A DNA stretch of 64,000 bases from Schmidtea nova (lineage: Eukaryota): assembly GCA_044892505.1 (NCBI GenBank), contig CM097882.1:394382001-394446000 (forward strand). The letters run 5' to 3'. Numbering within the stretch: position 1 is the stretch's first letter; each line of letters starts with the position of its first letter. Of this stretch, positions 1 through 64,000 are shown piece after piece. The notes below the pieces were generated by a model. The model was not told the origin of the DNA and did no database searches. It saw only the letters and a list, made by a program, of their open reading frames with translations. The position numbers were made by a program, and so were the translations under genes.

Positions 1-1616
1 AATAAGGCGATGACCATTACTATTTTCTTAACATTTCCCAAAATTACCAGCACTGCGTGTAGGCTTATTCACTGCTTCTGTTTTTCGTTATCTAGCTGGT
101 CAACGACTAAATATGTTTGATTAGTTTTATCTTTCCCAATCACATCAACGTTTTCACCAGCCCTCGCTCTGTGAAACCAATATCTGTTTCTTAACACACT
201 CTGATACCATACAAAATTTCGGGTGTGGACAATCCTTTACCAGATGATCCACCTAAAGGCAATTATAGCATAATCGCTTGTGTTTAACTAATTCTCTGCG
301 CTCATCGACAGTCAAGTTTCTAAACTCTTGAGATTGATTTAAAAATGATTGTTACTGCATTTCACGCAAGACAACGCTTTCTTTAGTTGTTCAGTTTGCT
401 CAATAATTTCTTTTCTTTTTCACTGTACTTCTCTCGACACAAATGTTCTTGTTCTTTCTGATCTCTTTGTTATGAAGTTACCTTGATTATTATTCTTCCA
501 AGATGGTTTCACCTGTATCTGCTCAATTCTTGACGTCATTCGTTGATCGGTAAAGTCATGCAATTCTTCTAATACGTTTCGCTTCATTTCTGCCAATTGA
601 AAGATTCACTTATCAACTGCATCTCCATTCCTCTCCTTTTTTATTGTCATTTCTCCATTTTGCCCACTGGAACACTAAATGTTTAGGTAACTTATTTATT
701 GAGCTTGATATAAAAATCCACCTTCAAGCTCATTTTTCATGCCCAAAGCTGTAAGTCTTATCATCATGGCGCTTATTAATTCTTGAAAAGCTTCCATTTA
801 ACCAATCGACACTGACCTAATAGTTGTAAAGCGGTTTACTTCCTCTTTCAACACCTGCATATCGCCTGTCTAATCACGTTAAGGCTGCTTCTTACGCATC
901 TGCTTTAAAACCGAGTTAATTTACAACTCTATACGGTTCGTCTTTTAGAGATTGCCTTAAATGCAACAATTTCTCTACAGTTGTCCCAAAAGCTGAATAC
1001 ACACAATCATCAAAAATTGCTCTCCACTGAACATATTCCAACGTTTTCCCATTGAACACCGGAATCTCTATCTTTTTTAATTTATCTAATCGTTTCAATG
1101 CTTAACCTTCATAACTTTTCTTCTTAGTTCTAATAATATTTTCTTTCTGGTTTAATAAATTCTGTCATTTTATTTCTTGGATTTCAATAGTTTTTTCCAT
1201 CACCTTTTCTCCTTGACCTCGATTCGTTTCATTAACTACACCCTTGTCAATTTCTAAAATCTTTTCAAATGAACTCCTTGATATTCCTCGAATAGAGCGC
1301 ATTTGCGAACCTACTTTAAAACATTTTTTTTCCATCTTATTCGCGAAATTTTCATCACGCTCTTTAATCGGTTATAATTCTTGATCAAAACGCTTGGCGA
1401 CTTCTAATTCATTCAGCTCTTCTGCTAAAATCTTTAGCCTGCTTCATTCCTTCTGCACCTATCCAAAGCTCTCTTCATATTTCTCTTTTCTTATCGATAG
1501 ATTCTCTACCGAGGGGTCTTCCGAGGCTCCCTTGAACAGTTTCGTTAAGTGCGCCTTTTGAAAAAGCCTGTTTCAAGTCCCTTCTTTGACTGCTTATGTT
1601 GGTCCTCTGTATTCAT
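1..1616 (-). mobile_element. BEL/Pao LTR retrotransposon, decayed gag and start of protease (continues past window start)
   Basis: Minus strand gives EIPVFNGKTLEYVQWRAIFDDCV...EKLLHLRQSLKDEP (Pao/DUF1759-type gag), zinc knuckles (LCYNCL*VDHLVKDCPHPKFC) and ISLHAVLVILGNVKKIVMVIALL leading into the protease. Many stops and frameshifts. No LTR seen upstream of gag. Confidence 0.85.
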
Positions 1617-1843
1617 TCTTCCTCTTAATCTCAACATCACATGAAAAGTAGATTCCCTTATATTATAATCAGATAGTTTTCTTCCGTCTTCCAGCGGTTT
1701 TCCTGCAAAAATAAGTCTTTCCTAGTCTGGTGGAATACCTTCTTTGTCTTGTATTTTCGCTTTCACACTGTCAGTTGTTTGATTGAACTCAAATTCTAAA
1801 GTGATGGTTTTTCCACTTATTGTCTTATTATTAAAATTTGGAT
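1617..1843 (-). pseudogene. Ubiquitin-like pseudogene or domain (absent from the ORF track)
   Basis: Manual translation: [74 protein letters not shown]. This aligns end to end with ubiquitin, with one TAG at a Gln position, a small 5' frameshift and GG changed to GR. Confidence 0.9.
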
Positions 1844-1850
1844 ACCTTGA

Positions 1851-2794
1851 TCTTTGAACAAAATAGCAACAGTCAAATAACTGACATGTCTAGGATCACA
1901 GGCAACCATCATGTTCTTAGCATCAAACATTTTTTGAGTTAGTTATGGAACTTTCAATGCACGATATTGTTGGCTTCCTCGACTTGTTAATGGAACGAAT
2001 CCTGGCATAAGGAAATGCAAACATGGAAATGGAACCATGTTAACAGCTAATTTTCTCAAATCAGCATTCAATTGACCAGGAAATCTCAAATATGTTATCA
2101 CTCCATTCACTGTAGCGCTTACTAAATTATTCAAATCCCTGTAAGTTGAAGTTGTCAATTTCAAAGTTTTCAAGTAAATATCGTATAAGGCTTCATTGTC
2201 AATACAGAATGTTTCATCTGTATTTTCAACCAATTGATGGACTGATAAAGTAGCAATGTAGGGTTCAACAACGGTGTTTGACACTTTGGGTGATGGAACA
2301 ACCGATAATATGTTTATGATTCTATTTGGATATTCTTCTCTGATTTTAGAGACAAGAAGAGTTCCCATTCCATATCCTGTTCCTCCTCCCAATGAGTGAG
2401 TCAATTGAAAACATCGCAAACAGTCACAAAATCCAGTTTCTTTTCATACAATATCTTAAACAGAGTCGACTTATTCTGCTCCTTTGATCTAATATACTTT
2501 GCCCAAGTTGTTACTAGCTCCACTTAGTCTGAAAACAAAGTTGTCTGGTCTGAATAATTGACCAAATGGTCCAGCTCACAGTACATGGATCCAAATCAAT
2601 CAGAACTGCTCTGGGAACAAACTTGCACCAGTAGCTTCATTATAATATGCATAATTTCTTTCTAGTTGCAAATCGGAATCTCCGTGGCATGCACCAGTTG
2701 GATCAATACCATGCTCATCATAAATAACTTCCCAAAACTTGGCACTAATTTTGATATTACATTGACCAGCTTGCAAGACAACAATTTCTCTCAT
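1851..2794 (-). pseudogene. TUBB: Processed (intronless), 3'-truncated beta-tubulin pseudogene
   Basis: [12 protein letters not shown]..., [15 protein letters not shown]..., [15 protein letters not shown]..., [19 protein letters not shown]. About 945 nt covers residues 1 to ~318, leaving no room for introns. Stops and frameshifts present. Confidence 0.93.
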
Positions 2795-4143
2795 TTTTGG
2801 TTAAATTAATTCGAAGTCAATCTCAAAAGTTAATTTTAAAAATTCAAAAAAAAATACATCTGGCTAAGGCTGAGTCATAAAGGCTTTAAAAACTTTCAGT
2901 TTTTTGTTTTTCTTATTAATTGATAAGCATTCAATTTATTTTCTTGATCCTTTTTTTGAAGTACTTAAAATACTATATATTAACTCCAAACTGCTTATAA
3001 TGAATTATTATTATTACTTAATTAATTCATAATTATTAAATAAGTTACGTGTTATACAAATTTTATAAATTATGTGTTTTTGCGATGACAAATTAAATTC
3101 TTAAAATTAACTTATAATTTTTGCACATTCTTTATCAAGTGTTAATAAACAAATAGTATTTTATTTAATTTGTTTTAACCAGGGGTCGCCAAAGAAGTCG
3201 ATATAGAATCCCTGGATAGATTTGGCATTGTTATAGGTCGAGTTGCTCTCGAGGTTCAATAGCGGATCGAGGGAATAGTTAATTAAAAATTCTTAATATA
3301 ACATGTATCTAAACTAATAATATAATGAGGAAAAAATACTAGAAGTAAATAACTGCAAAAATATTAAAATACAATATATAATATTTTTACAAAATATGGA
3401 CTCATTTTTCATTTAAGAGAAATTCTTGAAAAATAGTTATATATTTATATTTTAAATTTCAAAAAGTTGTTGGAGCTTATCTAAACAGGCACAAAATAAA
3501 ATAAATGCATAGAAAACTTTATATTAATCAAAAGAATAACAAAATTCAAAAAATAACAAATACAGTGCAAAATTAATTAAAAATAAAAATCAATATCTTG
3601 CTAGGGAAACAAGTTATGAGTGGATGCCAAATAATGAAATAAATCCAAAATTCATCATATTAAGTGAATGGGAGATAGGTGGTGTTTTAGAAGATATTGA
3701 ATTTATAATAGCGATAGGGTTTTCACCTTATATCATTGATGGTATTGGACTTCTAAATAACTTTGGAATTAAGTTGACTAAAATAGAAAAAAAATGTTGT
3801 AATGGACAATTTTGAACAGAAAAATTGACGAGATATGTAGCATTGTTGCTAAATTTGGAGAAATTATAAATGATGATTTGAAGCTACAAATGGTATAATA
3901 TAATTTAGAAATTAAAGAACATACCGAATTATTTAAAGAAATTGAAAGGAATGAATGCATATTTATGGCAAACAAATGGGATATAGGAAAAACAATTTGG
4001 GTTAAACATTCAATTGACACACCTGGTGGACCTATTCTAGTTAAGCCACGGAAACAGCCTATGCATTATGAAGAAAAAACTAATGAACCAATTAAAAATT
4101 TAGAGGAAGGTGGAACCATAAGGCAATGTGACTCACAGTGGAA

Positions 4144-5821
4144 GTTCCAAAATACTCCATCGCTTTGTAGAAACAGAAAAAATTGTAGAGTTCATGAACA
4201 ATACCAAAAAAATTTATTCCTTCGATGCAACAGTCCACAGCAGCCTCTCCCACTAAGTTAAGAGAATGACCTGAACATAGCAAGAATTTCGCCAGCTTAT
4301 TGAGTTCCAAAATTTTAGTTTTCATGCCTATATATTTTCCAGTCAAATTGCTCGCGTTATCATAAGACTGGCTTCTGCAGTTGCTGATTTCCAAGTTCAA
4401 TCTTTCGTCTAAAAAGCCCACGGTTACATTTGCTAAATTTTCCCCTGTGTGATAATCGATGTGGATGTAGTTGACAAATCTTTCAATTGGCTCATTAGAA
4501 GTTTGATCAATGTACCTCAAGATCACACATAGTTGATCTTTGTGGCTCACATCAGGTGTCGAGTCTACTGATAATCCATAATACTTCGATTTTAGACCAT
4601 CATCGCTGATTGATTGCAAAACTTTTTTTGCCATCAATACGATCAACTCCTCACATTTAGTCTTTGAGAGGTAGTTTGTTTTTCCAGAACCGCTGTCACC
4701 ATAATTTTTTATGTGTTCGGCCAAAAAAAGATCAAACTGTGCAATCAATTCGAGCAGACCAATAAAATTCCCGTTGCTCTCAGCCCCAAATTTTTCATTT
4801 GAACCTCTAAAAGTTAAGTTTCTTTCAATCAATTTGCAAATTACAGCCGTGACTCTTCTTAGAACCTCTCTCCAGTAGTTTTTCTCTTTGCGAATTTCGT
4901 TTAGAAATTGATCCTTTAAAACGTTGTTATTTTTTCTGTGAAAGTATGCTAAAGAAGCTTTTCTGTGGTCCGATGAGTTCTCATGGCCTTGAAATGATGC
5001 CACAGAATTTTTTCAATCTTTAAATCCCGTTAAGGCTAAAGCAAATTTTGAGGCTTCAAAAAGTTTGCAGACAAAACAGAATACACAACCCAACGCTGGT
5101 GAATATATGAGCCATTCTCTATTAAACGTTTCACCGTTCACTTTTTTCCCCACAAACAAGCTTTTTGAGCAATATCGATCGCGATCTTGATAAGTCATTA
5201 TAGAGGATTTAAAGTCATTATCTGCATTTTGACATGTTGATGGACCACTCTCTATCCAAAATTGTATTTCCTCAGCTGAAAGGTTATCCCAAAGTCCTGG
5301 ATCACTTTTTCTATTCAATGGCAAATCCTTTTGAATAACTGTCTCTTCATCAAGTTCTGATTGTTCGTTTAAAGTTTGAGTCACTTCGATTGAGTCCTCT
5401 AAAACACCCGATAAACTAGCTTCTTCACTTATGCCAAAGTTTGTAAAATTAGCTGAAGTTGATGAATAAGCATGAGATTCTGTTTTCAACAGAAAACTAT
5501 CGAGATTTCGATGTTTCTTAATGTTTTTTTCTATTTCTGCTTTTTTCTTTCTTTTTGCAGCTCCACTTTCATAAGTTCTTAAGGAGCTTCTTCCCATTTC
5601 TGGTTGAAATTTTTTTTTCTCGGAGAAATTAACTTAATGTTTTTTAATTTTAAGATGAAATTTTTATAAAAAAAAATATTAAAATCACTATGAAATAATT
5701 ATATTGCAAATCGATTGATATTAAAAAAATTTTTCATACTACTCAAAATTTTTTTGGGGCCCCTTATTTTGCGGGGCCTCTAGGCCATGGCCTAGTCGGC
5801 CTGCCTGTAAATCCGGCCCTG
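4144..5821 (-). mobile_element. hAT DNA transposon (ZMYM1-like/DUF4371-type transposase), 3' part deleted
   Basis: Terminus CAGGGCCGG at 5821. ORFs 5013-5597 and 4092-5003 are one frame split by a single TGA (GFKD*KNS). TTF-type zinc finger (CVFCFVCKLF) and DSTPDVSHKDQL, QSYDNASN, CSGHSLNL motifs. AGTGGAA repeated on both flanks. Confidence 0.9.
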
Positions 5822-6265
5822 AGTGGAACCCACCTTTAGTATGTGTTTGGAAGAAGAAAAAATCGATATTCGATTATGTTTCGATTTCAGATGTTTGAAT
5901 AAAATTACTGAAGTGAAAGCATTCCCAATGCCAATATAGAGAAGATGTTAGATATTCTGAATGGCTCAAAATATTTTAGTACAATTGATTAAGTTACTGT
6001 ATATTATCAAGTGGAACTTGATGAATCTTCAAAAATTAAAACTGCGTTTTCTACTAAAATAGGTCAATATTGTTTCATTAGAATGCCATTTGGTATTGCA
6101 GCCGCAGCGGCTACTTTTCAAAAGTTAATGACTTAGGAGATTTGATTTTGAAAGACACAATTGTTTATTTAGGCAATATTTATATTTGGTGAAAAAAGGA
6201 AGAACATCTAAAAGCGAATTGAAAAAGTTCTCGATAGAATTAAGTTTGCTGGATTGAAAGTAAAT

Positions 6266-6597
6266 TTTTACTCTCTATTAACTTCGCTGATGTATGTATG
6301 TTTGTATGTGCCACGCAAATTTTCCTAGGCCAAATTAATCAACTTTCCGTGATTGGATTGAGTTGAAATTTGGCAAGTATATCCGTTGTCGAGAACACTG
6401 TAAGCTATCAAAACTTAAGATCGATCCGAACACTGAAAGTGGTTAATTAAAAAAAATCAACCATAAAAAAGTGATTTTACGTAATAATAAATATTTCATA
6501 GCACTGAGAACGCTTATTGAAATTTTAGTTTTGAGTAAAATTTAAAGAATGAAATATAGAGAGTTTCAAAAACCATGTTTTTTATGGTTGATTTTTT
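6266..6597 (+). mobile_element. Probable Helentron-associated (HINE/DINE-1-like) non-autonomous insert within gypsy RT
   Basis: Interrupts the RT frame in a T run. Has a (GTAT)n/GTTT microsatellite near its 5' end, a TGAAATTTGGCA motif and a 20-bp inverted repeat (6451-6470 / 6578-6597). Confidence 0.45.
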
Positions 6598-8719
6598 GAA
6601 GAATGAAACAAAATTTCTCTTGCATATTATAAATGCAGATGAAATTCAATCGGATAAGAATAAACTTGTGTCAATAAAGAATTTTGAAAGACCAAATTGT
6701 AAAAAAAAATTGAGAAATTTCCTAGGAATATACAAAGTTTGCTAGAATATTGAAAGGAAAGTGTGGAACAATAAATAAAAGCTAATACGGTCAAATGATT
6801 GCGAGGAAGCGTTTAAAGAATTGAAAAACGCATCATCAGTAACCCCAAGGCTTATATATTCAGATTTTAGGAAAACGTCATTCTGAATATTGGCCCAAGT
6901 TTTGATTCTATAGGTGCAGTGCTGTCACAAAAAGACGAACATAAAAACGAGAGTTGTTGCTTTAGGTTCACACATAATGAGTAATCATGAAATCTGAAAC
7001 TGTACTACGAGGAAAGAATTATTTGCAAAATATTATTTTACTCAACATTTTAAGGAACTCAACCTTTTTACTCAACTTTTGTGGTACAAAATTTACTTTA
7101 AGAACTGACCATAAACAAATCATCTTTATGATTGAAACAAAGAAGCCAATCGTCGCACAATTTCATACGTGGATAAACCTTTTAATCAGAATGGATATTG
7201 ATATAGAATATAGGAAATGAACAAAACATTCAAATGCTGAAATTCAAGAAACAAATGCGGAAAATGTACACAAAGTTTGATGATTCATGAAAATGCTTAA
7301 GTGGAAAAAATAAGACAAGATTTCTTGCAATGATTTCAGAAAGTCAAAGTAAAGTATGGGAAGATAATAATGATGAAGTTAAGAAATATTCAGAACAATT
7401 AGAAGAGATAATGAACAATAATAAATTTAAAATCACAGATGGAATATTAAAAACACACAATAAAAATACTTTGATTTCAAAAAGCAGTCGAAAAGACTTC
7501 ATTATAAATATGCATGAGATATTGTGCCACTCGGGTGTTCAAAAAGTGATAGAATACACCAAAACTGAAAAATATATGTTATAGAAGTTATTCAATGATG
7601 TGAAATATGGCGAAAGAGTAAAGTATGGACAACAAAGGCAAAAGAAACCATTAAGGTTTCAGAAATGGTACAACCTTTTTAAATAATATTTGTTAATTTT
7701 TGCGAGTCGTTGCTGGTAAATATTTATGGAAGAAAATAAATTCTCGGAATAATTGATCATTGTAGTAGATACAGTTCATTGTCTGCAATAAATTCCCAAG
7801 ATTAAATAAATACAGTAAAAATACTTATAAAAGAATGGATACTAAAATTTGGTGCTCCCAGAATGATATTATTAGAATGTGGAAAAACATTTGAATTTCG
7901 AATGATTATAGAGCTTTCTGAAAAATACGATATTTTTTGGTATATAATGGGAGTATTATAGCCCATATCATCATAATACAAATGGATTGATAGAAAGACA
8001 ATTCAGGACAATTAGAGAATATATGAGTGCTTTGCTTGAAGACCGTCTGGGGAAAGATTAGGTGGAGATATTGCCAGAAATTGAATTTACGATGAACACA
8101 ACAATTCAGAATACTATTGTCCAGCAGAAGTTATTTTTGAATTCAATCGTACAAGAGAATGGGCGCGAAGTGTGGATAGAATTGTTATGAGAGAAGAAAA
8201 TATTAGATATGCACAAGGAAAATAGAAAAATAAGCAATAAAAAATGAGTACAAAGAATTTTCCATTTTCATGAAAAAGCTTTAGTTAAGGTTGACATTCG
8301 ATCAAAGTAGGGCCATTTGTGAAGTGGTCGAAAAAGTACACGAGAGGAGCTATAGGTTGAAAGATATGATCGGTAGGATTTTAAACCGAAATGAGGAATG
8401 TTTGAAAACCTTTCACAAAGGATGTTAGATATTATATTAATTTGAACTATATTTGTAATAAATATAATTATTAAATTATTTATCAGTATTATATTTTATT
8501 TATAAACATTGACGTGAAATATTATTGTTGTTATTGGAATATTTAAATCAATTGTTATAATCAAATAGTTTTATGATATTTCATATTGTTGATATATAAT
8601 AAAGTTTAAAAATGTAGATCCTTTGAATTTAACATCATTTAGTTAATTTTTTAAGAGTTTCATTACTTTTTTGGCAAACCACGTATGTATTTTTAAATTA
8701 TAAATTTTCTATGTACCTT

Positions 8720-10928
8720 AAATTTTGAGATGTAATGAATCAGCGTATGATTTTTACTATCTACTCGTTGTATTTATACTATAAGGAAGCTTAAACTTTG
8801 AAACGTTGTGTATTTTGCTTATTGTCTTCAATTTTAATAATTTTTACAGCTACAGTAAAACCAATGACAACTTCAGATTCTATTTATTCATTCGTTCACA
8901 AGCGTAACGATGCATTAAGGTTTTTGTGAAAAGCCTTTAGTAACTGTAAAGAGTTTTAAAATTCTTGATTATATTCTTAGATTATTATTCCTTCTTATTT
9001 TCAATCGATCTTTTTTAAGCGCTATCTCAGTTTTTGTCTTGATCGGATTTAATTCGTTTACTTCCAAAATAATAATTATATTTTCTAATTCGTTTTTTAA
9101 TCGTTTTCTATAATTTCTTTTTCTATTTCAATTTCTTCAGTAACTTAGTATTTTAGAATATAAAAATTTTTTATTTGTATTGATTTTTTAATTTGTCAAT
9201 TTGGCTTACTATAGCATTTGCTATAGTAAGCCAAATTCGAAATTCAAATTCAAATAATTAAATTAAAATGATAATAGTTATAATAAAAACTTAGCAAACA
9301 AAAAACAAAAGGGGGTACAAAACCGTCACTCTAATAATAATCACACTAATAATAAAGATTAACTACTCATTACACACACACACACACATATATATATATA
9401 TTTATGGTAATATGTTGTGATTTATTTATTATGTTTATTATTACCTTGTGTATTATTATGTCGAGAATAAAGGTGTTTAGGAAGAAGTTGTAAAACCCGA
9501 GAGAGTCCTACAATATCGGTGTGCAGACACTCGGGGTGTATGCTGTGTAGTTAGGTGCCTGTAGGAGTACTTGCGTGCGTGTGTATGCTTGAATGTACAA
9601 TAATAATAACAAATTAATGGTTTATGAAATTATACTAAAACAAATTACTTAAATCAAATCAAGAAAATAAACTACGAACAAGTTACTTATAATTTGTAAT
9701 TGGGTTTGGCTTCCTCAATCTTAAGTTTAAATTATTCTTTTGTCTAGATTTTCTGTTAACTTTAGAAATAGTAATAAATTAGATTCGGCTGATAAAACTC
9801 ATTATTATTTTTTTTAATTTAAAAAAAAATCAATAGTATTTATTTGTGTAGTTTACTATAGTTATTTACTATAGTAAGCTTTATATTCAAAATTCGAAAT
9901 TTGAATTTTGATTATAATATTTTAATTATTATAATACTGGAAAAATTGACCAAAAAAGGGGGTACCACACCTTTACAATAGAAATCGCAATCACACATAA
10001 TAATAAAATAATAAAGGCAATAATAAAAATAACCTAAACAGTAAAATACGACATTAACACACACACACATATATATATAGTGAATGAAAAAGAGTTGTGT
10101 AGGAGAAGCTGTAGAATCCGAGAGAGTCTCCGATTTAATGTTGGGACACTCGGGGTGTGTGTTGTGTAAGTGAATGAGTGTATGTCGTAGAAGGTTGTAC
10201 CAACCGATAGACAATGAATAAATATTTTATATAAAACTAAAAATTAAATTTACAATATATATTCAAACAAACAATGTTAAAGAATGATTACCACAACTGT
10301 TGGAGATGGGTAGTCACATAAACTGACGATAATCGAATCTTTACCTAGCCTTTAGTCGTACTTCTCTTCCGTTATTTTCTTTTAATTTCACAGTTATTTA
10401 GTTATAAATTTAATTAAGGTTCCTATTTGAATTTTATTTGGATAATTCTAGTTTTCGGAAAATTGACTTTTCAATTGTGTTATTTTCTAGTTTTTATTTC
10501 CTTTTCTGTTGTCGAGTCACCACTTTTATTAATGATGCTCCTTGAGTTTTCTTTGGATAATTCTAGTTTCGGTTATCTAGTTTTGTTTCGGAAGGTTAAC
10601 TTCTCGATTGTTTTAATTTCTAGTTTTTATTTCCTTTACAGTTGTTGGGTCACAAATTTTATTAATGATCAATTTTCTTTGAGTTTTCTTTAGATATAAA
10701 CTGTATCATAAAATTTATCTTTTTGAATTAATTATCGATTATTTTCTAATTGTCAATTTGTTTTCTATAGTTATTTATAGTTATTTATTTTAAATTTATA
10801 GTTATTTATTTATAGTTATTTATTTAAACTTTTAAATTAAATTTTAATTTAACAATAATTTAACAAAAAACAAAAAGGGGGGAACAAAATATAGGGGAAA
10901 ATAAAACACACGCATTGAGAACATTACA
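8720..10928. repeat. Three tandem, diverged solo-LTR-like units, each followed by (CA)n(TA)n
   Basis: Units end in CATTA(A)CA at 9374, 10059 and 10928. Shared motifs: AAAAGGGGG(T)AC in all three; CCGAGAGAGTC...GACACTCGGGG hairpin and GT-rich tract in two. Layout resembles the CsRn1-like LTRs at 22927 and 32041. The left boundary is approximate. Confidence 0.55.
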
Positions 10929-11005
10929 CGCACACGCACACACACACATATATATATATATATATTATCATAATTATCTTTTTTCACCTTTGATCTTTTT
11001 TTATT

Positions 11006-11185
11006 ATTATTATCAATAATTCTCATAATGATGACTATAGATCAAAATTTTTTTATAAACAATAACAAAATATTTCGGCACAGCCTTTATCAAGTTTGTA
11101 GTTATAAAGGCTGTGCCGAAATATTGTGTTATTGTTTATAAAAAAAATTTTGATCTATAGTCATCATTATGAGAATTATTGATAA

Positions 11186-11189
<4 letters not shown>
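11006..11189. repeat. Foldback/MITE-like inverted repeat (~85-bp arms, 13-nt loop)
   Basis: 11006-11090 is the near-perfect reverse complement of 11104-11189. A diverged relative of the left arm lies at ~16655-16740. Confidence 0.85.
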
Positions 11190-11255
<66 letters not shown>

Positions 11256-11430
11256 TAATAAATACATAAAAATTAAAAGTCAATAAATTACATACTTTTA
11301 ATTATGTAATATTTAAGTGAAAGGAGTGGAGAATAATTCGAGAAAATAAATAAGGGGTCGACGGCAAAAATGTTTGGGGTCTCTTGTCTAAACTATATTT
11401 TAAATTCATTTCATTGACTAATTAGGTCAA

Positions 11431-12900
11431 CCCTAGAATACCTGAGAAAAAGTTACATTTTGATCTGAACATGACCACAGTAGTCACGAAATAATATATT
11501 TTTAAAATTTTTAATAAACAAAAGATATAAATATTAGGTACTAAAACACTTGCTGATCGCTATCTCCATTTTATTTTTCTCACAAATAAATTGATTGCTC
11601 CTATGACAAGTTGTTCTTCTTGTCTTTTAAATCATACTTCACATTTATCACAAAATCCTCTTTCTAAAGATGTTTTTGGCTTTTGTTGCCTGATTTGAAG
11701 ATTGTCTACTTCATCATATTTTCCTCTTCCAGTTTCTCTCTTCCTCTATGACTTTGAAATTTTGAAACTAAAAATCTTTTGTTCTTCCTAACGGTTCCAA
11801 GGATTGTTGTTTACATCGAGAGCAAGAATCTTTCCAATGAGGGAATGCTAACAATGTTATCAGTTTTGACATTCTTACCTGTCTTCAAAGAAGTTTGAAT
11901 AAGACTTTTCACTACATTCTCATCCTAAGTAGTCTCGCTGATACCATTTTCTTTGCCAATGTAGATTTTGTAATTAACCAGAATGCGTTTTAGGATCACA
12001 CAAAGCCCAAATGTTGATGCGATATCTTCCTGGCTTTGACGGAATGTACATCTTGAATAGGTAACGTCCTCTGAAAGTAACAAGTTGTTCATCAACTGTT
12101 AGTTGGTCAGATGGATTATAATTAGATGTGCAGAAATTATTGAAATGATCATAAAAATTTGTAATTGGAACACGTTTATCAGTACATCTTTTAAAATGTC
12201 TAGTCAAATCTAAGACATGAATTATAGTTTTCAAACCTGTTTCTAAAAATCCTTTTTCTTATTGAGGAAAGGCCATACTTTTCTGTCCCAAAATCTCTAG
12301 TTGCAATCCATTATTTTCTTTACTCCTATTAGACGAAGGGATCCTATAAAATATTCAATTGTTTTATGTCAATCTTTTTATATTAAGTTTTCACGTTCAA
12401 TATATTCAGTATGGCATTTTACAATAGGTTCATGCATTGAAAGATTAATTAAATCTATCAAGCATCTTGCCGGAGTTTCATAGGTCGAGAGTGAGAATTG
12501 TGAAAACCCCACTTTTACACGAAATATGTTTTCTTGACAAATTCATCTTTCATTCATTGTACGATTATGATACCAATTTTCTCCATATGTTCTCCATTTT
12601 GAACATATCGCAGTAAAGTTCTATCTCTTGGTTCAATTGCACTATCAAATAGGAAGTCTTCATTTTCTTCACTGACAGGCTCTGGAATCACTTTATTAAT
12701 TTCTTCCGTTTGGTTTATGTCATTGTCTAGATCGCTTGATTCAGAATCGCAGAAATCTTTATTTCTGTAATTTATTCTATACATTTCTAATTAATGAAAA
12801 CCAAAAAACAATATTTTTTTAAAATAAGATATTGAATGAGGACAAAGTTGCATATATACGTGGACATGATCAATGTGAAAACCTTTTAAATTTTGATTAT
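11431..12900 (-). mobile_element. piggyBac (PGBD4-like) transposon remnant
   Basis: QLTVDEQLVTFRGRYLFKMYIPSKPGRYRINIWALCD is the typical piggyBac catalytic-region motif. Acidic N-terminal ORF at 12554-12784. CCCTAG left end at 11431. Right end approximate. Confidence 0.85.
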
Positions 12901-13187
12901 TAGTAAACCTTCAAGGTAATTAATTAATAATGATCTAAAAAGGACATTATCCGGAATATTCTTGAATGTTTTATTTGTATAAAGATTTGTACATAAGGAT
13001 ACGGATTTATTAATAAAATGACTTCTTGAATATTTTCAAATGAACTCTAAAGAACCTAAAATGTTTACCTCAGAGTTCATTTGAAAGTATTCAAGAAGTT
13101 ATTTTTAAAATAAATCTGGATTTGCATATACAGATATATACAAATATATGCAAATTTATAGTAAAAATAACTTTAAAACCTTTTGTG

Positions 13188-13748
13188 GCCACTGTTGCCA
13201 CTGTTACCATTGTTACCACTGTTGCCACTGTTGCCATTGTTGCCACTGTTGCCACTGTTACCACTGTTGCCACTGTTGCCATTGTTGCCACTGTTGCCAT
13301 TGTTGCCACTGTTACCACTGTTGCCACTGTTGCCACTGTTGCCATTGTTGCCACTGTTGCCACTGTTGCCACTGTTGCCACTGTTGCCACTGTTACCACT
13401 GTTGCCACTGTTGCCACTGTTGCCACTGTTGCCACTGTTGCCATTGTTGCCACTGTTACCACTGTTGCCACTGTTGCCATTGTTGCCACTGTTACCACTG
13501 TTGCCACTGTTACCACTGTTGCCACTGTTGCCACTGTTGCCACTGTTACCACTGTTGCCACTGTTACCACTGTTGCCACTGTTACCACTGTTGCCACTGT
13601 TGCCACTGTTGCCACTGTTACCACTGTTGCCACTGTTGCCACTGTTACCACTGTTGCCACTGTTGCCACTGTTGCCATTGTTGCCACTGTTGCCACTGTT
13701 GCCACTGTTGCCACTGTTGCCACTGTTACCACTGTTGCCACTGTTGCC
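13188..13748. repeat. 9-bp minisatellite (GCCACTGTT)n, ~62 copies
   Basis: Direct reading. Only two recurrent variants (ACCACTGTT, GCCATTGTT). No stop codons in any frame, which explains the overlapping ORFs. Confidence 0.97.
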
Positions 13749-13996
13749 CCCTCCGGATATCCGAGGATTCATAATTTTTAAGAAATTGAAAAGTAAATTA
13801 TTTAAAAATAATTAATAACTTTGTCAAATGTTTATTTATAGTAGTGTCAAATTTTTGACAAAAAAGGAAATTTTTGTAAAGAATTACAGTACAATATGCA
13901 TCCAAACGTTTGATAATTATCATCACTGTCGAGAAATTTATTCTTTTAACATTTATGTTAAAATTAAATTTCATTAAAATACTTTACAATTTTTAG

Positions 13997-14332
13997 TCAA
14001 AGGAACTCGTTCTCTAGAAATAAATAATAAAAAGAAATTAACTTACGTTGGCTCTGGTGGTTTTCCTTATAGAGGCCAGTGTATAAATTGGATATATGCT
14101 TTAAAACGTCTACCGAAAGAAATATCCATTCATTTACAGCATGGAAAATTTAGCAATGACAATTTTCATTATATTTTTGATAAATTTGACGTTTTGTTGA
14201 ATAAATCATGTAGGCCTATCTTTGGAATAGAAGGGAATTTAAAATTTAATAAATTCAACATATTACAGCCGGTATGTTTTGTTGCCCCTGCCAAGCTTGA
14301 ATTGTGCATTTCGCAAACCGTGGAAAATGAAA
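13997..14332 (+). CDS. Candidate exon, divergent kringle-like module (not in ORF track)
   Basis: TTTTAG acceptor and GTGTGA donor, phase 1-1. Open frame KGTRSLEINNKKKLTYVGSGGFPYRGQCINW...NKSCRP...PVCFV...ELCISQT. A 54-nt intron joins it in phase to the next exon. Confidence 0.6.
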
Positions 14333-14386
14333 GTGTGAATTTTGTTTTTATATAACCATGAACATCAAATTTACTGTCATTTTCAG

Positions 14387-14617
14387 ATAGAGTAAATGGA
14401 TTTGATACTTGTCACACTCTGATGCCGGGGTCATACCTTGGTGAAATGTCCAAATCAGTTCATGGGAAGGATTGCTTAACCTGGAAGCTTTTTGGGTCTT
14501 TGGACGAAAGAATAGAAATTATATTTTATGAAAAAACCGATATGCATAATTTCTGCCGAATTACAAACAATACCATTAAACCTTGGTGTTATGTTGGCTC
14601 GTATCGCCAATACTGTG
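14387..14617 (+). CDS. Exon encoding a kringle domain (runs into gap)
   Basis: TTTTCAG acceptor, phase 1. DTCHTLMPGSYLGEMSKSVHGKDCLTW...HNFCRITNNTIKPWCYVGSYRQYC matches the kringle C..YxG..C..W..HNxCR..PWCY pattern. Confidence 0.88.
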
Positions 14618-14798
14618 ANNNNNNNNNNNNNNNNNNNNNNNNNNNNNNNNNNNNNNNNNNNNNNNNNNNNNNNNNNNNNNNNNNNNNNNNNNNNNNNNNN
14701 NNNNNNNNNNNNNNNNNNNNNNNNNNNNNNNNNNNNNNNNNNNNNNNNNNNNNNNNNNNNNNNNNNNNNNNNNNNNNNNNNNNNNNNNNNNNNNNNNN

Positions 14799-15173
14799 TT
14801 TATTTACATAATGTTGCCATTAATAATTTCGGATTTAAAATAACCAAGCCGATTTTTACTCTTTTTGGCAATCAAAAAATTGTTTTCTATGGTTCGGAAG
14901 TATCTAATTTCCCATTAATGGCAACTTTGAATTTCGACTATGTACGCTTTTTTCGGGTTAAAGCGGTCGTTATTAGAAAATGTTTGGGATTCGATGAATA
15001 TTTTTTTGGAATTACCGTAAATATCGTTATTTTTGAAATTTATACGCCATGTGTAGAATGGAATTCCGGAAAAAAGAAAAAACACTTAGTTTATTTCATT
15101 TGTAATTCTTATGGCAATGTAGTTTCCATAGGCAGACCCGAGAAATTAATGCATTGCGGTGTGCAAATTATTA
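14799..15173 (+). CDS. Candidate exon(s) of the same gene, Cys-containing (5' end in gap)
   Basis: Stop-free frame of ~167 codons after the gap containing YTPCVEW. Phase-1 GTAAGA donor at 15174. If unspliced it ends in a hydrophobic stretch at 15301. Confidence 0.4.
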
Positions 15174-15452
15174 GTAAGAATACATTTTGTTTATTAATTA
15201 ATTATCCACAGAATTATCTGGAACACTCTTTATCAATATTGCTTATTTTCATCATTTTATGCTGTAGATCCATTGAGTTGCTTTCATTTTTAATTCATTG
15301 ATTTAGTCTGAAAGAAATAAGAAGAAATAAAATTGTAAATGAAAGCAAATCAAAGTAAAAAAGTTAAATTATTTGGATCAATGTATATTTTACGGGAAAT
15401 GTATATCAATGTATATTTTATGGGAAAGCGATACGTGGAGATTAGTTTTGAT

Positions 15453-15970
15453 CAGCGCCGTGCTGTAACTTTTGGGGGCCCTGAGCAGAAACTAAAAAAA
15501 TTTTTTTTTAATTTGAATTAATTTTTTATTGATTTTATTTAAAAAATAATACAAAGCGATTATAAAGTAATTTTTCTAGCTTTATTGCTGGTAAATTCAT
15601 TAATTATATCATTGTAATCAATTGCTCTGGCTGTTGCATTTCCAATCGGCAGTATTGCCAATCCAGGAAGTCTTTCCTGTGACATTGTAGACCGTAGATA
15701 ATTTTCAATTAATTTTAGTTTTGAAAACGATCGTTCACAATGAGCAAAAGTAAAATGGGTACTGTTAAAATTATTCGATATATTATACATACATTTGTAT
15801 CTAATTCTTCCAAACTTCTTTCTAAAATGTATTCCAAATTCTCCATAATAGTATAATTATCTTCTAAAATATATTTTTGCTAATGGAGAAGTTTTTCCAA
15901 TGTATTTAATATTTGGGGCCCTCAAGAATAGGGGGCCCAGTGCCATTGCACTTGCGATAGAACGGCGCTG
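15453..15970 (-). mobile_element. Non-autonomous hAT element with dimerisation-domain remnant
   Basis: CAGCGCCG...CGGCGCTG termini, GGGGGCCC subterminal motifs, and CERSFSKLKLIENYLRSTMSQERL (hAT C-terminal domain). Confidence 0.85.
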
Positions 15971-16089
15971 TATATATATATATATATATATATAAATCTT
16001 CATCTTTTATGTTTTTAAATTATTTGAGCTATTATATAAATTTACTGAAAATCTCTATTATTTATCTAATTAGTTTTATTTAATCTTAG

Positions 16090-16368
16090 TCGACATGATA
16101 AATGCTCATTGTCAAAATTTCTATTACGATTTTTATGGACCATCGAATCCACCTGGAATACATTGTTTAAACTGGTTAGGGTCAAATGCCAATTTTACAT
16201 ATTTAGATGGAAATTTTGACAGTCTTATTAAATTTAAACGTGAATTTCAAGTGGATCTGATTAAAAATAAATGCCTATTACTCCCAAAAGAAAATAATTT
16301 GAAATGCATTTCGAGTTACAAAGACCAACAGTTTCAGCTGTCCATGTGTAATATTCCACAGTGTTCAA
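16090..16368 (+). CDS. Exon encoding a divergent kringle-like module
   Basis: CTTAG acceptor and GTAAAT donor, phase 1-1. HCQNFYYDFYGPSNPPGIHCLNW...KC...KC...MCNIPQCS has six Cys in kringle-like spacing. Confidence 0.72.
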
Positions 16369-16818
16369 GTAAATTATTTTATAAATTATTAACTTTTTAT
16401 TTATAGTAATTCAAATATATATTTTTAATTCTCATTAATTCATGATATTGTTAATAAGATTTCATCTCATAAAAAATATCAAAAGAGCACATTGTTTACT
16501 TTGTAGGCTTTTAATAGTTATTTTTAAATTATATAATTTTTATAACATAACACATAAAATAGAAGTGAATGAAATTCTTAATGACTTTGAGATTTTGGGT
16601 CGTTAATTTACAAATTTTCTTGATATCAGGCACAATTTTAAAATAATCTTTTGGTTTCACCTTTGATCTCTTTTTATTTATATTCATAATTTTCATAGTT
16701 GTGTGACTATTGATCAAAATCTTTTTTGGATATTTTGTTTGTTAATTATCATTTCTCATTTTTTGGTAATTGATAATTTATTTATAATTTTTTTCAGGTG
16801 AATTTTAATATAAAATTA

Positions 16819-16912
<94 letters not shown>

Positions 16913-17071
16913 CTTCGTCGTTTGGTCACTTATACTTTTAATTTTAATTTAATTTTATCAAACAAATAATTATAAATAAATTTTAACAATTACCAAAAAA
17001 ACACTTGAAAGGATAACATCAATGAAAAATAACACTAATAAATGAAATATTAACACTGTCTCATGCTAAGC

Positions 17072-17330
17072 TCATACTATCAAATGAGAAACCCTATAAC
17101 TTGAACTTAAGCCTTCTGATTTAGCTGTCACGAAAAATGGATTCCTTTCTATATTTCGAAAAATATCGTCAAAATATTTGTTTTTAAAGTCATGTAAGTT
17201 GTGTAATAATATATCAGAAACTTCTTCATCTATTTTTAAATTTAATTCAGCTAAATATTCGTGTTTAAGCGAGAAAGAAATCAACATTTTTCTTTAAGTA
17301 TTTCTACAGCAGTAAAATAAAATTGTAATT
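17072..17330 (-). mobile_element. hAT (Buster/Charlie-type) transposase C-terminal remnant
   Basis: HNLHDFKNKYFDDIFRNIERNPF resembles the HL..L...F..YF....IRNPF segment of Buster/ZBED5-type transposases. Confidence 0.45.
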
Positions 17331-17428
17331 TTCTCTCAAAAAAATCAATTTTCTCTCTTGCGTTAAAAATTGTATTAATCTTTGTATCAATCAGGAAGGG
17401 TCTTTTATGCCTAAGGATAGCTGGTCAA

Positions 17429-18800
17429 TAGGGTGGTCCTTAAATACATGAAAAAAATTTTTTCCCCAAGAATTGTTCCATTTAAGCTAGAAACACTAGA
17501 AAAAAAGTTAGTGCAAAATGATCATCATCGCGGCCCTGTCACTCAGGAAATTTTGATCAAGCATAGCTGTTAGAAGGGCCGATATGATATGATGGCGACC
17601 TCGTTTTCGTGGTGGAGGAGTAGCAGAATTCGTGCTGGGATGGGGATCTTGATCATCAGATTCAGATGAATTGTTCTCCGAATTACTGCTGCTGCTGTCC
17701 AGCACAACCTTATCTGACAAAACGTACTTCTCAAGCTCAGAACGGTGTCTTTTTCTTTGCAATGTTGCCACCTTTTCACTTTGCTTCTGTTGTTGCTGCA
17801 GCAGTACCGTGTCAACACCCACCATACAGCCAGGTCGTCCTTTCTTCCGCTGGGTCTCCAGAAACAACTTGTCCTCGTCATTATTGATTAGCTCCATAGC
17901 ATTGGCATGTGCAATGTCAAACAGCTCTTCAATCGTTTCTGAAAATGTGGCTTCATTGGCTTGCTGAGTCTACGTGTGGCGGTTCTTATTCTTCTTCAGG
18001 CCTTTCCACTCGTAGAATAGTTGCTCAGGCTTTTTGATGGAATCCTGTCGGTGCTTGATTTGTGTGGATTTGGGAACAAACGCATTATGACTCATTACGT
18101 GAGCGGCAGAAAAAAAACATAAACACCCCCTGTGGTAGAAATTTTTATGACTCATAATATTTTTCAAAAAATTTGTTTTTTAAAAAAAGTTTTAAAATAT
18201 TTTTTACCTTTTATTTTTGAAATATTTTCTGTTTTTTAAATTTTTTAAATTTATTTTTATTTACCTTTATTTACCTTTTATTTTCTAAATATTTTCGATC
18301 TTTTTTTAATTTTTTTAATTTGAAAATTTATATATTTTTTATTTTTTACTTTTTATCTTTTATTTTTGAAAAACTTTCTGTTTTTTATCCTGTTTCTTAA
18401 TTTTTGGTACAAAATTTCATTTTTTCGATCAGACAACTTTAAAAATAATACCACCGTGTGCGTCACTGAAATGCCTTGATAACGAGACCAATTTTAACCT
18501 TGGTACTTTAAGTTTTTTCTTTTTGTTTGAAAATTTTATTTTTTGATCAGATACCTTCAAAAATAATACCAGCGTGTGCGTCACTGAAATGCCTTGAGAA
18601 CGATACCAAATTTGACCTTGATACTTGTACTTTTAAATTTTTAAAAAATTTATTTAAATTGAAAATGAGTCATCGATGACGTCATATAATTCACATTTGA
18701 AATGAGTCATCGATGCGTTACAAGGATGAGTCATTGATATGATGGGTCATCGACGAGTCATCATTTTAAACTTTTTTAAACTTTTAAAAATACACGAAAT
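17429..18800 (-). mobile_element. Internally deleted hATm-like DNA transposon
   Basis: TAGGGTG terminus at 17429. ORFs contain KPEQLFYEWKGLKKN, FLETQRKKGRPGCMVGVD and LTAMLD...SDRAAM. Subterminal 118-bp-period direct repeats. Other terminus not seen, possibly in the gap. Family name is from recalled motifs. Confidence 0.55.
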
Positions 18801-19295
18801 CATCAGTTGTTTACTTTTAAGAATTCTAAAATAGCTTTAAGTAACAACGATGATAAGCGTCAGTAGGTGGGTAAAAACGAAAGTTTTGCATTCGGGCATT
18901 ATTTAGGAGTCAATACCTTGAACGACGGAGAAGACGAGTTCTTAATGTCGATATTTCTGGATTGAAGAAAGGATAATTTTGATTTTAATAAAACTTGTTA
19001 AAAATTTGCCTTATTATTTGTATATNNNNNNNNNNNNNNNNNNNNNNNNNNNNNNNNNNNNNNNNNNNNNNNNNNNNNNNNNNNNNNNNNNNNNNNNNNN
19101 NNNNNNNNNNNNNNNNNNNNNNNNNNNNNNNNNNNNNNNNNNNNNNNNNNNNNNNNNNNNNNNNNNNNNNNNNNNNNNNNNNNNNNNNNNNNNNNNNNNN
19201 NNNNNNNNNNNNNNNNNNNNNNNNNNNNNNNNNNNNNNNNNNNNNNNNNNNNNNNNNNNNNNNNNNNNNNNNNNNNNNNNNNNNNNNNNNNNNNN

Positions 19296-19346
19296 NGTGT
19301 AGTTGAACGTAGTTGAGCGTAGTTGAACGTAGTTGAGCGTAGTTGA
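19296..19346. repeat. 10-bp tandem repeat (CGTAGTTGAR)n abutting the assembly gap
   Basis: About five copies are visible immediately after the N run. The array probably extends into the gap. Confidence 0.8.
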
Positions 19347-22073
19347 ATGGAGCGCAGTGGTATAGTGGTACAGTTGTTAGAAAATCGACATCCCCTAAAA
19401 AATTAATTAAAATTATTAAAAATAATGAGGACCTACATTGAAGGGCGGCCTGATTCTGATTGGTCAATCAAACCAGCACGATCAGTATAAATACCGACCC
19501 GAAAATTATTCTAATCAGAGTTAACAATTTTTGAACTAGTTCAGTCGACTTAACTGATTTGATACTAGCACTAATTCTGTTAGTTCTATTTTTAACCAGG
19601 ACTTTAGGGATTTGAGAGGTAAATTTTATGCTTGTTGTATTATAGTACTCCCATGATTTTGTTAATATATTTTAATCATTATGTGTTTTGTTTTTATGAT
19701 AACTTTTGATAAGTTTATGGATAAAGCTTCCTCTGTAGCTCACGCTGCGAGGGCCCAAGCCTTCTGCGTGGGGCTTTTTAGCTCCACAAGATGATGAAGG
19801 TTGATTTATGTTTATTGCTTCTCATACTATGATTTTTCTATGGGTAGGGTTGCACATAAGGGATTTCAACAGTTTTTTAAAGGTTTCTCTGGAATATATT
19901 GAATAGTGGATGTGACACAGGTGATTCCAACGGTTTTTTTGAAGGTTTTTCTGGAATATTTTTGAATAGTAAATATAACACAGGATCCCAACATTTTTAT
20001 TGAGGGTTTTTTAAATATTTGGAACAGTAAAGATAACACATTGGGTAGTTTTAATTCATATTTTCTCGGGAAGTTTAGGGTAATAACCGGTGCATACATA
20101 AGGTATGTTCAATTAATATTTTTCGGGTAATTTTTCAAGACGATCAGATTTGATATCGCACAAAGAAGATCAAATGAAATTTTTTAAAGGAATTTTCATG
20201 GGGTACAGTGTTACCAACATTTCTTGCTGATATAAGAGAATTAGTTAAGAGATGAGAGAATTAGTACGTAATTTTTAGAGAAATATTTTCAAAGTGTTTG
20301 GATTATTAACTGTTGTGCATAGGGGAATTTAAGCCGTGAGTCGAGAGAAGTTCTATGATGTTTAGACTTACAAATGTCATCCTTAGGAGAGTTCAGAGGT
20401 AATATCTAGGGTTTTATGGCATTTTAGATGGTAGATTCAGCTAACACGAAGGGGAAACGAGCATTACTTTTGGGATTTCACGAAAATTAAAAGGGGAATC
20501 AAGTAACAAAATCCTTATCACGGAAGTTTCAACAGGAAAAACGGGGGCACCTTGAAATTTACAACGTTTAAACCTGGAAAGAAGGGACCGGAAGGCTCGA
20601 GAGTTAATGAATGTTTGAGAATCCCAGACAAAAATTGACCTAAACAATTTTTCTGAGGCTGATGCCGCTGAAGGCACGTAATAGTTTTATATTTTCTTTT
20701 ATTCAAACAGATGAAAAGCCATAACATTGATTACAGATATGGAGTAACCGAACAAAAGCCAACGAGGGAGAATACCAACTCGAAGCCACAAAAACCCCTG
20801 CGGGTGCTGAAAGATTTACCCATTTCGGTGATTCGGGTCATAAATGCACATATGTTCAAGTGGCGCCGTGCGTTCCAGATAAAGTGTTCATTCTCAATCT
20901 GGAGAACTGACAATGATGAAATTTTATTATCGCGGAGGTCCCGGTTCGCCGATTTCAACCGAGCGATCGTATTTCCATAAATGCGGCTGACTGATCAAAC
21001 TGATCAACGATATAAAGCAGCAACCACAAGGAGTGGTTTACTGGAGTCACATTCCCCAATCAGAATTTGCCGAACTGAGTTTGACTCTGACAATATCCAC
21101 ACGTCCAATCAGGAAATTTAAGGAGGAAAAGCTTACTAGATTTTCCATATCAGAGCTGCAAAAGAAACCCTTGTGCGAAGACTTACATATCATACAAGTT
21201 TTCGCCCGGAACAATAAAGCCGTTTTTAACTAATGTGATTTTTTGTTTAAATAAAATTGAATTCTATTAATTTTGTCTTGACATTGGTAATTTCGGTAAT
21301 AAATCTGTACGAGTGCGTTCTGACCCTAGTGCTTCCGACCTTTAGAAACTATAAGATGCAGGTGAGATAAAACCGTTAATTTTTTGTTATTGTACTATGA
21401 CGAAGCAACCTAACTATCAGACTGAACTAGAAAAAGCTCTCCGAATTAGGGAAAGTCTGGAGAAGGAGATTGAAACCTTGAAGATGCAGGCAAACTGATT
21501 TGCGGCTCAAAACCAATACTTACGACAGAACTGGTTCGCCCTACGCGAATGAAAGACCAGATAAATCGAACCGAACGTGCCCAACGAAACAATTTTATGT
21601 TTCATACGCTTTTTAAAGATGTGATTCTTGGATTTAATAATATAAAGATTAAGGGTGGTAACAATACATACATTCACAAGGCAATAATAGAAACTATTTT
21701 AAATCATAATTCTGATACTAAAAATACGTGTTTTACTCCTATTGGCTATGGTAGTGATGAAAATAGGAAAAGTGGATTAAGGTTCTTAAATGTTTTCCAT
21801 GTGTTAACCATTACAACTTGATCTTATGCATAAGCTGAAATATATAATTTCAGGCATTAATAGTCACATTAGGTTGAAAAGATCTGATTTTGTTTTATCA
21901 CTAACTTGTACTGTCGGTGTGCCAATATGTCAATTAGTTGTGCATGTGTATGGCTAACAATGACATTGAAGTATTTGTCTAAATGCATATACAAATCTGA
22001 TTGGATAAAGACAGTAAAAAAACAAAGATCTCAATGAAATTCGTTATAACTATAAAATACAATTGACAAATAG

Positions 22074-22259
22074 TTTCACATCAGTTCAAATCTTATAATT
22101 ATAAAATGAATTTTTCGCAAAAACCGATTAATTTCAACTTTTATTTCCAAATAAAACTGACAAAGACCGAATTTTTCTGTCTGCGATCGTCAATTTCTAA
22201 TGATGACTGTTATTCATTATATAGAATTTTCAACCAGCTCAATATTACTATGAATTGCA
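22074..22259 (+). CDS. Weak candidate exon (Cys-containing, phase 1-1)
   Basis: AAATAG acceptor, GTAACA donor, open frame ending FFCLRSS...DCYSLY...MNC. Same phase as the confirmed kringle exons. Confidence 0.3.
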
Positions 22260-23311
22260 GTAACATTATTATTAGTGAAATATTATATTAGTTATTAGTG
22301 TGATATTCTATATAGATGACGAGCATTGGTATATTTATGCAATCATCCAGGGTTACGAACAAAATTTTGAAAACCGATTGACTTCAATTAGAAAAATTAA
22401 GAAGGCAGTACAGACTGTTAAGTACAACATTGTAATTTANNNNNNNNNNNNNNNNNNNNNNNNNNNNNNNNNNNNNNNNNNNNNNNNNNNNNNNNNNNNN
22501 NNNNNNNNNNNNNNNNNNNNNNNNNNNNNNNNNNNNNNNNNNNNNNNNNNNNNNNNNNNNNNNNNNNNNNNNNNNNNNNNNNNNNNNNNNNNNNNNNNNN
22601 NNNNNNNNNNNNNNNNNNNNNNNNNNNNNNNNNNNNNNNNNNNNNNNNNNNNNNNNNNNNATTTGGACAAGATTTTTAAACTTAGAAGGAAAAAAAGTTA
22701 AAGTATGAAAAAATATTTTAATATTTAAATAAGATGTTTTAGAATTACTAACTAGTAAAATGAAAATAGGTTATAATTGCTAAACTATAAAGTTTAACCC
22801 TTTCAAGGCAGCCTGTCATATGAGAAGACCACCCTTTCAAAAATTGTTTTATATCTTCCTATTTGTTTTGTCAACTAGCAACGACGATAAATAAGTTATC
22901 TATATGGTACTTTTAATGCATACTATTGTGAAATTATTTGCTTTCTAATTATTCTGCCGTTTTATGTTATTATAGTGTGTGTTGATATGGAAACTGTTAT
23001 ATATTTAGCCGAAGTATGCTGATCCCAGCCGGGTCACCGGTGAAAATAACTGTCTTGGGACAACTGAGGTGCGTGTTATGTATTTGCGTGCCTGCGTGTG
23101 TGCGTATGTAGATGTATGCGTACTAACAACCAAAGAACCAAAACAAAATTGTAGAACACTTATTATTTAACTGCAACAGCAATAAAATATATACTCAAGT
23201 AATAACTGGACCACCGTTCATTTCAAATACAATATTTAATTCCTTCTTTAGAAATTTTAATTGGATTCAGTTTCTTTTTATGGTTGGCAATTTATTATGG
23301 CTTGTCGATTC

Positions 23312-26300
23312 TGCAGTAAAAATGATTGATAAGATGAACGAGTTTGATAATTTTTAAAAATTTATTTCATCACGTCGCCTGCATATTAAAACAAAATTGA
23401 CTTATATTTAAGAACATCCACTCGTGATGTCGTCATCAATATCGCTCGTTATTTCATATTCATCTAAGTAACGTGGCAGATTTCGTACTCTTATACTTCT
23501 ACGTACTGAATCGTCAACTTCTAACTCTGCAGCCTCGGTAGTGACTTGCATTTGTAATTCGTCCTCTTTGGAATTCTCTTATGTCGGAAACATGACGGGG
23601 CATACCGTCAATTTCAAATTTTATAGATAAATTTACTTTTGTCACTCTTCCTTCATTCCACTGAAAAGTACATCTTGCATCAGGAGGTTTTACAAAAACT
23701 GCCTCTCCCACAGTAAACCCGCCTTCTGGATCCGTCAATACATCTTCCACTTCATCTGGGTGTCTCCATGCGTAATTGAACGTTAGGTCGGAAGGAGAGA
23801 AGTCCTCATCGACATTGTCTCTTAACGCCACATTGTATCAATAAACCTTATTCAATGGTTCTCCACCAGACCGTGCTGCCATACGCTTGATCGTTCTATG
23901 GTTCCCATTTTTAGCATGTCGATATACACATCTGAACAGGCACCTAACCCCCCCCACATTTTGCACAGCAAATCCATAGCTCCAGATCGAAAGGATGTAG
24001 CGTTATCTATGAATATTCCTACTAGTGAACCTCTTTCCCTAAATATCTGCTCTAAATTTCAAATTATTACTTCAACTTCCTCGCTAGCTATCTCCCTCGA
24101 AATTGCGAACCGACTCGGTCCACAATCTATAATTGTTAAATACCTTTTATCCTTTTAGTGAGTCACGTCAATCACGATCCTCTTCCAATTTACTTTGACA
24201 TCAAGCTTCCCGTGCTTCCATGTAACCGATGATGGATCAATAGATCTGCATTCTTTACATTTGCTAATGACATCATGCACGTCCTTCTTAGTAATATTTT
24301 GGAACTTTTTCTTAGCAAGATGCAACATTCTTTCGACGCTTAAATGATGAGCATTGTCAGACTTTACTAGGTCATACATTCTTGTAATTACTACATATGG
24401 TATATATTAGTATATCAGATTTATTCCTCTCTGTAGATCGAAAGAGCTAAATTGAAACTGTTTTTGCAACTCCTTGATTATCTGTAATCTCCGCTGAATT
24501 AACATCTGTGATATTCCGTGTGTACGTACTCTTTCTTGATTTGACAGTATAGAGGTAACCCAACTTTTCACAGTGTCTGAATCTGTTTTTATTAAGATAC
24601 CTTTCAGGCCCCAAGCTAGACTTATATTTATGCCTTTAATGACGGCATCTAACTTGGCTACATTAATATGACATCAGTCTTCTTCCTCAACCAGGATGCA
24701 TCTTCAACTACCAGACTTCTAATTTCCAAACAAACACCCAAGGCCAAACTACTTGCGTCACACCGTATTACACAGTTAAGTTGTTCAGACACATGCCATT
24801 TGCCATGCACCGGGTCGTCTTTGGAAACACGATCAATAGTGTCAGTTAACATATTTTGCACAATATTCCCAATTTTATCATCCCATTTCTCTTCACGACT
24901 GTGATGTTTTATGAAACCACACGCAACTCACAACCAATTTGCCACTGGATAGTGACCGAGCGATCGACCACAAATTGAAAATAATTGACGTCTTGGCACT
25001 TTCTGCCCACTCTTCAAGACAATAAGCTCATTATCTTTTGTCCAAATCCGATCCATGTTAAGCATTGTTATTTGCAATCCTAAAACTCTTGCATCATCGA
25101 ACTTATCTGGATCTTTCACTTTTAACCCATATTTCTGCAGATGATTTATAACATCCGAGACACAAACTAATGAATGGTCTATTATTATGTCGTCTATATA
25201 ACTATCTGTCGCTTCAGCAGTGTCACTTCTTTAACTCAACACCTTTTTCAAAACACTAGACATAATCTTTGGAGCTACATTCAACGCGAATCCTAGTCTA
25301 GTCAAATAGTAAAGCTTATCGTCATAGCATACCTTTTGATACTTCCAACATTCCTCATCGACATGCAACTGTAAATAAGCTTTCTTTAAGTCGAGCATAA
25401 TAACATCTTTCGCCATTGTCTCAATGACTCTCCACATACGTCACTTTGTCCTGTGTGACTCTTGACAAACTTATTCAATTCTCAGAAATCCATAACAGGT
25501 CGAACTTTATTCTTGTTCGGCTGATCCACTGCCAATAATGGAATCGTATCTCCGACGCTTGATTCGGCCGGTACAAGCCATCCTTCCTCATCTCTGCTTC
25601 AAACGGTGTTTGAATATCGTTTGCCATCTTATAACAATCAATCTTGTTCCACAATATCGCTGGTCCAAACTTTCATTTCCATTTGACAACCCATTTCTTG
25701 TCGAATCTAGCTTCGAAATCTTCGTCTATAATATTGATGACGCTCGGAGAAGAACATGCCCCAGTGACACACTTATCACTCAGCACACATACCTTCTCTT
25801 TCGAAAAAACGACTCCATCTGTATTAATCCGGACACCCATTAATCTTCCAATAATATCCATGCCAGGATCATCTCAATATCGTAGGGTAATTTTTCGATT
25901 GCCAGACAATTTACTTGTAAATTTCTACCTCTAATCACCAAGTTTACCAATATATCACAATAACCTGACACAGAGGTTCCATTTGCTATCGTCACCTCGT
26001 CCGTTCTTCTCAACTGTTTGGTTACCAACTAAGCCAAAACAACAGATCTTGAGCATCCGGAATCAATCAAAGTATTTGCTTCTCTCCCATCCAATTTAAT
26101 TGTGATTATTTGCAACGCCATTACTGGTTCAATGTAGTAGACACCGGCGTTAGTGTTACCCCGTTGTCGTTTTTTGAATTCTTATTTAGATATACTCTAG
26201 ATATGTGATCGGTGCCATTACAAGACCAACAACTTGTATCAAACTTCTTAAAACAACGTTCAGCTAAGTGGCCAATTTTATCGCAATGAGTACAACGTTT

Positions 26301-26925
26301 TACTTTGTTATATGCAACGTTGACACATTCAATGTCTTGAACTCTCGCATTCATCATTGCCCGTGTCATCTGAACAATATCCTTCATTGGCATAGTATAA
26401 ATCTTTGAAGAACCCTGCAACAATCTCGACATGTCTTTAGGTAGTCCTACAACAAAAGCGTTCCTAACGGAGTTCTCACTCATTCTTGCAAGCTTTGCAT
26501 AAGATCTTAGATCATCTAAAAATACATTTACTGATCCTCCAGTCTATCTACAATTTCTCATTTTTTTTGTATGATAAAATATACTTGGAGAAAAAGCTTT
26601 TTCCAATGCATCCTTGATTACTTCAAAACTAGCCTTGTCCTTTTCTGATAAATGTTCGTAGACGGCATGGTTTTCGCTTTTCAAAAGAATATTCATAAAA
26701 ACCTCTATAGTTTCTATCTTCAACATCTTTACAATTGATTTGAGTTGAGCAAACCAGCTTGTAACATTGCCGGTTCCATCGAATTTTTCGAAAAATTTTA
26801 AAATTTCCATCGCGATAGCTTGTAGTAAAAATGATTAATAATACGAACGAGTTTGATAATTTTTAAAAATCTATTTTACCACATCACCTGCATATTAAAA
26901 CAAAATTGACTTATATTTAAGCACA
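23312..26925 (-). mobile_element. Compact gypsy-like LTR retrotransposon (E1), 3.6 kb, 105-bp LTRs, nested in an LTR
   Basis: TG...CA LTRs at 23312-23416 and 26821-26925 (~10 mismatches) with a perfect 5-bp TSD GATTC. gag with CCHC knuckles, PR (LIDSGC), RT (YLTRLGFALNVAPKIM), RH (CDASSLALG) and IN. Confidence 0.92.
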
Positions 26926-29900
26926 GATTCCTTTTATCCAATGTTTGTAATTGATTTTTCTTTTCTTTATTCCTGGGCAATTTCGAACTAATAGTCATGG
27001 TTATTTTTTATATTTTATTCTTTAGTTTTTGCTTCCTCTAGAAATTATTTCCAATCTTTGTTATTTTCTAATTAAATATTCTCTTTTCCATCTCTGCTTT
27101 TGCAATTTTTAATTTTTAATTTTTCCCAGTCAATTTCTTTACAGTTTTCAAATTCGCTTTTATGTCAAAATCGCCAAAATCAGTTTTCTTTAATTTCAAT
27201 TGTTCGTCTTTTTTCAAGCTCTAATTGTCGTAGATTATCAAACTTTTCTTACTATAGTTTCTTATTTTCTATTGATTTTTATTGATTCTTTAAAAACTTA
27301 TTTTCAAATTCCTTTAGTAATTTTCATTACTATAGAAATTGATTTTTTATTTTCCTAATTTTAATTTATTATGGTAATTTTTTAGTATTAAATTAATTAT
27401 AAAAAAGATAATAATAATACGCACCAGTATCACACAAAACACAAATAATTAACAACTAAAGGGATAACTATGTGCCCAAAACACAATTAATCATAAAATT
27501 TGACATTTACATAATTTCCACCTTTAAAACCAGAGGTTACACTATTTACATAAAAAAGTGTTCTGTACATATTTCAATTTGTGTTCTATGTTGTGTCGTA
27601 TGTTTTCTGTACTGTATTTAACAACTCTCGACAAAAATATAAAAATATACAATGATCATATGTTTGCATGCTATGTTGGGTTGTATTGTTTGAGGCATTG
27701 GCTGTAAAGCTTTTTGTATGGGGTGATAATCGCGTTTTTGTCAAATTCTTATATTGCGTTTTGGTTTTTGAATATTAAGTGCTTTTTCTTTGTTTGGATT
27801 TCGTTGTGTGAAGAGTTGCATGGGGTGTTGCGTGGAAGTTGTTGATTGTGGTGGTATGGTTTCGTTCTGCGTATATTTATTCTTATTTGTTGTTGTTTTT
27901 TATTATTGTGGCCAAGTTTTTGTGGATTTCGAGTAATTTGAATGGGCCTTCGTATTTGGCTCCGAAACCTTTTGTATTTGGTTTTTTTATGAGTAAGTAG
28001 TCGGTGGTTAGTAATATTTTGCCATCGTTCTCTGAGTTCGGTCTCTTTTTTAATATTCCTTTTAGTTTATTTTCTGTGTTTTCAATTCTTTTTGTTATTA
28101 TTTGTTTGTTTGTTCGTTGTTTTTATGTTGGTTTTAAGTGAGGGTAGGTTTGATTCTCTGCCAAATACTTTGTATGCTGGACTTTCGTTGTCCATTGAGT
28201 TTGGTGTGTTTCTTAGTCTAAGTAAGATTGTCGGGAGTTGAGGTAGCTAGTTTCTGTCATCTGCTTTAGTTCTGATACTTTCTTTTAGTGTTCTGTGCAG
28301 TCTTTCGATTTTTCCGTTTGCTTGTGGGTTGTAAGCGGTTGTTCAGTTTCGTTTTATGTTGTATTGTGTACACTGAGTGGTAAATAATTCTGATTTGAAC
28401 TGTCTCCCTTGATCTATTATCAGGTTCTTTGGTTGACCATAGCGAGCTATCCATTTGAACTCGATGTTGCTACAAATGCTTTGTGCAGATATCTCTTTTA
28501 GAGGAATTATTTCAAATCAGTTTGTTTTCCTATCTATTATTGTTAGTAGGTATTTATATTCTTTCTTTGGAGGTAGTGGTCCTAATATGTCAATGTGTAT
28601 TGTTTCAAAAGGTTGATTACTCGGGCAATTTACTTTTTGTGCTATGGTTTTTTTGATATTTTGCTGATTTGGCAACTTTTACATGTTTTGAAGAAACCTT
28701 TGATTTGTTTCCTCATATTTGGCTATATTTATTTGTTGATAATTATTTCGTAGGTTGCTCTGCTTCTTGGATGACTGATGTCATGTATTTTCGAAATACA
28801 CATTTTCCTAAACTCTTTTGGTAAGAGTATTCTTGGTGTGTTTCCGTTGCTGAAATCGTACCAGAGTTCGTTGATCTTCTTTAATTTCAAGCTGTGTTTT
28901 ATGGGAAGCTCTTTTAAGGTTTCTGATTGTTTGTTTTCTAATTTTTTCGTTTTCGATTAGCTCGTCAAATTCAATTGCGTTTATGTCTGTTTCTTTTCTT
29001 GACAGAGTATCTGCTGCAATATTTGCGGCTCTGGTGACATAATTAATTGTGCAATTAAATTGTGATAAATAATTTAATTGTCTTATTTGTCATGGCGATG
29101 GGTTTTTCATTTGTATTACGTTTGTTAACGGTTTATGGTTTGTATATAGTTTGAAGTTTCTCGCTTCCAGTAGGTGTTGGAAGTGTTTGATAGCTTCGTG
29201 ATTACCAGTAGTTCTCGATCAAAAATTGAGTACCTTCTTTGATGTGTTTTTATGTTTTTTGAGAAACACTCAATTGGTTGTTTGCCGTATTCGTTATCCT
29301 AATATAAGATTGCGCCCATTGCAAATCCAGAGCAGCCTATTGCTAAGTTGTAGTATAATTCTGGATTTGGGTATCCGAGTAATGTTGTTTGAGATAAGCT
29401 TGTTTTTGCTTTTTCAAACTGTTTTGTTGTTTGTTCCGTCCAGTTTATTTTAATATTTCTTCTTGTTTCAATCAGGTCATTTAATGGAGCTAACAGTTCG
29501 CTGCAGTTTTGGATATAAGCATGGTAAAAGTTTACCATTCCCAAAAATCGTCTTAGTTCTCTGTTTGTATTTGGCAGTTTGAACTATTGTATTATGCTTT
29601 TTTTCTTGTCTATTGGCTTTGTGCCTTTTTCATCCAGTGTGTGTCCAAGAAAATTAATTTCTTCTTTTCAAAAATTCACATTTTTGAATGTTTTTTTGAG
29701 ATTTGCTGAGTTCAGCGTTTCAATCACCTTCTCGATGTCTTTTAAATAAGTTTTTTTGTTTGGAGTTGCTATGAGTATGTCGTCCAAATATGCTATGGTG
29801 TTCTGATTATTTTTCAGAGTCTTATTCATAAAGCGTTGAAATGTTGCAGCAGCGTTTCGCAAACCAAAATGCATTCTGTTGTATTCGAACATGCCTATTG

Positions 29901-32239
29901 GTGTTATGATTGCTGTGTTTTTACGTTTTCTTTCCTGTTGGGTATTTGGTGATAAGCCTTTTGTAAATCTATTTTCGAGAAAAGTCTTGCGCCTTTTTGT
30001 CTATTTATTATATCTCTGATGATAGGCAGTGGGTAATTGTCAGTCTCTGTGATTTTGTTGAGCATTCGGTAGTCACCACATGCTCTTCATTCCCCGTTTG
30101 CCTTTTGTTTTAGCATGAGTGCAGAGGACCAATCTGAGTTCGAGTGAGTTACTATTTTGTTTTCTAGTAACTCCTTGAAAATTTCGTTTGTAATTTTTGT
30201 TTTTTGTGGATCTAGTTGTCTCACCTTTGCATGCACTGGGTTTCCGTTTGTTATAATTGCATGTTCGGTTGAGTGATCCGCGTTTTTGTCGAAGGTTACT
30301 GGTTCGATGAGTTTTTCGAATTTTTCGAGTAGTGTATTTATTTCTGGGCCATGATTTAGTTTTTGTTTTGATTTATTGTTTGTTGGACCCATTTGGATAA
30401 CACCAATGTCAACTTTTGAATTGGTTTTGTGCGCCATGGTTTTGACGGTTTCTTTGTTTGGGCTTGTGTTTTCGGTTAGTGTTTTATTTCGGCAGTTTAC
30501 TGTGAGGTTGTAGTGTGCCAGAAAGTCAGCTCCTTTTATGGATTGTTGAACATCAGCGGTTATGAATGTCCAGCTGTATTTCTTTGAATTAATTGTTAGA
30601 GTTAGGGAGTGTTCACCAAATTTCTTTTATGTTTGTGCCATTGGCTGCGGTTAAATGTTTTTCAGCGTTTTTTGAATCTTTGTGCAAGTAGTGGGTAATA
30701 GGGATATCACAGAACGAGTGTCAATTAGAAATTTTGTGTTATTAGAGTGACCACGAATGTATTATTTTTGTCACCAAATGTGGGTGCTATCATCGATGAC
30801 GTTTTTAGTTTCCCTGTTCCATTTTATGGAAGTTGCCGGGCTTAGTGCATTTAAAAGCCTGTTCACCAAATTTGTTATGAAAATAACAATGATTTTCATT
30901 TAATAAATTGTTTCTCGATTGTTTTCTGGATTTTTTTCTCGATAAGTATTGTATCTGTTTGGTGAGTTTGACCTGTTTGTGTTGTATTAGTTTGGTGATT
31001 GGTCTCTGTTGTAGTTTTGATTTCGGCCAGTTCCATTTTAATTTTTTTCCGACTGATTTTGTCGAATTTGCTGATTAGCGTGTTTAATAGTTTATTCATG
31101 GTTTCATTTGTTTCATTATATTTGTTGTTTGGTTGATTGTTGTAGTTTGTTTTGATTTTGTTTTAGTTTTGGGTGTTGCATATGGTCGGATAAATTTCTT
31201 CTTTGATTTTATCCGCTGTCAGCGAGCGTTTCAACATTGGCGTTATTGCTGGCTGCAAGGATCTGCCTAATTTCTGTTGGCATTTCTCGCATAAAAAATT
31301 TCTTAACCAGTTCATTTGAACCTAACTTTATGATATTTGGTTGCAAATATGCTAATTTTTGTTTTAATTGTCTCAGGAAATCAATGGGTTTGTTGTTACC
31401 TAACTGAGTGTTATTGAGGCAAGATTCGAGCATTTAGCGTCTGTTTATTTTATTTTTGTTCGTAAGGATGTTGCACAGTTGGTTGAAGGGGTCGTCATCC
31501 TTAGAAGTTTCTTCTATTTTGTCCGCGATTTCATTTAATTTGTTACTGGGAAGTGTGGCTATAATATTAGAGCTCAAGGATGTTGTGGATTTTATTCCTA
31601 TCAGAGTTAGTGTTAGTTTGGCAAATTCCAGCGATTTTTGTGGAGTACTAGTTTCATCGGTAAAGTAATTTGGTAAGTTAGGTTTGGAGTTAAGCACGGA
31701 GTTTATTCTGTGTGGGTTGTCTGGGTTAAAATAATAATTTCTATTTTCTCTTTGTAATTGGGTGTTTTCCTCGTTGTTATGTGGTGCTTTTTGTGCTTGG
31801 TTGTTCATTGTTGGTTGAGGTAAATTGGTTTTGGTTTGATGCCATTTGATTTATTTTATTGATATGTTTTTTGTATATGTTGTGCAAAATAATTGAGCTT
31901 ATTTTAAGGATATGGCTTACTGTGTTCAGCTAACAGAGACTCAATTCTTTATACCTCTATACTAGGTATGGTAAAAGAGATAACGCTTGAAAAAACGATG
32001 TAGATTTATTCTGTTCTTTTCCTTCTGACACCAATTATATTGTGAAATTATTTGCTTTCTAATTATTCTGCCGTTTTATGTTATTATAGTGTGTGTTGAT
32101 ATGGAAACTGTTATATATTTATCCGGAAATATGTTGAGCCCAGCCGGGTCACCGGTAAAAAAACTGTTTTGGGACAGCTTGGGTGAGTGTTATGTATTTG
32201 TGTGTCTGCGTCAGTGCGTATGTAGGTGTATGCGTACTA

Positions 32240-33482
32240 TGGGCCCGGCGCCATGGGGGGAGACATAAAGAAACAATGCCTCCCCCTGAAAAGGAAAATT
32301 CCCCCCAAACCAAGATGTCTTAAAATAATTAGGTGCCTATTTTTCTACTACAATGGCAAACACTGCTGTTTGCAATAAATTCTTTGTTTTCTAAATAGAG
32401 TATGCATTAATTGCTCACACATCTCAGGCTACTGCATTCACCACTCATTGCCTCAATTGTAATACAACCTTTCTTATTTATGAAATTTCTTCAAATGTGT
32501 GAATACACGCTTGTTATTGATCCAAAATTGAGCGAGATTTCTCAAACGATAACTGCTAATGCTAAGTATATTTCACATGAAATGCAAGATTTGTTAGCAA
32601 AGGTTCAGGAACATTCTTAAACTCCTCAAACTATACAAAATCGGTCACGCAAGATTCCTGAAAGACTTAACTGCAGCCTTATTATGAGCACATTGAGTAA
32701 TGCAGATTGCGTAGACGAAAAAAATTCCATGCAAAATGGCAATCGTCAAGTGTTTTTCGAGATTTTGGATGAAGTAATTTTCTTTCAGGAACAAAAGACT
32801 GAACCATTGGAAAGTCTTGTACCTGCAAGCGATAAAAAATTTACTGACAAATCCCTGACAGCTGAGATTGTCGTCGCGAAAGAGCTAATTAACAAATCAT
32901 CTATTAGCAATTCAAGAAAAATTAGATGTTCTTGCTTCATTCCTGTCAAATTACAGAGATGCATTCCCACACTTTTATCGCCTTATCTGTTGCTCTCTTA
33001 TGTTGCCGGCTTCCACAGTAACATGTGAAGCAACATTCTAAATATTGACGCGTTTAATGTCGCCTTACTGAAAGTGCAAGGCTGTGCAAAGAAAACTAGA
33101 TCTGGCGTTATTAGCTTATGAGAAGGAAGAATCGAAGCTCGTCAGTTGTGAATATGTTCTACCATTGTTTCAGGAGAGTAGTCGGCGTCTGATTTTGTAA
33201 AGCCTGCTTTTATACTGCTTTTGAACACATGCTGCTTGTGTTTATATTCTTGTATTGTTAAAGTAGAAAATACCAATATTGGCTTTTATCTGTCAATATT
33301 TGATATATGGATGAGCAAAGGGTTCTAAATATGATGATAAATATAGGATGATACTCGCAGACAATAAGACAAATGTCGATAGGACCATATTTTTTTTTGT
33401 AATTTAAAATTTAAGGGGTTGCCTTACCAGTATCAGTAATTGCCCCCCCCCCCCCCTTGAATCATTCCTGGCGCCGGGCCTG
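32240..33482. mobile_element. Non-autonomous hAT element inserted in the 5' LTR of the CsRn1-like element
   Basis: (T/C)AGGCCCGGCGCC-type TIRs and 8-bp TSD GCGTACTA/ACGTACTA. The other LTR copy is uninterrupted at this site (23118-23125). Confidence 0.85.
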
Positions 33483-34701
33483 ACGTACTAACAACCAAAG
33501 AACCAAAACAAAATTGTAAAACACTTTTATTATTTAACAACAACAGCAATAAAACTTATGCTCAAGTAATAACTGGACCACCGTTCATTTCAAATACAAT
33601 ATTTAATATCTTCTTTAGTAATTTTAATTGGATTCAGTTTCTTTTTATGGTTGGCGATTTATTATGGCTTGTCGATTCCTTGTATCCATTGTTTGTAATT
33701 GATTTTTCTTTTCTTTATTACTGGGTAATTTCTAACTAATAGCTATGGTTATTTTTTATTCTTTAGTTTTTGCTTCCTCTAGAAATTATTTTCAATCTTT
33801 GTTATTTTCTAATTAAATATTCTCTTTTCCAACTCGGCTTTTGCAATTTTTAATTTTTCCCAATCAATTGCCTTCCAGTTTTCAAATTCTCTTTTATGTC
33901 AAAATCGCCAAAATCAGTTTTCTTTAATTTCAATTGTTCTTCTTTTTTTCAAGCTCTAATTGTCGTAGATTTTCAAACTTTGTCTTACTATAGTTTCTTA
34001 TTTTCTATAGTTTTTATTGATTTTAAAACTTATTTTCAAATTCCTATAGTAATTTTTATTAGGAATTGATTTTTTATTTTCCTAATTTTAATTTATTATG
34101 TATGTTTTAGTAATAAATTAACCATAAAAAATATAATAATAATACACACCAGCATCACACAAAACACAAATAATTAACAACTAAAGAGATAACTATGTGC
34201 CCAAAACACAATTTATCATAAAATTTGACATTCACACATACTATGCATTTCGTGTAATGTTTTTATTGTGAGTTAGTTTAGGTTAATGTAAACACATGTG
34301 CCCTTGCATAGTTGGAATCACTGCTGTATAAAATATATACAAAGGTGTCACTAAGGTGTGCTCACTGTAGTACTACGGATAATGTTAGTCGCACAATGTG
34401 GAAATGTAAAACATGCAATGTTGGATTATGCATCAAATACGACAAAAAACTGTTTGCAGCTTTTCATACCAAATTAAATGTTTATCGAATTTTGAAATGT
34501 TATTTTATGAATATAAATAAAGTTTATAAAAAACCTATTATTTTTGTTTTGCCCTATTGTGGTCAGATAGTCTCATGAGATAACCGTGTCCTGCAGGAAG
34601 GTTATTTTTATTTTACATTAATTTTGGAAATATTTTATTATTTGATTAATTTATAATTCGATTTTTTTCTATGGATGAATTTTAGATATATTAATTTTTA
34701 G

Positions 34702-34856
34702 ACGTCGAACATGTCAAGTGTCAAGTTGAATGTTTAAGTGAAACGTTTTGTGTTTCTTTTCATCAATATTCTGATGTTAATTATGAAGACGCTGAGACGA
34801 TATGTGGGCGTTGTGGGGGTATGGGATTAGTCAAGATATTAAATTTTCAACAAAAT
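34702..34856 (+). CDS. Exon: N-terminal half of a C-type lectin domain (not in ORF track)
   Basis: TTTTTAG acceptor (phase 1) and GTAATT donor (phase 0). VKCQVECLSETFCVSFHQYSDVNYEDAETICGRCGGMGLVKILNFQQN joins in frame to 37873. Confidence 0.82.
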
Positions 34857-34930
34857 GTAATTTTCTAATTATTTGACAAAATGATATCATTTTCATTAAA
34901 AATTAAAATCAATTTTATTTTATAACTATA

Positions 34931-36049
34931 CGTGGTGAGCCAATAAGTAGTGAGACTTATAAAAAAATAAACTCAAATTTATTTCATATTTTTAATAAGT
35001 AAGTTATTTAGAATTTTTTCTCGAAATAATTTCCATTTGCATCGACACATTTTTCCCTACGTGTAACCTGGTTTAGTAAGGCTTTTTTAAAGAAATTCTA
35101 AAACTTTTTGCTTATAAAATGCGTCACTGCATCTTTCAAGTCGTCTTTAGTGGTAAACTGCTTGTCTTACAGGGATTTTTGTGAGGTGATTAAATAATTA
35201 GAAGTTTGATTGAGACAAATCAGGATGGTATGGAGAATTAGGAAGCAAGTTAAGTTCAAAACTCTGTGCCCATATACACTGCATTTTTGTGAATGGGAGA
35301 ATTATCGAGCAAGTAAAAAACCAAAATCAAGTTTTTCCTAAATAGCTTGTTTCTTACTCTAATTTGGATTTATAAGAGCTGGTTATTCAAACCCCACGTT
35401 CTGCAAAATCAGCCAGAATAATGCAATTGTCATCCTAAAACACATTCCCTATGAGCGACTTTCGGTGACTTGGTGATGACTTCATCTTCTTAAAATATAC
35501 CTTTCCAGGTAGTTTCCACTTTTCAGTTTCCCATTTAGACTGTTGAATATATAGTGAAAGTGGTGTCTCATCCATGGTAAAAATATTATCTAAAAACTCT
35601 GCAACATCGACCAATATCATTCAGGTGCATTGTTAGCTCTACGGTTGTAATTTTCCTCTCAGTCTGAACAATTTTTCTATGGTCTTTCTTTATTTTTTCT
35701 TTGATTTTACAAGACCTGTCGTGTTTTTCCTCATCATAAACTGAGGTTCAACCACTGGAAGTAATTGTAGCAACAGTAAATTGTTGCTTTTGATGGGCAT
35801 TCAACACCATACACATCACTCAGCTCTGTATTGTCTTCTTATGTATTCTTGCCTTTCATAAAGAGAGAACAAATGACACTGCGATATTGTACTCTTTCTA
35901 TGGATATTTAAAAATAAATGCTAAAATTTTTTAATTAAGTAATAACTGATTAAGACATATACCAGTATACTTAACTATATACACGACTGATAATATATAA
36001 TTACAGTTTGGTTTATTTCATTTAATTACTTCTTTAATAATCTCACACG
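34931..36049 (-). mobile_element. mariner-family transposon, decayed, inside the C-type-lectin intron
   Basis: FLDNIFTMDET motif and a LASxFSIPSxDLSQSNFxLFNHL segment resembling YSPDLAPSDFxLF. TA|CGTGGTGAG and CTCACACG|TA ends. Confidence 0.8.
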
Positions 36050-37872
36050 TAAATATTTCGAAATTTAAAGAAATATTAACACAATATATCCAAATTTTTA
36101 TTACTTAATTCAACTTTTAGAGTACAACATTACGTTTTTAGTCGAATATCAGTTATTTTTTGATATTAATTTTTTATTATTATTATTATTATTATTATTG
36201 ATACCAAATAATTAAAGTCATAAACTCTATAATCAATAAATTATGTAATAAGTAACAAAATAAGTCTTTTCTGAAAAAACAATTTTATTAAGTTAGAAAA
36301 TTTTCGATTATATAATATACCTCGTCAATCTCATTCGGCAAATAACTGGTATCTATATTCATTTCTGCTGTTTCTTTCTCGTGAATTATCTTCTTTTTCA
36401 TTGGATGTTAATCTGATTAATATAAATTTTAAATTCTTAATTGTTTTTTAAATGTTTTTTTATTAAAAATTTTAAAATATAAAATAAAAACTATAATAAC
36501 TAAAATTTTTAATAGATTATAGATGTGATTTATTAATAAATTAAAATTATCCTTGTATTTATATTATATATTTTTAGCAATTTTTTGTTAATTATGTTTT
36601 TATGAAAATTTTATTAAAGTGGTAATTTATGACATTTTTAATGTTGTACTTAACATATTTTAAGTAAATATTTATTAGTAAATAAATCATACAGGATTAG
36701 AGTAAATTATAAAAAATAAGAAAAAATCATTTTTTGTTTTTTGCTAGTGGAGCACTTTTAAAAAAATATAATTAAGATATAATTCTTGATCTATGAGAGA
36801 TATAATTTAAATGGTGTCACTACGTCACATGCTTTTTTCACAGGTTACAGTTATTTATCATATATTCTTTAAAGTTCATATATAGTTTTATGAAAATGTT
36901 TAATTCTTTGTTTCTGCAAAATTTGCAAATTTTATCCATTTCCAATGTGTTTGACTTTTATCTTATATTTCTAATTCAAAAATTAGACTCTTTTATCCTT
37001 TTCCTACTAGCATATATTTCTTATGTAATAAGTCGTGCGTTCTTTTGAAATAGTTTATTTTATAACGTTATGTGGCTCTAGTAGATCAGGATACATGTAA
37101 CAGATTAGGGACTTGCAAGGATGCATCTCATATGATGTACAGAGCGTACCCAGAAACATTTATTATCCGCGTGCTTTAGGCATTTTTCTTATTTAAAACT
37201 GCAGTAAGTGTTTATCACATGCGATGCACAAGCATATATTAAATATGCCATAAATGTGCAATTGTGATACACAGAACAGGCAACGAGTTAAACTTTTAAA
37301 TGCAGTATTTTATTAACAAAATTTTTGCGTTGCCTAAAGTTTTATTTCAACGCTAGTCAAAGAGATGCAACGAAATCCTAAAAATAATTCTTGAAATTTT
37401 ATTAGGATGTTCTCGTTGACTTAATTTTTTAATATTTGTTATAAAAGTTTGTATATTCATAAATATTATTATAATTAGAAGTTTTCTCGAAATATTTTTT
37501 TTATATATGGAGGTTTATTTTTAAACGATTTTACGTCTTTTTTTCTGAAAATGGGCTGCAGAGTATAAATATTGAGAAACACTTCATTAAAATGTTTATT
37601 TTTACTAGTTTCTCATTTGCTGTAGCTCTTTTGTAAAGAACATTCTGAATATGTTACTATTTTTTAGATCGAAATCTTTATAATAAAACACATTTTCGGC
37701 ACTTCATTGAAAAGATAGTGTCGAATATTTGTGTTAAATTGAAAATATTTTGATTTTTAGTCATTTGATTTTTAGAATAAAAATAAACTAATCGAAAATA
37801 AGATATTAAAAGTCGAGAAGATTACAAATTTTATTGATAATATTAGATTTTTTCAAATTATTTTGAATTTAG

Positions 37873-38152
37873 GATTTCATTTTCAGTCGAATACGTCTGC
37901 TTAACCCTTTCAAAAGTTGGTTTATTGGTTTACGAAGACTACTATATTCCGAATGGCATTATTATTGGGGTAAATATGCCAAATTCAAATATTGGCTAAA
38001 TAATGTTGAACCTCAAAATACTGGCCAAACCCCTTTGTGTGCTGTTATTGGTAAATATGAAAACGATACATGGGATGCTGTCAAGTGTATGGAAACACAT
38101 CCATTCATATGCCAATATACAGAATCTCCAAATGATCAGTTTTCTAGCGATT
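37873..38152 (+). CDS. Exon: C-terminal half of a C-type lectin domain (not in ORF track)
   Basis: TTTAG acceptor, phase 0. DFIFSRIRLLNPFKSWFIGLRR...W..YAKFKYWLNNVEPQNTGQTPLCAVIGKYENDTWDAVKCMETHPFICQY contains the WIGL, EP, C..W.D..C..FIC signature. Phase-1 GTAAAC donor. Confidence 0.88.
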
Positions 38153-38349
38153 GTAAACAATTTTCTAAAATTCTTTACTAATTTTAACTTATTTTCAATT
38201 ATTCTTATAAAATCAACCCTGTTACTCATTTTTCAAGAGTTATATTTGTATTTATTAAGCGTATTATACATCCATTACTAAAAGGCAAATGGATGAATCA
38301 TGAGATTTATTTAACGCACAATTATTTATAGCTTAAAGAAGAACTAGAC

Positions 38350-41300
38350 GTAATATTTAATGAAACATTACCATGTTATTAACCTATGATGCAATAGAAT
38401 ATCACAAGAATCTGCACCATTCCACGCCCTTGTGATCTTAGGATCAATTTTAAAGTCTTTCATCCATTCTGGTGGTCGGCGCTCTCTTCTCGTTCATGGC
38501 GAAAATACATTAATAAATTTTGGATCATCACGGTTCCTGTCGCCTATCAGTTATGTTCGTTCAGTAATATCATCTCAGTTGGAGAACTTTCAAAGATGAC
38601 TGGCGTGTCTCGGAGTGCCATCGACTTCCACGTTGGTTAAAGAATTAATTTCGTTGACTGTGCCAACGGCCCAGCGTATGTTTCATTTTCTATTCGGCGG
38701 CTTGACGAATACGAAATTTCCGACAGCAAATTGATTTTAATCGTAACTGTCGCGTCTATCAAATTTGTCTTTGCTTCCCAGAAACTTCGGGCACCTCAAC
38801 GTTCGATCAAAATGCATCTTTGTAGGTACTGTATTATCGTCCAAGCCTGAATGAGGAGTGATATTATAAATGAAAACCGCTTTTAGTGGGTCACAGTCTG
38901 ATCTCGCAACTATGCGATTGATAGTTCTGTGGTTTCTTTCTGCAATGCCATTCCCTTCAGGTCTGTAGGCGCAACGAAATTTTAGATTTACGTCCCACAT
39001 AATTGCAAACCATTTGAATTCTGCAGATCGAAAGTTCGTCACGTTATCCGTCAGAATTTCTTTCACTTAACCCTTTTCCAGAAACACAGTATCCAGTGCA
39101 TTGATAATAGAAACCGAATCGTCATTAGAGATTTTCTTACAGATGAAAATTCTGCTAGGCCCGCAATCTACAATTGAAAGAAAATAATCGGCGTTCATAT
39201 GAGTTACGTCAACAGCAATTCTGGTTCATTATTCATTCATGTTCTATGTACCTTTCTCCAAGGTTATTGGGCCGGATCAAACATCTTAAACTTATTACGT
39301 GAATCGATAACTTCCTTAACAATATTGTAGCTAATCTTTGGATCATACTTCTTGGCTAAGTAAAGCTTTCGATTAATGCCCTTGTGATGCTTCCCATGAA
39401 TTTTTGACACTAAAGATAGAGAAGCACCAGCAATGATTGGGGAGTAATATTTCATCCAAGGTTTGGGTACTCGCGTCAGAGTGTCAGCTACGTTTTCTTT
39501 TTATTTCACCAGTTCGTGGATATTTCTAGTCAGAGCTCGTCTTCTAACTGGTTGATCATACCAAGTTGCCTTTAAACAACATCTCTGGCTACTGCTGATA
39601 TTCGCTTTCCTCTTTCCCGACAGAATGTTGTTAACCCATTTGAAGACTGTGGACGAATCCGTTACGATGGTTAATCTTTCAACGCCCTATCTAACAGCAA
39701 GATTAATACCACGCAAAACGGCCTCTAGTTCTATGACAATAATGTGCAAATAATCGTCCTTTCGAAATCACGAGGCATCTTCAACAATGTTTCTGTTGTT
39801 TTCTAAACAGATCCCCAGTACCGGAATTTTGGTCTTATGTCCAAATGAGTATAGCAGTTCCACGACTGCCTTCGGATTCATCTTTGATGAGTCCACTGCT
39901 ATATCGTCGATATAGCTGAATGTGGAATCTCGGATGTCGGCATTAGAAGAAAGCACCTTTTGCACGATCCTTTACATTATCCTCTGAGCGCAGTTTAAAC
40001 CAAATCCTAAGCGAGTTAAACAGTAAGTCTTTTCTGCGTATCGAACTACTTGATATTGCCACAGGTTCTTTTCAATGTGAATCTGCAAGTAAGCATTACG
40101 CAAATCAAGAAGAACTACTTCTTCTCCCATTCGACGCCACTGACGCATAGTCTCTGAGCAAACGTCACTATCTCCAGTATGACATTCCACCCACTCGTTT
40201 AGCTCTCGGAAATCCATTACCGGCCAAAATTTTTGTTTATTAACTTACTCAACTGCTAACAAAAGTATGACTCTGTCATGTGGTCCATGATATTCTTGAA
40301 AGCAGCCGTTTGAAATCGGCTGCTGAACCTCTTGTCAAATGTTTTCTTCACATATTCTTTCAAATGGTATATCCCGCGTTAATTTCTCAACGTTGGTGAC
40401 CCTCCAGACCACTTTCACTGTACTGTCCATTTTTCCCCATCAAAATTGGCTTCCAAATCATCGTCGTCGATGCGGTCAGTAAGTCACAATGGCACCACCA
40501 ACGATACTGGGTTCCCGAAAGTAGCTTTATTTCAATCGATGTATAGGCCGACCATTCGAACAATTGCATCCATTCCTAAAATAAGATCAATGCCCATTGG
40601 CAACTCATCCACCACCAGACACGATAAAGCAATTGAAGAGCCTTGAATTGTGAGATCTACTGGAGAGGACTCTCGACATTCTAATTTTCGATCATCAACA
40701 GTAATGATACATTTACTAGACAGATAGTTTCCATTGAACCGATCTTTTCTTTGAATCCACTGAGAACTGCCTGAATCTACCAAAGCAATGCCGTGTTTTC
40801 CATGGATCCATACATTAATCATCCTGATCCTTAAAACCTTGTTGTTTTGAGTGAAACTGCCGGCGCTTAATGCTTCCCCAAGAAGTTTTCTGGCCACCGA
40901 CATTCCCTGGCGAAATGGACTTCTTCACCACATATGAAACATTAAAATTTGAATTTCTTTTTTGATACAATAGCGCTCATAGCTTCTTTTTTCGAGTTTT
41001 AAGCTTCTCTGGGCATTTCACCCTCCAGTAGTATTCGAGCTTTTTCTATTAAAGGCTCCTTACTGTCCATCCCCGTAATTTGCCATGCCTTCGATACTGC
41101 GGCTGTGAGACCAACAACGAAAGCCTCGACGATTCATTCATTGCCCGATCTTTTTAATTTCCCGACTCGTTTTAAAGAGCCAAAATATGAATCCACTGTT
41201 TTGCCTGATTGCCATTTCCTCAATTTAAATGTTTTGAATGCAGTGAACAGGCTTAAACCGAAACCTTCACCAAAGTGGCCTTCGAGTCCGAGTAGCTGCT

Positions 41301-41621
41301 CTTTGCGAGATCTGTCTGATGGCGCCATATGTCTATAGCTCCTTCTTGTAAACGCAGGGGGAGTAGCTCACCCATATGTGGGAAGGCGCCTAGTATTTGA
41401 CTCTTCAATTCAAACTCCTCCGTCTACTTCACAACATCTCCTTCTCCCGAATACCTAGGAAAGATCTCAATATTTTTCAATATAGCCACGATAGCTTACT
41501 CGTCCATTTCTAAAAGACAAATGGAAGAATCATGACTGCAAAGTAATATTTAATGAAACATTACGCTGCCATTAACCTATGATGCAATAGGTCATGACGC
41601 ACAAGAATCTGCATCATTACA
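38350..41621 (-). mobile_element. Compact gypsy-like LTR retrotransposon (E3), same superfamily as E1, decayed
   Basis: ~75-bp direct repeats at 38350-38424 and 41543-41621. PR (LVDSGSS), RT (YCLTRLGFGLNCA, YIDD), IN (GNGIAERNHRTI). Confidence 0.85.
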
Positions 41622-44600
41622 CGTATATATTAAAACGTAGGATAATTATCACATACCCCGTGATGTCAACATCATCGTCAAGCGCGTCGTCGCCGAGAAT
41701 ATAATCTTGTATGTACGCTGGTACGTATCGGTTTCTTTGTTGCCGATCGGTTGACATTTCAGTCCTAGGTTGACCATTATTTTCAATAGTTCGCTCTTCT
41801 CCCGTCGTGTCAGTTGGCTCAACCTGTCTGATGGTGGAAGTGTCTGACTCGGGGACACTGACCTGGGGACACCATCCACCTCGATATTCGTGGACGAGTG
41901 AACGTTTGTGACGGTACCCTGCTTCCAAACACTTGTACATCTTACATTCGGCGGCTTACAGAATACTTTGTCTTCTCTAGCATACCGACTCAGAATTTCG
42001 TCATTTCCGATTTCTACTTTTTGTATATCCTTCCAGTCGTATGTAAATAGTTCTCGCGAAGTCTATTCAAAATCACCAGTGGAGCTCATGCAGAACCAGT
42101 AAACCATGTCAAGGGGATCCTATTCCGTCTGGGTCGCCATTCTCTTCACGATCCTGTGGTTCCTCTCAACAATTCCGTTTCCCGATTGTCGGTAAGCGCA
42201 TTGAAAAATACGGTCAACGCCCCACTTTGCACATAATTCCTCTAATTGACGAGACTTAAATGAACTGCCATTATCCATGAGCAACTGGCACGGAGTTCCG
42301 CGTTCTCTGAATATTTGTTCACAGATTTTAGTAATGGTCACAGCATCCTCGTTCAAATCTCTCTCCATATTGCGAATCTACTCGGTCCGCAGTCGATACA
42401 CGTCAAATAACGCTTTTTCCGGTAGTTAGTCACGTCTAACGCCAATCTGATCCAATTACACTTCATCGCCAAATTTCCACTTTTCCATCTTACAGGTGCC
42501 AGATCTATCGTTCGACACTTAATACAGTTTGATGTCACACCTTGTACCGCTCCACGAGATAGGTTAGGAATCAACCGAAGTGATGCGCCTCATGGCACTT
42601 CCTTATTCTGTCGGATATCGATATAGTAGAATAACTTACTTGTTTAACCCATGTAAGCCAAGCTTTCTTAACTCTAGTTAAAACGTCTGCCTTGCTTTAC
42701 TCGGTCGGGACAAACTCCACGGCTCTCTTCAAGTTGTATGCCAGTTGGAGTTCGTGAAAAATTTGTAGACGTCTAAGAATTAGCATTTCAGAAGATCCGT
42801 GAGTTTTCCTCGATGACTATATGTCAGCAATGACCCCAGCTAACTTTGGACCGTCGCAGAATTTGATTTCGCGATTATCGACGACAGATCCCACTTAATC
42901 GCGATGTTAATTCCTTTAATTACAGCAGCGAGTTCAGCCACGTTTTTTATGTGCTGCGTCGTCTGTCTTTCTCAGCTAAGCGGCATCCTTCACGATCTCT
43001 CCGTTGATTTCGAGACAAACTCCAAGAGCCAGATTGCTTGCATCACACCATACAACTCCATCTTTTGTCGGTGAAACATGCCAAACTCCACGATTTGGAT
43101 CATCTTTCTTAACGAGTTCGATAATTTCAGCTATTATCATGGAAACATAATCATGGAAACATTATCATGGAAACATAAACATGTACTCTGACACTTAGCA
43201 TAACTACATGAAATACGCAACCAGCCAGCAACCGGGTAGTGACCGACCAGCTGGCCGCACAAGGAAAACAGCTCTCTCCTCGACATCGCTTCGTATGGTC
43301 TCATCTCATTGATTACTTTTCCTCTCCTCCAATATCTGCTTTCCTTGCATCTAGAAATCTGTAATCCCAAAACTTTATATGTATCGAATTTTTCCGGAGT
43401 TTAAATGCTAGTCCGTATCTTGCCAGATGACGCACAACTTCGTCTAATTGTACTTTTGACGTATTGACAATGATATCGTCAATATAACTGTCGGTTGCCT
43501 CTTTAATGTCATTGCGTAATCCTAACACTCTTCGCACTATGGCAGACATTATTTTCAGTGCTTCATTGAGGCCGAAACCCATTCTTGTTAAAGCATAAAT
43601 GATTCCTTTAAACCCGACTTTTTGAAAATCCCACAAATCGGGATTTACATGTATTTGTAGATAGGCTTTCCTCAGATTGAGCATCTCGACTTTCTCCCCG
43701 AATCTTCGCCAACGCCGTAAAGATTCGTCGCAAGCTTCACTTTGACCCAAGTGGCTCGTTACATATTTATTCAGTTCGTGATAGTCGAGTTCTGATCGTA
43801 TTTTTCATTGGTTAGACTGATTAACTGCCATTAATGGCAGTATACCATCAGAGTTTCCTTGATAAGCCGTTATATAACTGTTCCTAATCCATTCTGTGAT
43901 TTCCGCGTCAAATCCCTTGCATAGCCTTGGCTTAAGTCCATAGTTGGCACATGTATTACCAAGTTCAGGAGGTTGATTTTTCCATTTCCAGCTCACTGTC
44001 CAATTGCCGGAAAGGAAATCGACTTGAAAGTCTTCATCTCTAATTTCCAGAGACTCGGTATGTCGTTCGTCTGCTCTCAAGAAATCAGACTTTCTCACCA
44101 CAGCGCTGGCCAAAGGAAACGACACTCTTTGCCTTGATATATTCACCCCGCCGAGCATTCCTATAACATCCATTCCTAAAATTACACTAAAATCTCTTGG
44201 AAAGTTTTTCATCACCAGACAGACCACTCGCAGATTTGTCATTCTAATAACAATGTTAACCTCGACGGTTCCAAACCTCTTGGTAAATGATCCATCAGCC
44301 ACCAGCACACTCTCGCTCTTCCCATATGGTCCGCTGTCCAACAAGGACAAAATAATAGATTGGATACAACCTGAATCTATTAAAACTTTGGAAGTCTTTC
44401 CGTTGACAATTACAACGACAGTCTGCAGTGCCATTATTGCTTTTCCGGAGTGAACACTGGCGCATGTATTACTCCGATAGCGTTTCCCGCCTGTTTCTTT
44501 GGGCACGATCGTGCGAGGTGGGCTTTATCATCACATATCCAACATTGTTTGTTTTTTCGGTAACATGTATCTTCATTGTGCCCTTTCATTCCACAAAACG

Positions 44601-45206
44601 AACACATTTGGTCATTAGGATTGACAATTCTTCTTTCTTTTACTTCCAGCATACAACTTTGCTGAGAAACTGCATTACTCAACATAGCTCGAGCTATCTG
44701 TACGACCGCATCCATTGCCATTGTTTCAATGTTCGAAATAGCCTGTAGTAACTGTGATATAGACGCTGAAAGTCCAGTAACGAACGAACATCTATTAACG
44801 GCATCATTGACCCCAGATAACTTAGCTAGAGATGTTAGATCGGCCAGATAAACATCGACAGGCTCGTTGGTCCATGATCGATTCTTCAATTTCTCAAAGG
44901 CAAGAAACATCGACATAGAGAAGGCTCTCTTCATTGCTGCTTCGGTCTTGATAAAACTTCCTCTGACTTCATCGCTGAGAAGTTGATACACCGCATATGC
45001 GTCTCCTTTCATCAGTATCGGCAGAAATATCTCTAGTTTCTCAATCTTTTGCATGAGAGCTATCGTTCTTACTTGGGAGAACCGTATCGTCACGTTACCC
45101 GTTCCAGCAAATTTTTCAATATTTTTAATAACTTCCATGAATTTTAGCTTGTAGTCGAACGCACAAGATAACTTTATTTAAACAAACATAATAATCAATT
45201 ATCACA
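41622..45206 (-). mobile_element. Compact gypsy-like LTR retrotransposon (E4)
   Basis: Intact 234-aa gag with two CCHC knuckles (44434-45138), PR (LIDSGC), RT (LTRMGFGLNEALKIM, YIDD), RH and IN (GNGIVERNHR). 57-bp 5' LTR at 45150-45206 whose TGTGATAATT start recurs at 41653. Confidence 0.88.
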
Positions 45207-45391
45207 CTATGTCGTAAACTATATGATTAAATTATGTAATTATTGGTATTTTATTTGGTAAATTTAATAGATAATTTTTAAGTTATTAAAATAATTCATT
45301 TGAAATAAAAAATAATTTAGGTGATTATTATAATTTAATTTTTATTATCACTTACATGAATATTACCATAAACTTTATTAAATTTTACCCT

Positions 45392-45449
<58 letters not shown>

Positions 45450-46016
45450 GTATAAATGTATGATATTATATTAATTTATAATAATTTAATGATTTTTTGG
45501 GGTACTAAGATGTATTTATTTGTAAAAGGGAAAATAAGTGATTGTATGCCAACTTTAAAATTTGTTGATAATTTATAGAATTTTAAAAATATTTTAGGGA
45601 AATTAATTACATGCATTTTAGGGAGATAAATTGAAATTGTTAATATTTTAGACTCATTGTGTAAAATTATAATCATTTTAACAGGAATTTTATAAGATAT
45701 TAAAAATGATATTGATTGAGCAAGATGAAAATTTTGAGTTTTCTGATAGAAAATGATTTATACTATAAGGAAGTATGAAGATTTAAGAAAATTTTAATGA
45801 AAAATTTTTAATGAAAATTTTAAAAATTAACTTTAAGATTGATTTTTAAAATATAAAAATATTTTTAATTAGAAAAATATTTTTTTGAAAATTTGTTTAA
45901 ATAACAAATTATTGAGAAAAGAATATTTTGATAATTATATTTTTCTGAAATAAAAGTTATGGATTCAAATTGTTGTAAAACTGATTCTAATGTTTTAAAG
46001 GATTAAAATCCTAATA

Positions 46017-49000
46017 TGGTGGCAGCGGTAAACACTGACGCAATCACCGAAAGATTGCTACCAAAGGTGTTATGCTAAGGTAACGACTTTAAAAAGTTTA
46101 TTAAAAGATGCGAAATTTATTTCGATGCCAAGGGAATCACGCAGAAAAGAGATCAGGAAAGATTAACATCTTGCATGATTGATGAGGAGCTCTTGGAAGT
46201 GTATGCCAAAACACTGAAAAAAACAGAAGGATTCCAGGCTAGGTAGCGATTAGCATTCGATCGCGAAAGAGATGTATTAAAGGATCTGCCAAGCTTGTTG
46301 AATTACAAGCGGAAGGGTGAAGAAACAGAAATATATTTTAAGAAGGCGGAGGACCTTGTTGATAGGTTGTTTGAAAATAAAGAATTTACCAAAGAGAAAT
46401 TAACAGCAAAGATGTTGATAGTATGTGCTGAGAATAAAGAAGTTGAGAAAGAAGTAATACTACAGAAGATAAAAAGCACAGAAGAAATAAAGGAAACACT
46501 AATTCTTATGGATAAAGTGGACAAGCAAAGAGATCAGATAAACGTTATGAAAAGTTACGCCAGAGTGGTCTATCAGGAGCCACAGAGAAGAGTACAGTAC
46601 AAGCAGAAAGAACAGAGAGAAGAAAGTATTCGAAGAGAAAGACCAGAATGCTGGTTATGCCACAAAGTAGGACACGCGAAAATTGATTGTCCAATAAAAG
46701 GTAAAATAGAGTGCTGGACATGTCATAGAAACGGACATATAATTAGAAAAAAATCCAGATAAAAAGCTCCAAGATGTGTTGGTTGTGAGAAAGAAGGTCG
46801 AAGTATTTATGATAGATAAGTGGGATATCGGCAAAACCAATCTATTGAAACATGACATCAAGACTGTTGAGGGACCAATCCATTTTCACCCAAGAAGACA
46901 ACCAGCCCACCTAGAAGAAAAGATTGAAGAAGCTAATAAAAATTTGGAAGAATACGGCATAATTAGGAAGTGTGACTCACCGTGGAATACGCCGTTAGTA
47001 TGTGTTTGGAAGATGGAAAAATGATATTCGATTGTGTTTAGATTTTAGAAGTCTAAATAAAATGACGGAAAGGCAAATTTTCCCAATGCCTAATATTGAA
47101 CAGATGTTAGATTCATTAAACGGATCAATGTACTTTAGCACCATTGATCTAGGAAGCGCGTATTATCAGGTTGAATTGACAATAAATTCGCAAGTAAAGA
47201 CTGCGTTCTCAACAAGATCGGACAGTAATGTTTTAATAGGATGCCTTTCGGAATTGCAGCAGCTCTAGCTACGTTCCAAAAATTAATGAATATGGTTTTA
47301 GGAAAATTATTATGGAAAATTTCGATAGTATATTTAGATGATATTTTAATATTCTCAAAAGACAAAGAAGATCATATAACAAGAATAAATGAAGTATTAG
47401 AAAAAATAAGAAGCAGGTTTAAAAATAAATCCTGAAAAATGTAAATCTTTGGTGAAGGAGACTAAATTTATTGGTCACATTATAAATGGTGAAGGTGTTA
47501 AAGTTGATGAAGCTAAAATCGAAGCAATAAAAGGGTTTCAAAGACCAAAATGTTTAAAACAATTAAGGAGTTTCTTAGGACTATGTAATTATTACAGAAA
47601 ATTTATAAAGAATTATTCAAAATTTGCACAAATATTAGAATCGATGTGTGGAAACAATAAAGACAAATTAGTTTGGTCACAAGAATGTGAAGAAAGTTTT
47701 GAGGAATTGAAGAAAGCATTAGCAACTACACCTGTTCTAATATATCCTGATTATAAGAAAGAATTTATTCTGGATACAGATGCTAGTTTCGACACCATAG
47801 GAGCTGTTCTGTCACAAATTGATGATTTAGGTAATGAACTTGTTATTGCCTATGGTTCACATACGATGAGTAAACATGAAATAGGATACTGTATCACGAG
47901 AAAGGAACTTCTAGCAATTTATTACTTTGCACAGCATTTTAAGAAGTATCTTTACGTTATAGAGAGATAAATGTGGGAGATGTACTCAGTGTATGGAAAT
48001 TCATGAAGATCCAAAAACAGAAAAAGTAAAAACCAGATTGTTGGCAATGACAGCTACTAAACAAGGATTTCAATGGCAAAAAGGTAATGAAGAGATAGAA
48101 CTTATGAGAAAACAATTAATAAAAATGAGACTAAAAGTTTTAAAATCGACGAAGATTTAATTTTAACAAGAGAAAATAAAATTTGGATTCCAAAAGAAAA
48201 TAGAATTGAATTTGTGAAAAGCAGGCACAAAATGTTGTGTTACGCTGGGTGTAAGAAGGTAATCGATTATATTAAAGTTAATAACGATATGGAAGAATTA
48301 AATACAATTGCGACTCAATATATACAAAGTTGTGAAATATGCCAGAAAAGAAAAACTTTGACAACAAAAACAAAAGAAATAATTGTAAAAACAGAAGTTG
48401 TGGAACCTTTTGAAGTTAAAGCGATAGATTTTGGTGGACCTTTACAGGCGAACATTCATGGGAAAAAATATATTTTTGGAATTATTGACATGTGTAGTCG
48501 ATACATTTTGTTAACAGCAGTTGCAAAACAAGATGAAAAAACTACAGCGGATACTATTATGAAATTCTGGATATTAAAATATGGGGCACCTAGAATTATT
48601 CAAGTTGATTGTGGCAAAAAATTTGAGTCTAACTTGATAAAAGAGTTGACAAAAAATCACATATACAGCTACAATTTTGGAGCCCTTATCATTATCATAC
48701 TAATGGTTTGATTGAAAGACAATTTCGAACAATACGAGATTTTATCAGAACGTCATTAAAAGACAAAATTAAGAGGAATAGGGTTGAAGTATTACCTGAA
48801 ATTGAATTTACTTTAAATGCAACTATTCAAAGCACAATTGGAAAGAGTCCCTCAGAAGCAGTATTTGGTTTCCGGATATCTAGAGAATGGAACAATAATA
48901 ATAGAAGATACAACGATAGAAGTAAAATAGTGGACGAAATACAATCAAAACAAAGAAATTTAAGTTATAAAAATGAGAACCGGATACACCGAAAATGTGA

Positions 49001-49404
49001 TATAAATGAAGAAGTTTTGGTTAAAGTAGATGTGAGAAAAAAAGAGGAAGACCGATATATCGGACCTTTTACGGTTGTTAAAAAGATACATGAGAATAGC
49101 TATGAATTACGAGACAGAAATGGAAAAATGATGGTCCGCAACGTTGAATGGCTCAAACCTTTTAAACAGGGGGATGTTAGAGATATTTAATTAACTAATT
49201 TATAAATAACATATATTGCATTATAAGTAATCAATTTTATTATATAGTCAAATTATTATAAGTATAAATGCTGGCACGCATAATTGTCGTTATTATTTAA
49301 TTGATTAATTCGCCATTTTAAATTTGTTCGAATAAGACAAATTATTACGGAAGCAGTTTTTATTTGAATATAATTTAACAACAACAAATCTTTAATTATT
49401 AACA
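46017..49404 (+). mobile_element. Ty3/gypsy LTR retrotransposon (family A, copy 2) with internal deletions
   Basis: PBS TGGTGGCAGCGG (tRNA-Leu type) at 46017. gag with two CCHC knuckles, RT (MPFGI, YLDD), RH (LDTDAS) and IN. PPT AGGGGGA, then 3' LTR TGTTA...TAACA at 49175-49404. Protease is largely deleted. Confidence 0.9.
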
Positions 49405-50140
49405 GGACATACTCTAGATATGTGATTGGTGCCGTTACAAGACCAACACCTTGTATCTAACTTCTTAAAACAACGTTCAGCTACGTGGCCAATCTTATCG
49501 CAATGAGTACGACGTTTAACTTTGTTATATGTGACGTTGACACATTCAATGTCTTAAACTCTAGTATTCATCATTGCCCGTGTCATCTGAACAATATCCT
49601 CCATTAGCATAGTATAAATCTTTGGAGAACCCTGCAACAATCTCGACACGTCTTTAGGTAGTCCTACGACAAAGCGTTCCTAACGGAGTTCTCACTCACT
49701 CTTGCAAGCTTTGCATGAAATCTAAGATCGGCCAAAAATACATCCACTGATCCTCCAGTCCATCTACGATTTCTAATTTTTTCGTATGATAAAAACATAC
49801 TTGGTAAAAAAGCTTTTTCCAATGCATCCACAGTTGCTGCAAAACTAGCCTTGTCCTTTTCTGATAAATGTTCGTAGACGGCATATGCATCGCTTTTCAA
49901 AAGAATATGCATAAAAACTTCTATATAGTTTCTATCTTCAACATCTTTACAATTGATTTGAGTTGAGCAAACCAGCTTGTAACATTGCCGGTTCCATCGA
50001 AATTTTCCAAAAATTTCATAATTTCCATCGCGATAGCTTGTCACAAAAATGAATAATAAGACGAAAGAGTTTGATAATTTTAAAAATTTATTTCATCACA
50101 TCACTTGCATATTAAAACAAAATTGACTTATATTTAAGCA
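49405..50140 (-). mobile_element. 5' fragment (LTR + gag) of the E1 subfamily (E5)
   Basis: Close sequence match to 26190-26925. LTR at 50039-50140, followed by AGCTATCGCG and ATG. Confidence 0.9.
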
Positions 50141-50494
50141 GTTTTTAGAAAGTGAAAATTTCTGAAATATTTTATTAAATTTCTTTTTATACTTCCTTAT
50201 CTTTTCAGAGTTTTATATTATATTATATTATATATATATATATATTCCAATAAAGTCTCTGAAATAACGCAGTTCAAACGCAATTTAACTTATTTTTCTA
50301 GCTACTGTCATTTATTTTGAGCCACATTAAATAGAAAAATAGTTTTATTAATTTTATTTTTCCATCATTGTGATTGTAGAAAAAATAACTTCTATTAAAA
50401 CCATTTGTAAAAAAATAAAACCCTATAATTAATATTTGGAATTTCTTCAACTTTAATCGAATTCCCAAAACGCCGGGCAATTTCATTTACTATA

Positions 50495-51797
50495 AGTTAA
50501 ATCAAACTCGGTTTTAAGACACTGCAATTCCTTCATAGATTTATTTAATTAAAATTTTATAAAAAGTGCCAAAATACTCAATTATTAAAACACCAGTTAA
50601 TTTTAATATTCAACTCTCCCCTTCTTAAGAACTTTTCCACTTCTTCAGCCACTCGATTCTTCTTTCTTTCGTTCCTTCTTGCGAATGTAGTTCGACTCGA
50701 TGAGGTGATAGAAATCTGATGATTTTATATGGGCAATCGTACTGCATACCATCCTTGTGTCTGTTCTGCGGTTCTTTGCGTACGAGTTCCTCCTCTCCCA
50801 CCTCAAAAATACGAGTTCCTCCCTTTGTCTTATCCATAGCTCTCATAATGTCTGCGGTTTTACTCGAGTTATATCTTGCGTCTTCTATCCATTCGCTTCT
50901 TGATATCTCTGCTTGTTTCAGGTTTTAATGTAGGTTAACACTCCGTCCATAAATTATCTCAAATGGTGATAAGCCTGTAGCACTCTGTCGACTGCTATTT
51001 ATACTGAACTCTATTCTAGGTAGAAGTTCATGCCAGTTTCTCTCTTCACACCCACCTGCCAATGTCGCTGTAATAAGATCTCTTACTGTTCGCATGGCTC
51101 GTTTGGCTAATCCATTTGATTGGTGCTGGTAAGGTGAGCTGAATTCCTGTACGATTCCAAGTTTCTGTATTCTCTGTCTTAGAAAATTCCCTTCGAAATT
51201 GCGTCTTCTATCTGTTAAAATGCTCTTTGGTTTTCCGAATCGATAGATCCAACTGTTAAGTATAGTTTTGAAAATTGTCCCTTCGTCTTGCTTCGTGATT
51301 GCGGTCAAAGATATCAATTTACTAAACCGGTCCACAATTACTAACATATATTTTTAATGGTGTTTTTTTCCATGTAGGCCACATCCATTACAATCTGTTC
51401 TAGGAATTCAGAACTACATCTAGGGATAAATATTTCCTTGGTTCTTGTCTGATCGATCTTTCTCTTAGAGCAGATATCGCAACATCGTAAACAGAGCTGA
51501 ATTGTTTCTTGCATCTTCGGCCAGTAAAATATCTTTTCCATATAATGGAATAGTTTCTTAACTCCAATATTTGTTGTTAATAATCCTGCAAAGGTTTCTG
51601 GAACTAACATTAAAATATTTTAGTTCTTTTCGACTGTTATTAATCCTCCATCAATTCTTGTATTTTTTACGTTAAATGGGAAACAATTCTTTTTGTCCCG
51701 TGCGCATTCATTTTCTAATATCTCTCGTAACTCTCGAAACCTAATGTCCTTCTGCTGTTGCTCCAATACTTTTTCCATAGCTTCTATTCTTTGGATA

Positions 51798-51856
<59 letters not shown>

Positions 51857-54800
51857 ATTTTTGACTTTCCTTCCTTGGCATCTTCATGTCGTGCTTGACA
51901 CTGGGAACAAATCATACTTTTTAATCTTGATAGCCCATCTGCATTCGAATGTTCTTCACCTTTCCGATATTTAAGTTCAAAATCATATTCAGACAAGTTA
52001 GCTAACCATGTTTGAAACTGCGGACTGATTGGTGTTTTTGTAGTGTTCATGAAAACCAATGCTTTGTGGTCGGTGCGAATTATGAATTTCTTTCCATAAA
52101 GATATTCTCTAAAATGTATGACATTCTCATGTACAGCGAGCAGTTCTTTCCTGGTTGCACAGTAACCCTTTTCATGTGATGTCATATGTCTCGAACCATA
52201 AGCTATAACAGATTCTTCTCCATATTCTTTGATTTGACTCAAAACTGCACCAATAGCTCCAAAGCTAGCGTCTGTGTCTAAGATAAATGTCCGATCTTCT
52301 CTTGGATAATCAAGGATAGGTGCTTCGCACAACCGTTCCTTCAGTATTTGGAAACTCTCATTGCATTCTTTAGTCCAAATTATATTTTTATCGCATCCAG
52401 ATGTTGCGGCATAAAGTGGTTCTGCGATTCTGGCATAGTCTTTAATAAATCTTCTATAATAGTTCGTTAATCCGAGAAACGATCTTAATTGCTTTGAACA
52501 TTTTGGTATTTCTGCTTTCTCGATCTCTTCAACTTTCTTTCTGTTTGTCTGGATACCCTTCTTGTTAACTGTGTGCCCAAGGAAACACAATTCCGTTTTT
52601 TTTTGAATTCGCATTTTTCTGGATTTATCTTCAATCCTGCCATTTGAATTCTTCTAAATATTTCCCTTAGTAGCTCATCGTGGTCTTTTTGACTTTTCCC
52701 GTAAATCAAAATATCATCTAAATAAACAACTACCCCTTTGAATAGAATTTCTTCTAGTACTTTGTGCATCAGTCCCTGGAATGTCGCAGGAGCTGTTGCT
52801 AAGCCAAACGGTAGTCTGTTAAAGCAAAATTGTCCTTCTCTTGTACTGAATGCAGTCATTTCTTGAATTTCTGGGGCCAACTCTACTTGATAGTACGCCT
52901 GGCCTAAATCAATTGACGAAAATATTTTTGCATACGCGAGACAGTCTAGTAAGAATTTGGTATTAGGCATCGGAAATGATTCCTTTTCTGTTATGGCATT
53001 CAATCCACGATAGTCTATCCTGATGGATCCATCTTTCTTCCGTACTATAACTAACGGGACATTACAAGGACTCTTACAACACCGAATAACATTTGTTTTT
53101 ATTAATTCTTTTATCAGATCTTCAATCTTTTTCTCCATGTGCATTGGTTGACGTTGAGGATGTTGCATTATTGGGCCTCCTGTTATCCGCATCTCATGTC
53201 GAACTAAATTTGTAAAGATTCCGCCGTATTTCCTGATCATTCCTTCAATGTCTTTATTATTTTCACTTGCCATTGCCATTAGTGCTTTATTTATTCTTTC
53301 TTCATCAGTGTGGATTTTGTTTATGTATGAAGTTTCTATATTATTGATCTTCACTAACTTTACTCCAAACTCTTTCATTGTATCAATACCCCCTATGAAT
53401 TCGGGCTTGATCTCTTTTACAACGACTACTGTGATATTTTTGGTCTTCTGATTCCATGTGGCCTATATATTCATATATCCCATTGCTTCTTCACCTCCAG
53501 TTGAAAATACGCCGCATAATAATATAGTACTACGTTGAAGGTCTGGTTTGCCTATTCTCACCCACAAATTCTTGCTCATGACTGTTACTGACGCTCCAGA
53601 GTCCCATAACATATCTACTTCTGTATTATTCAACAATAATTTTCTCCAACTTCTTCCATCCTTCGTCTGATACATCTCTTCTTCTGCCTCGTCTCTTCTT
53701 CGTTCATTTCTTCTTTCATAATATATTGTCTTGACTCCACCGACGAAATGAAACCCATGGAGTCGCTGATGTTTTTTCCGTTTTCTCTCAATGTAGTTTT
53801 TATTTTTCAGGAACATTGTATTTATCTTCTATATCGATGTGAGCTATTCTGAAATCCTGGCTGCTTTCGGTGTAATCTCTTCTTTCAGATTTGGAATCTT
53901 CTTCTTCTATGCACGCTATTCTTTGATATCGACATGGAACCTCTTTCCGTAACGAAAAACAATCTCTGAACCCGTGTCACTCCCTTCCACATATCAGGCA
54001 TTTATTTCCCAGTGGGCACTCATATCTTTTGTGCCCCCTTTCGCTACAGCAAAAACAATCACCTACTGTTAATTTTGGAGCCGGTGCTTGTGGTAGTCCT
54101 CTACTTTCGTTATAGATCCTTCTTGCTATATTCTTCATGGAAATTGTTGGAAGTTTCCTTTCTGAGCCATCTTGGATTCTCACATTTCTCAAAAATTGTT
54201 CTTTTGGGAATTTTTCTCGTCGACCGCGGTTATTTTCTTCGTATTGTATTGGATGTTCGTCTCTTCTTGGTCTGTGATGACTAAATGAGTATTCTGATAG
54301 TCTTCTTTGTGATGGTGTAGGTCTGGTATCTTGAGTATTCTGTTGTTTCTCATTTGCCCTCCCTCAATCACGCTAGCATATGTTCTTTTACCAATTGCTT
54401 TAATAAATTCAGTTTTATTGCTTCCGTTTTTGTTACTCTCAAAAATCTTCGCCAATGATCTCGTTTCTTCAATTTTTGTTTCTGGTTTCGTCAATAATAT
54501 CTCCCTCAATCTCGCATCACGTGCTTTATTTGGGATGAGATCTTGAACAATATCTTCATCTGATCGTCCTGAATGTTTAACTTCAGCTAAAGCTTTCCTT
54601 AATCGAATCTCGAAAGCTGCAAACCGTTCATCATCTTCCTGTTCCAGAACTGCCAATTCTCTAATTTTTTCAGTTATTGATTTCGTAATTGTGAACGTAT
54701 TTAAGAACCAAGTTTTGGCTTTCACATCTGTTGTTTCTGTTTCTCTGACATTTCCCCACAATGTCTTAGCTTCTGCCACTAATAACACATCGAAGGTGCT

Positions 54801-55117
54801 TGTCAACCGCTGTCCATTTGTCAACAGCCATTCTTCTATGTCTCTGATCGATTCTTCTGCTTCTTTCGATCCTCGTCCATCATATCGTCTGATATTCAGC
54901 GTGAGCATATCTTGGCATGATTTTGGTAAGCATTCCATTAACGTCTTTGTTGACTTCGAAACTGCATTGACATTCTGATTTTCGGTGTGGTCGCCAGTTA
55001 AATCAAACTCGGTTTTAAGACACTGCAATTCCTTCTTAGATTTATTTAATTAAAATTTTATAAAAAGTACCAAAATACTCAATTATTAAAACAACAGTAA
55101 ATTTAAATATCCAACTC
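50495..55117 (-). mobile_element. Ty3/gypsy LTR retrotransposon with 121-bp AGTT...AACT LTRs, near full length
   Basis: LTRs at 50495-50615 and 54996-55116 (6 mismatches). PBS TGGCGACCAC overlaps the LTR by 1 nt. PPT GAAGGGGAG, TATA target duplication. gag, PR (LWDSGA), RT (LPFGL, YLDD), RH and IN. Confidence 0.93.
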
Positions 55118-55159
55118 TATATAACTAATATTTTCTTAATATGTTAAAAAAATTTTTAG

Positions 55160-55411
55160 TTATCCCATTTACTGATTGTTCCTCACCGGAATATGAAAAC
55201 TTGTATTTTGGAGATCAATCTGTTACAATTGGTAATAAAAATTGCACTGAATGGAGAATTTATAACGACTCATTTACCGTAAATTCCAAATCAAATTTTG
55301 TATATGATCGTGGCGATCACAATTTTTGTCGATTCCAAGGGAAAAAAGATCCCTGGTGTTACACTGATGTTGAAAATACTGAATTTGATTATTGCTTTGT
55401 ACAAAAGTGTA
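55160..55411 (+). CDS. Exon encoding a canonical kringle domain
   Basis: TTTTTAG acceptor and GTAAGT donor, phase 1-1. DCSSPEYENLYFGDQSVTIGNKNCTEW...DHNFCRFQGKKDPWCYTDVENTEFDYCFVQKC. Confidence 0.92.
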
Positions 55412-57518
55412 GTAAGTAACATTAATATCTTTGAGCTAAAGGTTTTATTTAATATTTCTAAATGTGTTTTTTTTTATTTCCTTTTTTTATTCCTTTTCAG
55501 ACTATTTATCACTATATTTAATATAAATAAAATTAGGTAGTGGAAGCTGTGATTTTCACAATTTCTTATATTGACTTAAAGTAAATGTATTTGTAAATTG
55601 CCTTGAAGAATTTACAAATATTTTTTTGAAATATTTTTAAAGTGATTTTCTTTGTTTAAACGAAATTAGAAATATTGTTAAATGATTTTGATTAAGTTTG
55701 GTCATACCATATCTGAGATGACCTTAGAATGATGAGATAAGTTCATTAAAATAAAAATAAATCATCTTTAAATTAACATCTAGTATCATGGATGCTCAAA
55801 ATTGAACATTATTAAAGTAGGCCGCCTTATGGTGGCTAATTAATTTCTACACCAAGAAAATTATTCATTTTAAAACCTTGAGAAAATTATAAATACATCA
55901 CACTACAAAAATTTCCTTTAAAACTACATTTTTTGTGTATTGCTATTCGTATATTGCAGACATGCTTAAACTGCCACTCGTGAGCCGCATGCGGTTCTTT
56001 GACATTTTTATGGTCAATAGTTAATTAAATTGTAACTGAAATTTTAATATGTTAATGAAAATTTAAGAATTTTGTTCACAACGCCTACGTTAATGTAATT
56101 AAAGATACATTTTACATAAATTATTTTAAATAAATATTTTTTTAAAAATGCGTTTAGTCATTAATTAATCATGGTAATAAAAATTAATTTAAATTTAAGC
56201 TTACATTCAAAATCTTGCGTCTAGAGCAGGAGCTCTAAAGATTTTATTTCTTGCGACACACTTATTCAATACAAATTTTCTTGCGACAAACTTAAAAATT
56301 CTTTTTTAACATCATCGACGTTAAAAAGATAGATGAAATTTAATTAATTATATTTTAAAAATTAATAAAATTTTAAATCAAAGAGATTTATTGTTGATAT
56401 TTTTTTTAGCACAAGCTTTCAAAACATGATCTTATTTTAGAAAGACTAACACGCATTTCTGCGTCTAGATCTTTAAGTTTTAATCTATTCATTGTTTTCA
56501 TGGCTGAAAAGGCTGATTTGCATAGATATGATGTTGAAAAAGACATAATAATCGTTATTGCCTTTTTGGATATTTTTGAAATCTGGTTGATGTTGATATA
56601 CAAAATTTATTAATTCCAAGACTGCATAAATTATCTTTTAGATCAAGTTGAGATCTAATATCAATAAGTTCTTCTTTTTCTTCTAATCTCAAATTGTATG
56701 TTTAAATCTAAAATGTTTATATTAGAACAATTAAAAGGTGATATAACCCAAGAGAATTCTGTAACAGAACAGCTTGGAAAATAATTCTGAAATCCCCAGT
56801 GAAGGTTGTTTAAATTCCGAATAATCTATTATCTGAGCTTTGTTCTTAAAGTTGTATTTATTGATGCTAGTAGTTTAGATGCTTATGGAAAGCATAAAAA
56901 ATCATCATTCTCGATATAAGAATTCCGTAATGACAGTTTGTTAATAAATTCTGTTATTTTATTGCTTGATGGGATTATATTCTCCTGGGCATATTGCATA
57001 CTGGTGTTTAATATATTAATTTTTTTGAATATTTCAGAAATATATGTTATCTTTAAAATTTAGAATGGAGTCTTTGCATACATTTGTAAATATGACATTT
57101 TCCTATTCAAAACAATATCCGAGCTCATTTACTAACAATAGGAACCTTTCAAGCATATTTCCTTTGGAAAGCCATCTTACTTCTGTATGCATCAATAAAT
57201 TTTTATATTCTGAATCGTTTTCTTCACATAATATCTCAAATATCCTGGATTTTATGGGTCTCATTTTGATATAATTCACCATTTCAATAGCAGATTTCAT
57301 TACATCGGCAAATAAACCATTTTTCATAGACTTAATTACCAAAGCTTCATGATGAAGGAAACAATGTGTAAAAATAATGTCAGGATTTTGCAATTTCGCA
57401 AATGCAAGAAATCCCTTAATATGACTTGTCTTGGCTGATGCATCATCTGAGCAAATTGACATACAACATTCCCATGATTTTCCATTTTCTTGGAAATATA
57501 TATATATATATATATATA

Positions 57519-57995
57519 TAAACACGAAATTGCCAAACAATAGAAATATATTTCAAGGACATAGTCCTCATCATCAGTCAGCCATCATAATCTAAATCAA
57601 ATGTTATATACGGAAACAGTAATGACGTAATGGCTATGATTTAATGAGTTAATTAAATAATCTCAATAAATTCGTTGCTGATTGAATATTAATTGTAGGA
57701 GATTGTGATTTAATCACCAACACCTCACATAAAATTCTTTCCCATTTATTGCTTAACTTTAACAATAAATGGGAAAGAATTTTATGTGAGGCGTTGGTGA
57801 TTAAATCACAATCTCCTACAATTAAAATTCAATCAGCAACGAATTTATTGAGATTATTTAATTAACTCATTAAATCATAGCCATTACGTCATTACTGTTT
57901 CCGTATATAACATTTGATTTAGATTATGATGGCAGACTGATGATGAGGACTTGAAATATATTTCTATTATTTGGCAATTTTGTGTTTTTTTTAAT
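57519..57995. repeat. Large foldback element (~230-bp arms, ~12-nt loop) inserted in the Buster transposase
   Basis: 57519-57750 is the reverse complement of 57762-57995, with a few substitutions and one 7-nt indel. Preceded by (TA)n. Confidence 0.9.
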
Positions 57996-59116
57996 NNNNN
58001 NNNNNNNNNNNNNNNNNNNNNNNNNNNNNNNNNNNNNNNNNNNNNNNNNNNNNNNNNNNNNNNNNNNNNNNNNNNNNNNNNNNNNNNNNNNNNNNNNNNN
58101 NNNNNNNNNNNNNNNNNNNNNNNNNNNNNNNNNNNNNNNNNNNNNNNNNNNNNNNNNNNNNNNNNNNATAGTAGTTGTTTGAAATTCATTGCAAAATAAA
58201 AACTTGTCAATAAAATCTTTTTTGTAAATAAATCTAATAAAACAGACAAGTTGACTTTTTCCGGAAATATCCATACTTTTTTCTAACTGAAGTGCAAATT
58301 GCAATTTTTTAGAAATATAGTTTGAAATTCTTAATTCTATATTAGCAGACATATCCAATATTCTTCTTCTAATAGTATCATTTGAATGATGAATGGTAAT
58401 AGTACCCAGATAGCAACTTTGAACAAAAAACATTTCAAAAATACTACCAAAAAATTGCGTGATAATTCATACGGATTTATAAAGCAAATTTAAACAAAAC
58501 ACATTTCAAAAATCCTACCAAAGAAAATGCGCAATAACTCAAAGTGGTTCAAACTGGACATAGCTACCTACCTACAATTCTTTCATTATAACTACAGACA
58601 GGCAAAATTAATTCCTCTCCGATATTATGAGGTTTCCTTTTTATTGCAATCAATTCTGCGATTTTGTAATAAATCATTAGACTTATTTCAGAAATTTTAG
58701 CAAATTTTCTAAATTTGTGCTTTGATGTCTTCGAAGACTCTTTCAACTGCTCAAAATAACCAATTGGTTTAGCTTTTAAGCTTGTATGGCAAGTAACAAA
58801 ATGCCTACCAAGCCTGATTGGAACAAGAGATTCATTTGATAATTTTGCAAAACATTTTATACAAATTGGTATATGCGTTTCATTTTCAACTTTTTAATCA
58901 AATCGAAATTTTAAATAGGCATCTGTATATTTTCTTTTTGTGATTTTTAAAAATTTTTCGTTTCAATTTGCTTTGAGAGTTCATCATCCTTTTCATTTGA
59001 ATTCTTCTTTTTAATTTCAATAAATTTATCCATTAAATTTATGGGGTAATGTTTTTATATACTCTGATTTCACTTATTATTTTAGTTTGATTTTATATTT
59101 AAATAATTAAAATATG

Positions 59117-59564
59117 CAGGCCCGGCCCAAGGGCCAGGCGACCTAGGCCATAGCCTAGGGCGCCTTTTCTTTAGAGGGCGCCAAAATTTATTATAAACAA
59201 TCAAAGAAAATTATAAAATAAGCCTCCAATTAAAACTAATAAAAACGTATTTGCGATCTACTATGACGGAAGATAGGTTGAATAATTTGGCCATTATTTC
59301 AATTGAAAATAATGTTGTAGCAAACCTAAATTTGGAGGCAGCAATAGAAAAATTTGCAGACATGAAAGCCAGGAAAAAATCATTCTTATAAATTCTGTTT
59401 TTTTATATATATGTAAATCAATCGAAAAAAATGAAATGAAGTAATAAATAGATTGTTTTTTGTTAATCTTTTTTATTTTATCATAATTTTTGTACCTAAT
59501 TTTTAAAATAGGGCGCTTTTTATAATTTTCGCCTGGGGCGTATAATTATCTCGAACCGGCGCTG
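59117..59564 (+). mobile_element. 448-bp hAT MITE with perfect 8-bp TSD
   Basis: CAGGCCCGG / CCGGCGCTG ends and TSD AAAATATG at 59109-59116 and 59565-59572. Internal LKLIKTYLRSTMTEDRLNNLAIISIE remnant. Confidence 0.92.
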
Positions 59565-60774
59565 AAAATATGTAAAGCTTTAGAAACTAAAAATTAGTAA
59601 ATATAAACATAATTTTTAGATATATTATGCAATTTCAATAAATAAAAATTAAATTTAAAATTTATTAGTATTGTTTATAAACAAATAACTTTACATTCAA
59701 CAACAAATATCAGTAAAATTTCAAAAATTTCGCGATACACCAAGCAATTTCCGCGACACACTAATGTGTCGTACGACACACTTGAGAACCCATTATTTAG
59801 AGTGTTTTACTATTTTAAAACATTGCTTCCATACATAAAGCCTTCGGCTTTTCTGTTATATTGTTTTGTATTATATTACATTATGGTGATTCCTTGGTAA
59901 TAACATTAATTAAGTATTAAATAATTAATAAATAACAAAATAAGCCTTCGCTGAAACATATTTTTATTAAGAGAAAAATTTCGATCATAAAATAATAATT
60001 ATCAATCTCTGAGAGATTGATAAGGATTATTTTATAATCTAAAATATCGAACCCGGATCATATCCTGATATTCTAATGTTGTTGGGCCCATGGTATTATA
60101 ATTACAATCACTATCCGTCAATTTCCGAATTACCGACCAAAGTTAGCTGCTAAGAAGTTAAAACAATTAACAAAAATGGTCCTTGTAAGTGACTGATTTG
60201 TTGTACAGCTATCACGAGGCAATCTTTCCGAAAGCAATGGTGAATAAGAAGCTTGATAAGCTATCATATAAACTAGAATAAACTTTTCAAACTAATAGTT
60301 CTCCTGTCCATGTAAATTAAAGCCATTTGACAATTTTTCTTCCAATATCATCTTTGTAATGTCCATAACTACCAATGAATAATTAATACAAATCCCTAAA
60401 TATAATCAGTTAATATTTGACTTAAAAAATATATAAGTTAGAAAACTTATATATTTTGTAACACGATATATAACTTTCAAATCGAAAACGAAAATCTCAA
60501 ATTATTTCTTTAACGTTTTATTTAAAAATTTAAATACAATTATCCACTTTGTTTTTTAATCAAATTTTTAAAATCTTTGCACTTAACCTTTTCTTTTTCT
60601 TACAAACTACCAAATACTATTTAAATTCATTTAAGTTTAAATTATATTTTTTTATAATTATTGGCATTGATAAAAAAATAATGTAAATAAAAGCGAGGAA
60701 AACATCGTTAAAAAGCATCAAAATATTTAGAGTACAAAAATTAATTAAAATACTTGAAAAATCAAAAATTAATA

Positions 60775-61385
60775 TTTCCGGAAGAAACAGGCATGGCTGA
60801 ACGCGGAATCGAGAGAAGAACCTAAATATAATAAAAATAAAAATTATTCAGTGGTCCCTGGAGAAAGTAATACAGAAAAAACAAATTAATTAAAGTTAAT
60901 TAATTCCAAAATGGGAAACCCGAGCCAGTGGAAAACCCAAGCTATTAGGAAGCCCGAACAGTGTGGAAAACCCCGTAATGTGAAAGAAGCCGAGAATTAT
61001 AGGAAGCCCGAATAGTAAATAAAATGATTAATGTCATTAAGAGGAAACCATCACAAGGACAGGCGTGAACAATCGCTCCGGAACTACGGAAATAATTATC
61101 AAAAAGCGATTATTATGTTTGGAAAATGCCAGTATAAAAAGCAGAGTTGTTGAAAGACAAGGAACAACAATACAAAAAGAAACCAAAATTGTTTTTCCGA
61201 CAGAAGAGTGTAAATCTAGTAATAATTGTGGTTTATTGTTTTGAGAATATAAATAAATTGTTGTGTTGGGTTGGGTCAATTGATTTATAAAGAACACGAG
61301 AAGTAAGAGAACAACCGACTTGTTAAATAATAACCAAACATAATCTCCAGCTCTTTATTTAGAATTTTAATATTATTTCTGAATA
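60775..61385 (+). mobile_element. Possible LTR/leader remnant or small non-autonomous retroelement
   Basis: AATAAA followed by TTCA|GTGGTCCC (PBS-like), five GGRARCCC motifs, TATAAAAA at ~61133 and AATAAA downstream. No coding capacity recognised. Confidence 0.3.
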
Positions 61386-61427
61386 TATATATATATATAT
61401 ATATAATTTATTTTTTATTTATTCTAG

Positions 61428-62071
61428 TTACAGTCAGTTCACTAATTAAAGGTATAAATAAATTATATATTGATCAAAATGAATCATCTTGTCAAATATT
61501 AAATCCTGAAAAAATTTCCGGAGAGTGGTTTGATTGGGTTAAATTGAAAGGATTTGCATTTATTTTTCAAGGAGAAGTTCCGAATTCATTTATGAGATAC
61601 AGTTATCACTATAATGAAGAATTAAAGGCGGTAGATATTCAAGATTCTCGAGTTTATATTTGGCTAAAAAACTTCATAAATTATAAGTTTTCAGTAGACA
61701 TTTTACAATTGAATTTACCTAGGAAATTGTGTGAAATTTATTTTTACAGTTAGTTAATATTTTCGGTTTCAAATAAAATTTTTGTCTTTGGTAGTTCAAA
61801 AACTTAAAATCGATAATAGAAAATATGAATATCCTGCAAATGATTTATTTTACGTTGATAACTTATCAGAACTTAAAATACCACAACGTAATATATTTTA
61901 TTGAATTAAAGAATAATTTTGATATCATAAGAGCCATGCATGCTTGTATGTACTTTGAACCAAATTTTCTTTAGAGAATCTTTCTCACAAAATGTTTTTA
62001 GCCCCTTTTTGTCTTTAATATATTGCTACATAATATTCTGGACATTTTGTTCGATGAATATTTGTTTGTGA
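61428..62071 (+). CDS. Three candidate terminal exons (61428-61748, 61795-61887, 61932-62071) ending in a hydrophobic tail
   Basis: GT-AG introns of 46 and 44 nt, all phase 1, give a continuous frame: SSCQILNPEKISGEWFDW...KLCEIY / QKLKIDNRKYEYP... / PCMLVC...FSPFLSLIYCYIIFWTFCSMNICL*. Confidence 0.55.
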
Positions 62072-62142
62072 TTGTTATAAAAATTGTACAGAGTATAACG
62101 ATGAATACCACATTGTTAAATATAAAATTATATTATAATATA

Positions 62143-63232
62143 CACCTGGTTTCAAGCATTACAAATTTCTATAATATAAATTAAAAATAACCAATAGCAA
62201 ATGAAAACTTACGTAGGTGTTGCATTTTGACATTTCGTCGTTTAAAAATTTTAATATGTGATAGACATTCTGTAAGAAAAAATAAATTATACACACAGGC
62301 ACAACACATAATGAAATTTGCATGCAAACTTTTAAGGGTGTTATTTATTTCGCTATTAAAAATCCTATATTAAAGTTATTTATTTTTAAAATATGGTTTT
62401 TGGGTAAATATTTGGAATATTTCCTAGGGGAGTTGTCAAGAAAATAGATAAATAACATCGTAAGTTTTATTTTAATATAAAATTTCATATATTTCCGAAA
62501 CTTTATTGCAAAATGTTTTCGTTTTCAGTAGCCAACAAAAATAATTTCCTCTAATTATTTTAAAATTATAGACAATTAAACATATTTACCCTGCAATTTA
62601 GATCATTTTGAAGCCTTCAGGTAATACAGGACAATAAAAATTTGCCAATCCTTGAAATAAAAAAAATAAGCTTAATTACATTATTTCTTGGAATATCCAA
62701 AAAATATTTCATAAATAGAAATAATTACAATAATTCTTATTAAAAAATGATTTTTTAACTTACGTTAAATGAAAATAATTCCCAAAAAATGTTTAAAAAA
62801 TCATGATTCCCTAAGAAGTATCTAAAAATTAAATAAATTTAAGTGTAAAACAGCATATAAAATAGAAATATTAGTAGAACGATTAATTTCATTAATAAAC
62901 TTTTGTTAAAAAATAATTTTACTTACGTTTAATATAAAATACTCAATATAAAATACTTAATACTTAATATAAAATTTCATAAAAAATCATATTTTTCTAA
63001 AAAGCTAATAACAATAAAATAAAAATAATATAGAAGAATATAGATAAACTTTCAAAGCTTCTATAGTGATTTTATATCATTGTAAGATCAAAATAGAATC
63101 CTTAAAAGATATCTAGATAAATAAAATTACCTGATAGCCATTTTTAAAAAATAAAACAAAGCAACTATGAGTAACAAGTAGGTGTGCACACCTACTTGTA
63201 TCATAGTTATTTTTAATGCTTGAAACCAGGTG
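62143..63232. mobile_element. 1.09-kb non-autonomous TIR element with TA target duplication
   Basis: Perfect 19-bp TIR CACCTGGTTTCAAGCATTA at 62143-62161 and 63214-63232, each end flanked by TA. Confidence 0.85.
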
Positions 63233-63412
63233 TAGAAATTTTAAACACTCACCCCTGTGTTATCAGTGTGCTAACAATGAATAACACCTTTTATTACGTA
63301 GTAGAAAAAAGGATAGAAATAAATTATAAACGACAAAAAAAAGGAGTTCATGTTAGAAAATGCATACAAACTGTTAATTGGTGTAAATTTTATCAATAGA
63401 TAACAGTCAATA

Positions 63413-64000
63413 CACGTGGTTTCGTACAATAAAAGTTTTTATAATATAAGTTAACAATTATCAATAGCAAAATGAAAACTTACGTTGATGTTAAATTTTG
63501 ATTTTGCATAGTTTAAAAGATTTATTATGTGACAGACAAATTGGAAGAAAAAAATATACAAACACAAAATACAATGGAAATTTCATGCAAAATTTTAAGG
63601 GTACATTATGTTACGCGATTAAAAGGGCTATAATAAATTTATTTATTTTTAAAATATGGTTTTTTGGTAAATATTTGGAATATTTCATAGTGTAGTTGTC
63701 GCGAAAATGGATAAATTGCATCGCAAGTTTTATTTTAATGAATTTTAATGTAAAATTTCATATATTTCCGAAAATTATATTGCAAAATTGTTCCGTTTTC
63801 AGTAGCTAAAAAATTATCACCTCTAATAATTTTCAAATTATAGACAATTAAACATATCTACACTGCCATTTATAAAATTTTGGAATCTCAGATAGTGCAG
63901 GACAATAAAATTTACAATGCTTGAAATAAAAATTAAACTTAAATAAATTTTTTCTTGGAATATCCAAAAAAATATTTTAGAAATAAATAGAAAATTTTTA
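63413..64000. mobile_element. Second, diverged copy of the TA-flanked TIR element (runs off window)
   Basis: Starts TA|CACGTGGTTTC and is colinear with 62143-62715. Confidence 0.8.

Follow-up and report, generated by a model that had tools for sequence, protein, structure and literature searches.

The LTR retrotransposons of the BEL/Pao group (Belpaoviridae) carry a gag with a DUF1759 region and a CCHC knuckle and occur in animal-type hosts, features that, as far as they are set out in the accessible parts of de la Chaux and Wagner (2011, PMC3118150), are shared by the locus described here. The word ubiquitin is absent from the main text of that paper, and its element sequences may still include ubiquitin-bearing elements. 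Capture of host mRNA by template switching, also by Pao and BEL elements, has been described as LTR-mediated retroposition (Tan et al. 2016, PMC5131818), and the accessible parts of that work report multi-gene (two-gene) chimeras, one of them made by the Pao element BATUMI. Ubiquitin precursors are known to be cleaved at the junction, and in the ubiquitin fusion precursors Ub-eL40, Ub-eS31 and algal Ub-actin a ubiquitin ending in Gly-Gly stands before a partner that is freed by cleavage (PMC8122580, accessible parts); in the supplement of the same paper, as far as accessible, DUF1759, PF03564 and PF05380 have 0 occurrences. In cytopathic pestiviruses (BVDV), host ubiquitin is captured by RNA recombination at a polyprotein processing junction, often in the form of mosaic inserts (PMC13517609, accessible parts). 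The planarian Burro elements, which are giant Gypsy elements, encode an LTR polyprotein with captured domains, one of which is Ubi2/SUMO-like, according to the accessible parts of Arkhipova and Yushenova (2019, PMC6431247). A description of a ubiquitin-Gag architecture was not found in the literature searched, which included PMC9289625 and covered these sources in their accessible parts, Repbase, GyDB and most subscription papers lying outside this scope. The locus reported here appears to belong to a BEL/Pao lineage not described so far, whose Gag natively follows ubiquitin-Gly-Gly and whose host-derived leader is replaceable.

Results

The minus strand of the window, the 64-kb stretch of DNA that was analysed, carries in one orientation a beta-tubulin piece (2794-1850), a two-codon link, a ubiquitin unit (1843-1617) and a BEL/Pao gag, an arrangement known from the assembly sequence alone. 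The tubulin frame opens at its own ATG at 2794 with MREI, which we take to be the tubulin autoregulation motif, and matches solved beta-tubulins from residue 1 to residue 319 at position 1850, with an E value of 5e-125 for the 241 residues of its middle part. Because the piece spans 945 bases where 957 would be expected, it is without intron. It is followed in frame by a Gln-Gly link (1844-1849), and two codons after the end of tubulin the ubiquitin unit (Pfam PF00240, E 6e-20) begins at 1843 with IQIL. This unit, which has one frame shift inside its first six codons, one stop and one codon missing, ends LRLRGR at 1617, that is with Gly-Arg at the C-terminus. An ATG follows directly at 1616 and, once the frame has broken in a T/A run near 1560, the sequence continues with QKAHLTKL and the gag. 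The ubiquitin codons therefore lead straight into gag, and no space for an LTR is left between them. Neither a poly(A) tail nor a flanking duplication is visible at the tubulin-ubiquitin join or the ubiquitin-gag join. The possibility that the bases where tubulin meets ubiquitin resemble a primer site was set aside, as ubiquitin codons account for these bases.

This layout is in agreement with much of a preliminary description of the locus. The co-oriented, nearly in-frame order of tubulin, ubiquitin and BEL gag on the minus strand that it had proposed is borne out by the sequence and by Pfam and tblastn matches; its intronless tubulin copy ending near residue 318 is the match to residue 319 given above; the absence of an LTR between ubiquitin and gag agrees with the continuity of codons across that join; and the ATG right after ubiquitin, with a homopolymer frameshift into KAHLTKL, was found again at 1616 and near 1560. 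Its statement that tubulin reads in the same frame into ubiquitin holds up to IQIL at 1843, and the frame shift within the first six ubiquitin codons had gone unstated. It had also called for a search for LTRs or target-site duplications upstream of 2794, and this was answered in part, in that no LTR could be fixed in the window and the joins are without flanking duplication.

By tblastn, gag relatives of BEL type match the window from 1590 down to about 190. The N-terminal helical region of gag (1280-1616, minus strand), as given by alignment with relatives and with its helices modelled in one of them, P0053, is 48% identical to P0011 over 94 residues. P0011 itself appears to be a stitched gene model. 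The capsid-type region (640-1110, minus strand) is interrupted by stops and frame shifts and gives a weak DUF1759 match (E 0.0036) under the Pfam cut-off, and is 55% identical over 84 residues to P0008; all six ubiquitin-bearing relatives described below pass the Pfam cut-off for DUF1759. As such, the gag of the window can be assigned by its sequence to the BEL type, its DUF1759 region being weak in this decayed copy but backed by the identity to P0008. The zinc-knuckle region (190-345, minus strand) is covered by tblastn matches to BEL gag from 345 to 187, and contains one clear zf-CCHC knuckle at about 273-223 (E 4e-4, 20.7 bits against a cut-off of 20.8), the others having decayed. The putative zinc knuckles thus follow the capsid region, as in BEL/Pao. 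The element extends past the start of the window, and pol and the 3' LTR lie beyond view; a second BEL copy was not found within the 64 kb. Among the relatives, P0009 continues into a weak match to the DUF1758 protease (E 0.008), the more distant matches P0033, P0039 and P0055 carry Peptidase_A17 and RT, and full-length matches of the same gag search bear Peptidase_A17, RT and integrase. The ESM Atlas gave only DUF1759 clusters at 0.80-0.81, which serve as leads only.

Upstream of the tubulin ATG lie 385 bases of AT-rich sequence (2795-3179, minus strand), which may be a tubulin 5' UTR or an LTR of the element. They are bounded at 3180-3195 by what is presumably a hAT-like transposon end, outside the retroelement, and beyond it follow a hAT transposase and a Gypsy remnant. 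No convincing partner was found for the hAT-like end and, inside the window, no partner copy of the AT-rich stretch; a 5' LTR upstream of tubulin was not identifiable, the upstream sequence being cut by other transposons, and the 64 kb hold no tRNA gene. The surrounding region is a nest of transposons. The window also has four N gaps, beside one of which lies a near-perfect hairpin of 194 bases. Four sequencing runs of one organism and one study, possibly the source sample, contain a fraction of 0.39-0.62 of 244 words sampled from 900-3300, and none of the runs listed is RNA; this speaks neither for nor against the joins.

All three parts of the element had been described as decayed, and stops were found in each, spread as a single age would give. 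Among 300 tubulin, 68 ubiquitin and 235 gag codons, 5, 1 and 8 stops were observed where about 6.5, 1.3 and 6.2 are expected when the opportunity for nonsense changes is computed with three mutation spectra (P 0.63-0.79), a comparison based on few events in which modest age differences would escape detection. This fits three parts that are equally decayed and form one unit of one age. Tubulin is damaged by a break of the frame near 2620, by the loss of a short segment near 2580 and by 5 stops along the frames that were read. In its middle part 189 of 241 residues are identical to solved beta-tubulins, and of the 52 differences 5 are stops (counted by eye), where neutral decay predicts 2.7-3.6. 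This fits plain neutral decay, so that the tubulin piece is without sign of a long open-frame life, and as such it is likely that tubulin was captured shortly before the window copy died. The ubiquitin unit, identical to canonical ubiquitin at 50 of 68 residues, has decayed to a like extent as tubulin with its 189/241 (Fisher P 0.49); it is no more changed than tubulin, and would therefore have been near-canonical when the copy died.

Relatives were sought with a query taken from the window gag frame only (856-1560, stops as X), ubiquitin being excluded. A word-indexed search among longer proteins returned P0008 as the single match among 1099 candidates, and this protein bears both ubiquitin and DUF1759. 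The exhaustive gag-only search passed 219 proteins, and among the 150 listed, many of the others being fragments, Pfam places ubiquitin directly before gag in four, namely P0009 and P0010 (ranks 1 and 2), P0053 and P0141. When the count is limited to listed proteins that have 180 or more residues ahead of the capsid motif, ubiquitin is present in 4/45, the motif not being located in 9 of the 150. A profile built from gag parts only gave two matches, one of which, P0160, is ubiquitin-bearing, and brings to six the natural proteins with ubiquitin directly before gag. Other searches returned gags without ubiquitin or nothing: a profile search at near lengths, with 8000 candidates scored, added only P0159, which is without ubiquitin; a metagenome scan with 166 pattern matches gave one locus, L001, where a BEL gag has no ubiquitin in front of it; and a viral scan gave 0 loci of 89.

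The six relatives are single predicted proteins, most of them on short contigs, known without DNA context and possibly from spliced or stitched gene models. In each of them 113-127 residues separate the end of ubiquitin from the capsid motif, and ubiquitin is in register with the first helix of gag. Ubiquitin ends with Gly-Gly in five of the six, at the place where the window has Gly-Arg, and with Glu-Gly in P0141. The ubiquitin units of P0008 and P0141 are strongly diverged, with 25-45% identity to the others. The preliminary description had left a choice between a double template switch of host mRNAs onto an ordinary BEL RNA and a BEL lineage that natively encodes ubiquitin-Gag, and had proposed to look for ubiquitin before gag in more than one BEL copy. 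Such copies exist in the form of these six database proteins. Found by their gag, with ubiquitin in the same register and five times with Gly-Gly, they lend support to the second of these alternatives and make the first superfluous for the ubiquitin-gag join, since the relatives share this join. The sequences therefore support the view that the join is not a one-off and may be regarded as a trait of a BEL/Pao lineage.

Trees of the capsid are consistent with this. In a FastTree from capsid columns only, comprising 88 rows (those with at least 140 residues of the capsid region, plus the ubiquitin rows), the seven ubiquitin rows make up one side of a branch with a support of 81, and shuffling of the labels required a mean of 6.8 changes, with 0 of 500 shuffles as low as the observed tree. 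In an IQ-TREE of 27 chosen rows, a clade with 100/99 support holds the seven ubiquitin rows together with P0094 and P0098; in the absence of a ubiquitin-only clade this tree has 2 label changes, and 1 change is found in 7% of bootstrap trees. P0094 and P0098 begin inside gag, and so are silent on what lay upstream. The ubiquitin-bearing relatives and the window are thus placed in one well-supported capsid clade, in IQ-TREE together with P0094 and P0098, within a set of rows that all came from searches with queries taken from the window, a choice that makes grouping around the window more likely.

Kinship of the capsids is not tracked by identity of the ubiquitin units, since P0008 is the nearest to the window in capsid (56%) and the most distant in ubiquitin (25%). 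The window ubiquitin is closer to host ubiquitin than capsid kinship predicts, and may therefore have been refreshed from host mRNA. Residues common to the ubiquitin of the window and of the relatives were considered as proof of inheritance and given up, as, of the 16 departures of the window from canonical ubiquitin, only 4 are shared with a relative, where shuffling gives 2.4 (P 0.21, not significant). From these comparisons it seems that the ubiquitin slot is inherited, and that the ubiquitin sequence of the window may have been renewed with host mRNA or maintained through selection.

The position upstream of ubiquitin, which we term the leader slot and which tubulin occupies in the window, is filled with host sequence in two relatives as well. 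P0010 and P0160 have a piece of the Hsp90 middle domain in frame where the window has tubulin, and both pieces end at the same motif. The end of the Hsp90 match is separated from ubiquitin by 3 residues in P0160 and by 8 in P0010, compared with two codons after tubulin in the window. The two Hsp90 pieces are identical at 38 of 63 residues, with capsids that are 48% alike, and P0160 begins with a piece of RPB10 (E 4e-16 to RPB10 chains). In the window, P0010 and P0160, Met 1 of ubiquitin is replaced by Ile and all three read IQI, which is in keeping with an internal ubiquitin whose translation begins further upstream. Pfam and a comparison with the Hsp90 piece of P0160 were applied to the leaders of P0008, P0010 and P0053. 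P0008 and P0053 have kept Met 1, and Pfam finds no host domain upstream of their ubiquitin; a candidate Hsp90 remnant in the P0053 leader was rejected, 1147 of 2000 shuffles scoring as high against the Hsp90 piece of P0160. P0009 and P0141 start too near ubiquitin to reveal any leader. That tubulin stands where two relatives have Hsp90 pieces was beyond what the preliminary description could see.

In a structure model of the intact P0053 a ubiquitin fold is predicted, which superposes on solved ubiquitin with an rmsd of about 1 A, and Gly-Gly sits in a loop that leads to three gag helices; the fold-search matches for this model were filled by ubiquitin. By this model the relatives would have what a cleavable precursor needs, a ubiquitin fold with an exposed Gly-Gly (five of six end with Gly-Gly), and the window copy ends Gly-Arg. 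The residue after Gly-Gly in the relatives is Val, Gly, Ser, Ser and Ser, and in the window the residue at this place is Met. Under the N-end rule Val, Gly, Ser and Met are all stabilising, and Pro does not occur among these residues.

Discussion

It is probable, in our judgement, that the window contains a decayed BEL/Pao-type copy from a lineage in which ubiquitin-Gly-Gly-Gag is native and a leader of host mRNA can be replaced, the leader likely being captured by template switching and the precursor likely being cleaved by deubiquitinase. Translation would start in the leader, in the window at the ATG of tubulin itself, and ubiquitin Met 1 would then be free to drift to Ile. The polyprotein would be cut after Gly-Gly by host deubiquitinases, like host ubiquitin precursors, and Gag would be released with the same N-terminus irrespective of the leader. 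In BVDV, the ubiquitin insert acts as a cleavage signal. As Gag would be the same whatever precedes ubiquitin, in-frame captures upstream would cost little and could be inherited or replaced, and ubiquitin would in effect be an insulator that makes such captures harmless. The tubulin piece would have been acquired when reverse transcriptase switched template to a co-packaged mRNA, and template switching is likely to be its source. A more far-reaching proposal, that the lineage has repeatedly loaded pieces of abundant host mRNAs (tubulin, Hsp90, RPB10) before a cleavable-insulator ubiquitin in order to borrow start codons and expression signals, in the window the ATG and the MREI motif of tubulin, is one that we put forward tentatively and regard as rather doubtful.

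The tubulin piece could instead be an unrelated neighbour of a native ubiquitin-Gag, an intronless copy or pseudogene brought there by DNA deletion or insertion and in frame by chance. It starts at an ATG below AT-rich sequence that could be genomic, no 5' LTR is identifiable upstream of it, the region is a nest of transposons, and tubulin-bearing copies are known from a single instance. However, the join is in frame and falls two codons before ubiquitin residue 1, where two relatives bear host pieces, the Ile at Met 1 calls for an upstream start as in those relatives, and decay is equal across all parts, and we consider chance proximity unlikely. A one-off double template switch, by which tubulin and polyubiquitin mRNAs were joined to the gag of a ubiquitin-free BEL element, meets the difficulty that the closest gag relatives already have ubiquitin at the same place, so that at most a slot would have been refreshed. 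Even with the ubiquitin of the window (50/68 canonical) decayed like tubulin (189/241, Fisher P 0.49) and hence near-canonical at death, and with multi-gene chimeras by Pao elements in the published record (PMC5131818, accessible parts), such an event seems to us quite improbable.

The layout may also be real and the ubiquitin remain uncleaved on Gag, where it would help folding, mark the protein for degradation or direct its trafficking. Conservation of Gly-Gly in five of six relatives despite drift elsewhere speaks against this, and a broken piece of tubulin or Hsp90 of 300 residues on Gag would likely hinder particle assembly; on the other hand, the units of P0008 and P0141 have diverged strongly (25-45% to the others) and uncleaved ubiquitin fusions exist (PMC8122580, accessible parts), and it is with these points in mind that we still allow a small probability to an uncleaved unit. 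An assembly error at the tubulin-ubiquitin join, which is known from the assembly alone, seems highly improbable: four N gaps in the window and the near-perfect 194-base hairpin beside one of them would be in keeping with it, but repeats of a length that could cause contigs to be misjoined are absent from the junction, the reading frame continues across it at a slot common to the relatives, and both sides are equally decayed.

If the lineage proposed here is real, it would provide a natural, inherited ubiquitin-Gag in an LTR retrotransposon, with the first processing step handed to host deubiquitinases. It further points to a way in which host sequence, once captured, may persist in an element with an intact gag and not cripple it, in that upstream in-frame fusions would be cut off, and it offers a direct test of cargo acquisition by retroelements. 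Should the leader lie in the LTR, each replication would copy it to both ends, and on the tentative proposal above the lineage would then be a standing device for exon shuffling that also gives rise to housekeeping pseudogenes. For annotation this carries a warning, as what looks like a tubulin, Hsp90 or ubiquitin pseudogene, or like an odd fusion model, may in these genomes belong to an element.

In contrast to BEL/Pao elements as described, ubiquitin (with Gly-Gly in the relatives) and a host-derived leader precede gag in the element of the window. Its partial, intron-free host coding piece, joined to LTR-element sequence without poly(A), may correspond to the retrocopies made by LTR-mediated retroposition, as far as these are described in the accessible parts of PMC5131818; the host piece of the window has element sequence on its 3' side and the AT-rich stretch 2795-3179 on its 5' side. 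In the chimeras of that study the host piece replaces part of the element ORFs, and the resulting chimera is non-autonomous. Unlike these, the host piece of the window lies in frame upstream of a ubiquitin spacer, gag is whole, and the layout recurs across diverged elements. The element departs from ubiquitin fusion precursors in having the Gag of a retrotransposon as the partner and in placing ubiquitin internally, after a captured leader. Burro, in the accessible account (PMC6431247), belongs to Gypsy and not to BEL/Pao, its Gag is N-terminal and its ubiquitin-like unit lies far inside the polyprotein. The inserts of pestiviruses are, in the accessible parts of PMC13517609, recurrent and short-lived events of RNA viruses, whereas the ubiquitin before gag would here be a fixed trait of a reverse-transcribing lineage.

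Host sequences joined to BEL gag in other predicted proteins

Among the best 150 of the 219 database matches to the gag frame of the window are proteins in which BEL gag adjoins other host sequences. In one of these, P0091 (residues 14-93 and 129-199), an AMPK glycogen-binding domain (E 1e-25) is followed directly by a BEL capsid region, and ubiquitin is absent; either BEL gag has here been fused to a further host piece, or the gene model was stitched together. Two predicted proteins, P0011 and P0098, carry a BEL gag piece together with acylphosphatase and with CCDC149, respectively, and are probably chimeric gene models. P0011 is also, among the matches listed, the one most similar to the N-terminus of the window's gag, at 48% over 94 residues.

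Sequence surroundings of the element

Upstream of the captured tubulin, a hAT-type transposase lies on the minus strand (4092-5633, 5' end near 5821; DUF4371, E 2e-16), its frame interrupted by a Gypsy-like piece on the opposite, plus strand (3899-4150), and adjoins a Gypsy remnant at about 5822-8430. Plus-strand exons encoding a kringle domain (14362-14610, E 1e-8) and a C-type lectin (37873-38181, E 2e-7) are probably host gene exons amid transposons. Three pairs of long direct repeats, 79-91% identical (26926-27511 and 33674-34236; 26189-26923 and 49406-50140; 62140-62739 and 63410-64000), comprise what is likely an LTR pair flanking a Gypsy element, together with copies of other repeats. 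Two related units with CA/TA microsatellites (about 9300-9560 and 9950-10200; at best 77% over 79 bases) are a small repeat, and an array of approximately 65 copies of a 9-base unit, open in several frames, occupies about 13150-13770. A near-perfect inverted repeat of 194 bases with a 1-base gap (57563-57951), which is followed shortly by an N gap at 57996, is likely an assembly artefact.

The N-terminus of the tubulin piece

The captured tubulin retains MREI at its N-terminus (2783-2794, minus strand), a motif that couples the decay of tubulin mRNA to free tubulin; it could have exerted control over the RNA of the element.
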